Shown here: piece after piece, positions 1-64,000 of the stretch
Numbering within the stretch: the first letter of the stretch is position 1
Layout: each line of letters begins with the position of its first letter
Origin: Desulfovibrio sp.
Lineage (GTDB): Bacteria > Desulfobacterota > Desulfovibrionia > Desulfovibrionales > Desulfovibrionaceae
Length of the DNA: 64,000 bases
Assembly: GCA_031273845.1 (NCBI GenBank)
Contig: JAISRC010000162.1
Coordinates: 30,765 to 94,764, forward strand
Reading direction: 5' to 3'
Program-made: the position numbers and the translations under genes
Notes under the pieces: generated by a model
What the model was told of the DNA's origin: nothing
Database searches by the model: none
The model's input: only the letters and a program-made list of their open reading frames with translations

Positions 1-325
1 CCAGAACCTGCTCAAAGGACAATACCCCCGCAGCGGCTACGGCGCTGAATTCTCCCAAGCTGTGGCCGGCCGCGGCCGCCGGACGGATTTTGTCGGCGGC
101 CCGCATCCACAGGGCCAAGTTCACCGTTGTGAGCGCCGGTTGTACATTGATCGTCCTGGCCGTCTCAGGTCCGTCATTTTCCCAGTAAATTCCGCGCAAC
201 GGCAGACGGCTGATGCGTTCGGCTTTTTTCCAGAGGTCCATGATTTTTTTGTCGCGTTCGGCGGCAAGCCGTCCCATGCCGCTTTTCTGGGCGCCTTGGC
301 CGGGGAAGAGAATCGCGCTGTCCAT
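1..325 (-). CDS. fabD: Malonyl-CoA:ACP transacylase (5' part; runs off the window start)
   Basis: Translated by hand, not in the ORF track: MDSAILFPGQGAQKSGMG...NVQPALTTVN...AAAGHSLGEFSAVAAAG. It carries the FPGQG and GHSLGE motifs, with RBS AGGGAG upstream of the ATG at 325. Confidence 0.95.
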   Translation of the reverse strand, partial: MDSAILFPGQGAQKSGMGRLAAERDKKIMDLWKKAERISRLPLRGIYWENDGPETARTINVQPALTTVNLALWMRAADKIRPAAAAGHSLGEFSAVAAAGVLSFEQVL

Positions 326-595
326 ATAAGCTCCCTTGGTCGCGCGACTTTACACCAGCCGGCCGTTGATGCCAATGCTTGGGCCGACATAAAATGCCGG
401 CGGGCGGCGGCGCCGGCTCTGCCGGCCTCATCCGTAAGCCGGAAAGATCGGCTGACGGCTGCGGCTCGCGTTTACGCCGCTTGGGCATTTCAAGTTTGCA
501 ATACGCCGGGACGGGTTCAATCAAAATTTTGACGAAGTTTCGGACGTGTTTTTTTTTATAATACACTATGCTGATTATACAGGATAATATAAATA

Positions 596-611
596 AGGCA
601 CGGGCTTTGCT
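596..611 (+). promoter_or_regulatory. sigma54 (-24/-12) promoter
   Basis: AGGCACGGGCTTTGCT has GG at 597-598 and GC at 609-610 (GG-N10-GC), matching TGGCACG-N4-TTGC. An AT-rich tract lies upstream. Confidence 0.75.
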
Positions 612-692
612 TTACGTTGCCCGACGCCGCCCGGGATGTCGGCCGAAACAGGCCGGCTCAAGATGAAAAGTGCGGCGGAGCAGGAGATGACT

Positions 693-2216
693 ATGCTTAA
701 CGCCAGACCTTCCCTTATCTTCAACGCCTCAACAACCGCCGAACACGGCGTTGCGGGAAAGAAAGCCCCGCGCCCGGAGCGTGCCGGAGAATCTTTTGCA
801 TCGTATTTCAAGGCGGAGCGACCGGGGGCGGCTTCTCAAAGCGGACAGACGATTCCGGACGCCGTTGCCTCGGCTTACAAAGCCGCGCAGGCCGCTGCTT
901 CGGAAAAGGCTCGACCCGTGCCTGAAGCGCGCCCCCGTCCGGAAGGACTCCTGGTAAAAAGCGCGCCGGAAATCGACAAATCGGCCATGTACGCCGCGCA
1001 TATACCCGAGGGCGGCCGGCAGGCCGCCGCCGGACGTCCGGCAGCGAAGACCTATGCAGTGACGGACCCGTCTCCCGTTTCGGCGCGGCAGACATCCGCC
1101 GTCGCGCCCCGCATATCCGGCCGTCCCGTCACCGGGAGGAACGGATTCGGCATACTCGACACGCGCAGACGCGCAACGGCTGACGACATATCCGGCTCCG
1201 CCGCGTCTATTCGGCGTCAAAACGCCGTCATGTTGTCTTCCCATGCCCCTGTCGCGGGTCAGGACGCTTATGCGCGCTTCGGTATGCGTCATAGCGACGA
1301 CATAAGCGGGCGCAGTTTTCTCAGCACGGGCTTTGCCTCCAAAAATGCGGAAACCGCGTTGAAAAAATTGGGATACGACATGCGGAGCGCGGAAAAGGTC
1401 GAAACGCGCGCGACCTTGCTTGAGCATGCGCGAACCCGAAGCGCGGGCGTTGCCGGACCTTATGCCGAGGCGGAAGCCGCCCTTGCGGCCGAAAGAGGAA
1501 GAAAGAGCATGGCCGCGCTCGGTCGGGAAGCGGGCAAATCCGTGCTCCCGCCGCTTGTTGCGGCGTCCGGAACCGATATCGGCGGGCTTGCGGCAAAATT
1601 TGAATCCGGTGAAGAGGGTATAGCCGCCATAGGTTATGACGGGAAGGGCGGCACATCGTACGGGAAGTTCCAGATAGCTTCCCGCGCCGGGACCATGCGT
1701 GCCTTTATCGAGTATTTGCGGGAAAAGGCTCCGGACCTTGCCGGTCGTCTGGCCGCTTGCGGCCCGGCGAACACCGGGAGCCGTTCCGGCCGCATGCCTG
1801 CGGAATGGCGCAGGATAGCCGCGGAACAGCCGGAGCGTTTTGAGCAGTTGCAGGGCGATTTTATCCGCACAAGCCATTTTGAGCCTGCCGTCGCGGCCAT
1901 AGCCGAGGTAACAGGCGTATCCTTTGAAAATCTGTCGCCGGTTCTGCGCGAGGTGCTGTTCAGCACGGCCGTCCAGCACGGCCCGGCCGGGGCCACCCGT
2001 ATTGTCGGCAGGGCCATGGCGGCGGTGAACGCCGACAAGCTGCAGGCGGGCGGGGTGAACGGGTCGGCCGAGGCCCAGGTTGAAGGCCGCAGGTTTATAA
2101 CCCATATCTACAATCTGAGGGCCGGCCGCTTCGGATCTTCCTCGGCGGGCGTTCAGGAAGCGGTCCGCAACCGGCTGAAGCTGGAAATGCGCGAGGCCTT
2201 GGGCATGCTTGTCTGA
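693..2216 (+). CDS. Protein with low-complexity N-terminus and C-terminal VgrG3-like lysozyme-fold (putative peptidoglycan hydrolase) domain
   Basis: The C-terminal ~200 aa contain AKFESG...IGYDGKGGTSYGKFQI...FSTAVQHG, resembling T6SS_VgrG3-like_C. Start placed at ATG 693 (GGAG 683-686); the ORF track starts at 636. Confidence 0.7.
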   Translation: MLNARPSLIFNASTTAEHGVAGKKAPRPERAGESFASYFKAERPGAASQSGQTIPDAVASAYKAAQAAASEKARPVPEARPRPEGLLVKSAPEIDKSAMYAAHIPEGGRQAAAGRPAAKTYAVTDPSPVSARQTSAVAPRISGRPVTGRNGFGILDTRRRATADDISGSAASIRRQNAVMLSSHAPVAGQDAYARFGMRHSDDISGRSFLSTGFASKNAETALKKLGYDMRSAEKVETRATLLEHARTRSAGVAGPYAEAEAALAAERGRKSMAALGREAGKSVLPPLVAASGTDIGGLAAKFESGEEGIAAIGYDGKGGTSYGKFQIASRAGTMRAFIEYLREKAPDLAGRLAACGPANTGSRSGRMPAEWRRIAAEQPERFEQLQGDFIRTSHFEPAVAAIAEVTGVSFENLSPVLREVLFSTAVQHGPAGATRIVGRAMAAVNADKLQAGGVNGSAEAQVEGRRFITHIYNLRAGRFGSSSAGVQEAVRNRLKLEMREALGMLV

Positions 2217-2340
2217 ACAGCCTGTATGCGGCAGCAAACAGGAGGAATGCAAAAAGATTACGCAGTTGAAGAAGGCTGAAGCGGCAGGAAGAAACGAACG
2301 GGGAACGCGATTCAGCACACAGGAGATGGATTTGTTTAGA

Positions 2341-2448
2341 GCATGAATTGATCGAAGTTTGCCCCGGCATTGACACAGTGCCCTCGCGTTTGCCTGTGTA
2401 TCCCGGAAGGGCATGAATTGACCGAAGTTTACCCCGGCATTGACACAG
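2341..2448. repeat. Imperfect direct repeat, 38 bp x2, 70-bp period
   Basis: gcatgaattgatcgaagtttgccccggcattgacacag (2341-2378) versus gcatgaattgaccgaagtttaccccggcattgacacag (2411-2448): 2 mismatches. Confidence 0.9.
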
Positions 2449-2521
2449 ACACCGATAATCGTATACCGGAAATGTGCCCGCTGAAAAAATCATTGAAAAA
2501 ATCAAGCAGGAGTAAACGAAA

Positions 2522-3097
2522 ATGAAAAGCCTCAAAGGAACACGCACAGAGAAAAACATCTTGGCCGCTTTTGCCGGAGAATCCCAGGCGCGCAACCGCT
2601 ACACCTTTTTCGCAAGCGCGGCGAAAAAAGAGGGTTTTGTACAGATTTCCGATATCATTACTGAAACTGCCGAACAGGAAAAAGAGCACGCCAAACGTCT
2701 CTTCAAGTTTCTGGAAGGCGGCGATGTGGAAGTTTCGGCTGCGTTCCCGGCCGGAGTCATCGCCGACACAAGAAGCAATCTGATCGCCTCGGCCGCCGGA
2801 GAACGCCACGAATATACGGAAATGTATCCGCAATTTGCCTCCATCGCGGCGGATGAAGGCTTTGCCGAAATAGCATCCTGCATGCGCGCCATAGCCGTAG
2901 CCGAGGCATTCCACGAACGCCGCTTTCTGGATTTTGCCCGCAACATCAAGGACGGCAGCGTATTTTCCCGGCCCGAGCCGGTCAAATGGCGTTGCCGCAA
3001 CTGTGGTTATGTGCATGAAGGCGCGGGCGCGCCGGATAAATGCCCGGCCTGCGCCCATCCCCAAGCTTATTTCGAATTGCTCGGCATCAACTGGTGA
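2522..3097 (+). CDS. rbr: Rubrerythrin
   Basis: ESQARNRY, EQEKEH, GERHEY and EAFH diiron ligands plus a C-terminal rubredoxin knuckle (WRCRNCGY...CPACAHP). Confidence 0.96.
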   Translation: MKSLKGTRTEKNILAAFAGESQARNRYTFFASAAKKEGFVQISDIITETAEQEKEHAKRLFKFLEGGDVEVSAAFPAGVIADTRSNLIASAAGERHEYTEMYPQFASIAADEGFAEIASCMRAIAVAEAFHERRFLDFARNIKDGSVFSRPEPVKWRCRNCGYVHEGAGAPDKCPACAHPQAYFELLGINW

Positions 3098-4233
3098 ACG
3101 ATGCCCGGAACCTGATCCGGGTACTGCATGTTGTCGCCTCGCTCGGCCTCGGCGGCACGGCGAAGGCTATGCAGCTTTTTGCTCAGCATACGGACCGCCG
3201 GCGTTTTATGCCGGCGGTCTGGAGTTCCGCGCAAGGGCCGCGCGAAAATCTGTTGCGGGAAAGCGGCATCCCGCTGTTCATCGGCGGGGACCTCGGCGCC
3301 TGCGCCGCACAGTTCAAGCCGCACATAGTGCATGTGCATCGGGCCGGCTGGCCTGAGCCCGAACTTCTACGCCCCCTGCGCGCAGCCTTCAGACCCGACC
3401 CTCTGTGTCCGGACCGCCGCCTGCCGCGCATTATCGAAACCAACGTCTTCGGACGCCATGATCCCTCTCCCTCCGGACGCCTCATTGACGTTACCTTGCT
3501 GGTTTCGGAATTCTGCGCCGAACGGCTGCGCGTTGCCGAAGGTCGCGTCATTGAAGCCCCGCGCCACCGGGTGCTGTATAACCCCGTGGACGTCGAAACC
3601 TATGCGGCCCTGACCCCCGATCCGGCGGAGCGCGACCGGTCCGGACCGGTTTTCGGGCGCGTCTCCCGCCCCGACCCCGGCAAATGGTCCATGCTGACCC
3701 TGGAAGCCCTGCCCTTGGTGCGCCGGCGCGTTCCCGAGTTTACCTTCCTGGTGATCGGGGGTATCGCGGAAGCCGAAGCCTTCGTCCGGGCCGAAGGGCT
3801 TGAGAAACATGTGCTCTTTTTGCCGCCTGCGCTTACGGACGAGGACCTGGCCGGTTTTTTCAACCGCTTGAGTTTTTTCGCGCACGCCAACAATACGGGC
3901 GAAAGTTTCGGCATGGTCATAGCCGAGGCCATGGCCGCCGGACTGCCGGTCGTTACGCACCCGTGCCGGGACTGGCGCGACAATGCACAAGCCGAACTGG
4001 TGAAGGACGGGGTTACGGGCTTTGTGGCCGACGGCCCTCAAGCTTACGCCGAGGCCGTTGTCCGTCTCCTGACGGACGCTTCCCTGTGCCGGGCCATGGG
4101 CACGGCGGCGCGCGCCGAAGCGCGGGCGCGTTTCGAGGTGCGTACCCTCGTGCGCCGGCTTGAGGCGATCTACGATGAAGCCTTGTCCGGGTCGGCAATC
4201 GCTTGTGGAATTCCTGCGGAAAAAATGCCATAA
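3094..4233 (+). CDS. Glycosyltransferase family 4 (GT-B)
   Basis: RVLHVVASLGLGG at the N-terminus, HIVHVH, and the ESFGMVIAEAMAAGLPVV GT4 motif. A GTG start overlaps the rbr stop. Confidence 0.88.
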   Translation: MNDARNLIRVLHVVASLGLGGTAKAMQLFAQHTDRRRFMPAVWSSAQGPRENLLRESGIPLFIGGDLGACAAQFKPHIVHVHRAGWPEPELLRPLRAAFRPDPLCPDRRLPRIIETNVFGRHDPSPSGRLIDVTLLVSEFCAERLRVAEGRVIEAPRHRVLYNPVDVETYAALTPDPAERDRSGPVFGRVSRPDPGKWSMLTLEALPLVRRRVPEFTFLVIGGIAEAEAFVRAEGLEKHVLFLPPALTDEDLAGFFNRLSFFAHANNTGESFGMVIAEAMAAGLPVVTHPCRDWRDNAQAELVKDGVTGFVADGPQAYAEAVVRLLTDASLCRAMGTAARAEARARFEVRTLVRRLEAIYDEALSGSAIACGIPAEKMP

Positions 4234-4314
4234 TACACCCGCAGGGGGGATGCGCGCTCTGCCCTGCGCGTCGATCCGCCTTCGCCGCGGCGGTAAAATG
4301 TATCGGAGGTAGCT

Positions 4315-5160
4315 ATGCCCAAGCCCGTGTCCAAGCTCAGGTCCGGCCGGATGCCGTGCTCCGGCTTTTCAGCTTTTGCCCGCATCGCCGTGTATGTTTT
4401 CCTGTTGCCGGCCCTGTTGCTCTCGGGTTGCGCGGGCAAATACGGGGAGCAGGCCACGCAGGTGAATTACTACCCGGATTGTTACGCCCCCATAAACGAT
4501 CTGCGCGCGTCCGAGTATACCACCGTCAAGAGTGCCGGGGCCGGGGCCGCGGTCGGCGCGATTCTGGGCGCTCTGATCGGCTATGCGGCCACCGGCAAGG
4601 CCTCCGGAGCCGTTGCCGGCGCGGCGCTCGGCGGTACGGCCGGGGGCGGGGCCGGAGCGGCATACGGCTCGTATAAAAGCAAGCAGGACGAACGTGCCCG
4701 CCTGGACGAATACAACGCCCGCCTGGACGGGGACATCCGGGAAATCGACAGGGCCACGGCCGCCGCCAAAGTCGCCCGCGAGTGCTATTCCCGCCAGTTT
4801 ACAGCCGCCGTCTCCGAATTCAAGGCCGGCCATATAAGCAAAGATCAGTTCAATGACCGCCGGATCGAAATAACGCAAGGACTGGAAGAAGCCGCGAATA
4901 TCCTCGGTGAAAAAGGCAGAAGCAGCGCGCAGATCGCGGAAGAATACAACCGGGCGCTGAACAGCGGGCAGCAGGGCGCAACAGCGGGCAAAGCCTCCAG
5001 CACGGCGCGAAGCGGGTCCGGTCAGACGCGGGAGATAGCGGAGATGCGTAAAAAAGCCGCCGCCATGCAAAGCGCCGCTTCGGCGGCTCAGGACGAGGAA
5101 CGCGAACTGCGCCGCGATCTTTTGGAAAAACGCGCCCAAGCCAGGGATATTATGAGTTAG
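4315..5160 (+). CDS. TagQ-like lipoprotein with glycine zipper
   Basis: Lipobox LLSGC, glycine zipper (GAGAAVGAILGALIG...GAVAGAALGGTAGGGAG), helical C-terminus, RBS GGAGG at 4305. It co-occurs with tagR/S/T-like genes. Confidence 0.65.
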   Translation: MPKPVSKLRSGRMPCSGFSAFARIAVYVFLLPALLLSGCAGKYGEQATQVNYYPDCYAPINDLRASEYTTVKSAGAGAAVGAILGALIGYAATGKASGAVAGAALGGTAGGGAGAAYGSYKSKQDERARLDEYNARLDGDIREIDRATAAAKVARECYSRQFTAAVSEFKAGHISKDQFNDRRIEITQGLEEAANILGEKGRSSAQIAEEYNRALNSGQQGATAGKASSTARSGSGQTREIAEMRKKAAAMQSAASAAQDEERELRRDLLEKRAQARDIMS

Positions 5161-5222
5161 AGCCTGTCAAAGTCCAAAATGCTTTAAACGCCGGGGGAAG
5201 CGTCTCAAAATCAAATTGCCCT
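5158..5222 (-). mobile_element. Internally deleted family-A palindromic repeat/MITE
   Basis: The reverse complement reads agggcaatttgattttgagacgcttccccggcgtttaa-agcattttggactttgacaggctcta, i.e. both ends of the element seen at 8060, 35588 and 56375. Its end overlaps the TAG stop of the upstream gene. Confidence 0.7.
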
Positions 5223-5289
5223 GGAGCGCTTTACAGATTTCCGCAGGGAAAAAATGCTGTAAAGCCGGCATCGGACAAGGAAAGGAGTT

Positions 5290-6396
5290 ATGGACGTGCA
5301 GGATACACCTGCGGAAGGACAGGAAGCGAAACGGGACGAAAGCGTCCCTCTGCACAGGCGTGCGGGATTCTGGTTCGCTTCGGGCGTCCTCCTCGGCGTC
5401 CTGGCCGTTCTTCTTTTGCTGCGCGGATTTTTTCCCGCCTTGCAGAAAGCGGATACCCCGGAGCCTCCCCTTGCCTCCGCACCCGCCGCGCCCGTGGACG
5501 CGAATGGCCGGGCCGCGCGCCTGGATCGCCTGCGCGCCGGCAACAAAGGTCTTGAGGATGAAGTGCAGAGACTGAAAGCCCTGTTGCGCGAAGACCCCTG
5601 CGCCTTGCCCGATCTTTTGGGGAAAATTGTGCCGGAGGGGTCGGACGCAGCGCCGCCGGGTTCTGACGCAACCCCAGCAGGGGACGGCAAAGATGCGCCC
5701 GCGCAGCCCGCTGCTCCGCCGGCCGGCCCCGCGCCCCCGGCGGCCATGCCTGTCGGGACAGCCGCTCTTTTGGCCGAGGCCACGGTGTTTGTCGTGTCCT
5801 CATACGAAGGGTCAACGGGCATGGGCTCGGGATTTTTCGTCGCTCCCGGTATAGTCGCCACCAACAGGCATGTGGCCCGGTCCCCGCAGGCGAGCGTCAT
5901 CGTCGGCAACAAGGCGTTGGGGGGAATGTGCCGGGCTTCTGTCGCAGCTTTCAGCGGCGACGGGAATCGTGACTTCGCCCTGCTGAAAATTGAGGGCGGA
6001 CAGGCGGCCGCAATACCGTTCCTGCGTATAGCGCGCGGCGCGGAACGCACCGAGCGGGTGAGTGCCTGGGGCTTCCCCGGTTATATCGCGGCCATTGATC
6101 CCAAGCTTTCAGCCATGGCCGAAGGCGACATCAAATCGGTTCCGGACGTGGTGTACTCCGAAGGGGTGGTCAGCGTGGTGCTGGATAGAACCCCGCCCGT
6201 GATTCTGCACACGGCCGCACTGTCTCAGGGCAACAGCGGAGGCCCCTTGGTAAACGCCGCCGGCGTGGTCGTGGGCATCAACACCTTTATACGACAGGCC
6301 GATCAATCCTACAGCCAGACCAATATCGCGCTGCCGGGCTCGGAACTGGCAGCTTTTATGCGCGCCAACGGGTTCAAAGCAACCGAAGCGGAATAA
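5290..6396 (+). CDS. Membrane-anchored trypsin-like serine protease
   Basis: N-terminal TM helix and coiled coil. Catalytic triad motifs VATNRHV (His), DFALL (Asp) and GNSGGP (Ser). Confidence 0.88.
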   Translation: MDVQDTPAEGQEAKRDESVPLHRRAGFWFASGVLLGVLAVLLLLRGFFPALQKADTPEPPLASAPAAPVDANGRAARLDRLRAGNKGLEDEVQRLKALLREDPCALPDLLGKIVPEGSDAAPPGSDATPAGDGKDAPAQPAAPPAGPAPPAAMPVGTAALLAEATVFVVSSYEGSTGMGSGFFVAPGIVATNRHVARSPQASVIVGNKALGGMCRASVAAFSGDGNRDFALLKIEGGQAAAIPFLRIARGAERTERVSAWGFPGYIAAIDPKLSAMAEGDIKSVPDVVYSEGVVSVVLDRTPPVILHTAALSQGNSGGPLVNAAGVVVGINTFIRQADQSYSQTNIALPGSELAAFMRANGFKATEAE

Positions 6397-6401
6397 CTCC
6401 A

Positions 6402-7835
6402 ATGCCGGGTCAACAAAGCATGTCCTCGACCCTTATAGCCACAACCAGGCGCGGTGCCTACAATGCGTTGCGCTTTCAAGGCATTCTGGTGACCGAGAGC
6501 TACGTCCAGCTGGCCTCCCTGTTGGAAAAGCAGCTTTCTCCGCGTCATGCCCGCTTTTTGGCCGAACCGGCGCACGACGCATCGGGGAGCAGCACGGACT
6601 GGTACGCCCGGACAGATGAAAAAATAAGGCTGATCGCGGAACTGCCGGAAGAAGAAAAAAGCGAGGCGCTGCGGGCCGTAGCCGCCGTGGCTTCGGATAT
6701 CAGGGATCTGGCGGAAAAGCTGAAGGCGGCTCCGGATGCATCCTCCGTGATCCGGGGCAATATCCTGTCCCTGGCCTTGCATTATCCGGGAGAAAAAAAA
6801 CTCTACATCGCAGGCGACCAGCCCTTGCTGATCTGCTGGGGTTTTGATCCCGGTTCCCCGGACATACAGCCGGAAGACCTCGTGCGTCTGGGCGTCACGC
6901 CGCCCGCGCGCAAGGCATCGGCGGCCGCAGCGGTTCCGGCGGGCGAAAGTGCGGCGTCCGATGCCCCCCGGACCGTGAAGGCCGTTGCGCCGTTCCCCAT
7001 TTGGAACGCTCTGCTCCGGTTGCTTGCGGGTCTGGTCCTGGTGCTTGCTCTGTATTTTTTGATCGCGCTGCTCACGGGGCCGTCCGGTTGCCTGCCGTCC
7101 GGAGCGCGGCCGGGCGGCTGCTCACCCTCGCCGCAGGTCGCCGATAAAAAGGCCGAGGTTCCGGAGCGGGACGCGGAACTGTTGCGCGGACTCAGTGCCG
7201 AGCAAGAGAAGGAAGAATCCCTGCGCCGCGAACTGGCGGACCTGCGTCGCCGTCTGGAGGCAAGGATATTGGAATGCCCCCGTACCCCGCCTCCTCTCCC
7301 GGAACCGGAAAAGAAAGAAGTCCCGCCCCCGGCCCTGCAAGACCTTATGCCTGTGACCCCGGATCCTGAGCCCGTCCCACCGGTGCCTGAACCCAAGCCC
7401 AAGCCTGCGCCTGAGCAGGCGCCGAAGCCGAAAGCGCCCAGACAGAAAAAAGGAGAGGACCTGAAAATACCGGAAGACGCGCGCAAGAACAACGACATGA
7501 GTTTTCTGGAAGGTTGCTGGAATTCCGATTCCGGTCTGGTGGATTCTTCCGGCGACCCGGTCATCGTGACTTATTGTTTTGACGGCAAAGGCAGCGGTAC
7601 CCGGGCCATAACCAGGAAACAGAAGGGCGACCGCTGCGCCGGTCCGGTGCGGGCGCGTTTCGACCAATCGGGTAAGCTGCTTATCGACGCCGACGGCGCG
7701 CCTTGCCCGCGCGGCAGCGCCTTTGTGCCGCATCGCGTCGAATGTCTGCCCGGAGCCGGCGGGGACGCAAGCTGCAACGGCAGGGAACAGGGCGGCTTCA
7801 AAAATCGCTGGAATGCAAAATTCCGCAAAAATTGA
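6402..7835 (+). CDS. srfA: SrfA-family protein
   Basis: N-terminal FLAEP...DWY...LLICWGF region, central TM, coiled coil, Pro-rich linker and C-terminal FLEGCW. It lies directly upstream of srfB/srfC-like genes. Confidence 0.72.
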   Translation: MPGQQSMSSTLIATTRRGAYNALRFQGILVTESYVQLASLLEKQLSPRHARFLAEPAHDASGSSTDWYARTDEKIRLIAELPEEEKSEALRAVAAVASDIRDLAEKLKAAPDASSVIRGNILSLALHYPGEKKLYIAGDQPLLICWGFDPGSPDIQPEDLVRLGVTPPARKASAAAAVPAGESAASDAPRTVKAVAPFPIWNALLRLLAGLVLVLALYFLIALLTGPSGCLPSGARPGGCSPSPQVADKKAEVPERDAELLRGLSAEQEKEESLRRELADLRRRLEARILECPRTPPPLPEPEKKEVPPPALQDLMPVTPDPEPVPPVPEPKPKPAPEQAPKPKAPRQKKGEDLKIPEDARKNNDMSFLEGCWNSDSGLVDSSGDPVIVTYCFDGKGSGTRAITRKQKGDRCAGPVRARFDQSGKLLIDADGAPCPRGSAFVPHRVECLPGAGGDASCNGREQGGFKNRWNAKFRKN

Positions 7836-7853
7836 AACGGGTCGGCAACGAAT

Positions 7854-8061
7854 TTAAGGAAGTACCGATTGATTATTTATCCTTTGGGCCTGACGCCCAA
7901 TCCCTGCCCGGGGGAAATAATTTCCCCCGGACCCCCTTGCTTCCGGACCGTCGGCGTACAATGTCAAGTTACCGGAAAAAGGGAGCACAGGGGCCTCAGG
8001 CCCACGTCGAGGGAGTCGGAAAGAGCGGACCTCCTCCGGAATTAAACCAGCGCTTCCTTAA
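7854..8061. mobile_element. Family-B MITE-like element (degenerate TIRs)
   Basis: Left end TTAAGGAAGTACCGATT, right end AACCAGCGCTTCCTTAA, internal hairpin gggggaaataatttccccc. The ends are related to the copies at 15201 and 55418. Confidence 0.6.
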
Positions 8062-8190
8062 AGCAATTTAATTTTGAAACGTCTCCTCCGGCGTTTAACG
8101 GCGAAAGCAAGTTTCGCCTACGCCTGCGGGGCGGACGGCGGCGCTTTGCGCTCGCGCCGCCGGAGCAATTTCATTTTCAAATTGCTCTAA
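8060..8190 (+). mobile_element. Family-A MITE-like repeat (full copy)
   Basis: gcaatttaattttgaaacg...tttaacggcgaaagcaagtttcgcctacgcctgcggggcgg...gagcaatttcattttcaaattgctcta, nearly identical to 35588-35716 and 56375-56506. Confidence 0.85.
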
Positions 8191-8226
8191 GCATTGTAAA
8201 ATAAAATTGCCTTCAGGGTGGAAACA

Positions 8227-18261: not shown

Positions 18262-19643
18262 ACGCCGTACTCCACACCCTGGACATGGCTTGGCGGGACT
18301 ATCGGCACGAAGCGTTGCTTTCGTCCTGCTCGGTTTTCGTTCTGGCGGCCGTGCTGGCTCCGCTCATGGTGCTTCTGGGCGTGCGCCACGGCGTTGTGCA
18401 GGCCATGACCGAACGTCTGCTGAACGATCCGCGTACCCTGGAAGTTACCCCATCGGGCAGCGGCAAATACGGTCCGCAGTGGTTCCGCGCGCTGTCATCC
18501 CTGCCGGAAACGGCCTTCGTCGTGCCCCAGACCCGTTCCATAGCGGCCACCGTCAATCTTTCCAACCCCGCTGACAAGTGGTCGTCCTCCAATCCCGCAT
18601 CTCTCATTGCCACAGCCGCCGGAGATCCTCTGCCCGCGCGTTGGGGACTGCCCGATGTCGTGCTTGCGGCGGGATACGGGGAACACGGAGGCGGCGGTCC
18701 TTCGGACGGAGGCGGAACACATACGGATGCGGGGGGCGGGAAAATTTCGGGTAAAGGCGCTGTTCCCGTTGCCGGGGTTATACTTTCCGAATCCGCGGCG
18801 CGCAAGGCGGGCCTCGGCGAAGACGCGGCCGGGGCATTGCTTGAGGGTCGGGTGGAGCGCGTTGTCGAAGGCCGGCGCGAGGACGCGGCGGTGACTTTGC
18901 GCGTTGAAGGCGTGCTCCCGGCCGAGGCCTTGGGCACGGACGCCGTGTTCGTGCCTTTGGCCTTGCTTGCGGCTGCCGAGGATTACCGGGACGGCAGGGA
19001 CGCGCCGTTTTTCGTCGCTACGGGCAAGGCGCGCTCCGGCACGGCGGAAAAGCAGGGGACGTTCGACATTGAAGCATACGTCCGCGCGACGCGCGAAGAA
19101 CGGGTCTATGCCTCTTTTCGCCTCTATGCGCGGACCCTGGATGATGTCTCCCCGCTTCGGCAGTATTTTCGGGACAGGGGGGTGGACGTATACGTCCGTG
19201 TGGCGGAAATTGAGGCGGTACGCGATCTGGATCGCGCCTTCAGCGTGGTTTTCGGCCTGATCACCGGGGCGGCCCTGTTCGGATTTACGGCTTCCACCGC
19301 CGGCAATGCCCTGGCAAACGTAAAACGCAAGCGGCGTTCGCTCGGCGTCATGCGCCTGCTCGGTTTTCCCGGCAGAGGCATTCTGCTTTTCCCGGTTGCC
19401 CAGGCCGCGCTGACGGCCGTGCTCGGCGCGGTTGCGGCCTATGTCCTGTACCTTTGCGTGGCCTTCAGCATAGACCTGTTTTTTGCGGGGCGCATTTCCG
19501 GCGCGGCGACCGTATGCGCCTTGCCGCCCGGGCAGGTTCTGGCCGTTTTCGGGGCGGTGTTGCTTGTTTCTGCGGCGGCTTCGCTGTCCGCCGCATACCG
19601 GGCCATAAGCATCGAGCCTTCGGAGGTCATCCGTGATGTGTAA
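18258..19643 (+). CDS. ABC transporter permease, FtsX/MacB type (TagS-like)
   Basis: N-terminal TM, large periplasmic loop, three C-terminal TMs, KRRSLGVMRLLG and SIEPSEVIR. ATGA overlap with the ATPase gene. Confidence 0.85.
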   Translation: MNAVLHTLDMAWRDYRHEALLSSCSVFVLAAVLAPLMVLLGVRHGVVQAMTERLLNDPRTLEVTPSGSGKYGPQWFRALSSLPETAFVVPQTRSIAATVNLSNPADKWSSSNPASLIATAAGDPLPARWGLPDVVLAAGYGEHGGGGPSDGGGTHTDAGGGKISGKGAVPVAGVILSESAARKAGLGEDAAGALLEGRVERVVEGRREDAAVTLRVEGVLPAEALGTDAVFVPLALLAAAEDYRDGRDAPFFVATGKARSGTAEKQGTFDIEAYVRATREERVYASFRLYARTLDDVSPLRQYFRDRGVDVYVRVAEIEAVRDLDRAFSVVFGLITGAALFGFTASTAGNALANVKRKRRSLGVMRLLGFPGRGILLFPVAQAALTAVLGAVAAYVLYLCVAFSIDLFFAGRISGAATVCALPPGQVLAVFGAVLLVSAAASLSAAYRAISIEPSEVIRDV

Positions 19644-21399
19644 GCCGGCGGCGCGCATTCTCCCGGTGTTTCTCGCGCTTTGCCTTGTCCTGCCTTTTTT
19701 CTGCGCCGAAGCGGGTGCCGCCCTCAGGGCCAGAAAGGATACGCCGGCTATGGAGGATCTGTTCAACCCCCACCCGGACGGGGACGATATCGTTCTGCCC
19801 ATGCCCTGCGGGGGCGGCATGGCGTTCAGGGCGGTCGGAGTCCGCGCCGACGGCTATCTGCGCGACATGCAGGGGCTGTTCGGCTGCGATGCCTGTGAAC
19901 GCCGGGAAAACGACTATTACGAGCGCCGGTACAGGGCCGCGATCAGCGCGCCCTTCACCGTCCGGGACGTGCCGGAGGCAATCGCGCGTACGTTGCCCCG
20001 CGCTCCCTCCGGCGAATATTTCTTTTATTTCATCGGCAAGTACGAGATCAGCAATTTCCAGTGGGATGCGGTCATGGAAGGCCGCTGCCCTTCGGCATCC
20101 GCGCCTCTCGCGCCGGAAGACGCTCTGCCCAGGACGGACATGTCGTGGGTGGACGCGGTGAAGTTCGCGGCCGAATATACTGCATGGCTGCTGCGGCATG
20201 CCCCTTCCTCCCTGCCCCGTTTTGCCGGGGACGCCAAAAATGTCGGCTACCTGCGTCTGCCCACCGAGGTGGAATGGGAATATGCCGCGCGCGGCGGGCA
20301 CGCCGTATCCCGTTCCGATATGGCGGAAAAGGATTTTTTCCCTCTGGAAAACGGCAAAACAGAGCAGGATTACGCCGTGTTCAGAGATGAAGGGGGCAAT
20401 GCCCCGGAAGCTCTGCAACCCATAGGTTCCAGGCTGCCCAACCCTTTGGGGCTTTATGACACGGCCGGTAACGCCGCGGAAATGGTCGCCGATTACTTCC
20501 ACTTTTCTCTCGGCGGACGCCTGCACGGGTCGGCGGGAGGCATCGTCAGGAAGGGGGGGAGTTTTCTTTCCTCATCCGCTGAAATACTGCCCGGCAGACG
20601 CGAGGAAGCGGCGCTGTTCATAGCGGACGGGGAGAATAAAACCAGGGACATGGGCGCCCGGCTGGTCTTGTCCGGCATCAATACCCCGGCGGGCGGCCGG
20701 CCGGCACTGCTGGCCGCGGAATGGGCGGCCATGGGTGAGGGCGGCTATGCGCGCCCGCAGCAGGGCATAGACCCCCTGGAAGCTCTGGACCGGGTTATCG
20801 CCGAGGCCGTCGATCCCCGCGACAGGGAGGGCCTGACGCGCCTGCGCGGCATCTTCAAGGATCACAATATCGCTCTGGAGGAAGAAAACGCGGCCAGGGC
20901 CGAGGAACTCATACGCAGCGCCCTGTTCATGCTGGAAACGGTGCGCAATTACGCGGTGCGCCACAAAACCATGCTCGGACTTCTGGAGGAAAGCCGCAAA
21001 AAGTACGCGGACTATGTCGCAACGGGCAAAAGTCCCGCCCTGATTGAAGAAGTCCGCAGAGATACGGCCGATTACGAAAATTTTTGCCGCGACCTGGTCG
21101 TATCTCTTGACGCGGCCCTGCTTTTCTACCGGGGCCGGGTGGAAGCCGCCCTGAAGTTTCCCGAAGATGTTTTCACCTCCAGACTGAAAGCCGTTCAGTC
21201 GGAGTTCAAGGGCGACGACCGCCTGAATGTGAATATGCGCGGGGAACACGCCTTGTATTCCAGGCATGTGGAAATGTTGCGCCGAGGCGGGCGCGCGCAG
21301 ATGAGCAGGGATTTTCTGCTTCGGGACATACTGCCGCAAAATCTGCAAAAAGGGCTGACGGATCAGAGACCCGCGGAGAAACAGGCCGCCGGGTCATGA
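19633..21399 (+). CDS. FGE-sulfatase (SUMF1) domain protein, TagR-like, with C-terminal helical extension
   Basis: Signal peptide, IVLPMPCGG, FIGKYEIS, RLPTEVEWEYAARGG, PNPLGLYDTAGNAAEM and DMGARL. Confidence 0.85.
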   Translation: MMCKPAARILPVFLALCLVLPFFCAEAGAALRARKDTPAMEDLFNPHPDGDDIVLPMPCGGGMAFRAVGVRADGYLRDMQGLFGCDACERRENDYYERRYRAAISAPFTVRDVPEAIARTLPRAPSGEYFFYFIGKYEISNFQWDAVMEGRCPSASAPLAPEDALPRTDMSWVDAVKFAAEYTAWLLRHAPSSLPRFAGDAKNVGYLRLPTEVEWEYAARGGHAVSRSDMAEKDFFPLENGKTEQDYAVFRDEGGNAPEALQPIGSRLPNPLGLYDTAGNAAEMVADYFHFSLGGRLHGSAGGIVRKGGSFLSSSAEILPGRREEAALFIADGENKTRDMGARLVLSGINTPAGGRPALLAAEWAAMGEGGYARPQQGIDPLEALDRVIAEAVDPRDREGLTRLRGIFKDHNIALEEENAARAEELIRSALFMLETVRNYAVRHKTMLGLLEESRKKYADYVATGKSPALIEEVRRDTADYENFCRDLVVSLDAALLFYRGRVEAALKFPEDVFTSRLKAVQSEFKGDDRLNVNMRGEHALYSRHVEMLRRGGRAQMSRDFLLRDILPQNLQKGLTDQRPAEKQAAGS

Positions 21400-22211
21400 C
21401 GGACGCTCCGCCCTTTGCCGAACTGTGGGCTGCGTTGCGCGAGCGCGGCATAGATGAGGAACGCGCTTTCTGGGACGACAGGGCTGAAGAATTCAACGCA
21501 TTCGTCCACAACAGGGCCGGGGAAGACTCCCCGGCGGATTTCCTGCAGGAGCGCGGGGCGCTGTTCCCCGGCGCGGAAGTGCTGGACATAGGCTGCGGCG
21601 CGGGGCGCCATGCCCTGGATTTTGCGGGTCGGGGGGCGCGCGTCACGGGGCTGGACATTTCCCCTCTGATGATCGGCCATGCCGGAGCCAATGCCCGCGA
21701 ATCGGGGCTGAATATACGTTTTATCACGATGCCCTGGGAGGATGCGGACATTGAGGCTCTCGGCCTTGAGCGCGCTTTCGACCTCGTGGTGTCGGTGCGG
21801 AGTCCGGCGATCAATTCTCGGGAAACATTGATGAAAATGTGCCGCGCTTCGCGCGCGTATTGTTTTTTGAGCGCGTTCATCCACAGGGACGACATGTTGC
21901 TCGCGCCCGTCGCGGAACGGGTTGCGCCCGGGCGGATGCTGCACAGGCATGTGGGCGGCGCGCTCTATGCGTTCAACATACTGTGTTCGTGCGGTATCTG
22001 TCCCGGTTTTTACCGCCGGGGCGCGACGTGGAGCAGAGAGATCGGGCGGGAGGAAGCGGTGGAGCTTTGGGCGGGGGCGCTCGGTCCCCATCTTGCGGAT
22101 GCCGGAATGCGGGTGGAGGATCTGCCGGCCCTGCTTCCGGCGGCCGACGGCAACGGCCGGCTGTGCCGTACAATCAGGGCAGAAACCGCCTGGATATTCT
22201 GGAAAATATGA
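21396..22211 (+). CDS. Class I SAM-dependent methyltransferase
   Basis: VLDIGCGAGRHALDFA...VTGLDISPLMI motif I. ATGA overlap with the upstream gene. Confidence 0.9.
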   Translation: MTDAPPFAELWAALRERGIDEERAFWDDRAEEFNAFVHNRAGEDSPADFLQERGALFPGAEVLDIGCGAGRHALDFAGRGARVTGLDISPLMIGHAGANARESGLNIRFITMPWEDADIEALGLERAFDLVVSVRSPAINSRETLMKMCRASRAYCFLSAFIHRDDMLLAPVAERVAPGRMLHRHVGGALYAFNILCSCGICPGFYRRGATWSREIGREEAVELWAGALGPHLADAGMRVEDLPALLPAADGNGRLCRTIRAETAWIFWKI

Positions 22212-22269
22212 GACAGCTTTTTTAGAGCATGTTACGTTTGAGACTTTCGCTTTTTGACCTTGGGGAGAG

Positions 22270-23610
22270 TTGCTGGTATGTACGCTGAAAATCGTATCGC
22301 GGAGGAAAGTCGTGTATGGCGGATATTATTGTGTTGCCCGGCATCGCTGTTTCGGCCCTGTCTTTGTACTACTGTGCGTATTGAAAAGTAAACTTTTCAA
22401 TACAGGGTTGCCGGCCGCAAAAGACGCTTTTCGGCCGGCCCGCGCTGCTTCGCGGCCTAGCGGCCTGCCGGCCGATGTACAGATTTCCGTGCGGCAAGCT
22501 GCGTCTGCGCCGCTCCTTTGCCTTTTTGCGCTCCTGCTCCTGTCCGCATGCGGAGGCGGGGCGGCCGTGCGGGGTGAGAGCACGACCTCCGCGCCCCCGC
22601 ATGCGGGCAAGCCCGAACCCATACAGCCGGTGGTCGGAACCGGTTCCGCCCTGCCAGAAGCCGGCGGCGCGGCGGAAACGGCGGGCAAGGCGCAGGCGAC
22701 GCCCGTTGCGGGAAGCGCGAAAAAGGCCGTGAAAAGCGCCGCAGCAGGGAGCGCGTCCGCTGACTGGACCGTGTTGGTAAACAGACTGCGTAATGACCCG
22801 GCTGCCGCCGGACTGGACGGCATGTTTCAGGGGCTTCCCGCATACTCCCCGCAACCGATGGGGGAAAAGATCAGGGAATTGTTCACCAGAGCCTTTATGC
22901 GCAAGCGCAAACCGGATGACGGCAGGCCGCGTGAACCCCGGCCGCGCATCTACCGCAACGTGGTTACTGCCGAGAACCTGAGTAAATGCCGGGATTTTCT
23001 CAGCGCCCACGCCGCTGCTTTCGACGCCGTGGAAAAAAAATATCCGGTTCCGCGCGAGATACTGGTATCCCTGCTCTTCGTGGAAACACGCCTCGGCGTG
23101 TATACGGGTAAAGAAAACGCCTTCTGGAGTCTGGCCTGCATGGCAGCCGCCGATTCACCCGAACGCATGAAAGGCGGACTTTCCGGCATCCCGATAACGA
23201 GCCGGCACGATGCCTGGCTGCGGGCGCGGCTCAAGGACAAATCCGACTGGGCCTACAAGGAACTGCGCGCCCTGTTGCTCTTTTGCCGGGCCAACGGGAT
23301 CAACCCCCTTTCCGTTCCGGGTTCCGTATACGGCGCCATAGGCATCTGCCAGTTTATGCCGTCCAATCTGGACAAGTTCGCCGAGGACGGCGACGGGGAC
23401 GGGGTGATCAACCTTTTCTCCGAGGCCGATGCCGTTTTCAGCGCGGCCCGTTATCTGACCCGGCACGGCTGGCAGGCCGGACTCGGCGTCGAAGGACGGC
23501 GCGGCGTACTGAAGCGCTACAACAATCTGAATATTTACGCGGATACCATCCTGACCATGGCCGAATCCCTGCGCGGCGGCGTGCTCCTTTCCGCCCCGCC
23601 GGAGCGCTGA
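22270..23610 (+). CDS. Lytic murein transglycosylase, MltB/SLT_2 family lipoprotein
   Basis: Lipobox LLLSAC, catalytic LFVETRLG, GAIGICQFMPS and EF-hand-like DGDGDG. The true start is probably downstream of 22270 (about 22489). Confidence 0.88.
   Translation: MLVCTLKIVSRRKVVYGGYYCVARHRCFGPVFVLLCVLKSKLFNTGLPAAKDAFRPARAASRPSGLPADVQISVRQAASAPLLCLFALLLLSACGGGAAVRGESTTSAPPHAGKPEPIQPVVGTGSALPEAGGAAETAGKAQATPVAGSAKKAVKSAAAGSASADWTVLVNRLRNDPAAAGLDGMFQGLPAYSPQPMGEKIRELFTRAFMRKRKPDDGRPREPRPRIYRNVVTAENLSKCRDFLSAHAAAFDAVEKKYPVPREILVSLLFVETRLGVYTGKENAFWSLACMAAADSPERMKGGLSGIPITSRHDAWLRARLKDKSDWAYKELRALLLFCRANGINPLSVPGSVYGAIGICQFMPSNLDKFAEDGDGDGVINLFSEADAVFSAARYLTRHGWQAGLGVEGRRGVLKRYNNLNIYADTILTMAESLRGGVLLSAPPER
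22378..22403. promoter_or_regulatory. Perfect AT-rich inverted repeat (possible operator or terminator)
   Basis: GTATTGAAAAG-TAAA-CTTTTCAATAC: 11-bp arms and a 4-nt loop. Confidence 0.4.
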
Positions 23611-23618
23611 CCGCGCCG

Positions 23619-23686
23619 TTTCACCAAAATTTCCTTTATGGTTTGAAACCTCTCCCTTCAGGGAGATTGCCGGTTGACTCCCGGCA
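23619..23686 (-). repeat. 68-bp dispersed repeat (family D), copy 1
   Basis: Its reverse complement aligns without gaps to 63683-63750 at 57/68 by hand count. Core hairpin CTCCC-TGAA-GGGAG. Confidence 0.85.
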
Positions 23687-23820
23687 AGGCCTTGAGTAGA
23701 TTTCAGGTAACTCCTTCATCCAGGGAGGGGGCAAGGCGGTCGGGCCCTATCCGCCGGGACGGAGCCAATCGGCGGCCGGAGCCGGTTGTGGATTGAAACA
23801 TACTCGCCCTTATTCACCCC

Positions 23821-23915
23821 TATTTACGCTTGAGATAGTTGTTACGGCGGGCAAAGCCCGCCTTGCAGCCGGCCCCCCCCCCCCGGCAGGGCTATGCCTG
23901 CAAACCACTGCAAAG
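23821..23915 (+). repeat. Family-C dispersed repeat
   Basis: atttacgcttgagatagttgttacggcgggcaaagcccgcc...gcctgcaaacc, homologous to 35716-35805 and to the reverse complement of 47521-47583. Confidence 0.7.
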
Positions 23916-23928
23916 CGGATACACTTTT

Positions 23929-26673
23929 TCAACGTTGATCCGACCTATCTTTTCCGGAGGGCAGATAGAGGCGCAGTTTCGCCAGGATTTCCTCCAGACT
24001 CAGAGGCTTGCCCACATGGTCGTTCATGCCCGAGGCGAGGCATGCCTCGATGTCCTCGCGGAACACGTTGGCGGTCATGGCGACGATGGGCACGGAACGC
24101 GCCTGCGGAACATCCAGGGCGCGGATGGTGCGCGTGGCCTCGAAACCGTCCATCTCCGGCATCTGCACATCCATGAAAATCAAATCGTAGCCGTCCGGCG
24201 CTTCGCGGAACATACGCAGGGCCTCCGCGCCGTTCTCCGCGCATTCGATTTCCAGATGCGTCGGCTCCAGCAGGGTGCAGACGATCTCCCGGTTGATGTC
24301 CACATCCTCGGCAAGCATCATGCGGAAGCCGGAAAAATCGTCGTACTTTTCCTGCCGGGTTTCAACCGCGCGCAGGGTGCGCGCACTCATGCATTCGTTG
24401 ACGCAATCCACAATTGAGGACGGAAACAGAGGTTTGGGCAGAAAACGATCCACCCCGGCGGCCTCGGCCTCCCGCTCGACGGCACTCCTGTCCGCGGCGG
24501 TCATCAATACGAGCACATGCCGGCCCGCGCCGCGTTTCCTTATTTCAACCGCAAGTTCAATGCCGTTCATGCCCGGCATTTTCCAGTCCACAAAATACAG
24601 ATCATAAGGACCGTGCCGCTCCAGCAGCGCAAGCGCCGCTTCGCCGCTCTCCGCCGTATCGCAGACTCCCCCGGCGCATCCCACGACTTCCGTGAAAAAG
24701 CGCAGTGTTTCCACATCGTCGTCAACGGCGAGCATTTTTACGGCGGCCCAGTCCACGGCGACGCCGGGTCCGTCGTCGCCGTCTGCGCCGCGCCTGAGCC
24801 GCGCCGTAAAGGCAAAGGTCGAACCCTTGCCCGGCTCGGATTCGATCCAGATGCGGCCCTCCATCATTTCCACTATGCGCTTGGAAATGGCCAGCCCCAG
24901 TCCGGTACCGCCGAACTTGCGCGAGGTGGAGCTTTCCGCCTGCTGAAAGGAAGTGAACAGGCGGGCTTTCTGTTCTTCGTTGACGCCTATGCCTGTGTCG
25001 ATGACTGCAAATTTTACGGTGCAGACGCCCCCATCCTCCCGCTCCAGAGAGGCGGACAGATGTATGGAGCCGAAATTCGGCGTGAATTTCACGGCATTTG
25101 AAAGCAGGTTGGTCAGCACCTGCGACAGACGCAGGTCGTCGCCGATGAGCACGGCGGGGATGCCGCGCCCGAGTTCCACATTAAATTTCTGCTGTTTTTC
25201 CTCAATGCGGAAGTTGACGACATCGACCACTTTGCGGAGCATTTTTTCAAAATTGAAGGCAACGGGCGAAAGCTCCAGCTTGTTGGCCTCTATCTTGGAC
25301 ATATCCAGAACATCGTTGATGACGCCGAGCAGATGGGTGGACGCCTCTTCTATTTTTTTAAAGGCATAATCTTTCTTTTCCGCGTCCGTAGCGCTTTTGC
25401 CTATGGCCGTCATGCCTATGACGGCGTTCATGGGGGTGCGAATTTCATGGCTCATGTTGGAGAGGAATTCGCTTTTCGCCCGTGTGCCGGCCAGGGCTTC
25501 CTCCCGCGCCCGGATGAGTTTGTGGTTCGTCTCGTTGCGCAGCCATGCGTTGACGATGATCAACCCGGCCGATTGCTGGATCAGGATTTCAGCCTTGGAG
25601 AAGGTCCGTACCTTTTTACGGTCCTCATAGGCGATATAGCCCCAGAATTCGCCGCGTATAAATACGGGCACCGCCAAAACGGAGAGAATACCGTGCCGGC
25701 CGAGAGATTCCCGTTCCGCCGGCGACAGCTCACTGACCGGCCCGATGACGAACTGCCCGGCGGCGAACTTTTCCTTCCAGCCCGGAACGGCGTCGTCATA
25801 AGCGTTCTCAAGCGCGCATTCACGGCTGCTCCGCTGATCTCCGCCTTCCTGCCACGCGAACAGGCAACGGTAATGCAGCCTGCCGTCCCGCACAAAATTT
25901 TCCCAAACCCGCAGGCGGTCTATGTCGGCGCAGTGCGCCATTATTTCCAGGCAAAACCACAAGTCGTCGTCAAAGGTTTCCTCATCGGCCTGAAGCAAGA
26001 CCTCGGCAATTTTGTTGACCACGCCCATCAGGACGGAATGACGCTCGTTTTCCGCCTCCATTTCGTTGCGCTCCACCGCATTGGCCAACAAAAGGCTCCC
26101 GGAAGCCAGAATGTCCGCTTCATCGGCGGGAAATTCGCGCTCCCTGCGGAGGTCGTCAAAGGAAACAAATCCCCAGAACGTGTTCTGCAGAAAAACCGGA
26201 ACGACCAGCAGGGATATGACGGCGTAAGGAGTGAGTCGCTCCCGCTCGACCGCCGAAAGGGAACTCACGGGACCGTTGACGCTCCGCTTGGCGCGGAAGT
26301 GCTCCTCCCATTGCGGTATGCTCTCGACATAGGCGAACTGCATTGTATCATTGACAATGTCGCGCCAGTCCGACACATCCTCCCGCCAGGAAAATATCTG
26401 CCTGTAGTGCAGCGTTCCACCTTCAAGGTAGTTTTTCCAGATAGTTATGCGTTGTACGCCGACGCAGGCGGCCATCATGCCCATGCTTCTCCACAGGGCG
26501 TGACCAAAGCCGGCTCTGTCCGCGCTCAAGAGCATGATGGCCGCATTGTTCACCACGTTCAACAGTTCCCCTTGCCTTACGAGTTGGGCGACGGGGAGTT
26601 CCTCGGAGAAAATATAGAGGCCGGTGGAGTCCTTCATGTATTGTATTTTGCCGGCTTTGCCGGCGATGCGCAA
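23929..26673 (-). CDS. Cytoplasmic hybrid sensor histidine kinase (GAF-GAF-HisKA-HATPase-REC-REC)
   Basis: H-box [15 protein letters not shown]-box [11 protein letters not shown]-boxes DTGIG and [10 protein letters not shown], and two receiver domains ([19 protein letters not shown]). No TM. Start may be ATG 26637. Confidence 0.93.
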
Positions 26674-26740
26674 CCGCTCTTTTGAACATTACCGCCGTTT
26701 CTTTGTTTCTGCCCGCGGCCTTTGTAAAGAGAGAGCGCGA

Positions 26741-27745
26741 CTATTGAGGCGCGGTACCGGCCAATTCCAGCCTGTACTGCTCTATGCCGTCGGCTATGCC
26801 TTCGCATTGCCGGGAAAGGTATTTATCCGATTTCAGGCTCGCCGCATCGTCTTTATTGGTGATGTAGCCGAACTCCACAAGTACGGCAGGCATGCGCGCT
26901 CCGAGCAACACATAAAACGGCGCCGAACGCACCCCGTTGTCGAAAGCGGGCAGGCCGGCCTTTTTCAGGCTGTTCAGTATGCCCCGGTGCACGGTTTCGG
27001 CCAGACGGCGTGATTCCTTGACCTTGGAACTGAGCATGAGATCGGTGAGGATGAACTGGAGATCACTGATTTTGCCGGCCGATACCCCGTTTTCACGGGC
27101 GGCCACCGTGACCGCGTCGCCGGTCTTGGCTTCGCTCAGATAATAGATTTCCAGCCCGCGCACGGAGGGTTTGGGATTGGCGTTGACGTGCAGGGAGATG
27201 AACAGGTCGGCCTTTTTCGCATTGGCCGCGTTCGGGCGCTGTTGCAAGGTAAGATAACCGTTGCCGGAGCGGGTATAGAGCACGGTAAAGCCGCGCCGGC
27301 GCAAAATCGCGCCCAGACGCTTGGCCATGTCCAGGGTAAAATTTTTTTCCACGATGCCTGCCCCCTCGGCGCCGGGGTCTTTGCCCCCGTGCCCGGCATC
27401 CAGCATGATGGTCTTGACCTCCAGACCGAGCTGCGCCAGCAGAGCGGAATTTTTTTCGGCCGGAGTCGGCTGTCGGGCTTGGGCCGCGCTCTTCTTTTTT
27501 GTCGCCGCCGCCTGCGGCGTCTTGCCTGCCGCTGAGCCGGCTTTGCCTGCCGCCGAGCCGGCTTTGCCTGTCGTGGAGCCGGCTTTGCCTGTCGCGGGCT
27601 GCCCGGCAGCGGACGCGGCCGGACTTTCGCCCGCGCAAAGCGCGAACACTGCCGGCAACAGCAGGCAAAAGGCAAATATTCTCAGGAAGGGGGGGAAGAA
27701 CCGCTTTGTACGGGACGGCGCGGGCTTTTTGCCGCGCCGTCCCAT
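26741..27745 (-). CDS. amiC: N-acetylmuramoyl-L-alanine amidase (Amidase_3)
   Basis: IMLDAGHGGKDPGA, EK, LFISLHVNA, RGLEIYY and MPAVLVEFGYITN. Start set at ATG 27745, just after the bamA stop. Confidence 0.88.
   Translation of the reverse strand: MGRRGKKPAPSRTKRFFPPFLRIFAFCLLLPAVFALCAGESPAASAAGQPATGKAGSTTGKAGSAAGKAGSAAGKTPQAAATKKKSAAQARQPTPAEKNSALLAQLGLEVKTIMLDAGHGGKDPGAEGAGIVEKNFTLDMAKRLGAILRRRGFTVLYTRSGNGYLTLQQRPNAANAKKADLFISLHVNANPKPSVRGLEIYYLSEAKTGDAVTVAARENGVSAGKISDLQFILTDLMLSSKVKESRRLAETVHRGILNSLKKAGLPAFDNGVRSAPFYVLLGARMPAVLVEFGYITNKDDAASLKSDKYLSRQCEGIADGIEQYRLELAGTAPQ
27534..27597 (-). repeat. 21-bp tandem repeat in the amidase linker (TGKAGST/AGKAGSA)
   Basis: gagccggctttgcctg recurs three times with a 21-bp period. 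Confidence 0.8.
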
Positions 27746-27755
27746 ACGGACAGGA

Positions 27756-30509
27756 CTAGAAAGTCTGGCCCATGGAAAACTCGAAACGCCCACTGCTTTT
27801 GTTTCCGTTACGGTCTTCGTCGAAGGGGATACCGTAGGAGAAACGCAGATCACCCATGGGCGAACGCCAGCGCACTTCAAGGCCGGCGGATTTCAGCATT
27901 TCCCGGTTCCAGGAGTAGGAGCGGTCCGCATCCACGTTGAAGCCCATGTCGTAGAAAGGCACCAGATAAAGCCCTGCTTCGTTGCTCAGGGTGTATATGT
28001 ACTCAAGGTTCATGAAAGCCATGCGCGTGCCGCCGATGCGGTCGCCCGTCTCCGGGTCGCGGGGCACTATGTCTTCGCTGTCATAGCCGCGCACGGTATT
28101 CATGCCGCCCATCCAGAAGCGCTCGAAGACAGGTACCTCGTCCTTGCCGTTCTTCAGTATGGCCATGCCCTTGATGCGTCCGTGCAACACATGCTCCGGC
28201 CAAAGCTGGTAATAGCTCTGGTGTTCGGCGGAAAGGGTGATGAAGGAGTCGTCTCCGCCCAGCAGACCGCCGCCGTATTCCACGCCCAGAATGTCTATGT
28301 TGCCGGAGGTGGGGTTTTCCCGGTCGGTGGAGTCGCGCACGAGCCGGGCCAGTCCCACGCTGGTGTAACGGACGCCGTCGGCATAATCCCGGATCAGTCT
28401 GGCCGCGTACTGGTTGGTGTCGTATATTTCATACTCGTCCAGGCGGTAGCCCCAGCCGAAGGACGTATATTCGCCCAGAGGATAGGCAAAACGCACGACT
28501 GCGCCTGTGGTTCTCTTGGTGAAATCTATGTAGTCGTCGCGCCAGTGGTAGACGTCCATGCCCACGCTCAGGTCCGTGTCGTTCCAGCGCGGGTTGCCCA
28601 TGCTCAGGGTGTATGCGTTGCGCCGCGCGGAAAAAGCCGCCTGGAGCGAAACGTTGTATCCCTTGCCCCAGAGATTGCGTTCCATGATGGTGGCGGCCAC
28701 GCCGACCCTTGAAAAGGTCGAGTAGCCTACTCCGGCCATGAGCGCCCCGGTCGGTTTTTCCTTGACCTTGACCTTGAGGTCCACTTCGTCCGCATTTTCC
28801 GTGGGCGAAAGTTCGACCTCGGCCACTTCAAAGTAGCCGAGCTTGTTCAGCCGCTCCGTGCTGCGGCGGAGTTTGTCGCCCTGGAACTGTTCGCCGTCCG
28901 TGAGACGCATTTCGCGCAGAATCACGTTGTCGCGGGTTTTGATGTTGCCTTCCACCGTCACGCGGCGCACATGATACCTGTTTTTCCTGGCTATGGAGAA
29001 AACGATGTCCACGGTGTCGGAGCCGTCGGCGCGCTTGCGCGGGAGGGCTTCTACGTCGGCAAAGGCGTAACCGTAATCCGCATAAAATTCCGTAAGCTTT
29101 TTCACATCACTCTGCATCTGCGTCAGATTGAACCAGGCGCCGGACGAGGCCATCTCGTCCATGCCTGTTTCTTCTTTCAGACGTTCTTCCGTGTCTATGA
29201 GGTCACCGGCAAAGGTGATGTTGCCCAAGGTATAACGCGGGCCTTCATGGATGGGGAAGGTGACGACGATGCCGTCTTCGGTGTAGTCTATTTTGGGCGC
29301 GGCCACAGTCACGTCCATGAAGCCGCGATCCAGATAATAGGCGGTGATGGCCGAGGAATCGCGCTCGATGAGTTCTTCCTTGAGCACGCCTGTACCCGTT
29401 ATCCAGGAAATTATGCTGCGTTCGGAGAGCAGAAGCTGGTCCTGCACATCGCCCGCGTCGAGCTGCTCGCAGCCGTCCAGGCGGACCTCGCTGATGTAAA
29501 GTTTTTTTCCTTCGTTGATGCTCAGGTTCAGGGCGGCGGAATTGCTCCCCGGCCGCACGTCCACATGCTGGTCCACCGTCGCCAGATAATAGCCTTCCTT
29601 GCGGTAGGCTTCGAGGATTTTCTGGATGTCGTCGGCAAGCAGTTTTTCGTTGAGAATGGACCCGGCTTTGTTGCCCATGACGGCCAGAAGGTCGTCGTCG
29701 TCCAGTTCGGAGTTTCCGGTGAAGGTGACGCTTTCAAGCCTGGGTTTTTCCTTGACCGTGTAAACGGCCCAGAGTCCGTCCGGGCGGGGTTCGAGGGTGA
29801 CCTGGACATCGCTGAAATAGCCGAGGTCCCAAATCTGCTTCACTTCCTGGTCGATGGCCGCCGCATCGGGTTTGTCCCCCTTGCGCGTGCTGATGCGCAT
29901 GAGCACCACGTCGGGGTCCAGAACCAGCGTGCCGCGCACCTCAATGCCGGCTATGACCGCTCCGCCCGGATCGGGAGCGCCCGGACGCGGCAGTTCGGCG
30001 AGTATGGCGGAGGCCAACTGATCCGCGGCTGTGGGCATGCTTGCCGTGCCGCCGTCGAGTTCCACGAATACGGGCACGGGCGAACGGGCTGCTCCGGCAG
30101 GGGCCAGCCGGGCGTCGATGCTCATGCTTGAGCCGGAAATGTTCACCGAGCCGTAGACGGCATAGGCCGCGCCGGCCGAGGCCGCCAGAGAACGGACGGC
30201 GGCGGGGTCCAGAGAATCGATGCGGCGCGCCTTGATCAGCGCCAGCATTCTCTCGTGCGGGATAACGGCCGCGCCGGAGGCCGTCAGACGCCGGCCCATA
30301 AGCTGGGCGAAAGAACTGTCCGCCTCCTGCCGGCCGTCCTCCTGCCGCACATTGAAGGGCAACACAAGGATGCGCGGGGCGCCGGACCCGGCTGCCTTCG
30401 CCCGCGCGGCGGCGGCCTGCGCCTCTGTTATGAAAAGCAGGCAGACCAGTATCGCCGACAGGACAAAGCAGGTGGAAATTCCCGAACCTCGTTCAGCGCG
30501 ATTGCTCAT
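27756..30509 (-). CDS. bamA: Outer membrane protein assembly factor BamA with N-terminal extension
   Basis: POTRA repeats (IWDLGYFSDV, LNKLGYF), L6 loop VRGY motif and C-terminal FEFSMGQTF. Confidence 0.95.
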   Translation of the reverse strand: MSNRAERGSGISTCFVLSAILVCLLFITEAQAAAARAKAAGSGAPRILVLPFNVRQEDGRQEADSSFAQLMGRRLTASGAAVIPHERMLALIKARRIDSLDPAAVRSLAASAGAAYAVYGSVNISGSSMSIDARLAPAGAARSPVPVFVELDGGTASMPTAADQLASAILAELPRPGAPDPGGAVIAGIEVRGTLVLDPDVVLMRISTRKGDKPDAAAIDQEVKQIWDLGYFSDVQVTLEPRPDGLWAVYTVKEKPRLESVTFTGNSELDDDDLLAVMGNKAGSILNEKLLADDIQKILEAYRKEGYYLATVDQHVDVRPGSNSAALNLSINEGKKLYISEVRLDGCEQLDAGDVQDQLLLSERSIISWITGTGVLKEELIERDSSAITAYYLDRGFMDVTVAAPKIDYTEDGIVVTFPIHEGPRYTLGNITFAGDLIDTEERLKEETGMDEMASSGAWFNLTQMQSDVKKLTEFYADYGYAFADVEALPRKRADGSDTVDIVFSIARKNRYHVRRVTVEGNIKTRDNVILREMRLTDGEQFQGDKLRRSTERLNKLGYFEVAEVELSPTENADEVDLKVKVKEKPTGALMAGVGYSTFSRVGVAATIMERNLWGKGYNVSLQAAFSARRNAYTLSMGNPRWNDTDLSVGMDVYHWRDDYIDFTKRTTGAVVRFAYPLGEYTSFGWGYRLDEYEIYDTNQYAARLIRDYADGVRYTSVGLARLVRDSTDRENPTSGNIDILGVEYGGGLLGGDDSFITLSAEHQSYYQLWPEHVLHGRIKGMAILKNGKDEVPVFERFWMGGMNTVRGYDSEDIVPRDPETGDRIGGTRMAFMNLEYIYTLSNEAGLYLVPFYDMGFNVDADRSYSWNREMLKSAGLEVRWRSPMGDLRFSYGIPFDEDRNGNKSSGRFEFSMGQTF

Positions 30510-31194
30510 ACAGATCTCCGGACTTTAGTTCGAAGCGTCTGGCCATGCGGCCCGCCAGCTCCGGATTGTGTGTAACCACGACCATGGACATGCCTCGATC
30601 CGCATTCAGGCGCATGAGCAGATCCGCAACCAGCATGCCGTTTTTTTCATCAAGGTTGCCCGTGGGTTCATCAGCCAGAAGCACGGCAGGCTTACGCACC
30701 ACCGCCCTGGCTATGGCCGCCCTCTGGCGTTCGCCGCCGGAAAGCAGGCCGACATTGAAATGCGCCCTGTCGGCAAGATCCACAAGTTCCAGCATTTCCG
30801 CCGCTTTTTCCAGAGCAGCCTCCATGGGTTCGCCGCCGATCACCGCCTGCATGGCCACATTTTCCAGGGTGGTAAACTCAGGCAACAGATGGTGGAACTG
30901 AAAAACAAAACCGATGCTTTCATTGCGCAGGCGGGCTTTCGTATCAGCGTCCAAGGCCCGCATATCCGTTCCGCGGAAGTATATCTCCCCGGAACCCGGT
31001 TCGGCAAGCGTACCCATGATATGCAGCAGCGTTGATTTGCCGGACCCGGAGGCGCCGACTACGGCCGCGCTTTCCCCTTCTTGTATATCAAGGTTGATGC
31101 CTTGTAAAACACGAACTTTTTCGCCCGGCCCGTCGAATTCCTTGACCAGGTTGCGCAGTGAATACAAGGAAAGGGGCGCCGGCAGGGAACTCAT
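30493..31194 (-). CDS. lolD: Lipoprotein-releasing system ATP-binding protein
   Basis: GASGSGKSTLL, GFVFQFHHLLPEFT and LSGGERQR, downstream of lolE. Confidence 0.92.
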   Translation of the reverse strand: MSSLPAPLSLYSLRNLVKEFDGPGEKVRVLQGINLDIQEGESAAVVGASGSGKSTLLHIMGTLAEPGSGEIYFRGTDMRALDADTKARLRNESIGFVFQFHHLLPEFTTLENVAMQAVIGGEPMEAALEKAAEMLELVDLADRAHFNVGLLSGGERQRAAIARAVVRKPAVLLADEPTGNLDEKNGMLVADLLMRLNADRGMSMVVVTHNPELAGRMARRFELKSGDLYEQSR

Positions 31195-32420
31195 TCATGC
31201 CTCAGAGCTTCGACCGGCTCAATCCCCGCCGCCTGACGCGCCGGGTACAGGGTTGCGAAAAAACAGAGCAACATGGCGCACAGTCCGGTCAGCAACACGT
31301 CTTGCCACTGCAGGAGTACGGGCAGATAATCAAGAGAATACACTCCCCTGGGCAGTTCGATAAATTTATAGCGCTTCAACAGCATGCAGCAGCCGAGCCC
31401 CAGCAGCATGCCCGCGGTTGTGCCCATGCAACCGATCAGCAGTCCTTGGAGCGTAAAAATGCGACGCACCATGCCGGCGCGGGCGCCCATGGACATCAGG
31501 ATCGCTATGTCCCGTTTTTTTTCCATGACCAGCATGACCAGGGCCGTCACTATGGAAAAGGAACCCACCAGCACCACCAGGGTCAGGATGACGGCCATGG
31601 CCGCTTTTTCCAGTTTCAGGGCGGCAAAGAGGTTGGCGTTCATTTCCTGCCAGGTGCGGACGTAGAGGTCGGTCCTGTCCGTGAGGGACAGCGCCCGGCG
31701 CATGATTTCCCCGGCCGCGTAAACGTCGTCCACCGCCGTTTCGATGCCGGAAATGGACCGGTCCGGCCGCCCCAGGACCTCCCTGGCGTTGCTCAGGTTC
31801 ACAAAGGCCAGGGCGCTGTCGTAATCGGCAAGGCCGATACGGAAAAGCCCGACCACGCGGAAGGGCATGATGCGCGGGCTGAAGCCCGCGGCGCTTTGCC
31901 GGCCGGACGGGGCCATGACGTTGATCCTGCCGCCCACGTCCACAGCCAGTTTGTCCGCCAGAACCTCGCCGATGATGATGCCGGGCAGTCCTTCGGTATC
32001 GTCCAAATCCCCGACCTTGCCGCGGGTCATATTTTTCAGCCCTCCGAGCACTGCCGCCGCGCTTTTCGGGTCCACCCCCCGGAGGTAGACCCCGGAACCG
32101 CCCGAACGGCCGGAGAGCAACACCCCGGAATGGATGAAGGGCGTAAGGGCCGTGATACCCGGAGCGGAACGCAATGCCGCCTCGAGATTTTCGTCCTCCT
32201 CGAATACGGGCGCGGAACTGTAGACAACGGCATGGGCGGACATGCCGATGATTTTGTCCCGCAAATCCGTTGTGAACCCGTTCATCACTCCCATGACCAC
32301 AATGAGAGAAGCAACGCCGAGAGCCACTCCGGCCACGGATATCCAGGAAATGACCGAGATGAACGCCTGGCCCCTGCGGGCGAAAAGATAGCGCCGCGCA
32401 ACGAAAAGTTCAAAACTCAT
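31191..32420 (-). CDS. lolE: Lipoprotein-releasing system permease LolC/E
   Basis: MSFELFVARRYL...FISVISWISVAGVALGVASLIVVMGVMNGF, EKKRDIAILMSMGA and IEPVEALRHE. Start at ATG 32420. Confidence 0.92.
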   Translation of the reverse strand: MSFELFVARRYLFARRGQAFISVISWISVAGVALGVASLIVVMGVMNGFTTDLRDKIIGMSAHAVVYSSAPVFEEDENLEAALRSAPGITALTPFIHSGVLLSGRSGGSGVYLRGVDPKSAAAVLGGLKNMTRGKVGDLDDTEGLPGIIIGEVLADKLAVDVGGRINVMAPSGRQSAAGFSPRIMPFRVVGLFRIGLADYDSALAFVNLSNAREVLGRPDRSISGIETAVDDVYAAGEIMRRALSLTDRTDLYVRTWQEMNANLFAALKLEKAAMAVILTLVVLVGSFSIVTALVMLVMEKKRDIAILMSMGARAGMVRRIFTLQGLLIGCMGTTAGMLLGLGCCMLLKRYKFIELPRGVYSLDYLPVLLQWQDVLLTGLCAMLLCFFATLYPARQAAGIEPVEALRHE

Positions 32421-32516
32421 TATGAAAAGCCTTTTGCCGCCGACCCGCCTTGTGTGCTTTTTCGGAACCGCGACCGGCAACCATTAACATTCTTTCTAAA
32501 AAAACTCTAGAACATT

Positions 32517-32618
32517 TTAAGGAAATACTGATTTAATCGGGGCTCCGCCCCGAACCTCGCCGGGGGAAATTACTACAAGATTTTGTCCGCCTTTACTTCG
32601 TTCGGACGGACAGGCCCT
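32517..32618 (+). mobile_element. Truncated family-B MITE (left half)
   Basis: ttaaggaaatactgatttaatcggggctccgccccgaac...gggggaaattactacaagattttgtccgcc matches the left half of the 15201 and 55418 copies. Confidence 0.8.
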
Positions 32619-32644
32619 GGAACACTTGCGGAGCTTTCAAACCA

Positions 32645-35578
32645 TTATACTATTTTGAGCGCGGGCCAGCCCTGTTCCGCGGCCGTGCGTTCCAGGGCCG
32701 CGCCGCCGAGGACACAGACGCGGCCTTTGTCTTTCAAGGCTTCCAACGCCGCGGCAAAATCCGTGAAATCTTTTTGCGTCGTGCCCAGGATTTCTTCGCG
32801 CATACGCCCGCGCCGTTCCTCGTCGTCCGCGCTCAGGGCGCGGACAAGGGCCGCGCGGCCCCGTGCGTCCGGCAGGAGATAGGCGTCCAGTTCCCCTATG
32901 GCCCCGATCACGGCTTTTTCCAGTTCCGCCTGAGAAGGTTTGTTTTCCGCGAGACTGCGGGCGGCGGCATCAAAAATATCCAGTGTGGACAGGATGCCGG
33001 GGTCCCGGTACGAAACGGCGACCAGGGAGCCGCCGGCCCGGTCCAGGGAACAGAAACAACCGTAAGCGCCGCCCTGCACGCGCACCCGGTCCCACAGGTA
33101 GCCGGCGCGCAGGTGCTTGAGCACAACCTGGGCCGATCCGCGGTAGACGTAACCGGCGTCGAAGAGATTGACTCCCTTGCCCACAAAGTTGACCTGCGCG
33201 GGCAGAATAAGGGCTTCGCGCTCCGGGAGTACTTCGGCCGTGCCGTTCTCCGGGCCGTATTCGGGCAGGGGCCCGCCGGAAGCGGCGGTCAGGCGCGCGG
33301 CCAGATCGGCGGCCTGTTTCAGCAGTTCGGCGCGCTGTTCGGGCAAGGCCGTGAGGTTCAGCGCCGGGGCGGAAGTGTGCAGCACCGTCCGGCGCAAGGT
33401 TTCCAGGTCCTCAAGAACGGAAGCGTCGCCGCTTTCCAGGGCCTTGGCCGTCCGGCGCAGGTAAGGCAGGGTGCTCAGGCCGCAGGCTTCTTCCTCGCGT
33501 CTGCCCGTTTCACCCAAAGACGCCCGCAGGCGCGAGGCTACGGCCAGATGTCCCGAGGGGGCCAGACTGTGTTCCAGGCGGGCTTTTTCTTCCAGCACCA
33601 TGCGCAGAAAGCGCTCGGGGTCGTTGAACACGGCTTCGCAGAGGGCTTCGCCCATCAGCTCGAAAAGGTCCGCTGCCTTGTCGGGCGCGCCTTTGCCCGC
33701 GAGGATCAGGCGGCCTGCCGGGGCGCGGTCCGGGAAACGGGTGAGAAACAGCAGGTCACCGGCCATGCCGCCGGTCTTGCGGGCGACAAGCATGTTGAAG
33801 GCCGCGAAATCGTGTTTGCGCGTGCCCATTTCCAGAAGCGCCCTGGCGAACAGCGGCAACAGCGGCAGCAGGCGGTGCGGCACGCCGCCGAGGTCGAAGG
33901 CGGCCTCCGCATAGACAATGCCCCTCGTGGGCAGGGGATGGAAAAAGACTTCCGCCTCGGCCGGCGCAAGGGTGGTGCTTTCCGTGGGGATCGGCCTGTT
34001 GCGCGCCGGCAGGTCCGCAAGGACGAGCCGGGGAATGCGCGCCAGGTCTTCCGGGGAATCGGGCGCGGCCTGCGCGGCGCGCAATGCTTCGGCTCTGGGG
34101 GCGACGGCGGCGCGTTCCTCGGCGCTCATGGCCGCGCTTACGGCGGCGACGCGTTCCTTTTCTTCCCGCTCCAGGCGTTCTTCCAGGCCGGGGTCCGGCT
34201 CAAGAACCACCGTGACCCGATGCGGGTTGGAAAGGAAAAAGTTTTCGATAATCGTCTCAAAATATCCGCCCTTTCCCGGCTCTGCGGCGGCGATGCGCTC
34301 TTTGATTCTGCGCAGAGGGCCTTCAAAACGCAGAGTGGCCAGAGGATCGCCTTCGTGCAGCCAGGTAGTCAGGGCGCGGAGCATGACCGCGAGTCCCACG
34401 GGGAAGCGCCCGGAATTGTTCTCGCGCAGATCGAACTCCACGCTGTTCACGGCCGCCTCGACCATATCTCCGGGTAGTCCCTGTTCCACGAGGTCCCGCA
34501 GGGTTTTGAGGATCAACTCTTCCACCCGGCCGGCGACGGAAGTTTCCACGCCTTTCAGGCCGGTATTGAAGACCGGTTGGCGCAGTTCGTCTTCCAGGCC
34601 GTTCCCGGCCAGGTCTTCGCCCAGCCCGGACTCGATCAGGGCGCGGCGCAACGGGGAGGCGGGCAGACCCAGGAGTATGTGCTCCAGCATGCGGAAGGCC
34701 GGAGCTGTTTCGGTATCCGCTGTTTCCGGCCCCGCCCAGTTCAGGGTGACCATGCCTTTTTCCGGCTCTTCCCCTTCGGCGGGTGAAACGGCAAAGGGCA
34801 CGACGATTCTGCGCGGGTTGTCGAAGGGCTTTTGCAGGCCCACGGCCGAATTCGGGGTGAGGCGGGAAAAGGGGGCGAGTACGGCGCCGATCCGTCTCAG
34901 GCGTTCTTCCTCCGGATCGTCGCCCCAGAAAAAGAAGCGGGCGTTGGAGGGATGGTAATGCCGGGCATGAAAGTCGCGGAAGCGCGCATAGTCCAGATCG
35001 GGAATCTTCGCCGGGTCCCCGCCGGATTCCAGGGCATAGGCCGTATCCGGAAACAGGGAATGCAGGCAGTAGCGTTCCAGCACCGAGTCCGGGGAGGAAA
35101 AGGCCCCTTTCATTTCGTTGTAGACCACGCCCTTGAAAATCAGGCCGTTTTCCGACGGCTCCAGGTGTCTGCCTTCCTGTTCGAAGGTCTGCTCGCTGAT
35201 TTCAGGGAAAAAAACCGCGTCCAGATAGACGTCGACGAGGTTGTAAAAATCCTTGAGATTGGCGCTCGCCACCGGGTAACAGGTCTTGTCCGGGTAGGTG
35301 AAGGCATTGAGAAAGGTGTGCAGGGACCCTTTGAGCAGTTCCACGAAAGGTTCTTTGACAGGATATTTTTTTGAACCGCAGAGTACGGAGTGTTCAAGAA
35401 TATGGGCGACGCCCGAGGAATCGAAGGGCGGGGTGCGGAAGGTCACGCCGAAGACCTTGTTTTCATCGTCGTTGATGAAGGACAGGAGGGGGGCGTGTGT
35501 GGCCTCGTGCCGCCAGAGGCGGACGCGGGAGGAGAGTTCGGCGATGTGTTCTTCGTTCAGCAGAGTAAAGCCGTGCAT
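32645..35578 (-). CDS. M16C zinc metallopeptidase (presequence protease/PreP-like)
   Basis: Inverted zinc motif HILEHSVLCGS, LNAFTYPDKTCYP, GVVYNEMKG and RVQGGAYG. Confidence 0.95.
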   Translation of the reverse strand: MHGFTLLNEEHIAELSSRVRLWRHEATHAPLLSFINDDENKVFGVTFRTPPFDSSGVAHILEHSVLCGSKKYPVKEPFVELLKGSLHTFLNAFTYPDKTCYPVASANLKDFYNLVDVYLDAVFFPEISEQTFEQEGRHLEPSENGLIFKGVVYNEMKGAFSSPDSVLERYCLHSLFPDTAYALESGGDPAKIPDLDYARFRDFHARHYHPSNARFFFWGDDPEEERLRRIGAVLAPFSRLTPNSAVGLQKPFDNPRRIVVPFAVSPAEGEEPEKGMVTLNWAGPETADTETAPAFRMLEHILLGLPASPLRRALIESGLGEDLAGNGLEDELRQPVFNTGLKGVETSVAGRVEELILKTLRDLVEQGLPGDMVEAAVNSVEFDLRENNSGRFPVGLAVMLRALTTWLHEGDPLATLRFEGPLRRIKERIAAAEPGKGGYFETIIENFFLSNPHRVTVVLEPDPGLEERLEREEKERVAAVSAAMSAEERAAVAPRAEALRAAQAAPDSPEDLARIPRLVLADLPARNRPIPTESTTLAPAEAEVFFHPLPTRGIVYAEAAFDLGGVPHRLLPLLPLFARALLEMGTRKHDFAAFNMLVARKTGGMAGDLLFLTRFPDRAPAGRLILAGKGAPDKAADLFELMGEALCEAVFNDPERFLRMVLEEKARLEHSLAPSGHLAVASRLRASLGETGRREEEACGLSTLPYLRRTAKALESGDASVLEDLETLRRTVLHTSAPALNLTALPEQRAELLKQAADLAARLTAASGGPLPEYGPENGTAEVLPEREALILPAQVNFVGKGVNLFDAGYVYRGSAQVVLKHLRAGYLWDRVRVQGGAYGCFCSLDRAGGSLVAVSYRDPGILSTLDIFDAAARSLAENKPSQAELEKAVIGAIGELDAYLLPDARGRAALVRALSADDEERRGRMREEILGTTQKDFTDFAAALEALKDKGRVCVLGGAALERTAAEQGWPALKIV

Positions 35579-35587
35579 GTCTTGTCC

Positions 35588-35716
35588 TTAAGGCAATTTG
35601 ATTTTGAGACGCCTCCTTCGGCGCTTAACGGCGAAAGCAAGTTTCGCCTGCGCCTGCGGGGCGGGCGACGGCGCTCCGCGCTTACGCCGTCTGAGCATTT
35701 TCAACTTGGAAATGCT
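35588..35716 (+). mobile_element. Family-A MITE-like repeat (full copy)
   Basis: ttaaggcaatttgattttgagacg...cttaacggcgaaagcaagtttcgcctgcgcctgcggggcggg...gagcattttcaacttggaaatgct. Confidence 0.85.
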
Positions 35717-35836
35717 AAAGCATTTAACGCTTGAGATTGTTGCTTGCTGCGGGCATAGCCCGCCTGCTCCAATCCCGCGGCGGGTTTGGCTGCAAACCCG
35801 TGCAGGGCAGTTTATCATTAATGTATAAACAGCCCT
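35716..35836 (+). repeat. Family-C repeat followed by a 33-bp palindrome
   Basis: taaagcatttaacgcttgagattgttgc...gcgggcatagcccgcc...tgcaaacc, then agggcagtttat-N9-ataaacagccct (35804-35836). Confidence 0.7.
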
Positions 35837-35925
35837 AAAGCAATTTGATTTTGAGACGCATCCTCCGACGTTTAACGGCGAAAGCAGGCTTCACCCATGT
35901 CTGCGGGGCGGGCGGCGGCAATGTC
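35835..35925 (+). mobile_element. Partial family-A repeat
   Basis: ctaaagcaatttgattttgagacgcatcctccgacgtttaacggcgaaagca...tctgcggggcgggcggcggc. Confidence 0.75.
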
Positions 35926-36250
35926 ATGCAGCCGGGGATACAGTGACCCTGTTCAGAGGAGCCCCCCCGCCTTTCTCACCTCAGTCTTGGCGGCCAAGCC
36001 TCTATGATTTTTTTTTCATTCGATTGATGCCCTTCCGCCTTCTGTCGTCCATAATCCCCTCGCCATCTTCCCTTCATACCCGATATCCTTTGCGCCGCAA
36101 TATCTGTAGCATTTTTTTGTTGCGCCCCAGCGTTTTCCCGCCGGCACGGCATGATTTTCCCCCGGCGCGCCGGGAGAGGTTCCGGCAATCATGAAAAGAA
36201 GTATGTAAAAGCGGCGGGATGTAAAATATTGCGCGCTCCGGCCGCTTTTT

Positions 36251-36266
36251 TGGCACGGGCTTTGAA
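36251..36266 (+). promoter_or_regulatory. Probable sigma54 promoter of fliK-flgD-flgE
   Basis: TGGCACGGGCTTTGAA is GG-N10-GA (a -12 variant), 26 nt before the fliK ATG. It shares 13 bp (GGCACGGGCTTTG) with the promoter at 596. Confidence 0.6.
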
Positions 36267-36291
36267 TTGATACCCGCGCAAGGAGACGGAC

Positions 36292-37836
36292 ATGCAATTT
36301 TTTCCCATAGACGGAATCAGCGCGGACAACTTTGCGGACAATCCCGCGACAAGCGCGCGGACGGACGGAACGCAGGCATCCGCGCACGCGGATTTTAACG
36401 CCGTGCTGCGTTCCTTTATAGAAGAAGACAGGGAAGACTACAGCGGCCGCCCGGCCGGGTTCGCCGCCTACGATGCGCGTCCGGACGCCGTGGACGAGAA
36501 GCTGCGCGGCCTTGTCAAGGACGAACTGCGCAAGCGCAGCGTATCCGAAGAACATTTGCAACGGCTGGACGCCCTCACCGCTTCCGGTCAGCCCCTGACC
36601 GTATCAGCCATGTTCAACGCTCTGGCCGGGCGTTCCCGCGCAAGCGCGCCCTTGACTGAAGACGAGGGAAACACCCTGAAAGGGCTGCTGAACAAAGTCG
36701 GTTTCGATGCGGACGGGCAGGCGGAAATAATAGCCCTGAGCGACGCCGGCGACGTGAACGGCATGTGGAACCGTATTTCCGCCGGGCTTTCCGGGCATAA
36801 AAATGCAATCGGCATCAACAGGGAAGAGTTCGCCGCCCTTCTCAAGGGATTTGACCTTTCCCAAGAAAACGCGGCCTTTCTGGCAGGACGTTTTAAAGAA
36901 CAGGAAAACGAAGGTTTTACCGGAGATTCCCTCAGGGAACTTCTGGCGCCGGCCATGAAGGAAACCGCCGACCGCGCCCTTGCTTCACGCCGCGCGTCGC
37001 AGGAAATGCGCGCGGCCGTCGATGAGGCCATGCGCCGGGCCAAGGCCGGCGAGCGATACGAAACGGTTGAGGACAAGCGCGGCAGCAGGCTCAGCGAGCA
37101 GAGCGAAGCCCTTATGCAGGACAGCGTGCGGCGCAGAACCGGCGTGGACGACGTAAAGGACTCCGCGCGCGACGGGGAAGAAGGAGCGGAGGAGCGCAGG
37201 GAACGCAGAAACCGCCCCGAAAATATGCCCCGCGCCGATGGGGAAAAACCGGGCCCGCAAAGTCAGGCGCGTTCCGCGTCCGCGCGGGAGACCGCGACTT
37301 CGCCGCCGCCCGAAACTTTCATCAACGCCCTTGTGCCGGGCAGGGAAGCCGCGTTCAGCCGGGACCCGCTTCCGGCGACGCGGGCTGCGGCCTACAGTTC
37401 GGAAATTTTTGCCCAGGTTGAAGGCGGTCTGCTCCAGGGCGTGCAAAACGGCGCGCAGAAACTGACCCTGCAACTCAACCCCGCGGAACTGGGGGCCGTC
37501 ACCGTGGTCCTGAGTTTCCATCAGGGCGAGCTTCGGGCGAGTCTCCGGGCGGAACGGGCCGAGAGCGCGGAAGTCCTCACGCAGCAGCTTGCCGAACTCA
37601 GGACGCGTCTGGAAGAGCAGGGCATCAAGGTGGCGGAACTGGACGTGCGCGCCTCCCTGTCCGACAACGGTTCCGCCGGAACCTGGGATGGATATGGAGA
37701 ACACAACCTCATGCGCGACTCCGGTGAAAGGGGCCGCCTGATACGTCTGGCCCGCATGCGGCGGGACGAAACAGCGGCGGGCAGCGCGGCGGAGCCCGTC
37801 CGACCCGGAGAAGGCGGACTGCATCTTGTGGCCTGA
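36292..37836 (+). CDS. fliK: Flagellar hook-length control protein
   Basis: C-terminal LTLQLNPAELGAVTVVL...LRTRLEEQGIKVAELDV Flg_hook domain, upstream of flgD/flgE. Confidence 0.88.
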   Translation: MQFFPIDGISADNFADNPATSARTDGTQASAHADFNAVLRSFIEEDREDYSGRPAGFAAYDARPDAVDEKLRGLVKDELRKRSVSEEHLQRLDALTASGQPLTVSAMFNALAGRSRASAPLTEDEGNTLKGLLNKVGFDADGQAEIIALSDAGDVNGMWNRISAGLSGHKNAIGINREEFAALLKGFDLSQENAAFLAGRFKEQENEGFTGDSLRELLAPAMKETADRALASRRASQEMRAAVDEAMRRAKAGERYETVEDKRGSRLSEQSEALMQDSVRRRTGVDDVKDSARDGEEGAEERRERRNRPENMPRADGEKPGPQSQARSASARETATSPPPETFINALVPGREAAFSRDPLPATRAAAYSSEIFAQVEGGLLQGVQNGAQKLTLQLNPAELGAVTVVLSFHQGELRASLRAERAESAEVLTQQLAELRTRLEEQGIKVAELDVRASLSDNGSAGTWDGYGEHNLMRDSGERGRLIRLARMRRDETAAGSAAEPVRPGEGGLHLVA

Positions 37837-37924
37837 GGACCCGTCTGTGCCGAGTATTCAACGGGATTCGGGAAAACAGGCAAAATGCTTCAAACCGTAA
37901 AGAAAATTCTGATGAAGGTGTACC

Positions 37925-38845
37925 ATGGCCATATCCAATAATATCATAGGACAGTACGAAGCCAACAACGGCGTTCTTTCCGGTTCCGCGACGACTGACC
38001 GTCTGGCCACGGACAAGGACACCTTTCTGAAACTGCTTGTGGCCCAGCTTTCGAATCAGGACCCCCTGAATCCCGTCGAAGACAAGGAATTCATCGCCCA
38101 GTTGGCGCAGTTCACCACTGTGGAAGAACTCCAGAACATCAACGCCGGGGTGAAAGATCTGAATACGGCCTATCTGGAACAGCAGTCCGTCAGCGCCGCC
38201 TCCCTGATCAACAAGATGGTGGTGGCCGGCGGCGACAACATCACCCTGATCAATGCCGCGGAACTTACCGAAGCCGATTATCCCGTGATTTACTTCACCT
38301 TGCCCGCCGACAGCGCGGGAGGCACCTTCAACGTGTACAAGACCAACGCCGACGGCAGCATCGGCAGCATGGTATACAGCGCGACCATGCCCGGCTATAC
38401 GGCCGGCCGCAACGCGGCTTACTGGGACGGCAGGGATTTCAACGGAGACCCCCTGGACAACGGCACCTACATAGTCAACATCACGGCCAAGGATGCCGAG
38501 GGCAACGACATGCTCGTCAGCACATCCTCGGGCGGTATAGTGGTCGGTGTGGAAATGTCCGCGGACGGCAACCATATCCTCTATCTGTCCGATGGGCGCA
38601 CCGTCAATTACAAGCAGATAGATCTGATTATGGACTACGTTGTCGGCAACTCAGGCACAGGCAGCGAAGACGGTTCGGACGAAACCGGTACAGAAGGAAC
38701 CAACACCGACGGCACCGGCACAGAGGAAACCGGCACAGGCACAGAAGGAACCGACACGGGCGGCACCGGCACAGGGGAAACCGGCTCGGCGGACGCGGGG
38801 TCGGGCGATACGGGGTCGGGCAACGGGGAAGGAACCGGAGCCTGA
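37925..38845 (+). CDS. flgD: Flagellar hook capping protein with acidic Gly/Thr-rich tail
   Basis: DKDTFLKLLVAQLSNQDPLNPVEDKEFIAQLAQFTTVEEL and WDGRDFNG...NGTYIV. Confidence 0.94.
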   Translation: MAISNNIIGQYEANNGVLSGSATTDRLATDKDTFLKLLVAQLSNQDPLNPVEDKEFIAQLAQFTTVEELQNINAGVKDLNTAYLEQQSVSAASLINKMVVAGGDNITLINAAELTEADYPVIYFTLPADSAGGTFNVYKTNADGSIGSMVYSATMPGYTAGRNAAYWDGRDFNGDPLDNGTYIVNITAKDAEGNDMLVSTSSGGIVVGVEMSADGNHILYLSDGRTVNYKQIDLIMDYVVGNSGTGSEDGSDETGTEGTNTDGTGTEETGTGTEGTDTGGTGTGETGSADAGSGDTGSGNGEGTGA

Positions 38846-38963
38846 TGACGACAGACGGCGGAGGAACGTGTTGTCCGTCGCGCTCTGCGCGCTGGAAAGG
38901 CCGGACGGCACGGAAACAGGCCATACAGGCCGCCGCGGAAGGCGGCGCAAACGGAGGAAAACC

Positions 38964-40877
38964 ATGAGTCTTACGGCAAGTTTATGGACAAGCGTGTCCG
39001 GCCTGCTTACGCACGGCGAAAAAATGAATGTGGTCGGCAACAACATAGCCAACGTCAATACCGTCGGCTTCAAACAGCAGCGCATGGATTTTCAGGATTT
39101 CGTCTACCAGTCCATCGGTACGGCCGGCGGCACGGGCCAGATAGGCCGCGGCGTGGGCATAGGATTGATTTTCAATGATTTTTCCCAAGGCGCCGTAGAA
39201 ACCACCACGGGCAGCACGGACATCACCATTCAAGGCAACGGTTTTTTTTGCGTGAAGCCGCTGAGCAACAACGTCAATTACTACACCAGGGCCGGCAACT
39301 TCACCTTCAACAATGCGGGCTATCTGGTGGACCCGCACGGCTATGTGCTCCAGGGCTGGATGATAGACCGGGATTCGCAGACCGGCTCTTCCTCAACGCG
39401 CACAGGAGCAGGGATCATCGGTACCGGTTCCCCGGTGGATATCTGCCTGGATACCTTTACCTGCCCCCCGCGCCATACCCAGAGTATTACCCTTCCTGTG
39501 AATCTGCGCAACAGTATCATACCGGCGGAAGACGACAAATGCATGGATGCCGACGCTCCCATGTTCGCCCTGCTCAAAAACTGGGATGCCTCTCAGGATC
39601 CCCCGCTCGGGCAGGACATGTATGCCTACCAGAGTACCATGGAGGTCTATGATGAGGCGGGCAGACTGCATAAACTGACAATATACTTTGACCGTATCAG
39701 CAATGTCGACGACGCTTCCGCGCCTCCTAAACAGCACATCGGCGATGGATCAGCCGGAGAATCATACTGGGAATATATAATAACGATGGATCCGACAGAA
39801 GATATGCGTGATTTCAATTCCGATTGGGATCCGGCAGGCAATGCGTCAACCTCTCCCAATGTGCCGGACGCACTGAAAGGATTATTGGGGGCCGGGACCA
39901 TAACCTTCAATTCGGCAGGTGAGATGAAAGACATGACGTGCTTTGTTCCCCATGCCGTTCCGACTTCAGTCGGGGGGGGGTACGGCACATGGTGGAACGG
40001 TGCCGGGGAGGCCGATATTTCCGCATGGGTACCTGCGCCGTTTTCCACCGATGGTTTCCCGATGATAGCGCCGAATTTTTCCGGTACAGCAGGGCAACAG
40101 ATGGCCTATTATGACGGAACCAATCCGGTGCAGGCAGGGTCAACTACAACTTATGACTATTCAAATCCGAACAGATTCGCGGCAGGGCGTATGATCTCCA
40201 TTGATTTCGGTCTTAAAAATAAAGACAGGTCATGGCATTTTCCGACGGGCACTCTTCCTGACGGCTCCGCAATAGCTTATACTGCAGCCAACGGTACTCC
40301 CGCCGGCCACTATCCGGTGGGGATGCCCAATGCCTGGAATTTGGTCAACAATCCTTGGCAAGTTGCCGGCACGGATCCATCGGGTACTACTTATACAGGT
40401 CCTTCCAAACTGCTCTGGAACGGTCTGGGCGGCTTCAGCGAGGTACAGCCCACGCGGACCACAAACCTGGGCGACAACTTTTACGAACAACCGGGCAAGC
40501 AACAGGACGGCTATACCTACGGCGACCTGCGCTATGTGAACGTCGCCACGGACGGGGTGCTGTCGGCAAGCTACTCCAACGGCATAACCCTGCAACTGTA
40601 CCAGATCACCCTCTACGAGTTCCCGAGCAAGCAGAACCTGCGCCGGGAAGGCGGCAACCTGTTCACGGAAACGCGCGAGTCCGGGCAGGCCAGTTCCGGG
40701 GCCGCGGGCACAGGCACCTTCGGCACCACTCTGGGCTATTCCCTGGAACAGAGCAACGTGGACCTTTCACGCGAGTTCGTGAACATGATCACCACGCAAC
40801 GCGGCTTCCAGGCGAACTCCAAAGGCATAACCACCGTGGACACCATGCTGGAAACGGTGATCAACATGAAGCGGTAA
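38964..40877 (+). CDS. flgE: Flagellar hook protein
   Basis: MSLTASLWTSVSGL...NNIANVNTVGFK, YYTRAGNF and LEQSNVDLSREFVNMITTQRGFQANSK. True start at ATG 38964 (RBS GGAGG). Confidence 0.95.
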   Translation: MSLTASLWTSVSGLLTHGEKMNVVGNNIANVNTVGFKQQRMDFQDFVYQSIGTAGGTGQIGRGVGIGLIFNDFSQGAVETTTGSTDITIQGNGFFCVKPLSNNVNYYTRAGNFTFNNAGYLVDPHGYVLQGWMIDRDSQTGSSSTRTGAGIIGTGSPVDICLDTFTCPPRHTQSITLPVNLRNSIIPAEDDKCMDADAPMFALLKNWDASQDPPLGQDMYAYQSTMEVYDEAGRLHKLTIYFDRISNVDDASAPPKQHIGDGSAGESYWEYIITMDPTEDMRDFNSDWDPAGNASTSPNVPDALKGLLGAGTITFNSAGEMKDMTCFVPHAVPTSVGGGYGTWWNGAGEADISAWVPAPFSTDGFPMIAPNFSGTAGQQMAYYDGTNPVQAGSTTTYDYSNPNRFAAGRMISIDFGLKNKDRSWHFPTGTLPDGSAIAYTAANGTPAGHYPVGMPNAWNLVNNPWQVAGTDPSGTTYTGPSKLLWNGLGGFSEVQPTRTTNLGDNFYEQPGKQQDGYTYGDLRYVNVATDGVLSASYSNGITLQLYQITLYEFPSKQNLRREGGNLFTETRESGQASSGAAGTGTFGTTLGYSLEQSNVDLSREFVNMITTQRGFQANSKGITTVDTMLETVINMKR

Positions 40878-40985
40878 AACCGCATGTCAGGGGCGGGATT
40901 TCCTCCACCTCCCGTCGATGCGGGCCCGGCGTGCTTCCTCCACGCGCCGGGCCTGTGCAGTTCATCCGGGTTCCGCCGGGCCTTA

Positions 40986-42158
40986 TCAGGAATTCTTGCG
41001 AGGAATATATACCGTAAACTGATTGTCGTTTTGGTCGGATTCGAGCACAATATCTTCAACAAAGGACAGCGCACGGCGGATGCCTGTGCCTATTCCTCTA
41101 TACGGCAACTCTTTGGTGGCAAACGAGGCAATGAGAGGGTTGCGGATAATAGACACACCGTTACGAATGTTTTCCACTGTCAGATTATTCGGCAGCGAAC
41201 CGGGGCTGATAAGCTCAATCCGATTATCAAAAATCATGACTCGCCAAGGAGCGGAGATGAAATAATCTCGATGCAAAAACATGTTAACGACAACTTCTTC
41301 AAGGGCATACAACGGTATTTCCAGATTACCCTCGGTATTAAATCCCCTGTCTCCTTGCAAACGGCGAAGATTACGGGTCAGGAAAGACATGGTGGATTTG
41401 TACATATCACGGATGCAACCATTGATATCTTCACTGTCACGATAATGAACGCCGGATGGTTCATTCCCGACAAAGGATACGGCCTTGACGACAAAAGCCG
41501 GTTTGTAGCGTTGTGGTTTACGCCCGAAAAGGAGCAAACCCGCAAGGTTAAGCGTCTCATCTTTGGCAAGACCTACATTGTTTAACAATTGCATTAATGT
41601 AATGTCTGACTTTTCAAGAGCATTCTGCACACTCAGGCTATACTGCTTTTCAAAAAATATACCAAAATGGCTACTGTCTAAAGCATCCCCGGCAGCGCCC
41701 GTAACCGGTACTTCATCCGCATATATCAGCCCGGCACTTTGCATCATTCGTTGTATATCTTCACGCGAAGTGACAGGACGTTTATTCGCGCCGGATTTCA
41801 TCCAGAAAACACCTTGGCTATCCGCATAGGGCTTTGACAAACCTTCGCGAATAGTCACAATCATGACTAAGCCGTTTTCAGTATGCACGGTATCTGTGAT
41901 GGGATTGATCGGCGGGCGCACATTTTCCGATGCCACACTCGACACAAGATTATTGAGTTTACGGATATCATCATGTGTCAGTCCGACAATTTGACCCATA
42001 TCATCAACACCGATCAGGATATTGCCTCCTTCAGCGTTGGCAAAAGCCACCATTTCTCCTGCCAGGGATGCCGCATTTCTAATATCCTGGGCCTGCTTGA
42101 ACTGCGTACGGCTGGTTTAGCCGCGCGAAATTAACTCAATCAGCTCTATCGGTTCCAT
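40986..42158 (-). pseudogene. AlbA_2 (Schlafen-like) plus HATPase_c_4/RecG-C-like protein with an in-frame TAA at codon 14
   Basis: ATG at 42158 reads MEPIELIELISRG*TSRTQFKQAQDIRNAASLAGEMVAFANAEGGNILIGVDD, with the TAA at 42117-42119 in frame with ORF 40986..42053. The C-terminal part has VNMFLHRDY...DNRIELISPG. GC is low. Confidence 0.75.
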
Positions 42159-42557
42159 AATTGATATATTTCCTTTCACTTGGAGAAAGCCCGATGGCCG
42201 CCTTCCATGATCAAGCCCTTTTTCACTGTCGGTCGGTGCCGGTCCATTGCCTCAACGGCTCTATCCGGCCCTGAGCGGTCAGAACATTCACAGCAATGCC
42301 GACCCGCTCCGAGAACTGCTTTTTATGCGCATTCCAGTCATAAGTTTGCCGGACTAACAGCATAACGGCGGGGCAACCATAGGAGTAATTTTTTTTGAGT
42401 ACGTCCGCTTTACACAGGAATTACTCAAAAAAGTTCCCGGCTGCAAGGGAATTGTATGCACAGGGCGCAGTCGGGGAACTTGCCGGCGAAGAGGAAGGGT
42501 ACTATACAGAAGCGGCAACGCCTTACCCGCAGAATCACCATATACCGGGGAAAATCC

Positions 42558-44870
42558 GTGAAACGCATACACCGCATCGCTTTTGTTCTGGGTCTTTTTC
42601 TGCTTTCCTTCCCTTGCAGTGAAACCCCTGCCTACGGGGCAGGACCCGTTGATTCCGCCCTCACCTCGGCCGCCGAAGGCAAATGCGACGAAGCCGCCGC
42701 CGTCCCCGAACAGGACCTCCGCTTCGTTGAAGCCCAAATCGCCGCCGCCCGCTGTTTCGCAAAACAGAACAAGCCGGCCGAAGCTATCCCCCTGCTGGAA
42801 AAAGCCGTGGCTGCCGGCCCGGAGAACGAAGACGCCGTTACCGGTCTGGCCGCCGCCCTGCTCAATGCCGGGGAACGCGAAAGGGCCAAAAACCTGCTTA
42901 CGGGCCTGCTGGATAAAAAACCGGGATCCAACGCCGCCCTGAACCTCTTCCTCGTCGTCGCCGAACAGGACGGCGATGCGGAAGCGGCGGAAAAATACCT
43001 GAAGAAAACCCTGGAACAGGAAACGGATGACCCAAGCCCCTACCTCCGTCTCGCGGACTTTTACCTGGGCGTCGGAACCCCGGACAAGGCCGTCGCCCTG
43101 CTGGAAACTTTTCTGGAGAAAAAACCCGACGTCCGGACGATACGCGGGCGTCTTGCCGGTATTCTGGCGGCACAGGGCAACCTGGACAAAGCCCTTGAGT
43201 TCCTTGACAGGGCGCCGAAACAAAACGGCGAAATCAAAATGGGCAGGGCCGGCATTCTGCTGCGCGCCGGACGCCTCGGCGATGCCGAAGCCGCCCTGCA
43301 ATCCATACTGGATGATCCCAGGGACAAGGACAAGGCCGGTGAGGCGCATATCGCGCTGGCGGACCTGTATATGCGGACCGGCAAATCCCGTGAGGCGGAA
43401 AAGCAGGTAGGGGCCTTTATAGCGGACAACCCGGACAGGCCGGAAGGATACGCCGTGCGTGGGCGCATCCGCTATGCCGAAAAAGATTTCACAGGCGCAA
43501 TCGAAGATTTCGAAGCGGTCGTAAAAAACGCTCCCGACGACCTTCAGGCCGCAGTGACCCTCGCCGAAGTCCAGAATGCCGCCGGCAACACGCAGGCCGC
43601 CGAAAACACCGTCACCCGCGTGCTGGCGCGCGCGCCGAATTTCGCCCCGGCCTACCTCGGACTGGCCAATATCTACCTTACGCGCAATATGCCGGACGCG
43701 GCCCTGATGATTCTGGACATGGGCCGCAAGACGATACCGGAGGACGTTTCCATTCCCATGGCCGCGTCCTCCGTTTTGTCCCAGTTGCAACGCTACGGCG
43801 ACGCCGTAAAAATTCTGGACCCCCTGGCAGGGGACAAGAATGTCCAGGTTGCCGAAACAGCCCTGTTGCGTCTCGCGGCGCTGTATTCGGCCCAAAAGAA
43901 CACCGCTGCCGCCATACGTGCCTATGACCGCATTCTCAAGGTAAACCCGGCTTCGACCATCGCCGCCGAAGGCCGTATCCGGACCCAGATCGGCGCGAAA
44001 CAGGAAAAAGCCGCCCTGACCTTTGCCGAAAAACGACAGAAAGAGCGCCCTGACGACCCCGCCGCCGCCTTCATGGTCGGAGAATGCGCCGTAGCCGCCA
44101 AGGATGTGCAAAAGGCGGAAAAAGCCTACCTCAACGCCCTGAAGATCACGCCCGACTGGGAACAACCCCTGCTCATGCTGGTCCGTATCTACAGCGCGAC
44201 CAAGCGTACGGACCAGGCCATAAAACTGTGCCGCGAGCTCTATGCAGGGTCCCCGGAAAACCTCAACGCCGCGATGTACGCGGCCATGCTCCTGGAGCAG
44301 ACAGGCAAGCTTTCCGAGGCCGAAACCCAATACCGCAAAATCATCGCGGACAAGCCGGAATATCTGGCTGCCGCCAACAATCTGGCCTTTCTCATGACCC
44401 GGCACAAGGCTACCCCGGAGCGTCTGGCGGAGGCCGAGGAACTGGCGGGCAAGGCGGCGGCGGGCGGCGCGCCGCAGCCGCTGGATACCCTGGGCTGGAT
44501 ACGGCATTTGCGAGGGAACGAATCCGGGGCGGAAGAAAGCCTGCGTAAATCCCTGGAAGCCAAAAAGGACAATCTCTTTGCCCTCTACCATCTGGCGGAA
44601 GTGCTGGCCGCTTCAGGGGACGAGGCAAAAAAGAAGGAGGCCGCGGAGCTGCTCAGCGCTCCCGCGTCCGACAAGAACTTTCCCTTGCGCGCCGATGCCG
44701 GGAAACTGCTCAAGAGTTTGAGTCCCGCCGCGCCTAAACCTGCCGCGTCCAAACCCGCCGCAAGCAAGCCGGCGCAGGCCAAACCCGCCGCAAGCAAGCC
44801 GGCACAGGCCAAACCCGCCGGGAAACCCGCGCAGGGCAAGCCGGCTGCTCCGGCCAAGCCGGCGAAATAA
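42558..44870 (+). CDS. Exported multi-TPR protein (PrsT-like) with Lys/Pro/Ala-rich tail
   Basis: Signal peptide from GTG 42558, many TPR motifs and AANNLAFL...LDTLGWI. Confidence 0.8.
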   Translation: MKRIHRIAFVLGLFLLSFPCSETPAYGAGPVDSALTSAAEGKCDEAAAVPEQDLRFVEAQIAAARCFAKQNKPAEAIPLLEKAVAAGPENEDAVTGLAAALLNAGERERAKNLLTGLLDKKPGSNAALNLFLVVAEQDGDAEAAEKYLKKTLEQETDDPSPYLRLADFYLGVGTPDKAVALLETFLEKKPDVRTIRGRLAGILAAQGNLDKALEFLDRAPKQNGEIKMGRAGILLRAGRLGDAEAALQSILDDPRDKDKAGEAHIALADLYMRTGKSREAEKQVGAFIADNPDRPEGYAVRGRIRYAEKDFTGAIEDFEAVVKNAPDDLQAAVTLAEVQNAAGNTQAAENTVTRVLARAPNFAPAYLGLANIYLTRNMPDAALMILDMGRKTIPEDVSIPMAASSVLSQLQRYGDAVKILDPLAGDKNVQVAETALLRLAALYSAQKNTAAAIRAYDRILKVNPASTIAAEGRIRTQIGAKQEKAALTFAEKRQKERPDDPAAAFMVGECAVAAKDVQKAEKAYLNALKITPDWEQPLLMLVRIYSATKRTDQAIKLCRELYAGSPENLNAAMYAAMLLEQTGKLSEAETQYRKIIADKPEYLAAANNLAFLMTRHKATPERLAEAEELAGKAAAGGAPQPLDTLGWIRHLRGNESGAEESLRKSLEAKKDNLFALYHLAEVLAASGDEAKKKEAAELLSAPASDKNFPLRADAGKLLKSLSPAAPKPAASKPAASKPAQAKPAASKPAQAKPAGKPAQGKPAAPAKPAK
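44735..44867 (+). repeat. 15-bp tandem repeats encoding KPAAS/KPAQA
   Basis: aaacccgccgcaagc / aagccggcgcaggcc units give KPAASKPAASKPAQAKPAASKPAQAKPAGKPAQGKPAAPAKPAK. Confidence 0.85.
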
Positions 44871-44927
44871 GTATTGCTCATCAACACAAAGGATAGGGCA
44901 ATGACGCAAAGCAACAGAATGTTTTCA

Positions 44928-44954
44928 GCGCATTTTCAATTTTGAAACGCCCTA
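44928..44954. repeat. Solo family-A palindromic end overlapping the purN stop
   Basis: gcgcattttcaattttgaaacgcccta; the final cta is the TAG stop of purN on the minus strand. Confidence 0.65.
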
Positions 44955-45644
44955 AAAACCTTCCAGATGCGGGCTGACCATCCAGGGGCCGAGGGGTCCC
45001 TGTCCGAAGGAGGCCATAGACACGTTGGGCCGTCTGGCGGACAGCAGAGTGACGCGATGTCCTTCCACGCGCAGGCGGTCTTCGGCCAGCCATTGCAGGG
45101 CCTGGGGATAGATGCGGTGTTCCAGGGCCTGTATGCGCGGCATGAGGGTTTCGCCTGTATCCTGCGCGTTCACGGGCACGACGACCTGGATGATCACAGG
45201 GCCTGAGTCCATGGTTTCCTGCACGAAATGGACGGTGGACCCGGAGAGGCGCACGCCGTATTTGATGGCGTCCTCGTTGCCCATGCGTCCGGGAAAACTG
45301 GGCAGCAGGGAGGGATGGATATTGAGTATGCGGCCTCGGTGCGCCTTGACGAAGAGGGGGGAGAGCATACGCATGTAGCCGGCGAGCACAACGGTATCGG
45401 CGCCGGCATCGCAGATCGCGGACAGAAGGTCGCGGTCGTAGTCCTCGCGGTTTTCGCAATCCTTGCTGTCTTTGACGTAGACGGGTATGCCCGCCTTGAC
45501 GGCTTTTTCCAGAGCAGGCGCTCCCGGTCGGTTGGAGATGACGATGCGTATGCGGGCGTCGAGCATGCCTTCATTGATACATTTGATGATGGCGGCTACG
45601 TTGGAGCCTACTCCGGAGGCCAGGGCGGCGATTTGTAAAGTCAT
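44952..45644 (-). CDS. purN: Phosphoribosylglycinamide formyltransferase
   Basis: ALASGVGSN, VVLAGYMRML, RILNIHPSLLPSFPG, SGSTVHFV and DSGPVI. Confidence 0.96.
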   Translation of the reverse strand: MTLQIAALASGVGSNVAAIIKCINEGMLDARIRIVISNRPGAPALEKAVKAGIPVYVKDSKDCENREDYDRDLLSAICDAGADTVVLAGYMRMLSPLFVKAHRGRILNIHPSLLPSFPGRMGNEDAIKYGVRLSGSTVHFVQETMDSGPVIIQVVVPVNAQDTGETLMPRIQALEHRIYPQALQWLAEDRLRVEGHRVTLLSARRPNVSMASFGQGPLGPWMVSPHLEGF

Positions 45645-47083
45645 GGCAATCTCGCTTGATGCTGTGGTTGTCGCATTGGGGTTGTGAGTTCCAGCGCACG
45701 GTCCAGTTTGGCCAGGGCATCGTCCCTGCCTACGGCCTGCATGACCTGGGCGATATCCGGCCCGTTGACCGAGCCGAGCAGGGCCACGCGCAGGGGTTGG
45801 CCCACGGCTTTGAATTTCACGTCTTTTTCTTCGACATGGGCCTGGATGACGGCGTGCAGCGCATCCCGGTCGAAATCTTTCGCGCCGGCCAGACGTCCGC
45901 GCAATTCCGCCAGATGCCTCCGCGCCTCGGGAGTCAGGCTTTCCAGGGCGCCGCTTTCGTAGGTCAGCCCGGCGGCAGGCGTCAGGAGGGGACGCATTTG
46001 CCCGGCCATGTCCGTCAGGGTGCGGACCCTTGCCTGCAGGATGCGGATACAGGCGAGGACGAGCTTTTCGTCGGCCTTTTCAAGGCCGTATTCCCGCAGG
46101 AAGGGAAGAAGCTCGGGCAACAGGGTTTCCGGCGCGGCGCGGCGCAGATGTTCCGCGTTGACCCAGAGGAGTTTCTGCGGGTCAAAGGCTGCCGGGGACC
46201 TGTTCAGATTGTTGCCGTCGAACAGGCGCACCAGTTCGTCACGGTCAAATATCTCCCGGTCCCCGCAACTCCAGCCCAGGCGGACCAGATAATTGACCAG
46301 GGCATCGGGCAACAGGCCGTCTTTGTCATATTCAATGACGGCCTTGGCTCCGTGCCGTTTGGACAGTTTCTGCCTGTCCGGCCCCAGGATCATCGGCACA
46401 TGGCCGAAGACGGGCAGTTCCGCGCCGAGCGCCCTGTAGATGAGAATCTGCCTGGGCGTGTTGTTCACATGGTCGTCGCCGCGCAGCACGTGGGTGACGT
46501 TCATGGCGGCGTCGTCCACGACCACGGAAAAGTTGTAGGTCGGCGAACCGTCGGACCGGCGCAGGATCATATCATCCAGTTCCGAGGCGTCAAAGGACAG
46601 ATGTCCTTTGACCATGTCGTCGAACTCAATGCGTCCTTCGCGGGGCGCGGCCAGACGCACGGACCTGCCGGGGCCGGGGCCGAGGCCCAGGGTGCGGCAA
46701 CGCCCGTCGTAGCGCGGCTTTTTACCTTCGCTTCTGGCTTTTTCCCGCATGGCTTCCACTTCTTCCGGGCTGCATCCGCACCAATAGGCGTGTCCGGAGG
46801 CCAGGAGGCGGTCAATCCCGCTGTTGTATATGTCGAAGCGGTCTTTCTGGAAAATCGGGTCGCCGTCCCAGTCCAGTTTCAGCCGGCGCATGGAGGCCAG
46901 GATGGAATCCGTGTATTCCTGCCTGGAGCGTTCCAGGTCCGTATCTTCAATGCGCAGGAGAAAGCGGCCGCCGTAATGGCGTGCCAGAAGCATGCAGAAC
47001 ACGGCGGTGCGCGCGCCGCCGATGTGCAGATGCCCCGTAGGGCTGGGCGCGAAGCGGGTAACTACTTTTCCGCGGGCGTTCAT
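45641..47083 (-). CDS. gltX: Glutamate--tRNA ligase
   Basis: RFAPSPTGHLHIGG (HIGH), LRIEDTD, HVLRGDDH and KLSKR. Confidence 0.97.
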   Translation of the reverse strand: MNARGKVVTRFAPSPTGHLHIGGARTAVFCMLLARHYGGRFLLRIEDTDLERSRQEYTDSILASMRRLKLDWDGDPIFQKDRFDIYNSGIDRLLASGHAYWCGCSPEEVEAMREKARSEGKKPRYDGRCRTLGLGPGPGRSVRLAAPREGRIEFDDMVKGHLSFDASELDDMILRRSDGSPTYNFSVVVDDAAMNVTHVLRGDDHVNNTPRQILIYRALGAELPVFGHVPMILGPDRQKLSKRHGAKAVIEYDKDGLLPDALVNYLVRLGWSCGDREIFDRDELVRLFDGNNLNRSPAAFDPQKLLWVNAEHLRRAAPETLLPELLPFLREYGLEKADEKLVLACIRILQARVRTLTDMAGQMRPLLTPAAGLTYESGALESLTPEARRHLAELRGRLAGAKDFDRDALHAVIQAHVEEKDVKFKAVGQPLRVALLGSVNGPDIAQVMQAVGRDDALAKLDRALELTTPMRQPQHQARLP

Positions 47084-47115
47084 TCAGAGGTCCTGTCCTT
47101 GGGCGTCCGGGTCGA

Positions 47116-47508
47116 TCATCGGCATATCAGGACCTTGTAGGCCTGAAAAATGCCTTCCGGGGCGGTAAGCGAGGGGAAAGAGTCCAGGAAGGCGGGGTCG
47201 AATTTATCGGTTTTCGGGTCAAGGGCAAAGCGGAAAGTTATATCCAGAATTTTTTGTTCCTTGACCCAGGCCGGGAGGGTATCTCCGGCCAGGGTGCCGG
47301 CAACCAGAACGAATTCTTTCCCGTCCTGTTCTTTTTTGAAAGTCCAGACAGGGTTCTGCAGAAGCCCGGCGGCCAGGTCCTGCATGGTTTTGCCGGAGCA
47401 GTCGGCGACGACGGTTTTTTTTACCGAGTCTATCTTGGACTGTTCGCCGCATCCGGCGGCGGAGAGCGACAGGATTGCGGACAGGAGCATTGTTGTCGCT
47501 TTGTTCAT
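47116..47508 (-). CDS. Hypothetical lipoprotein
   Basis: MNKATTMLLSAILSLSAAGC signal/lipobox with RBS AAGGAG, in the operon upstream of gltX. Confidence 0.7.
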   Translation of the reverse strand: MNKATTMLLSAILSLSAAGCGEQSKIDSVKKTVVADCSGKTMQDLAAGLLQNPVWTFKKEQDGKEFVLVAGTLAGDTLPAWVKEQKILDITFRFALDPKTDKFDPAFLDSFPSLTAPEGIFQAYKVLICR

Positions 47509-47520
47509 TGCCTTTCTCCT

Positions 47521-47583
47521 TTGAGATTGGAGCGGGCGGGCCTTGTCCGCCGTCAGCAGCAATCTCAAGAGTAAAATGCTCTA
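47521..47583 (-). repeat. Family-C repeat overlapping the HDAC stop codon
   Basis: The reverse complement tagagcattttactcttgagattgctgctgacggcggacaaggcccgcccgctccaatc matches the sequence from 35716 onward. Confidence 0.75.
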
Positions 47584-48930
47584 ACGGCGCAGATAGACGT
47601 CCCGGCGTTGATCGGAAAATTCCCATGCTTCTTTTTTTCGTTCGGCTTCGCGTTTCGCGTCTTCGCCCGCATCGGCGCAGGCGTCGCAGGCCGAGCGCGG
47701 CACATGGATGCAGGTTGTCCAGCCGCCGTAGTGGGTGCGGCTGCGGATGACGAGCAGTCCGGGGCAGTTGCCGCATGTGCGCAGGCGTTCCTGCTGCTGT
47801 TCATGTATGCTGTCCGTGTCGTAATAAACGTCTCTTTCGCGCGTGAACCAGCCGCCTTCCCTGCGGTAGCCGGAGGATGGGGCGGGGTGTTCGAAGTGTT
47901 CGAGGGTGGAGTCCCGGAGGCGCTTGATATAGGCAAGGCAATCCGGGGACGTTGCGGTAAGGTCTTCACGCCGGGCGGGTTCGATGACGCGGCTGAAGTC
48001 CATGCCCGCCAAGGCCAGGATGACGGCCAGATTGACGTAGGGCAGGGCGCCCTGGATGGAATAGCCGCCTTCGAGCACGGCTATGTCCGGGTTTATGCTC
48101 CGCACCATGCGGGCATACCCCTGCGCGGACAGCCGCATGTCGGTGATCGGGTCCGAGAAATGGTTGTCCTGGCCGGCGGAATTGATGACCAGATCGGGTT
48201 TCCAGGCATCCAGAAGGGGCCGGACAATCTCGTCGGCCGCGTACAGGAAGCCCTCGTCCCCGGTACGCGGCGGCAGGGGAATGTTCACGGTCCGGCCGGC
48301 GGCCGATGGCCCGCCCGCTTCGTGGGGGAAGCCGGTTCCGGGGTACAGGGTCCGTCCGTCCTGATGGATGCTGATGAAGAGCGTGTCCGGGTCATGCCAG
48401 TAGACATCCTGGCTGCCGTCGCCGTGGTGGCAGTCGGTATCCACAATGGCCACGCGTCCGACGCCGAAATCCCTGCGCAGGCGCTCGATCATGATCGCTT
48501 CAATGTTTACCGCGCAGAAGCCGCGTCCCCCCTGCACCACCTTCATGGCATGGTGTCCGGGCGGCCGTGTCAGGGCAAAAGCCTTGGCGCATTTGCCTTC
48601 CAGAACAAGCCGGCCGGCGCTGATCGCGCTGCCTGCCGAGGCGAGATGCGGGGTTTCCGCAACATGCTCAAAACCGGGAGGGCAGAAATGGACGCGGGAA
48701 ACATCGGACATTGCGGCCATTTCCGTGCGGTGTTCGAGTATGCCGGGCACGTCGAAGAGGCCTTCTTCCCGCAGTTGGTCGCGGGTATAGAGCAGGCGTT
48801 CCTCGCGTTCCGGGTGGGTGGGAGAGATGGCCCAGTCGAAGGCCGGGAAAAAGACCAGTCCCAGGCTGTTCGCCGCTTTCGGCCCGCGCGCTGCGCGGGC
48901 GGGCGCGTTTGTGTCCGGTGTCTGCATCAC
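47581..48930 (-). CDS. Histone deacetylase/AcuC-family hydrolase with Cys-rich C-terminal extension
   Basis: HPE, RPPGHHA, GFC, IVDTDCHHGDG, SIHQ, NIPLPP, AGQD and LEGGY. Confidence 0.92.
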   Translation of the reverse strand: MMQTPDTNAPARAARGPKAANSLGLVFFPAFDWAISPTHPEREERLLYTRDQLREEGLFDVPGILEHRTEMAAMSDVSRVHFCPPGFEHVAETPHLASAGSAISAGRLVLEGKCAKAFALTRPPGHHAMKVVQGGRGFCAVNIEAIMIERLRRDFGVGRVAIVDTDCHHGDGSQDVYWHDPDTLFISIHQDGRTLYPGTGFPHEAGGPSAAGRTVNIPLPPRTGDEGFLYAADEIVRPLLDAWKPDLVINSAGQDNHFSDPITDMRLSAQGYARMVRSINPDIAVLEGGYSIQGALPYVNLAVILALAGMDFSRVIEPARREDLTATSPDCLAYIKRLRDSTLEHFEHPAPSSGYRREGGWFTRERDVYYDTDSIHEQQQERLRTCGNCPGLLVIRSRTHYGGWTTCIHVPRSACDACADAGEDAKREAERKKEAWEFSDQRRDVYLRR

Positions 48931-50699
48931 AGGTCACCTCCCAGGTCGAGTCCGGGGGCGTACTGGGAGCGGACGCGCAAGATGCGGCCGCGTCCGCCGG
49001 AGGGGTCGAGCACGGCGAAGGATTCCGCGAATACGGTCTGTACCTGCGGAGCCTCGCCGCTGTATGCCTCTTTTTTGAATGCCCCGGCAAAGGCGGCGGC
49101 CATGTCCTCCGTCGCGTCTTCAAGCCGGTAGGCGGAGGAGACCCGCTTTTCCAGGTCGAAGTCGGGTATGGTCATACGTCCGAGCAGGGTATCGGCGTAG
49201 AGTTCGGCGGCTTTTGTCGGTCTGGCGAGGGCCGCGCCCAAGGCGTTGGCAAAGGGGCTTTCTTCCGGGGCGAGCACAGGCAGACCGAGGGTCTTTTCCA
49301 GTTCCGCGCGCAGGCTTTGGGCCGGGCCGCCGATAAAAATGACGTTTTCCGGCGCCGGTTTTTTTTCAACCAGAAGTTCCCGGATGGTATACACGGGCCG
49401 GGAGCCGACTTCTTCAAGAAGGGCGAGGGTTTCTTCCTTGATGCGCGCCAGGGCGCATTCCAGAAAGATGCCGGCCGGGGCCTCGGGCCGCCCGCCCGCG
49501 ATGCGGGCCGCTGCGGGATCGGAAGCGATCATCTGCGCGAAGGCCGCGCGGGAGATTTCGACGTCGCCCAAAGCTGTATAGCCGAGGGTGTTCAGGGCGT
49601 CGGTCAGGGTCGGCGGCCGGGAAAAGCGTCCGTCTTCGCCCCGTTCTTCCGGGTGCAGGGAGAGGGCGGGACCGGAACGGTCGGGTCCCACGCGCGGGGT
49701 TTCCCCGTCCATACGCAGGGACGAGTCCCCGCCCAAGGCGATGGATTTTGTCCAAAGCGTGCGGATCAGCGTCGGCCTGCCGTTCACGTTCAGGCCGGTA
49801 TCCGAGAGCAACGGCTGCCCGCCGGCCAGCAGGGCGATGTCCGTGCTGGTGCCGCCCATGTCGAGCATGATTTTGTCCGTAAGCGCAGCCGACCGGGTCG
49901 CGGACCCCGCGCCGCTCCATTCGGCCATGGCCAGCACGCCGAGAAGCCCGGCCGCCGGGCCGGAACCCATGGTGCTTGCCGGGTCGCGCGCGGCCGCGGC
50001 GGAGGAAAAAGAACCCGCGTCCGCCTTGAGCACCTGTATGGGACAGGAAAGGCCCAGCTTGCGCGCCGCGCTATGCAGGGCCTGCACGAATTCGCGGCTT
50101 GCCGTGTGCAGGGCGGCATTGCACCAGGCCGTGTGCATGCGCCGGGGAAAATTGAGGCTGCCGCCGCTTTCCGAACCGAGAACAACGGGAACCTCCGGGC
50201 CGAAGACCTTGCGCGCTTCTTCCGCCAGCCTTTTTTCCAACTCCGGGTTTTTGGGACTGAATTTGCAGACAACGGCCACAGCCCGCGCCCCGAGTTTTTT
50301 CAGGGAGAGCAGGGCGTCCTTCACGGCGCGGGGGTCCGGTTCGGCGGTCACGCGCCCCCTGTGGTCCTGCGCCCCCGGCAGGATGCGGAACAGGGGGTCC
50401 GGCCCCCAGAACAGGCCGGGGTCTATGCCCGGTCCGGGCAAGGCCAGCACGCCCACGGGTTCCGTGTTGCCGGTAAGCAGGGCGTTCAGTCCGAGTGTAC
50501 TGGATACGGTCAGGCGGCGCACTTTGCCGGGGTCGGCCTCCCGGCCGCCGAAAAGTTTTTCCAGCGCTTCAATTATGCCCGGAAGTACGGAACCGGAGCG
50601 GGTAGGGGCTTTGACCGCGGCGATGCGCAGGCATTTGCCGGGGTCCAGAAGTACGGCATCGGTATAGGTGCCTCCCACGTCAAGTCCTGCAAGCATCAT
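48927..50699 (-). CDS. Hydantoinase/oxoprolinase (subunit A-like) family protein
   Basis: GLDVGGTYTD, TMGSGPAA, LDMGGTSTDI, SIALGGDS and PTLTDA. Confidence 0.88.
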   Translation of the reverse strand: MMLAGLDVGGTYTDAVLLDPGKCLRIAAVKAPTRSGSVLPGIIEALEKLFGGREADPGKVRRLTVSSTLGLNALLTGNTEPVGVLALPGPGIDPGLFWGPDPLFRILPGAQDHRGRVTAEPDPRAVKDALLSLKKLGARAVAVVCKFSPKNPELEKRLAEEARKVFGPEVPVVLGSESGGSLNFPRRMHTAWCNAALHTASREFVQALHSAARKLGLSCPIQVLKADAGSFSSAAAARDPASTMGSGPAAGLLGVLAMAEWSGAGSATRSAALTDKIMLDMGGTSTDIALLAGGQPLLSDTGLNVNGRPTLIRTLWTKSIALGGDSSLRMDGETPRVGPDRSGPALSLHPEERGEDGRFSRPPTLTDALNTLGYTALGDVEISRAAFAQMIASDPAAARIAGGRPEAPAGIFLECALARIKEETLALLEEVGSRPVYTIRELLVEKKPAPENVIFIGGPAQSLRAELEKTLGLPVLAPEESPFANALGAALARPTKAAELYADTLLGRMTIPDFDLEKRVSSAYRLEDATEDMAAAFAGAFKKEAYSGEAPQVQTVFAESFAVLDPSGGRGRILRVRSQYAPGLDLGGDL

Positions 50700-51778
50700 T
50701 GCACCGTTATTTCAACCATGTTGCCGCGCCGCTCCACCCTGTGGTTTTTCAAGGGAGAGCTCAAATCCAGCACTAGCCTCGGGCCGGCGCTTTGCAGCCC
50801 GATGCGTACTTTCCTGATAATACGGTTGCCGGGCACGGTCGGTGCTTTCATGCCCTTCCAGGTACCCGGCAGATCAATGACCAGCCTGTCCGGTTCGCTC
50901 AGGGCGAAGGTTTTGCAGGGAAAATCGTTGTCGGCTTCTATCAGCAGGCGCATATCGTTGCCGTCAAAGGTCAGACTTATGTTTTTCAGGGTGTGCGCGC
51001 CCCTGTCGGAGGGCAGGGCGGGCGTCCGCGCGGGCGCGGTTGCCGGGCGCGGCGTTTCCGGAGCGGCGTTTTGCCGCGCTGTTTCCCCCGCCGGGGCTTG
51101 TCTTTCCGACGTGTTTGCCCGGCCTTGGGCTGCGGGCGGGGCGGAAGGACGCCGGCTTTCCGGGGTCTGCGCCGTGCCGGATGCGGAGTCGGGGGACGCG
51201 CCGGCGGCGTTCAGAGATGCCTGGGCCGTGACTGCCGGGCCGGGGCGTCCGGGTGCGGCGTCAGCCGTCGGGCTGCCGTTTGTCCGGGCCGCCTGATTCG
51301 CTTGAGGCGGATTTTCCCAGGGAGTCAGCCCGGGAGGACCGCCCGGCGGCCGGGCCGCATCCTGTCCGGCCGCATCCTGCCGGGCCGGCGCTTCGCCTGC
51401 GGGCGACTGTCGGGTCGGCGGCGCGGCGTGATTTTCGTCCGTCCGTCCGCGTGTATCGCTCCGGAAACCGGACGGGGCCGGCGTGCCGGTCGGAGCGTCG
51501 GAACCGGCAGTCAGTCGCACCGCCCTGGGCGCGCCTGCCGGGGTAGGGTCGGGGGGGGGGTTCAGCGAGGACAGGGGGGGGTCTATGCGGATCAGGTCGC
51601 TGACCGAAGTTCCTGCTCCGGTTCCGCCGGCGCTTTTTTTGTCGGCGGACGCGCCGCCCGTGTTTCCGCTTTTCCCGGTCGCGGCGAGGTCGTTTTTATT
51701 GTTTATATGAGAGAACAAAACCATGCCCATGGCGCCGAGAATCACGAGCGTGAGCAGGATGGTTATGCCTTTGTTCAT
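50696..51778 (-). CDS. Membrane-anchored AMIN-domain protein
   Basis: N-terminal TM, Pro/Ala-rich linker and C-terminal FALSEPDRLVIDLPG...RLVLDL AMIN motif. Confidence 0.8.
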   Translation of the reverse strand: MNKGITILLTLVILGAMGMVLFSHINNKNDLAATGKSGNTGGASADKKSAGGTGAGTSVSDLIRIDPPLSSLNPPPDPTPAGAPRAVRLTAGSDAPTGTPAPSGFRSDTRGRTDENHAAPPTRQSPAGEAPARQDAAGQDAARPPGGPPGLTPWENPPQANQAARTNGSPTADAAPGRPGPAVTAQASLNAAGASPDSASGTAQTPESRRPSAPPAAQGRANTSERQAPAGETARQNAAPETPRPATAPARTPALPSDRGAHTLKNISLTFDGNDMRLLIEADNDFPCKTFALSEPDRLVIDLPGTWKGMKAPTVPGNRIIRKVRIGLQSAGPRLVLDLSSPLKNHRVERRGNMVEITVQ

Positions 51779-51826
51779 CGCAAAAATCTTCGTTTTTGAA
51801 TTTTTTGCCCGCTTTCTGCGGACGCG

Positions 51827-53092
51827 TCAGCTTTGTCGGCCGGCATCGCGCAGAAAAGTGAGAAAATGCGCCGCCGCCGTGAATCCGGGGTTGACCTGCA
51901 GGGCTTTATCAAGTCTTTCCACGGCTCTGTCTACCCGGCCCAATTCATATTCCGTCCTGGCGACGTTGAAAAGCACATTTTCGTCATTGGGCGCCAGATT
52001 GAGGGCGCGCATGTGGCTTAAAAGGGCCAGCTTGCATTTGTTCTTGCGTCGCAGGGCCAGACCGAATTCCGTGAACATGAATTTTTGTTTCCTGCCGAAA
52101 AAAGGAGCGTCGCGCGCAATCAGGCCGGCCATGGCGCTTTCCAGGGGAATATCCGACGCATCCTCGGGCATGCTTTCCATGAGCAGTGTGAATTCCTCGC
52201 GCATGGCCTGTTCCGCATACCGGGCTTGTATTTCCTTGGCGTCGGGCAGGCGGGATACCCCGGCCGCCTGTTGCGGGGCATCATAGGGGGATGCTTGAAA
52301 GCGCGCGTTTTCGGCGCCGGGGGCAGCCGCGGTCCGGCCCGCTCCCGCATTGTATGCGGCGGGGACGGGCGGTTGTCTGTTGCCGGCCCGCGCATCGGCG
52401 AGGCGCTGGTATTCTTCATGCCAGATCAGGAGCAGATCCGGGGCATCGGCCCTGAGTCTGCGTTTTCCGTCAATCGGTGAAATGATTGCGCCGCTCCGCA
52501 TTGCGGGTTGCTGCAGGGAGGGGGAAAGCGGATATCCCGGCGATGCGCCTTGCGGGTAGCGGGTCTCTTGCGGGGCGGGCGCGATGAGCGGCGTATACGA
52601 CGACACGTCCGACGTCCGCCGCGTGTAGGCCGGCATGTCCGGCGTCATCGCCGCGTAAGGCGGCGGGTCCGGCGTCACCGGCGCGTCCGGTGTCCGCTGT
52701 GTGTACGTTGATGCGTCCGGAATCTGCGCTGTATGCGGCGATGCGTCCGTGCCTTGCAACGTGAGCGGCGATGCGTCCGGAGGACTGTCCGGTTCGAGGG
52801 CCGGGCCGGGGTGCTCCGTCCGGACCGTGCTCGCCGTGTTCCCGTCTGGTGGAGTATCCTGCAACGATTTGAGTAAATTGGAAAAATCAGAAACGGGCAA
52901 GGTGTATAAATGTCCTTTGGGCGTATAATCGACGTCAAGGGGTTGCACCATCACCATGCCGTCGCCGAGTGCCCAGGCCTGCCAGAGTCCGCTGTCGTTT
53001 TGGGCCGGCATTGCCGACATGGCGTTGATGTCGCGGACCACGAAGGTACCGAGCGAAGAAGCGCTTCCCACGTCTATCTCCTTGGAGAGCAA
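51827..53092 (-). CDS. TPR-containing protein with Pro-rich repeat linker
   Basis: C-terminal FTEFGLALRR...HMRALNLAPNDENVLFNVAR...ALQVNPGF TPRs. Start uncertain. Confidence 0.72.
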   Translation of the reverse strand: MLSKEIDVGSASSLGTFVVRDINAMSAMPAQNDSGLWQAWALGDGMVMVQPLDVDYTPKGHLYTLPVSDFSNLLKSLQDTPPDGNTASTVRTEHPGPALEPDSPPDASPLTLQGTDASPHTAQIPDASTYTQRTPDAPVTPDPPPYAAMTPDMPAYTRRTSDVSSYTPLIAPAPQETRYPQGASPGYPLSPSLQQPAMRSGAIISPIDGKRRLRADAPDLLLIWHEEYQRLADARAGNRQPPVPAAYNAGAGRTAAAPGAENARFQASPYDAPQQAAGVSRLPDAKEIQARYAEQAMREEFTLLMESMPEDASDIPLESAMAGLIARDAPFFGRKQKFMFTEFGLALRRKNKCKLALLSHMRALNLAPNDENVLFNVARTEYELGRVDRAVERLDKALQVNPGFTAAAHFLTFLRDAGRQS

Positions 53093-53249
53093 TGCAGGAT
53101 GTACTTTGTTCTTTATATCATTTTTTTCCGGATTGCAAAGAGAAGCGTGTCAGGTGTTTTATGCCCGCTCGGAGAAAAAAAACTTGACAAATTACACACG
53201 GATGTGTAGCTTGAAACGGCATGATCAAGGGGAACCGGGAGCGGGAGCC

Positions 53250-53483
53250 GTGCCGGCAAGAGAAGTTGTACAGCGATTGCGTGGACGTCAGCCGCGCCGA
53301 TGACTTTGACGGCGCGGGCGAGACAGCACGAGAAGTTGTACAACGGTTGCGTGAGGACGGACGGTATGGGTTTTAAAACCGGGAAAGGTCACGGTTTCCA
53401 TGCATCGCGGCGGTCTTCCTCTGTTTACGCTGAAGAAAATATCAGGGCAGTTAGGACTGAAATTGTCGCAGGAGGCACCATGA
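53250..53483 (+). pseudogene. hicA: Degraded hicA toxin gene
   Basis: Frame 1 from 53323 reads TAREVVQRLREDGRYGF*. Frame 3 from 53376 reads KPGKVTVSMHRGGLPLFTLKKISGQLGLKL...*, with its TGA overlapping the hicB ATG. The central GSH segment is missing. A second copy of the 5' end starts at 53250 (VPAREVVQRLR). Confidence 0.78.
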
Positions 53484-53896
53484 GAGCATATTACGCTGTT
53501 TTTGTTCCCGATCCGGATGACGGAAAAGTTTCTGTCCGCTTTCCTGATGTTCCCGGCTGTGTAACTTGGGGGAAAACGATGGAAGAGGCGTTTTCGCAGG
53601 CAATGGAGGCTCTGAAGGGGCATCTGGAAGCCCTTGCCGATATTCCCGCGCCGTCGTCGCGCGCGGCGGCATGGGATGCGGCGTTGCGCGACTTTGCCGC
53701 GGACGGAGCGACATCGCCGGAAGGTACCGTGCTGCAGCTTGTTCCCTCCCCGGATGTTGCGGAAAAATCCGCCCGCGTCAATGTGTCGTTCAAAAAATCG
53801 GTTCTTTTCATGATCGACGGCAAGGCGGAAGCGGCGGGCATGACCCGGTCGGGTTTTTTGGCCAGGGCGGCGGAGGCTTATCCGGGGCAGGAGTAG
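53480..53896 (+). CDS. hicB: HicB-family antitoxin with C-terminal RHH domain
   Basis: YYAVFVPD...VRFPDVPGCVTWGKTMEEAFSQAMEAL...RVNVSF...IDGKAEAAGMTRSGFLARAA, with RBS GGAGG. Confidence 0.9.
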   Translation: MRAYYAVFVPDPDDGKVSVRFPDVPGCVTWGKTMEEAFSQAMEALKGHLEALADIPAPSSRAAAWDAALRDFAADGATSPEGTVLQLVPSPDVAEKSARVNVSFKKSVLFMIDGKAEAAGMTRSGFLARAAEAYPGQE

Positions 53897-53921
53897 AAAT
53901 TTTTTCCGTAGTATTTCAAAA

Positions 53922-53980
53922 GAAACGCTGAGTCATTTCTCTGAGGGGGTTCTGTCCCCTCAGACGCCCCTGCCGGGGGA
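53922..53980 (-). mobile_element. Inverted fragment of the family-B MITE right end
   Basis: gaaacgctgagtcatttctctgagggggttctgtcccctcagacgcccctgccggggg is similar to the reverse complement of about 15371-15428. Confidence 0.65.
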
Positions 53981-54055
53981 GTTTCCCATAATCCGCCGTG
54001 CCCTGTCGTTCCGAGGCGCAGCCGAAGGGCCTGTAAGCATTGCCGCACAGCCCAT

Positions 54056-54146
54056 TGTCATTCTGAGCCGAAGGCGAAGAATCCATCTTGGTGCCTTGAA
54101 AAAACAAAACACCGAAGATAGACTCTTCGCTACGCTCAGAATGACA
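54056..54146. repeat. TGTC-tagged REP-like long hairpin
   Basis: Perfect 13-bp arms TGTCATTCTGAGC / GCTCAGAATGACA and inner arms GCGAAGAATC / GACTCTTCGC. Confidence 0.8.
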
Positions 54147-54164
54147 AGAAACGCGGCGGATTAT

Positions 54165-54189
54165 GGTCTCAAAATCAAATTGCTTTAAG
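54165..54189 (-). repeat. Solo family-A end
   Basis: gtctcaaaatcaaattgctttaa is the reverse complement of the family-A left end. Confidence 0.7.
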
Positions 54190-54203
54190 GCATGGATTGA
54201 ATT

Positions 54204-54563
54204 ATGCATGAAATTTCGCTGGTCGCGTCCCTTTTGGAGATCATGCGTGATGAAATGGGCAAATACAGCGCGGGCACGCGCCTGTCCTCGGTGATTGTGC
54301 GTTGCGGCGCTTTGTCCAATGCCTTGCCCGAGGCTTTAAGCACGGCTTTCACGGTCATGACTCAGGATACGGAATTCGCCGGCGTGGATCTGGAGATTGA
54401 AGAAGATGCGTTGCGCCTTGCCTGCGGCGCATGCGGGGAAGAGTTTACGCCGGAAGATTTTCCGGTTTCGTCCCTTGCCCCGTGCCCGCGCTGCGGGGAA
54501 GAACTCGCGCACAGGGTGCTTGCCGGTAGGGAACTCTATGTGCGGCGCCTGACTATTATATAA
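54204..54563 (+). CDS. hypA: Hydrogenase maturation nickel metallochaperone
   Basis: MHEISL and two CxxC motifs (CGAC, CPRC), then GRELY. Confidence 0.94.
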   Translation: MHEISLVASLLEIMRDEMGKYSAGTRLSSVIVRCGALSNALPEALSTAFTVMTQDTEFAGVDLEIEEDALRLACGACGEEFTPEDFPVSSLAPCPRCGEELAHRVLAGRELYVRRLTII

Positions 54564-54733
54564 TTGCGAAAATAACAATATGATTTTTATGGTTATTTTT
54601 GCAGGATTGCCGGCCGAAAAATATGATTTTCAGCCGACTCACGCCGCTCCGCAACGCAAAACCTTTCCGGTTTTGTAACGTCTGTTTTTGCAGGCATGCG
54701 CTGTACAACCCTGATCCGGCACGGAGAGAAAGC

Positions 54734-55408
54734 ATGGAAAAACCTGTCGTCCGCAGCCTGCTGGAAGCCAACGACGCCGGAGCGGCGGAACTGCGTGCGC
54801 TCTTTGCGGAGCGCGGGATCGCCGTCCTCAATTTTATAGGGTCTCCGGGCGCGGGGAAAACAGCATTGCTGGAGAAGACCTTTCGGGACCTCGGCGGGGA
54901 ATTTTCCATGGCCGTCATAGAGGGTGACCCGCAAACCGACAATGACGCCCGGCGTATAGCCGCGGCCGGAGGCAGGGCCGTGCAGGTCAACACCGGGGGA
55001 GGCTGCCACCTGGACGCCGCGCTGGTGCGCAGGGCTCTGGGCGGACTGGACCTCAAGGGCCTTGACCTGCTGTTCATCGAGAATGTCGGCAACTTGGTTT
55101 GTCCTGTGGAATTCGACTGCGGGGAAGACTGCAAGGTCGCTCTGCTCAGCGTGACGGAAGGCGACGACAAACCGGAGAAATATCCCCTGCTTTTCAATCT
55201 CGCCTCCGTTATGGTTCTGAACAAGATTGATCTGCTCCCCCATGTGGACTTCAGCCTGGAGCGGGCGGAGCGTTTTGCCCGGCGGCTCAACGGGGAACTT
55301 GCGGTCCTGCCCCTGTCCTGCCGCAACGGCGAGGGGCTTGACGGCTGGTACGACTTTCTGCGCCGGGTCCGGGCGAAGAAGGCGGAACGCGCGGCGGTAG
55401 GACGGTGA
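54734..55408 (+). CDS. hypB: Hydrogenase nickel incorporation GTPase
   Basis: GSPGAGKT, IEGD, NTGGGCHL, ENVGNLVCP, EGDDKPEKYP and NKID. Start at ATG 54734. Confidence 0.96.
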   Translation: MEKPVVRSLLEANDAGAAELRALFAERGIAVLNFIGSPGAGKTALLEKTFRDLGGEFSMAVIEGDPQTDNDARRIAAAGGRAVQVNTGGGCHLDAALVRRALGGLDLKGLDLLFIENVGNLVCPVEFDCGEDCKVALLSVTEGDDKPEKYPLLFNLASVMVLNKIDLLPHVDFSLERAERFARRLNGELAVLPLSCRNGEGLDGWYDFLRRVRAKKAERAAVGR

Positions 55409-55417
55409 TCGCGGTTT

Positions 55418-55637
55418 TAGGGAAACGCTGATTTAATCGCGGCGCTGCCCCGAACCCCGCCGGGGGAAATTACTACAGGATTTTGTCCGCCTTCACTTTG
55501 TTCAGGACGGATAGGTCCCGGACCCCCTCAAATATAACCTGCTGAAATATTTATTGGGGGTGCAGGGGCATCATGCCCCTGCCAAGGGAGTTTGAGGGGA
55601 CGGAGCCTCCTCAAAGAAATAAATCAGCGTTTCCCTA
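55418..55637. mobile_element. Family-B MITE (220 bp, perfect 18-bp TIRs)
   Basis: TAGGGAAACGCTGATTTA ... TAAATCAGCGTTTCCCTA. No coding capacity for a transposase. Confidence 0.88.
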
Positions 55638-55731
55638 GATTTCCGCGTGGAAATCTGCATGTCGGCCGACGCGCCGCGAAAAATTTACTTTTCAATGCAT
55701 ATATCGGTAAAAGTTCGAACAGAGGAATGCC

Positions 55732-56340
55732 GTGCACAGTTCGAAAGAAATGCCCGCATGCGAGGACAGGACGCTGTTCGAATCCACCGTGGGCGCCGTC
55801 CGTCCCCTGCGCGGCAAAGGCCGGGCCATTCCGGTGCCGCCTGTGCGCGCAAGGCATTTGTCTGTGCCGGACAAAACTCTGGAAGCGATGCCCGCCGACG
55901 GCCTTGAATTCGCGTTGCATCACACGGATGAATATTTCGAAGGCCATGTGCCGGGCCTTGATCCCGTGATCATGGCCCGGCTGCGCGCCGGACGCTACAG
56001 CCTGGAAAAGCATCTGGATATGCACGGCATGAATGCCCGCCAAGCTTGCGACGCCTTGCACGCCTTTATCAAGGACGCCTATATGCACAGCCTGCGCTGC
56101 GTTGTGGTGGTGACAGGGAGAGGAAGAAATTCCCCCGGCGGCATCGGCATTTTGCGCCGGCTCGTGCAGAGTTGGCTCTGCCGCGCGCCCCTCAAGCGGG
56201 TGGTCCTGGCCTTTTGCACGGCCGGGGTGAACAACGGCGGCGCGGGAGCGGTCTATGTGCTGTTGCGCAGGCACAAGAAAAGCAGGGGCAAGATTGTGTG
56301 GGAGCGCGTTCCTTTTGATGAGGACTTTCAGGCATTTTAA
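55732..56340 (+). CDS. Smr/MutS2-domain protein
   Basis: LDMHGM...CVVVVTGRGRNSPGG.GILR...GGAGAVYVLLR. Confidence 0.9.
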   Translation: MHSSKEMPACEDRTLFESTVGAVRPLRGKGRAIPVPPVRARHLSVPDKTLEAMPADGLEFALHHTDEYFEGHVPGLDPVIMARLRAGRYSLEKHLDMHGMNARQACDALHAFIKDAYMHSLRCVVVVTGRGRNSPGGIGILRRLVQSWLCRAPLKRVVLAFCTAGVNNGGAGAVYVLLRRHKKSRGKIVWERVPFDEDFQAF

Positions 56341-56374
56341 AAATGATGTAAGACTTCAGGCGGGCTTTGTCCGC

Positions 56375-56506
56375 CTAAGGCAATTTAATTTTGAGACGCT
56401 TCCTCCGGCGTTTAACGGCGAAAGCAAGTTTCGCCTACGCCTGCGGGGCGGGCGGCGGCGCTTCGCGCCTACGCCGCCTGAGCATTGTCAACTTTGAAAT
56501 GCCCTA
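56375..56506 (+). mobile_element. Family-A MITE-like repeat (full copy)
   Basis: ctaaggcaatttaattttgagacg...tttaacggcgaaagcaagtttcgcctacgcctgcggggcggg...gagcattgtcaactttgaaatgcccta. Confidence 0.85.
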
Positions 56507-56554
56507 AGCAACTATTTCAAGCGTAACATGCTGTAATGATGACCGGGAGCCTTG

Positions 56555-58054
56555 ATGCGTATTCTCGTGGTTGACGACAACAGGGACAGCCTGCAAAGCC
56601 TTTGCCTGGTTCTCAAGGACCTCGGGCATGAACCGCGCGGCGTGGAGAGTCCTGTTGATGCCCTCGCCGCCGCGCGCAAAGAATTTTTTCCTCTGATCAT
56701 AACGGATATCCGCATGCCGGGCATGGACGGTCTGGAGCTTTTATCCCGTTTCAAGGCCGACCCGCACTGTGCCCGGTGCGATGTCGTGCTTATTACCGGC
56801 CACGGCGATATGTCCACGGCGGTCGATGCCCTGCGCAAGGGGGCCTACGACTACCTGAACAAGCCGATCAATGCGCGCGAACTTGCGGCCGTGGTTGACC
56901 GTTCCGCCGAACATCAGTCTCTGGTCATTGAAAACAGGGAACTGCACGAACATTTGGAAGAGTGCGTTTCCGAGGCCACGGCCGTTGTGCGCCGGGATTT
57001 GGAAACCGCCCGCAGGGTGCTGCGCGAGGTGGCGGGCATCGGTACCGTGATCGCCGAGTCCCAGGCCATGACCGAGCTTCTGCACGAAGCGCTGATCCTG
57101 CATTCCGAGCCTGCCGTTTCCGTGCTTATCGAGGGTGAAACCGGCACGGGGAAAGAAGTGCTCGCCCGCTACATACATAACGGCGACGGCGTAAACGACG
57201 CGCCCTTTATGGCCATCAACTGCGCCGCCATTCCCCACGAACTGTTTGAAAGCGAACTCTTCGGGCATGAGGCCGGGGCCTTTACCGGCAGCCGGGCGGA
57301 AGGCGCTCCCGGCAAACTGGAACAGGCGGGCAGGGGGACCCTCTTCCTCGACGAAGTGGCTGAAATGCCGCTGAATCTCCAACCCAAGCTTTTGCGGGTG
57401 CTGGAAGAACGCAGTTTCTACCGCGTGGGCGGCGTGAAAAAAAGGAGTTTTGCCGCGCGGGTGGTCTGCGCCGGCAACCGCGATATGTCGGATATGGTAC
57501 AGCAGGGGACGTTTCGGCGCGACCTCTATCACCGCCTGCGCGTCGGGCATTTGCGTATCCCCCCCCTGCGCGAGCGGCCGGAAGATATCCGCGCCCTTGC
57601 CGGATATTTTTTGTTGCGCGAATCGCGCAAAAGAAAAAAACATTTCAAGGGGACGGCCGCGGAAGCTCTTGAGACCCTTTTGCATTACCCATGGCCCGGC
57701 AATGTGCGGGAGTTGGAAAACACCTTGGAACGCGCCGTTCTCATGCACGATGGAGAACTGCTGACGCCCGCCCATATCGGATTTCTGTACCGGAGCGAGG
57801 GGACGGATGCCGCGGCCCCGGCGGATGCTCTCTCCGCGCCGGACCGGACGGCGGGAGCGGGGACGCTGCTGGATCTGCGCGGGAGCCTGAGTGTTGCGTT
57901 GCCGGATGAGCCGGTCAAGCTGGATGATTTTGTGGACGCGGTCATGCGCTCCGCCCTGGAGCGCTTCGCAGGCAATAAAAGCAAGGCTGCGGACTATCTG
58001 GGCATCTCGCGCTTTGCCCTGCACCGGAGAATGCAGGACAAGGAGAAGGAATAA
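56555..58054 (+). CDS. sigma54-dependent response regulator (NtrC family; REC-AAA+-Fis HTH)
   Basis: ITDIRMPGMDG, GETGTGKE, ELFGHEAGAFTG (GAFTG), LFLDEV, WPGNVREL and GNKSKAADYLGISR. Confidence 0.95.
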   Translation: MRILVVDDNRDSLQSLCLVLKDLGHEPRGVESPVDALAAARKEFFPLIITDIRMPGMDGLELLSRFKADPHCARCDVVLITGHGDMSTAVDALRKGAYDYLNKPINARELAAVVDRSAEHQSLVIENRELHEHLEECVSEATAVVRRDLETARRVLREVAGIGTVIAESQAMTELLHEALILHSEPAVSVLIEGETGTGKEVLARYIHNGDGVNDAPFMAINCAAIPHELFESELFGHEAGAFTGSRAEGAPGKLEQAGRGTLFLDEVAEMPLNLQPKLLRVLEERSFYRVGGVKKRSFAARVVCAGNRDMSDMVQQGTFRRDLYHRLRVGHLRIPPLRERPEDIRALAGYFLLRESRKRKKHFKGTAAEALETLLHYPWPGNVRELENTLERAVLMHDGELLTPAHIGFLYRSEGTDAAAPADALSAPDRTAGAGTLLDLRGSLSVALPDEPVKLDDFVDAVMRSALERFAGNKSKAADYLGISRFALHRRMQDKEKE

Positions 58055-58088
58055 TTCCTGTTCCAAAGCAAACATACCTTGATTCCAT

Positions 58089-58160
58089 ATAAGGCAATTT
58101 GATTTTGAGACGCCTCCTCTTTGAAGTGCTCAAAACGGCCGGTAAAAGCGCCTTGTGCAA
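58089..58160 (+). mobile_element. Partial family-A repeat
   Basis: taaggcaatttgattttgagacgcctcct, after which it diverges. Confidence 0.7.
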
Positions 58161-58172
58161 GCGGAGTTCGGG

Positions 58173-58216
58173 ATATGTGCAAACTCTGCCGATTATTTTG
58201 CACATATGTGCAAAAT
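58173..58216. promoter_or_regulatory. Candidate enhancer (UAS) for a sigma54 activator
   Basis: Perfect 22-bp palindrome ATTTTGCACAT-ATGTGCAAAAT (58195-58216) plus an extra half-site ATATGTGCAAA (58173-58183). Confidence 0.6.
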
Positions 58217-58275
58217 ATGGCATATCAGAACAGCCTCTGTGATATATCAGACTGTCTTTACATTATTTTTACGTC

Positions 58276-58291
58276 AGGCATGATATATGCA
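58276..58291 (+). promoter_or_regulatory. sigma54 (-24/-12) promoter
   Basis: AGGCATGATATATGCA has GG at 58277-78 and GC at 58289-90 (N10), about 60 bp downstream of the palindrome. Confidence 0.65.
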
Positions 58292-58301
58292 TATTTTCTG
58301 T

Positions 58302-58500
58302 CGAAATTGAAGTGTGACGATATTGCTCCTCCTCTCAATAGATCGTTGCACAACCCGGTCGGGTGTTTACTCTCCGCCCGACCGGGGGAGCCGGCGGCGC
58401 TTCACTTGCAAGCCGCGCTGTACTCGGCTGAAAAGAAACAAAGGACCCGTTTTCAGGGATGGGAAGGCGGCAGTCAAATTGCCGCCTTCTTCTCGTTTTT
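58302..58500 (+). ncRNA. Candidate sigma54-dependent small RNA (~200 nt)
   Basis: Lies between a sigma54 promoter and a terminator hairpin. It has internal stems (58354-63/58377-86, 58428-34/58450-56), a CU-rich CTCCTCCT motif, and no credible ORF. Confidence 0.5.
58463..58500 (+). terminator. Intrinsic terminator-like hairpin
   Basis: GAAGGCGGCA-N7-TGCCGCCTTC followed by TTCTCGTTTTT. Confidence 0.7.
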
Positions 58501-58527
58501 GGAATGGTCGTCCGGCGCATTTTCTGC

Positions 58528-58555
58528 TTGACATGCCCGCCGGTTGTGCTATTTT
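58528..58555 (+). promoter_or_regulatory. sigma70 promoter of the trp operon
   Basis: TTGACA (58528-33), 16 bp, then TG-c-TATTTT (extended -10). Confidence 0.7.
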
Positions 58556-58593
58556 GTGAGCCCCCAACGGGAAATATTTGCATAGGAAAGACC

Positions 58594-58713
58594 ATGAGCA
58601 CCTTTTCGCACAACACGCACATTTACAGCACAGCCTTTGTCCGGCGCGGATCTCTGCGCTTCGGTTCCTGGTGGCGCGGCATTGTCCGCGGTCTGCCGGA
58701 GGCTGTGCGCTGA
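58594..58713 (+). CDS. trpL: trp operon leader peptide (39 aa)
   Basis: MSTFSHNTHIYSTAFVRRGSLRFGSWWRGIVRGLPEAVR, with tandem TGG TGG at 58669-58674 and RBS AGGAAAG. Confidence 0.75.
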   Translation: MSTFSHNTHIYSTAFVRRGSLRFGSWWRGIVRGLPEAVR

Positions 58714-58740
58714 CGCGCATTAATACATGAACCTTTCCGG

Positions 58741-58770
58741 GCCGCGGGCATATTGTCCGCGGCTTTTTTT
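58741..58770 (+). terminator. trp attenuator terminator
   Basis: GCCGCGG-N9-CCGCGGC followed by T7. Confidence 0.85.
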
Positions 58771-58821
58771 ACGGCATTTCACGCCTGAGACAGTTGCTTA
58801 CAGCCCATAAAGGAAGTTGTG

Positions 58822-60300
58822 ATGAGCATTACCCTGCAACAGAATGTTTCTTTTCTGCAAAGCGATGTGGAAACGCCGATCAGCCTGTTTCTTCGTCTGG
58901 CGGGCGAGGGGCAGGGCATTCTGCTGGAAAGCGCGGAAGTCGGCGGACGTTGGGGGCGGTACAGCATCATAGCCGCCGATTTTATCCTCTGTCTGCTTTG
59001 CCGCGCCGGCAAGCTGGACCTTTCCGTAACGGACGGCCGCCTGGAATCCCTGCGCATCCTGCACGGGTTGCCGTTCCTGGACGGATTGCGGGCGCTTATG
59101 CATGAACTGCGCATAATTCCCGCGCGCGCCGTACCAGGACCGGTCGGCGGGGGGACGGATGCGGACTTTTTTCCCTCCATTACCCGCGCGCTCTATGGAT
59201 ACCTGGGCTACGGCTGCGCCGGACTCCTGGAACCGAAACTGGCTCCTCTCCTGCCGCCGGAGGAAGCCGAAGCCTGTCTGGCACTGCCCGGAACGCTGAT
59301 TCTTTTTGATCACGCTTACAACAGGGTTTGCCGCCTTTCCCTCAATCAGGACAGGGCGGGGGACGCGGAGGATGCGCTTCTGTCTTCCCGTTGCGGCACG
59401 CGGGGAGATTTTGCTCTGCATCCGGCCGGTATCGGGCAGATCGAGGCAAGCGCCGACAAGAATACCTATCTGGGCGCCGTCAGGCGCCTCAAGGAACAGA
59501 TACGTCTGGGAGAAGCCATACAGGTAGTGCCGTCCGTCGGCTTCAGCGCCGGCTTCAGCGGCGATCCCTTTACCGTCTACCGGCGTCTGCGCCGCATCAA
59601 CCCTTCCCCGTATATGTTTTTTATGCGTCTGCCGGGCATCATTCTGATGGGTTCCTCGCCGGAGGTCATGGTCAGTTGCGCGGGGGACAAACTGCACCTT
59701 TGCCCCATAGCCGGGACAAGGCCGCGCGGGGACGGGCCGGTCGAGGACAATCTGTTTGAGGAAGAACTGGCCGGAGACCCCAAGGAACAAGCCGAGCACG
59801 TGATGCTGGTCGATCTGGGCCGCAACGACCTCGGGCGCATATCCATGCCCGGCAGCGTGGTGCTGGATCGCTACATGGAGGTGGAGCGCTTTTCCCACGT
59901 CATGCATCTGACCTCGCACGTCAGTTCCCTGCTCACGCCGGGACTGGACGCGATCGACGTGCTGCGGGCGGTTTTTCCGGCAGGCACGGTGAGCGGCGCG
60001 CCCAAGATCCGGGCCATGGAACTGCTGGCCGAAGAAGAAAAACGCCCGCGCGGTCCCTATGCCGGGGCAGTCGGCTGGATCGGGCTGGGCGGGGAGGGCG
60101 TGCATATGGACACGGGCATAACCATACGCAGTCTCTGGATACGCGGCGGACGCGCCTTCTGGCAGGCCGGGGGAGGAGTGGTCTACGATTCCTCGCCCGA
60201 AGCGGAATGGAAGGAGATCGTCAACAAGGCGGCCGTGGTCAAGGCCGCGCTTTCAGGTGCCGAGGCCCGCACGGGAGGCAGCAATGTTTCTGCTCATTGA
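58822..60300 (+). CDS. trpE: Anthranilate synthase component I
   Basis: LLESAE, NPSPYM, PIAGTRPRG, EHVMLVDLGRND, FPAGTVSGAPK and QAGGGVV. Confidence 0.95.
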   Translation: MSITLQQNVSFLQSDVETPISLFLRLAGEGQGILLESAEVGGRWGRYSIIAADFILCLLCRAGKLDLSVTDGRLESLRILHGLPFLDGLRALMHELRIIPARAVPGPVGGGTDADFFPSITRALYGYLGYGCAGLLEPKLAPLLPPEEAEACLALPGTLILFDHAYNRVCRLSLNQDRAGDAEDALLSSRCGTRGDFALHPAGIGQIEASADKNTYLGAVRRLKEQIRLGEAIQVVPSVGFSAGFSGDPFTVYRRLRRINPSPYMFFMRLPGIILMGSSPEVMVSCAGDKLHLCPIAGTRPRGDGPVEDNLFEEELAGDPKEQAEHVMLVDLGRNDLGRISMPGSVVLDRYMEVERFSHVMHLTSHVSSLLTPGLDAIDVLRAVFPAGTVSGAPKIRAMELLAEEEKRPRGPYAGAVGWIGLGGEGVHMDTGITIRSLWIRGGRAFWQAGGGVVYDSSPEAEWKEIVNKAAVVKAALSGAEARTGGSNVSAH

Positions 60301-61999
60301 TAATTATGATTCTTTTACCTTCAATCTGGCCCAGGCGTTTTATTCTTTGGGCGCGCAACCGCGCGTGTTGCGCAACGACGACCCGGCTCTGACGGAGCTT
60401 GCCGAAAATTCTGAACTCACGGCCGTGTGCATATCTCCCGGCCCCGGCCATCCGGACAGGGCCGGCCTTTGCCCGGATTTTCTGCGCCGTCTGCCGCACC
60501 GTGTACCTGTGCTCGGCGTCTGCCTGGGGCACCAGATTCTTGCCCGCCATGCCGGGGTTCCCGTTGTTGTCGCTCCGCGTATCATGCACGGCAAGGTTTC
60601 CGAGATCCGGCACGACGGATCGTCCCTGTTCCGGGGGCTGCCCGACCCGATGCGCGTCGGGCGTTATCACTCTCTGGTCGTCGAGGCCGACGACGGCAAT
60701 CCGGTCTTCAAAATTACGGCCAGGGCGGAGCAGGGGGAGATCATGGCTCTGGAATTTACGGACCGGCCCTGGGCGGGGGTGCAGTTCCATCCCGAATCGG
60801 TCCTGACCCCGGACGGCCCGCGCCTGCTCGGCAATTTTCTCGACCTCGCCGCTTCCGGCGCTTCCGCGCCGGAGGAAATCCATACAGCCGCACGGGGCGC
60901 TGACCCTGACGGACAGGAACGGGACGGCGATGCCCGGACCCCTTATCCCCTGTCCTTGATCATGGACAAGGTGGCAAGACGGGAGAACCTGCCCTCGTCC
61001 ATGGCCCGCGCCGCCTTTGCCCGGCTCATGGACGGAGAGATGACGCCCGCCCAGGCGGGGGCCTTTCTTATCGGCCTGCGCGCCAAGGGTGAGACCCCGG
61101 AGGAAATGGGTGAGGCGGTGGATGCCGTTCTGGCAAGGGCCGTATCCGTCGACTTTCCGGATGACGTGCAGATACTTGACGTGGTGGGCACCGGGGGCGA
61201 CGGCCGCTTCTCCTTTAACTGCTCCAGCGGCACGGCTCTGATACTGGCCGCCCTCGGACACAAAATCGTCAAGCACGGCAACCGCTCGGTGTCCTCGCGC
61301 TGCGGGAGCGCGGACGTTCTGGAAGGCCTGGGCTTCGATCTGAATCCGGAGCCGGGAGAAATGCAAAAGCATCTGGCCGAGGACGGTTTCGTCTTTCTTT
61401 TCGCCCCGCGCTTCCATCCGGCTTTCAGGCATATTATGCCTATCCGCCGGGAACTCGGTGTGCGTACCCTGTTCAACATCATGGGGCCGCTGGTGAACCC
61501 GGCAAGGCCGCGTCGCTGCTTCCTGGGCGTTGCGGACCGGGGACTTCTGCCCCTTGTGGCCCATACTCTGGCCCGCATGGAAGGACGCCGCGGCGCGGTC
61601 GTCCACGGCGCCGGCGGCTATGACGAGCTGACAACCTTGGGACCGGCCGACGTGGCTTACGTCGCCGACGGCGAGGTGCACTTTTCCGTGCTGGACCCCG
61701 CGGCATACGGGTTCGGTCCCGATGAGCCGGATCAACTCGCCGTAAACGGCCCCGAGGAAGGAACGGCCGTTCTCAGGGAACTCCTGGACGGGCGCGGGCC
61801 GGAAGCGATGCGCAAAATGCTGGCCCTGAATACAGGATTCGCCCTGTATCTGCTCAGTCCGGAGCGCCCGCTCGATGAGTGCATGGAAGAAGCTAAGAAA
61901 GCCGTCGCCGAGGGCGAAGGCGGCCGCTATCTGCGCAGGCTGAAGGCGGGCGGGCGTCTGCGGGATTTTGTCTTCAACCCCCCGGAAAGGGCCGCCTGA
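60284..61999 (+). CDS. trpGD: Fused anthranilate synthase component II / anthranilate phosphoribosyltransferase
   Basis: N-terminal LLIDNYDSFT, ISPGPG, GVCLGHQ and GVQFHPES; C-terminal GTGGD, KHGNRSVSS and LFNIMGPLVNP. Confidence 0.95.
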   Translation: MFLLIDNYDSFTFNLAQAFYSLGAQPRVLRNDDPALTELAENSELTAVCISPGPGHPDRAGLCPDFLRRLPHRVPVLGVCLGHQILARHAGVPVVVAPRIMHGKVSEIRHDGSSLFRGLPDPMRVGRYHSLVVEADDGNPVFKITARAEQGEIMALEFTDRPWAGVQFHPESVLTPDGPRLLGNFLDLAASGASAPEEIHTAARGADPDGQERDGDARTPYPLSLIMDKVARRENLPSSMARAAFARLMDGEMTPAQAGAFLIGLRAKGETPEEMGEAVDAVLARAVSVDFPDDVQILDVVGTGGDGRFSFNCSSGTALILAALGHKIVKHGNRSVSSRCGSADVLEGLGFDLNPEPGEMQKHLAEDGFVFLFAPRFHPAFRHIMPIRRELGVRTLFNIMGPLVNPARPRRCFLGVADRGLLPLVAHTLARMEGRRGAVVHGAGGYDELTTLGPADVAYVADGEVHFSVLDPAAYGFGPDEPDQLAVNGPEEGTAVLRELLDGRGPEAMRKMLALNTGFALYLLSPERPLDECMEEAKKAVAEGEGGRYLRRLKAGGRLRDFVFNPPERAA

Positions 62000-62080
62000 G
62001 CATTTTCAACTTTGAAATGTTCTAAATAAATAAAGAAAGAAACAAATAAAGAAAGAAATCGGTATTTCCTTAAATTGCCT
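61997..62080. repeat. Repeat scar inside the trp operon
   Basis: Family-A palindrome gagcattttcaactttgaaatgttcta overlapping the trpGD TGA, a 15-bp direct repeat aaataaagaaagaaa x2 (62028, 62044), and a family-B-like right end tcggtatttccttaa. Confidence 0.65.
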
Positions 62081-62092
62081 GTAGGAGAAGAT

Positions 62093-62893
62093 ATGCTGGA
62101 ACGCATTGTGCGGGCGCAGGCGGCAAGGGTAGAGGCCCTGTGCGCCCTGAAGGGGTCGAGTCTGTTCCCGCCCGCATGGGCCGGAGAACGGCAATCTTTT
62201 GCTGCCGCGCTGAAAAAGCGCCGGCCCGGCGCGGTGATTGCGGAATATAAACGCGCCTCTCCCTCGGCCGGCGAGATCAATATGCGTTTGCGTCCCGAGG
62301 ATGCGGCCGCGATCTTCGCCGCCGCGGGCGCGGCCGCCCTGTCCGTGCTGACGGAGGAGGAGCATTTCCGGGGTAGCCCGGAATACCTGGGGCGCATGAG
62401 CGGAGCGGGTTTACCCGTGCTGCGCAAGGATTTTCTAGTGCATCCCCTGCAGGTGGAGGAAACGGCGGCTACCCCCGCCTCGGCCTTGCTGCTCATCGCC
62501 CGCGCTCTCCCGGACGATATTCTGATGGAGATGCTTGAAGCCGCCGGCACAGCCGGTCTTGAGTGCGTGGTGGAAATTTTCGATGCCGCCGATTTGTCGC
62601 GCGCCCGCCGTAGCCTGGAGAAAAGCCGCGCACGCCCGGTCATTATCCAGGTGAATACCAGGGATCTGCGGAGCATGCGCGTGGACGCCGCAGTGTCCGA
62701 AGAACTGATTACGCAACGCCGGGAAGATGAATTGTGGATTTCCGCCAGCGGGGTCGCGCGCCGGGCGGATGTGGAAAAACGCGCGGTACAGGGTTTTGAC
62801 GCCGTTCTTGTCGGCGCGGCCCTGATGTCCGCGCCGGACCCGGGAGCCGCCCTGGCCGGGCTGCTGTCGCGCCCGGACGCGCTTTTGCCGTGA
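62093..62893 (+). CDS. trpC: Indole-3-glycerol phosphate synthase
   Basis: VIAEYKRASPSAG, LSVLTE, PVLRKDF and NTRDL. Start at ATG 62093. Confidence 0.94.
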   Translation: MLERIVRAQAARVEALCALKGSSLFPPAWAGERQSFAAALKKRRPGAVIAEYKRASPSAGEINMRLRPEDAAAIFAAAGAAALSVLTEEEHFRGSPEYLGRMSGAGLPVLRKDFLVHPLQVEETAATPASALLLIARALPDDILMEMLEAAGTAGLECVVEIFDAADLSRARRSLEKSRARPVIIQVNTRDLRSMRVDAAVSEELITQRREDELWISASGVARRADVEKRAVQGFDAVLVGAALMSAPDPGAALAGLLSRPDALLP

Positions 62894-62909
62894 AAATCGC
62901 GAATTTCAG

Positions 62910-63650
62910 ATGCTGAAACATTCTTTGCCCGACATTCCCGGAAAAGGAAAAGAAGACATACGCAGGGATTGTCTTACCGGCAGTCTGCCCGCCAAGGTCT
63001 GCGGCCTGACCCGCGCCTCCGATGTGCGCTTGTGTCTGGAACTTGATTTTCGTTGCATCGGCTTTATTTTCGCACCCGGCAGCCCGCGCCGGATCAGCCC
63101 GGAACAGGCGGCAGCCATGCCCGCCGGCAAAGCGGCGCGGGTCGGCGTCTTTGCCGGCCTGCCCGCCGGGGAAGTACGGCGGATCATGGAAACGGCCCGG
63201 CTGGACCTGGCGCAGTTGCACGGGGATGAGGACGAGGCGTTTTGCCGGGCTGTCGGGCCGGAGCGCGTGATCAAGGTGCTCTGGCCGCAAAGGTTCGCGG
63301 CGGCGCACACGGAGGAAAGCGGGCCGGTAAACCTCCTGTATGAGGAATGCCTGCGCTTTGCCCCGGTATGCGCCTTTTTTCTGCTGGACGCCGGGTTGTC
63401 CGGCGGAGGCGGAGGGGTGACCATGTCCCCGGAGTCTCTGCGCTCCTTCAGTCCTCCGCGCCCCTGGATACTGGCGGGGGGACTTGCCCCGGACAACCTG
63501 GAACACGCCTTTGCCGTCTGCTCCCCCTGGGTGGCGGATTTGAATTCCGGGCTTGAGGAAGCCCCCGGCCTGAAGGATGAAACCAGGATCAGGGCTGCGG
63601 CGGCCGCATTGCGCGGCATATCCATAACGGCCGGCCTGCCCTCCCTGTAA
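62910..63650 (+). CDS. trpF: Phosphoribosylanthranilate isomerase
   Basis: KVCGLT, GFIF...SPR, QLHGDE, LLDA and LAGGL...DLNSGLE. Confidence 0.92.
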   Translation: MLKHSLPDIPGKGKEDIRRDCLTGSLPAKVCGLTRASDVRLCLELDFRCIGFIFAPGSPRRISPEQAAAMPAGKAARVGVFAGLPAGEVRRIMETARLDLAQLHGDEDEAFCRAVGPERVIKVLWPQRFAAAHTEESGPVNLLYEECLRFAPVCAFFLLDAGLSGGGGGVTMSPESLRSFSPPRPWILAGGLAPDNLEHAFAVCSPWVADLNSGLEEAPGLKDETRIRAAAAALRGISITAGLPSL

Positions 63651-63682
63651 GGAAGGGCAGGCCGGCAATGTGCTCCCGGCAA

Positions 63683-63750
63683 TGCCGGGAATCAGATGAA
63701 AACCTCCCTGAAGGGAGAGCTTTCAGACCATAAAGGAAATTCTGATGAAA
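63683..63750 (+). repeat. 68-bp dispersed repeat (family D), copy 2, containing the trpB RBS and ATG
   Basis: Homologous to the reverse complement of 23619-23686 and ends in AAAGGAAATTCTG-ATG-AAA. Confidence 0.8.
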
Positions 63751-64000
63751 AAAGGATATTTCGGTGAATTTGGGGGGTGCTTTGTGCCCGAACTGCTCAT
63801 GCCGCCCCTGCTGGAACTGGAGGAAGCCTGTGAAAGCATCCTGCCGTCCGAGGACTTCCGTAGGGAGCTTGACGACCTGCTGCACGGTTACGCGGGGCGG
63901 GAAACGCCGCTGACCCTGTGTCCGACGCTTTCCCGCGAACTCGGCTTCAATCTGTATCTGAAAAGGGAGGACCTGCTGCATACCGGGGCGCACAAGATGA
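63745..64000 (+). CDS. trpB: Tryptophan synthase beta chain (5' part)
   Basis: Translated by hand: [20 protein letters not shown]...YAGRETPL...[16 protein letters not shown] (PLP-binding lysine motif). Confidence 0.96.

Follow-up and report, generated by a model that had tools for sequence, protein, structure and literature searches.

In the 64,000 nucleotides (nt) of Desulfovibrio DNA analyzed here (the window, in which the parts of the gene and the fliK promoter described are on the plus strand), the coding sequence at 693 to 2216 raises the question of what a stand-alone relative of VgrG3 might be doing under a sigma-54 promoter. The original prediction was that it may be a flagellar-regulon wall hydrolase, perhaps exported by the flagellar T3SS, rather than a T6SS effector. 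The observation behind it was confirmed as a whole, since all of the elements described are present. The interpretation survived in part: the enzyme, the non-T6SS context, and the conserved sigma-54 promoter stood, and the argument from a 13-mer shared with a flagellar promoter did not.

The gene is monocistronic and encodes a 507-amino-acid (aa) protein of the DVU3387 family, ending at a TGA stop codon (2214 to 2216). The frame was originally drawn from a start codon at 636. We rejected that codon in favor of the ATG at 693 on the basis of the position of the ribosome-binding site (AGGAG, 682 to 686) in the 5′ leader (612 to 692), the 100% identity of the 507-aa product to a database protein (P0001), and the N termini of the orthologs (MLNAGP or MVNGKP), which align with a start at 693. 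No sigma-70-like promoter was found within 200 nt of the start, neither a convincing sigma-70 promoter nor a clear terminator was seen flanking the gene, and Rfam and tRNA scans of the 64-kb window gave no matches. The N-terminal ∼290 aa are predicted to be disordered. As had been claimed, there is no hydrophobic signal peptide; over the first 70 aa, no Kyte-Doolittle mean of 15 residues rose above 0.5.

The C-terminal part of the protein (aa 297 to 507, positions 1581 to 2213) is a domain with a VgrG3C/GH46-like lysozyme fold. The Pfam search suggested with the original prediction returned PF21277 (T6SS_VgrG3-like_C) at an E value of 7.7e-27, scoring 94.9 bits against a cutoff of 27 and covering positions 2 to 182 of the 183 in the profile. 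A profile built from 40 family members matched the structures of the Vibrio cholerae VgrG3 C-domain (4noo and 4nso) with E of ∼1e-12, and the 4noo alignment paired the blocks FESG, GGxSYGxYQ, and STxVQxG with the family profile. With the AlphaFold model as the query, the sole significant Foldseek match was 4noo_A (probability 1.0, TM score on the target 0.58, 184 columns); the confidence of the model in this domain is mostly high (pLDDT 80 to 95) except for a low-confidence hairpin at residues 310 to 321. The resemblance to the VgrG3 C terminus that had been noticed in the motifs FESG...YD..GGTSYGKFQ and FSTAVQHG is therefore upheld by profile and fold, even though identity in the structure alignment is only ∼18%. 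Glu304 (1602 to 1604) and Asp316 (1638 to 1640) are invariant in the 40 sequences, as is the GGTSYG motif, and in the 4noo alignment the two acidic residues are paired with "ES" and "GngD." The catalytic acid/base pair of VgrG3 and GH46 enzymes is a Glu followed by an Asp some 12 to 15 residues further on. PF21277 was matched by all homologs and PF01374 (Glyco_hydro_46) by some of them as well. For the target, Pfam and NCBIfam gave no other domain, with no matching family at all in NCBIfam; hence there is no VgrG spike, as had been stated, and Pfam found neither a GH73 nor an SLT catalytic domain. The evidence from sequence and model supports a lysozyme-fold, VgrG3C-like enzyme, predicted to hydrolyze the glycan strands of peptidoglycan.

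The family occurs throughout the Desulfovibrionaceae, in at least 265 species. Its member in D. vulgaris Hildenborough (DvH) is DVU3387, as shown by context and by the exact promoter string; these same two points led us to reject DVU0410 and DVU1032 as the DvH ortholog. The 2015 list of Kazakov et al. (PMC4641369) already gives DVU3387 a sigma-54 promoter at −92, and the listed sequence was found in one of our family loci (L085). It shares with the target the domain, the sigma-54 promoter, and an N-terminal FxxxΦ motif (F32-GQV-L36), but it has only 337 aa because its linker is much reduced. The family is present both in DvH, whose flagellar gene set is complete (PMC4641369), and in D. legallii, which is reported to be flagellated (PMC13653922). 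Flanking genes differ in every lineage, and no T6SS, flagellar, or immunity genes lie near the gene. Searches with FliK, FlgD, and FlgE (tblastn, 90 loci) gave no matches, and flgJ was not found in the window or in the family loci by these searches combined with a Rod-binding-like regular expression.

The sigma-54 (−24/−12) promoter, AGGCACGGGCTTTGCT, is at 596 to 611, and transcription is predicted to start near 621. As originally described, it is a clean GG-N10-GC element (GG at 597 to 598, GC at 609 to 610), with one mismatch to TGGCACG-N4-TTGCW, and it ranks first among such sites in the 64-kb window. Sigma-54 sites were found upstream of the orthologs at 63 of 79 loci versus 0.035 expected (background per 450 nt), and the neighbors at these loci are unrelated. 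Judged from this conservation, the predicted promoter is real and conserved.

Its 13-mer GGCACGGGCTTTG is repeated exactly at 36252 to 36264, 27 nt before the fliK ATG, and none of 100 shuffles gave three or more matches at one mismatch or fewer. The identity that had been claimed with the promoter of fliK-flgD-flgE is thus correct, but the conclusion that the target has a flagellar-type promoter is weak. Of the 13 shared bases, 9 fall at positions of the sigma-54 consensus, and the match by itself therefore says little about coregulation. In addition, the fliK site (TGGCACGGGCTTTGAA, 36251 to 36266) ends in TTGA, not GC, and so is not itself a clean GG-N10-GC element. A position weight matrix (PWM) built from 85 FlrC/DVU1063 sites found two at fliK, GGCATGATTTTCC (36148 to 36160) and TGCAATTTTTTCC (36293 to 36305), a layout like that of DVU1445 in DvH, which has its promoter at −43 and sites at −108 and +1 (PMC4641369). 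At the target the same PWM found no site between 300 and 760, and across the family it found sites at 4 of 59 loci, which is background. Because fliK has two such sites and the target has none, we rejected the 13-mer as evidence of coregulation.

What the target has instead is an enhancer-like dyad upstream of the promoter, AATCAAAATTTTGACG (519 to 534; core ATCA-N6-TGAC); the first bases of the dyad and of the 16-nt −24/−12 element are 77 nt apart. Scored with a PWM built from 22 predicted sites of DVU2894, an FlrA/FleQ-like regulator, the dyad gave 13.2 bits, the top score of the whole window. Dyads of at least 9 bits were found at 23 of 59 loci (0.086 expected), and a relaxed pattern at 30 of 62 (background 4%); across the family, dyad positions cluster at −66 to −91. 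The motif type, GTCA-N6-TGAC, is that predicted for DVU2894, which has been described as coexpressed with flagellar genes (PMC4641369). By these predicted sites, the target and fliK promoters belong to different enhancer classes, because fliK has DVU1063-type sites and the target has a DVU2894-type dyad. An enhancer-binding protein site is apparently conserved at the dyad, and from the predicted motif we infer that the protein that binds it is of the DVU2894 type. The putative link of the promoter to flagella runs through this match to a computationally predicted motif (PMC4641369). The window also encodes a sigma-54 activator of its own (56552 to 58054), which we rejected as the regulator; its DNA-binding helix is unlike those of DVU1063 and DVU2894.

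The N terminus has two features that bear on export. Its extreme end, MLNARPSLIF (693 to 722), is a candidate hydrophobic export signal with the small nonpolar residues L2, A4, L8, and I9; the family consensus is MVNGKPxLTF, with M1 invariant and P6 nearly so. About 25 residues further on is an FxxxΦ motif, F35-A-S-Y-F39 (795 to 809), which is a candidate FlhB gate-recognition motif. Across the alignment of 40 sequences, F35 never varies and A36 and L39 hardly do, and over 77 loci the motif begins at a median residue of 36 (interquartile range, 34 to 40). FliK (F35-NAV-L39) and FlgD (F34-LKL-L38) from the same window have it at the matching position, and the gate-recognition motif of Salmonella FlgD is 36-FLTLL-40 (PMC8983047). 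Early flagellar substrates have an N-terminal hydrophobic signal of small nonpolar residues and a spacing requirement of at least ∼19 to 24 residues before the motif (PMC8983047). The protein has both of these sequence features of early (rod/hook-class) substrates, i.e., FxxxΦ at the expected position and a nonpolar extreme N terminus with the spacing. FxxxΦ is a short pattern, and we counted this against the export reading. Still, the invariant motif at residue ∼36 lends unexpected support to the suggestion that the flagellar T3SS may export the protein.

Our best reading, which we hold tentatively and with somewhat less than even confidence, is that the protein is a glycan hydrolase exported by the flagellar T3SS that complements a FlgJ without glycosidase activity. 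The domain with its fold, the conserved residues at the catalytic positions, the conserved promoter and dyad, the N-terminal motif with its position, and the lack of a T6SS context are shown; the activator, the route of export, the place where the enzyme acts, and its relation to FlgJ we infer as follows. The gene would be transcribed alone from the sigma-54 promoter upon activation from the dyad ∼77 nt upstream, most likely by a DVU2894-type (FlrA/FleQ-like) regulator from the top tier of the flagellar cascade; fliK, flgD, and flgE are driven by a different regulator, of the FlrC type. The product, with no Sec or Tat signal and with a disordered N terminus that would carry the two-part signal of early flagellar type III substrates, would dock at FlhB and reach the periplasm by export through the basal body under assembly. 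There it would cut glycan strands locally so that the rod could cross the wall, supplying the glycosidase activity that the deltaproteobacterial FlgJ is without. FlgJ in the deltaproteobacteria has been reported to be a single-domain protein with no hydrolase (PMC8517470, PMC6913195).

A broader version of this idea is slightly more doubtful. In it, a wall-piercing hydrolase module common to T6SS spikes and phage virion proteins would have become a free-standing protein that the flagellar type III export gate accepts as an early substrate. Its gene would come on together with the first tier of the flagellar cascade, and it would be the long-missing rod-penetration glycosidase of the Desulfovibrionaceae. 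In a variant, the pair of regulator and hydrolase would outlive the flagellum in aflagellate lineages as a relic for secretion or wall remodeling.

Several points count against the best reading. The gene adjoins flagellar genes at none of 90 loci; it has none of the FlrC/DVU1063 sites that the rod and hook operons carry; the DVU2894 motif is a computational prediction; and a lineage deposited as D. piger keeps and expresses the gene, which purifying selection maintains there. In addition, we take the FlgJ-like protein of Desulfovibrio, DVU0517, to carry an M23 peptidase domain, in which case a wall-cutting activity may already be present. The literature on flagellar remnants in D. piger and on DVU0517 or FlgJ of Desulfovibrio yielded nothing usable.

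The lineage in question has a representative deposited as D. piger ET209. In it and four related species the gene is intact, with dN/dS values of 0.05 to 0.11, and the N-terminal motif, the promoter, and the dyad are conserved. The gene is expressed there: at locus L060, metatranscriptome contigs begin at 4273, 4294, and 4314, the predicted transcription start is just upstream of them, near 4257, and the metatranscriptome depth at 4080 to 4259 is zero. (No public RNA runs holding the window stretch were found.) D. piger proper is reported to have neither flagellin nor flagellar genes (PMC13653922). If the ET209 lineage is likewise aflagellate, the partner of FxxxΦ cannot be FlhB.

These data bear on the most serious alternative, a possible but somewhat unlikely one, that the protein is a nonflagellar envelope enzyme. 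It would be an autolysin or wall-remodeling glycosidase under the control of sigma-54 and an enhancer-binding protein, with a role in, e.g., biofilms, cell separation, controlled lysis, or the installation of another machine. Its route to the wall would be an unrecognized one, such as a holin-like or other partner, and the N-terminal motif would bind that partner and not FlhB. The retention, expression, purifying selection, and conserved N terminus in the ET209 lineage favor this alternative, as does the consistent lack of flagellar synteny. D. piger retains an ortholog of DVU2894 while having no DVU1063 regulon entries (PMC4641369), so the DVU2894 regulon may not be purely flagellar. Furthermore, DVU3387, classed by Kazakov et al. 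as "function unknown" (PMC4641369), is a glycosyl-hydrolase-like protein found in biofilms, where it showed the largest drop in abundance upon deletion of the adhesin gene (ΔDVU1545) (PMC11784015). However, a nonflagellar enzyme would have no visible export route, and it would be a coincidence that its motif resembles the one in FliK and FlgD of the same genome, the gate-recognition motif, both in pattern and in position. The dyad also fits the motif of a regulator coexpressed with flagellar genes, and no homolog from D. piger proper was among the matches.

It is improbable that the protein is exported like FliK and FlgD but then released as a bacteriolytic enzyme that acts on neighbors, e.g., Gram-positive gut bacteria, and not on the cell's own wall. 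The export-signal evidence for such a secreted effector is identical to that for rod penetration, the homologous domain of VgrG3 is known to act against bacteria, and a missing immunity gene could be tolerated if the enzyme bypassed the periplasm of its producer. Yet as long as the rod is incomplete, early substrates leak into the periplasm, which would expose the producer, and the problem posed by the D. piger lineage applies equally.

Very improbable, and largely refuted by context, is an orphan VgrG3-type cargo effector for which the genes of the delivering T6SS would be at another place in the genome. Such an origin is suggested by names, since the domain family is named after VgrG3 and both NCBI and UniRef label the homologs "VgrG-related protein"; it is also suggested by the RpoN dependence of the T6SS genes of V. 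cholerae (PMC3439928). The target shares with the C-domain of V. cholerae VgrG3 (4NOO, 4NSO; PF21277) the catalytic fold, the blocks xES, GGxSYGxYQ, and STxVQxG, the acidic residues at the aligned catalytic positions, and the expected substrate, the peptidoglycan glycan strand. Unlike VgrG3, it is not fused to a spike, has no TsiV3-like immunity gene or T6SS nearby, and has a disordered N-terminal half with FxxxΦ and a sigma-54 promoter with a DVU2894-type dyad. Pfam found no gp27/gp5 spike, PAAR, or other recognized T6SS delivery domain. In the 64-kb window and in 10 annotated homolog contexts there was neither a T6SS gene nor a conserved immunity-like neighbor, and the flanks vary by lineage. 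The gene is also carried by at least 265 species of one family under its own conserved sigma-54 promoter. By context, the contention that the protein is not a T6SS effector holds.

Equally improbable is that a phage lysin has been domesticated without a cellular role of its own, the promoter match being incidental: the same domain, with FESG..GGTSYGKYQ blocks, is on 46 IMG/VR viral contigs and two PHROGs were matched, but identity to the phage copies is 30 to 42% and limited to the C-domain, no phage genes surround the gene, and the cellular family has its own conserved N terminus, promoter, and dyad and is under strong purifying selection.

If the protein is a rod-penetration glycosidase, as in our best reading, its closest functional counterparts lie outside its own family. 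Salmonella FlgJ, a rod cap with a GH73 glucosaminidase, is an early flagellar T3SS substrate whose job as a wall glycosidase would be the one proposed here. It likewise has a disordered or scaffolding N-terminal part, a C-terminal hydrolase, and a comparable N-terminal signal architecture (PMC8983047). In contrast, the target has a GH46/VgrG3C-like fold and not a GH73 fold, is encoded away from flagellar operons, and has no Rod_binding domain (Pfam negative at E ≤ 1). Rhodobacter sphaeroides SltF and Borrelia burgdorferi BB0259 (LTaseBb) would be analogous in another way, in that FlgJ is without a hydrolase domain and a different wall-cleaving enzyme has been recruited (PMC8517470). Both are SLT-type lytic transglycosylases, whereas the target is a lysozyme/chitosanase-fold hydrolase without a signal peptide. 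SltF is Sec exported. On its sequence features the target could work like these flagellum-specific enzymes, but it is outside the families of FlgJ-GH73, SltF, and BB0259.

How a rod passes the wall when FlgJ has no glycosidase has been solved for few lineages, in all cases by SLT-type transglycosylases. The family is a concrete candidate in a genetically tractable model, namely, DVU3387 of DvH. If our best reading is true, a third catalytic fold has been recruited for rod penetration, an N-terminal tag of ∼40 residues reroutes a wall-piercing domain of the T6SS/phage type through the flagellar export gate, and the enzyme is timed by the top-tier regulator and not with the rod genes. Flagellated gut Desulfovibrio is now being studied for TLR5 activation and disease association, so a family-specific enzyme of flagellum assembly would have practical interest. 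The annotations "VgrG-related protein" and "chitosanase" on hundreds of genomes wrongly point to T6SS or chitosan metabolism and can be corrected.

The phage proteins that carry the domain are of the giant virion type (phrog_26249 and phrog_34863). Their catalytic blocks are closely similar to those of the target (FESG..AIGYD..GGTSYGKYQIAS), and the domain apparently serves an envelope-crossing machine there. Unlike the target, they have it near the C-terminal part of proteins whose lengths run mostly from 1,000 aa to above 2,300 aa (a few are shorter), on contigs of 33 to 56% G+C, whereas the target is a cellular gene that stands alone and is regulated in its own right. The target, an enzyme of sulfate-reducing gut bacteria under a conserved sigma-54 promoter, is thus related to a bacterial weapon and to phage injection proteins; its flagellar role is proposed and not proven.

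The disordered half of the protein was at first described as ∼300 aa of low complexity. The region is predicted to be disordered but is not merely of low complexity, since the alignment (A1) shows conserved short motifs inside it. One of these, PRISGRPVTGRNGFGILDTRRR (1107 to 1172), is a linear motif in the linker in which G148, R149, G153, D156, T157, and R158 are nearly invariant; it is limited to the subfamily nearer the window. The other, SFLSTGFASKNAETALKKLGYD (1314 to 1379), coincides with short helices predicted by AlphaFold at residues 209 to 212 and 218 to 225.

The target gene, on the + strand and ending at 2216, starts at the ATG at 693 and not at the listed position, 636: an AGGAG lies 6 nt 5′ of ATG 693, the resulting 507-aa product has a database entry at 100% identity, and this start fits the ortholog N-termini (MLNAGP, MVNGKP) in the alignment. 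The sole Pfam domain is T6SS_VgrG3-like_C (PF21277; E = 7.7e-27; residues 297 to 498 of the 507-aa form), the domain suggested in the original prediction; an NCBIfam search with the protein gave no match. A profile of 40 family members matched the two solved structures of the Vibrio cholerae VgrG3 C-terminal domain (E ∼ 1e-12); the FESG, GGxSYGxYQ, and STxVQxG blocks line up. The AlphaFold model made from the 40-sequence alignment is confident for the C-terminal domain and disordered over the N-terminal ∼290 residues, and when it was compared with the PDB by Foldseek, 4noo_A alone matched significantly (probability, 1.0; TM, 0.58). Glu304 and Asp316, which coincide with the acid-base pair of GH46/VgrG3 enzymes, are invariant in that alignment. 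No hydrophobic signal peptide was found at the N-terminus. The original description of the protein (a low-complexity N-terminus without a signal peptide, a VgrG3-like C-terminal domain, and no spike) is thus correct, and placement in the VgrG3C-like enzyme class is well supported.

The best sigma-54 match in the window is AGGCACGGGCTTTGCT at 596-611; no sigma-70-like promoter was found near the start of the gene. The 13-mer said to be common to this promoter and that of fliK is indeed an exact match, but sigma-54 consensus makes up most of it, and the site at fliK has TTGA at its end. Conservation across loci is a stronger test. When one genome per species was scanned, relatives were found in at least 265 species, nearly all Desulfovibrionaceae. 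GG-N10-GC sites (≤2 mismatches, no more than 450 nt from the 5′ region of the gene) were present in 63 of the 79 loci with upstream sequence (0.035 expected), and the promoter is kept although flanking genes vary by lineage. Sigma-54 control is well supported. The ortholog in Desulfovibrio vulgaris Hildenborough (DvH) is DVU3387, identified by its cluster (AAS97856), its neighbors zraP, zraS, and zraR, and the exact promoter string. Kazakov et al. 2015 (PMC4641369) included DVU3387 among sigma-54-dependent genes, described it as a “hypothetical protein, function unknown,” and assigned it no activator; therefore, the family's sigma-54 dependence was already recorded in the 2015 supplement, whereas its function was not.

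Two flagellar activators have been described: DVU1063, which is FlrC-like, has the motif GGMAA-N3-TTKCC, and controls fliK, flgDE, flgBC-fliEFGHI, and flagellin; and DVU2894, which is FlrA/FleQ-like, has the predicted motif yGTCA-N6-TGACr, and is coexpressed with flagellar genes (PMC4641369). We built position weight matrices from the published sites of each. The top match in the window for the DVU2894 matrix is AATCAAAATTTTGACG at 519-534, 77 nt 5′ of the target's promoter element. A comparable dyad is present at 23 of 59 loci, against an expectation of 0.086, with positions grouped between −66 and −91, and a relaxed pattern is found in 30 of 62 loci versus a 4% background. The DVU1063 matrix found sites for fliK at 36148 and at +1 (36293) and none at the target, and the family-wide rate equaled background. 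The presence of the dyad and the absence of DVU1063 sites make the gene look like a target of the top-tier regulator, not of the rod/hook tier, with two cautions: the DVU2894 motif itself is a prediction, and D. piger also has a DVU2894 ortholog (PMC4641369).

Within 36148-37413, fliK has the layout of DvH DVU1445, with its promoter at −43 and FlrC-type sites at +1 and ∼100 nt upstream. Of all FlrC-type sites in the window, GGAAATTTTTGCC at 37401 scored highest (18.7 bits); it is inside fliK, ∼520 nt short of flgD. Where DvH has a promoter or site specific to flgD, none was found in the window. The regions 53300-53896 and 56552-58054 include a HicB-like antitoxin and a sigma-54 activator of the response-regulator type; the DNA-binding helix of this activator does not match that of either DvH flagellar activator.

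The N-terminal half does have conserved features. Outside the catalytic domain, the only universally conserved element in the family is F-[AS]-x-x-[LMIVF], at median residue 36 (interquartile range, 34 to 40; 77 loci); all sequences in the alignment of 40 have the F, and small nonpolar residues are abundant ahead of it. In Salmonella, the FlgD gate-recognition motif (36-FLTLL-40), by which early subunits dock on FlhB, needs to be separated from a hydrophobic signal at the N-terminus by at least ∼19 to 24 residues (PMC8983047). The position in the target family is like that in Salmonella FlgD and in FliK (F35-NAV-L39) and FlgD (F34-LKL-L38) of the window. A wall hydrolase without a Sec signal must reach the periplasm somehow, and flagellar export would be the sole route with a sequence signature. 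The suggestion that the protein is perhaps exported by the flagellar T3SS gains from this placement, as a proposal drawn from sequence.

The original observation is confirmed, and a flagellar reading, based on the DVU2894-type dyad and the two-part early-substrate signal, is plausible if tentative: the glycosidase would be under top-tier control through the dyad, and its N-terminal signal would lead it to flagellar export. DVU3387 in DvH is the obvious place to test this.

A slightly less likely alternative is a nonflagellar envelope role under the same regulator. In its favor, the homologs are never near flagellar genes (90 loci searched with FliK, FlgD, and FlgE), and five species-level genomes around the strain deposited as D. 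piger ET209 retain the gene at dN/dS of 0.05 to 0.11, with the N-terminus, sigma-54 element, and dyad all conserved. D. piger proper reportedly has no flagellin or flagellar genes (PMC13653922). ET209 is its own species representative, the runs with it are from chicken and bird gut, and when its protein seeded a search, just six clusters reached ≥84% identity, and D. piger proper was not among their names. Retention in this lineage may contradict the flagellar reading and is more serious than the missing flagellar neighbors.

In the ET209 group, a 45-nt leader block ∼40 to 100 nt upstream of the ATG (L049, L050, L051, L060, and L074; e.g., 4350-4395 in L060, a locus with mapped metatranscriptome reads) is invariant across the five species and contains a perfect palindrome, TGTCGTCACGGCGATGACA; the block may be another regulator-binding site or fold into an RNA hairpin. 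Gut metatranscriptome contigs cover the homolog as a monocistronic unit; they begin 16 to 57 nt past the predicted transcription start, and read depth 5′ of it is zero. Just past the stop codon, metatranscriptome depth at L060 5580-5676 climbs to as much as ∼1,000× versus ∼5× over the gene; ARAGORN found no tRNA there, and the signal may reflect a conserved element or a small RNA present in large amounts.

In passages citing Nambu 2006, delta-proteobacterial FlgJ is described as lacking the hydrolase (PMC8517470, PMC6913195). No flgJ is present in the window or in the retrieved homolog loci. The other wall enzymes of the window are an SLT_2 lytic transglycosylase and an Amidase_3 (22270-23610 and 26741-27880), the Amidase_3 adjoining bamA and lolCDE-like genes; no sigma-54 site was found upstream of either. 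As a rival candidate, the SLT_2 enzyme could open the wall for the flagellum. The FlgJ-like DVU0517 presumably carries an M23 peptidase domain.

The original proposal that the target is not a T6SS effector is well supported: Pfam found no spike or other delivery domain, and neither tss genes nor a conserved small immunity-type neighbor was found in the 64-kb window or ten annotated homolog contexts. The same domain is carried by phages in proteins whose lengths mostly range from 1,000 to >2,300 aa (46 viral contigs, two PHROGs) and is therefore a module of several envelope-crossing machines; the phage copies share 30 to 42% identity with the cellular family, in the C-terminal domain only, so the cellular family is distinct.

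Downstream of the target, a pair of direct repeats of 41 nt (93% identity, spacing of 70 nt; 2338-2448) are intergenic, upstream of a rubrerythrin gene (2522-3097), and may be a duplicated operator or promoter. An srfABC-like cluster (5290-22211) has SrfB (8218-11289; PF07520, E = 1e-251) and SrfC/Virul_Fac (11256-13943; E = 1e-207), and a 477-aa ORF that matched nothing in Pfam (6402-7835) takes the place of SrfA. Ahead of these is a trypsin-like protease; two unknown ORFs, an ABC ATPase, an FtsX permease, an FGE-sulfatase-domain protein, and a methyltransferase follow them. We know of no function for srfABC in any organism; the Salmonella operon is coregulated with flagellar class 2 genes. 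After flgE come a low-GC3 ORF for which Pfam gave no match (40884-41585) and then an 804-aa TPR protein (42456-44870); the flagellar DVU1063 regulon of DvH includes a TPR protein, DVU0318.

What the first reader, a model, noticed from the sequence alone, without database searches (positions are those of the whole stretch)
56555..58500. NtrC-type regulator followed by enhancer, sigma54 promoter and a structured non-coding RNA: LuxO/Qrr-like module
Seen downstream of an orphan sigma54 response regulator: a perfect 22-bp palindrome plus a third half-site (58173-58216), an AT-rich spacer, a GG-N10-GC promoter (58277-58290), then ~200 nt with no credible ORF. That stretch has a single-stranded CTCCTCCT anti-Shine-Dalgarno-like motif (58326-58333), a perfect 10-bp stem, a further stem and a 10-bp terminator hairpin ending just before the separate sigma70 trp promoter. 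Known: Vibrio LuxO activates sigma54-dependent Qrr sRNAs, one encoded next to luxO. Inference: a two-component-controlled base-pairing sRNA that blocks RBSs of target mRNAs. It should be compared with sRNAs already reported in Desulfovibrio before being called new.
Basis: partly seen in the sequence, partly recalled or inferred. Interest (0 to 1): 0.8.

Follow-up and report, generated by a model that had tools for sequence, protein, structure and literature searches.

The report
Regulator-controlled sigma-54 small RNA gene
Right after a two-component response-regulator gene sits that regulator's binding site, a sigma-54 promoter and a ~200-nt structured non-coding RNA; the same kind of regulator-plus-small-RNA pair has been published for Desulfovibrio (DVU0679 and its ncRNA), so this is a new, sequence-divergent member of a known kind whose cellular targets remain unknown.

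Summary
These are an NtrC-type regulator, clustered TTTGCACA half-sites, a GG-N10-GC promoter, about 200 nt without a conserved ORF, three hairpins and a terminator.

Comparative evidence supports a functional unit. In 15 of 24 distinct orthologous regulator loci, an enhancer, a sigma-54 promoter and a hairpin-rich RNA lie next to the regulator gene. The downstream genes differ between loci. The cassette is inverted in two lineages and duplicated in one.

In the window's own clade, 11 of 33 stem pairs show compensatory changes. The loop motifs UCCUCCU and CACUUGCA are invariant.

The regulator is 61-67% identical to regulators that sit beside the published binding sites of the DVU0679 regulog. 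The G20 sites match exactly and the Miyazaki sites match with one mismatch each. That regulog has a published target, an ncRNA called Dv-sRNA2. The module is therefore a divergent member of a described system.

Across the family, hairpin loops are 56% C and 4% G. This fits pairing with G-rich ribosome-binding sites, but no target was identified, and a protein-sponge role is not excluded. No Rfam family covers these RNAs. I rate it a new member of a known kind, of moderate interest.

The parts
56555..58054 (+). NtrC-family sigma-54 enhancer-binding response regulator (REC - AAA+ - HTH_8; GAFTGS loop), in the same family as Dde_2952 and DvMF_2679 of the DVU0679 regulog
   Evidence: Pfam domains. 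GAFTGS/GAYTGS loop across homologues. It is 61-67% identical over its full length to the regulators that sit beside the published G20 and Miyazaki sites.
58155..58162 (.). Distal enhancer half-site TTGTGCAA, at about -144 from the predicted start
   Evidence: Conserved position and sequence in L081, L171, L082 and L172.
58173..58183 (.). Enhancer half-site ATATGTGCAAA, at about -124
   Evidence: Inverted repeat I2. TGTGCA is invariant in five loci.
58194..58217 (.). Perfect 24-bp palindrome TATTTTGCACAT/ATGTGCAAAATA (two half-sites), centred at about -96
   Evidence: Inverted repeat I1, 100% complementary. ATTTTGCACA..T.TGCAA is invariant in five loci. TTTGCACA is clustered far above chance.
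58218..58275 (.). AT-rich spacer between enhancer and promoter, a possible DNA-bending region
   Evidence: Sequence. Its length is conserved but its sequence is not. No IHF site was demonstrated.
58276..58291 (+). Sigma-54 promoter aGGCATGatatATGCA (-24 GG at 58277-58278, -12 GC at 58289-58290)
   Evidence: Pattern match, 2 in the window against 0.41 expected. GGCA...TGC is invariant at the same distance from the enhancer in five loci. Stronger TGGCACG-N4-TTGCW versions occur in other lineages.
58302..58500 (+). Predicted small RNA of about 199 nt; the 5' end is inferred from the promoter and the 3' end from the terminator
   Evidence: Fold z = -4.18. No conserved ORF. Covariance model R1 hits only this position in the window. 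No Rfam family matches.
58312..58351 (+). Hairpin 1, with apical loop CUCCUCCUCU at 58326-58335 (anti-Shine-Dalgarno-like)
   Evidence: MFE fold. UCCUCCU is invariant while the stem shows 4-5 compensatory pairs.
58354..58386 (+). Hairpin 2, a 12-bp stem with loop UUUACUCUC at 58366-58374
   Evidence: Inverted repeat I5. -26 kcal/mol, z = -4.3. Five compensatory pairs across clades.
58389..58429 (+). Hairpin 3, whose loop carries the invariant CACUUGCA at 58403-58410
   Evidence: The single-sequence fold is not exceptional on its own (z = -1.1). Support comes from conservation and covariation.
58461..58500 (+). Intrinsic terminator: a 14-bp stem at 58461-58491 and a U-run at 58496-58500
   Evidence: Terminator scan. 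z = -5.0. Equivalent terminators end the RNA in every relative.

Best explanation
This is a self-contained small-RNA gene controlled by the response regulator encoded just upstream.

**Proposed mechanism (inferred steps):**
- When phosphorylated by a histidine kinase that is not adjacent in this clade, the regulator oligomerises on four TTYGCAC-type half-sites at about -145 to -90.
- It contacts sigma-54 RNA polymerase bound at the -24/-12 promoter (58277-58290).
- It uses ATP hydrolysis to open the promoter.
- Transcription starts near 58302 and stops at the intrinsic terminator near 58500, giving a non-coding RNA of about 200 nt.

**RNA anatomy (shown):** the RNA has three conserved hairpins. 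Their stems covary and their loops are fixed: CUCCUCCUC, CUCUCC and CACUUGCA.

**Action of the RNA (inferred):** it most likely works in trans. The C/U-rich, G-free loops would pair with G-rich Shine-Dalgarno regions of target mRNAs and change their translation or stability.

**Shown here:** the sequence features, their conservation as a unit beside orthologous regulators, stem covariation, and family membership of the regulator.

**Taken from the literature:** Rajeev et al. report a validated binding-site motif for DVU0679, DAP-chip enrichment of the locus, and expression of the adjacent sRNA in D. vulgaris.

**My confidence by part:** about 0.85-0.9 that it is a regulator- and sigma-54-dependent non-coding RNA gene, and about 0.5 that it works by pairing with ribosome-binding sites.
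For: - **Features and statistics:**
- **Module next to orthologous regulators:** present in 15 of 24 distinct loci, with unrelated downstream genes (trpE, phosphoglucomutase, cupin, periplasmic binding protein, ABC/BioY).
- **Cassette rearrangements:** inverted as a unit in L082 and L172; tandemly duplicated in L098.
- **Enhancer and promoter register:** half-sites and promoter lie in register in five loci.
- **Covariation:** 11 of 33 pairs have changes on both sides. 89.7% of cells are paired against 30-48% in slid controls, and 0 of 500 shuffles reach the observed values.
- **Non-coding:** no shared ORF, and a 1-nt indel lies inside the conserved core.
- **Link to the published regulog:** L101 carries both published G20 Dde_2952 sites exactly, about 17 nt after the stop of a GAYTGS regulator that is 61% identical to the window's. 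L100 carries the Miyazaki sites with one mismatch each, beside a regulator that is 67% identical.
- **Literature:** PMC3333781 and PMC4641369.
- **Loop composition:** hairpin loops of 13 family RNAs are 56% C and 4% G, against 35% and 23% overall. The window's loop contains CCUCC, which from established knowledge is the core of the 16S rRNA anti-Shine-Dalgarno sequence.
Against: - There are no expression data for this organism. The 5' end is only predicted.
- The window's promoter is weaker than the consensus (ATGCA rather than TTGCA at -12, and A before the GG).
- The half-site here (TTTGCACA) differs from the published CGCACG type, so binding by this regulator is inferred.
- Nine of 24 orthologous loci show no module within about 1.1 kb downstream. 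Some of these have short flanks.
- No significant target was found. The best start-region duplex in the window (trpG, -20.1 kcal/mol) is matched by 30 of 200 shuffled loops.
- Covariance model R1 does not detect the poly-C RNAs of other lineages. Homology of the RNAs across the family therefore rests on position, not sequence.
- The DNA-binding-domain string printed for DVU0679 in Additional file 2 of PMC4641369 does not resemble this family. I could not fetch D. vulgaris Hildenborough DNA to resolve this.
Confidence: 0.7

Rival explanations
1. The RNA is a protein sponge rather than a base-pairing regulator. Its repeated C-rich loops (three or four poly-C loops in most lineages, CUCCUCC and CUCUCC here) would titrate an RNA-binding protein. 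CrcZ, encoded directly downstream of cbrB and transcribed from a sigma-54 promoter, does this to Hfq/Crc through repeated A-rich motifs.
For: The family shows near-identical C-rich loops repeated in one RNA. The synteny and promoter type match CbrB-CrcZ (PMC6292655). No mRNA target was found.
Against: To my knowledge, no bacterial protein is known to bind poly-C or CCUCC loops in this lineage. In the window's clade only two loops are C/U-rich, and a third, different loop (CACUUGCA) is equally conserved. This fits distinct seed regions better than a repeated protein-binding motif.
Confidence: 0.2
2. The transcript is a 5' leader or extra promoter for the downstream trp operon, not an independent RNA.
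For: In the window, L081 and L171 the trp leader and trpE follow on the same strand.
Against: A strong terminator (z = -5.0) ends the RNA. The trp operon has its own sigma-70-like promoter, a Trp-Trp leader peptide and an attenuator. In other lineages the same cassette precedes unrelated genes, faces the opposite way or is convergent with the regulator.
Confidence: 0.03
3. The region encodes a small protein, and the hairpins are incidental.
For: Short ORFs exist in individual sequences, for example 50 aa in L081 and 49 aa in L172.
Against: No ORF is shared in frame or sequence between lineages. The window has none above 22 aa on the transcribed strand and L082 has none of 12 aa or more. A 1-nt indel lies in the conserved core. 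Conservation is concentrated in loops, and the stems change in a compensatory way.
Confidence: 0.02
4. The motifs are chance matches in an intergenic region and no regulated RNA is made.
For: Consensus scans alone are weak evidence. The terminator-like count in the region equals the shuffled expectation, and hairpin 3 alone is not exceptional.
Against: The half-sites are clustered. The enhancer-promoter register is conserved across clades with 60-82% regulator identity. The stems covary. The orthologous system has experimental support in D. vulgaris (PMC3333781).
Confidence: 0.03

Closest known systems
DVU0679 ('LuxO')-ncRNA (Dv-sRNA2) regulog of Desulfovibrio (Rajeev et al. 2011, PMC3333781; Kazakov et al. 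2015, PMC4641369)
   Same: - Same regulator family: REC-AAA+-HTH_8 with a GA[FY]TGS loop, 61-67% identical to the G20-type and Miyazaki-type members.
- Enhancer built from GTGC/GCAC-core half-sites.
- A sigma-54 promoter.
- A non-coding RNA encoded immediately beside the regulator gene.
   Different: - The half-site is TTTGCACA, arranged as a 24-bp palindrome plus two single half-sites about 22 bp apart. The published sites are overlapping CGTGCG-N4-CGCACG 16-mers.
- The RNA has CUCCUCCUC, CUCUCC and CACUUGCA loops, not poly-C loops. A covariance model does not detect it as similar to the G20-type or Miyazaki-type RNAs.
- No histidine kinase gene lies upstream.
- The D. vulgaris Hildenborough sequence itself could not be compared.
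LuxO-Qrr of Vibrio (Rfam Qrr)
   Same: Both have an NtrC-type response regulator that activates sigma-54-dependent small RNAs. From established knowledge, one qrr gene lies next to luxO in Vibrio, some species have multiple copies (compare the L098 duplication), and the RNAs are multi-hairpin trans-acting regulators.
   Different: There is no sequence or structure match to Qrr. The regulator family and binding motif differ. The RNA is about 200 nt, whereas Qrr is about 100 nt. Hfq dependence and a quorum-sensing input are unknown here.
CbrB-CrcZ of Pseudomonas and Azotobacter
   Same: The sRNA gene lies directly downstream of the NtrC-family regulator gene. It has an RpoN-dependent promoter activated by that regulator, and a motif repeated along the RNA (PMC6292655).
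   Different: CrcZ carries A-rich Hfq-binding motifs and acts as a protein sponge. Here the loops are C/U-rich, and there is no sequence similarity.
Nla19-Pxr of Myxococcus
   Same: [quoted passage not shown] It has a predicted sigma-54 promoter and a triple stem-loop RNA, and some genera carry tandem paralogues (PMC5568312).
   Different: It comes from a different phylum. Pxr is about 108 nt.
C-rich or anti-SD loop sRNAs: alphaproteobacterial ar14/NfeR1 (RF02344), Firmicutes RsaE/RoxS
   Same: Both have hairpins that present CCUCC or C-rich loops. From established knowledge, in those systems the loops pair with Shine-Dalgarno regions. The only weak Rfam resemblance in this region is to ar14, aligned on the CUCCUCCUC loop.
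   Different: The ar14 score is 21.4 bits against a gathering score of 58.8, so it is not a member. The promoters and regulators are unrelated.

Membership tests
DVU0679-type regulator / ncRNA regulog (Desulfovibrionaceae) | The regulator is an orthologue of DVU0679 / Dde_2952 / DvMF_2679: REC - sigma-54 AAA+ - HTH_8 with a GAYTGS-type loop | tested here: met
   Domains and GAFTGS loop. It is 61% and 67% identical over its full length to the regulators in L101 and L100, which sit beside the published G20 sites (exact) and Miyazaki sites (1 mismatch). Caveat: the DVU0679 DNA-binding-domain string in PMC4641369 Additional file 2 does not fit.
DVU0679-type regulator / ncRNA regulog (Desulfovibrionaceae) | Enhancer of CGTGCG-N4-CGCACG-type sites upstream of the ncRNA promoter | tested here: inconclusive
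   The GCAC/GTGC core and the -90 to -145 position are shared. However, the window clade uses TTTGCACA half-sites in a different arrangement. L083, L086 and L089 have the published type.
DVU0679-type regulator / ncRNA regulog (Desulfovibrionaceae) | Sigma-54 -24/-12 promoter driving a non-coding RNA adjacent to the regulator gene | tested here: met
DVU0679-type regulator / ncRNA regulog (Desulfovibrionaceae) | The RNA is homologous in sequence or structure to Dv-sRNA2 and its G20 and Miyazaki counterparts | tested here: not met
   Model R1 finds only window-clade RNAs and gives no hit in L100, L101, L089, L175, L083, L093, L094 or L098. The shared property is C-rich, G-poor loops only. The Dv-sRNA2 sequence itself was not available.
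DVU0679-type regulator / ncRNA regulog (Desulfovibrionaceae) | Regulator binds the site and the RNA is expressed | not testable with these tools
   For D. vulgaris, PMC3333781 reports a validated binding-site motif, DAP-chip enrichment and tiling-array expression. Nothing is available for this organism.
Qrr (Vibrio quorum regulatory RNA, Rfam) | Match to the Qrr covariance model (conserved region of about 32 nt, four stem-loops) | tested here: not met
   No Qrr hit at the gathering threshold in the window, nor at E <= 10 in 57900-58900.
Qrr (Vibrio quorum regulatory RNA, Rfam) | Sigma-54 promoter activated by a LuxO-type response regulator | tested here: inconclusive
   A promoter and an adjacent NtrC-type regulator are present. 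Orthology to Vibrio LuxO was not tested. 'luxO' is only an annotation label for DVU0679.
ar14 / alphaproteobacterial CCUCCUCCC sRNAs (RF02344) | Score at or above the Rfam gathering threshold | tested here: not met
   21.4 bits against 58.8, E = 0.13.
CrcZ-type sponge sRNA | Repeated A-rich (CA) Hfq/Crc-binding motifs | tested here: not met
   Loops are C/U-rich, with A at 17% and C at 56%.
Pxr (Myxococcus) | Sequence or structure homology to Pxr, and regulator orthologous to Nla19 | not tested
   Only the published synteny was compared.

The most novel reading that the evidence does not exclude
The window RNA may belong to a Desulfovibrionaceae-wide class of two-component- and sigma-54-controlled 'C-rich-loop' RNAs that has no Rfam entry.

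- The regulator, the enhancer position and the promoter stay fixed across the family.
- The RNA body turns over so fast that sub-families are no longer alignable. Most carry poly-C loops; this one carries CUCCUCC.
- The class could act as a global translational brake by mimicking the 16S anti-Shine-Dalgarno sequence. Alternatively it could be a sponge for an unknown protein that binds C-rich loops.
- The loss of the adjacent kinase and the change of half-site in this clade would mark a rewired branch of the system.
Probability: 0.35. Interest if true: 0.55.

Novelty: new member of a known kind. Interest (0 to 1): 0.38.

Why it matters
Desulfovibrio species carry unusually many sigma-54 activators, and several of them are reported to control only a small RNA whose function is unknown. 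This locus extends the DVU0679-type pair to Desulfovibrio lineages known mostly from metagenome assemblies.

It also shows how the pair evolves. The half-site changes, the cassette is inverted or duplicated, and the adjacent kinase gene is lost.

Finally, it gives a concrete handle for finding targets. The conserved single-stranded loops (UCCUCCU and CACUUGCA here, poly-C elsewhere) can be mutated directly. Identifying the targets would show what signal-to-translation circuit these sulfate reducers run through sigma-54. Because the arrangement is already published, the finding refines existing knowledge; it does not open a new topic.

Tried and rejected
1. **Genome-contig scan with the full regulator:** the generic receiver pattern DIRMPGMD saturated it.
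2. **Metagenome-contig scan with a C-terminal alignment:** About 13 true orthologue loci were still usable, including the decisive L100 and L101.
3. **Search with the 42-aa DVU0679 DNA-binding-domain string from PMC4641369:** it found nothing, so the discrepancy with that table is unresolved.
4. **Rfam:** no family matches at the gathering threshold in the window or in 12 related loci. Only a sub-threshold ar14 resemblance appeared.
5. **Covariance model R1 of the window clade:** it recovered only its own five training sequences. There is no second copy in the window and no detectable homology to the poly-C sub-families.
6. **Target scan of 170 candidate start regions in the window with the hairpin 1 loop:** the best hit was the trpG start, but 30 of 200 shuffled loops do as well, so I rejected it as evidence.
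7. **Coding hypothesis:** rejected.
8. **trp-leader hypothesis:** rejected because of the terminator, the separate trp promoter, leader peptide and attenuator, and the varying neighbours in other loci.
9. **Sigma-70-like match overlapping the promoter (58257-58284, 9/12):** not conserved in relatives.
Full report
**Observation**

The region reads as the first-stage reader described it.
- The ORF at 56555-58054 encodes a 499-aa protein with Response_reg, Sigma54_activat, AAA_lid_14 and HTH_8 domains. Its sigma-54 contact loop reads GAFTGS.
- About 100 nt past the stop codon lies a perfect 24-bp palindrome, TATTTTGCACAT/ATGTGCAAAATA (58194-58217). A further half-site lies at 58173-58183.
- Three of the four TTTGCACA 8-mers in the whole 64-kb window fall within these 39 bp. 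Chance would give 1.55 in the whole window.
- GGCATGatatATGCA at 58277-58291 is one of two matches in the window to a relaxed -24/-12 pattern (0.41 expected).
- The next ~200 nt fold into three hairpins plus a terminator at -84.2 kcal/mol. The z-score is -4.18 and 0 of 200 shuffles fold as well.
- CUCCUCCUCU forms the apical loop of the first hairpin. Hairpin 2 (z = -4.3) and the terminator (z = -5.0) are exceptional on their own.
- A sigma-70-like promoter (58528-58555), a 39-codon leader peptide with tandem Trp (58594-58713), an attenuator-like terminator (58739-58765) and trpE, trpG-D and trpC follow. The trp operon therefore has its own control region.

**Does the unit travel with the regulator?**

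A protein search found a dense set of orthologues at 58-82% identity, all from Desulfovibrionaceae and all with GA[FY]TGS. I fetched DNA around a sample of them. I also ran a metagenome scan with the C-terminal DNA-binding region.

In 15 of 24 distinct loci the same three elements lie beside the regulator gene:
- a cluster of four to six GCAC/GTGC half-sites;
- 40-150 nt further on, a strong sigma-54 promoter, usually TGGCACG-N4-TTGCW;
- a 140-220-nt hairpin-rich stretch ending in a terminator.

The genes beyond the cassette differ between loci: trpE, phosphoglucomutase, a cupin on the other strand, a periplasmic binding protein, and ABC/BioY. In L082 and L172 the whole cassette is inverted and convergent with the regulator gene. 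In L098 it is duplicated in tandem. The unit therefore belongs to the regulator and not to the trp operon. Nine loci showed no cassette within about 1.1 kb downstream, and some of these have short flanks.

**The window's own clade**

Five sequences from three or four lineages align from enhancer to terminator: window, L081, L171, L082 and L172.
- The four half-sites and the promoter sit in the same register.
- In the RNA, UCCUCCU (hairpin 1 loop) and CACUUGCA (hairpin 3 loop) are invariant, while the stems change.
- RNAalifold recovers hairpins 1-3.
- On a core alignment, 11 of 33 pairs have changes on both sides. 89.7% of cells are paired against 30-48% when partners are slid, and 0 of 500 shuffles reach the observed values. 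With five related sequences this is decent support, not overwhelming.
- No ORF is shared between lineages, and a 1-nt indel sits in the conserved core. The RNA is non-coding.
- A covariance model built from the core finds a single copy in the window. It finds nothing in the other sub-families.

**What it corresponds to in the literature**

Rajeev et al. 2011 (PMC3333781) mapped the targets of D. vulgaris response regulators.
- They reported that DVU0679 has as its target an sRNA just downstream of its own gene, Dv-sRNA2. DVU0679 is labelled 'luxO' in their gene table and its kinase is DVU0680.
- They describe the binding-site motif as validated, report DAP-chip enrichment of the locus, and cite tiling-array data for expression of the sRNA. 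They state that its function is unknown.

Kazakov et al. 2015 (PMC4641369) list four ncRNAs in the sigma-54 regulome. They give the DVU0679 regulog sites in three genomes, with 'ncRNA' as the target.

The link to this window is direct.
- Locus L101 contains both published G20 (Dde_2952) 16-mers, exactly and at the published 14-bp spacing. They start about 17 nt after the stop of a GAYTGS regulator that is 61% identical to the window's regulator over its full length.
- L100 contains the Miyazaki sites with one mismatch each, beside a regulator that is 67% identical.
- L083, L086 and L089 also have AGTGCG-N4-CGCACG-type sites.

The window's regulator therefore belongs to this family.

One discrepancy remains. 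The DNA-binding-domain string printed for DVU0679 in Additional file 2 of the 2015 paper does not resemble this family. A search with that string found nothing.

**What distinguishes this member**

- The half-site is TTTGCACA rather than (A/T)TCGCACG, and the arrangement differs. It is a 24-bp palindrome plus two single half-sites about 22 bp apart.
- No kinase gene is adjacent. hypA, a CobW/HypB-like GTPase and an Smr protein lie upstream. Relatives have an overlapping PAS-HisKA kinase gene.
- The RNA differs. In 13 family RNAs the predicted hairpin loops are 56% C and 4% G, against 35% and 23% overall. Most lineages carry three or four C6-C9 loops.
- The window clade has CUCCUCCUC, CUCUCC and CACUUGCA loops in place of the poly-C loops.
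- No Rfam family covers any of these RNAs. The only faint resemblance is to alphaproteobacterial ar14, aligned on the CUCCUCCUC loop. It scores 21.4 bits against a threshold of 58.8.

**Mechanism**

Activation by the adjacent regulator through sigma-54 is well supported by anatomy, conservation and the published work on the orthologous system.

How the RNA acts is inference. G-free, C/U-rich apical loops containing CCUCC are what one expects of seeds that pair with Shine-Dalgarno regions. From established knowledge, this is how RsaE/RoxS and ar14/NfeR1 work.

I could not identify a target. The best duplex with a start region in the window (trpG) is no better than shuffled loops give, and the rest of the genome is not available.

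The main rival is a protein sponge, by analogy with CrcZ. CrcZ lies directly downstream of cbrB, is RpoN-dependent, and carries repeated protein-binding motifs (PMC6292655). The repeated poly-C loops of other lineages fit that picture. The window's three different conserved loops fit it less well.

Pxr of Myxococcus is another published parallel. It lies downstream of the sigma-54 regulator gene nla19, has a sigma-54 promoter and three stem-loops, and occurs as tandem paralogues in some genera (PMC5568312).

**Verdict**

The locus is not a Qrr family member. It is a divergent member of the published DVU0679-type regulator/ncRNA pair of Desulfovibrio. I rate it a new member of a known kind, of moderate interest. 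Its main value lies in the conserved loop motifs and the evolutionary variation, which make the still-unknown function of this RNA class testable.

Noticed in passing
window 58528-58765: The trp operon has a full attenuation-type control region of its own. It comprises a sigma-70-like promoter (58528-58555), a 39-codon leader peptide with tandem Trp (58594-58713, ...GSWWRG...) and a terminator hairpin (58739-58765) before trpE (58822). L081 has the same layout.
   Followed up: partly
window 597-611: A second match to the sigma-54 -24/-12 pattern (GGCACGGGCTTTGCT) on the + strand. I did not examine its downstream target or look for an enhancer.
   Followed up: no
L098 1750-2443: Two tandem copies of enhancer, sigma-54 promoter (1881 and 2360) and a poly-C-loop RNA lie downstream of one regulator gene. 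This resembles the multi-copy qrr and pxr loci. The second copy is cut by the contig end.
   Followed up: partly
L176 4560-5260 (Megalodesulfovibrio gigas): The sigma-54 promoter (about 4585) is followed first by a 114-aa ORF with no Pfam match (4630-4974), and only then by the C-rich hairpins (about 5010-5250). The RNA may be 3'-UTR-derived there, or the ORF call may be spurious.
   Followed up: partly
L082 5600-5925 and L172 1910-2295: The whole enhancer-promoter-RNA cassette is inverted relative to the regulator gene, so the RNA is convergent with it. The internal spacing is unchanged.
   Followed up: yes
PMC4641369 Additional file 2, compared with L100 and L101: The DNA-binding-domain string listed for DVU0679 (FRDALCVDYLNELMRRCNGDTVEACTLSGLSRSHLYEMLRRY) does not resemble the C-termini of the regulators beside the published G20 and Miyazaki sites (GNKSKAAAYLGISRFALHRRLQK). 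The closest string in that table is DVU0744. This is unresolved.
   Followed up: partly
window 58222-58251: A direct repeat ATATCAGA occurs twice, 22 bp apart, in the AT-rich spacer between enhancer and promoter. It is not conserved in L081 or L171. A role in DNA bending is possible but unsupported.
   Followed up: no
window 58405-58412: The hairpin 3 loop contains the self-complementary octamer CUUGCAAG (UUGCAA in L082 and L172, only UGCA in L081). This would allow loop-loop dimerisation, or it may be coincidence.
   Followed up: no
window 54204-56337: Upstream of the regulator lie hypA, a CobW/HypB-type GTPase and an Smr-domain gene. The CobW-type and Smr genes also precede the regulator in L171, and the Smr gene in L081. 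This replaces the PAS histidine kinase found upstream in other lineages.
   Followed up: partly
L100 3149-3307: An FMN riboswitch (91 bits) lies directly downstream of the poly-C RNA in the Miyazaki-like locus.
   Followed up: no
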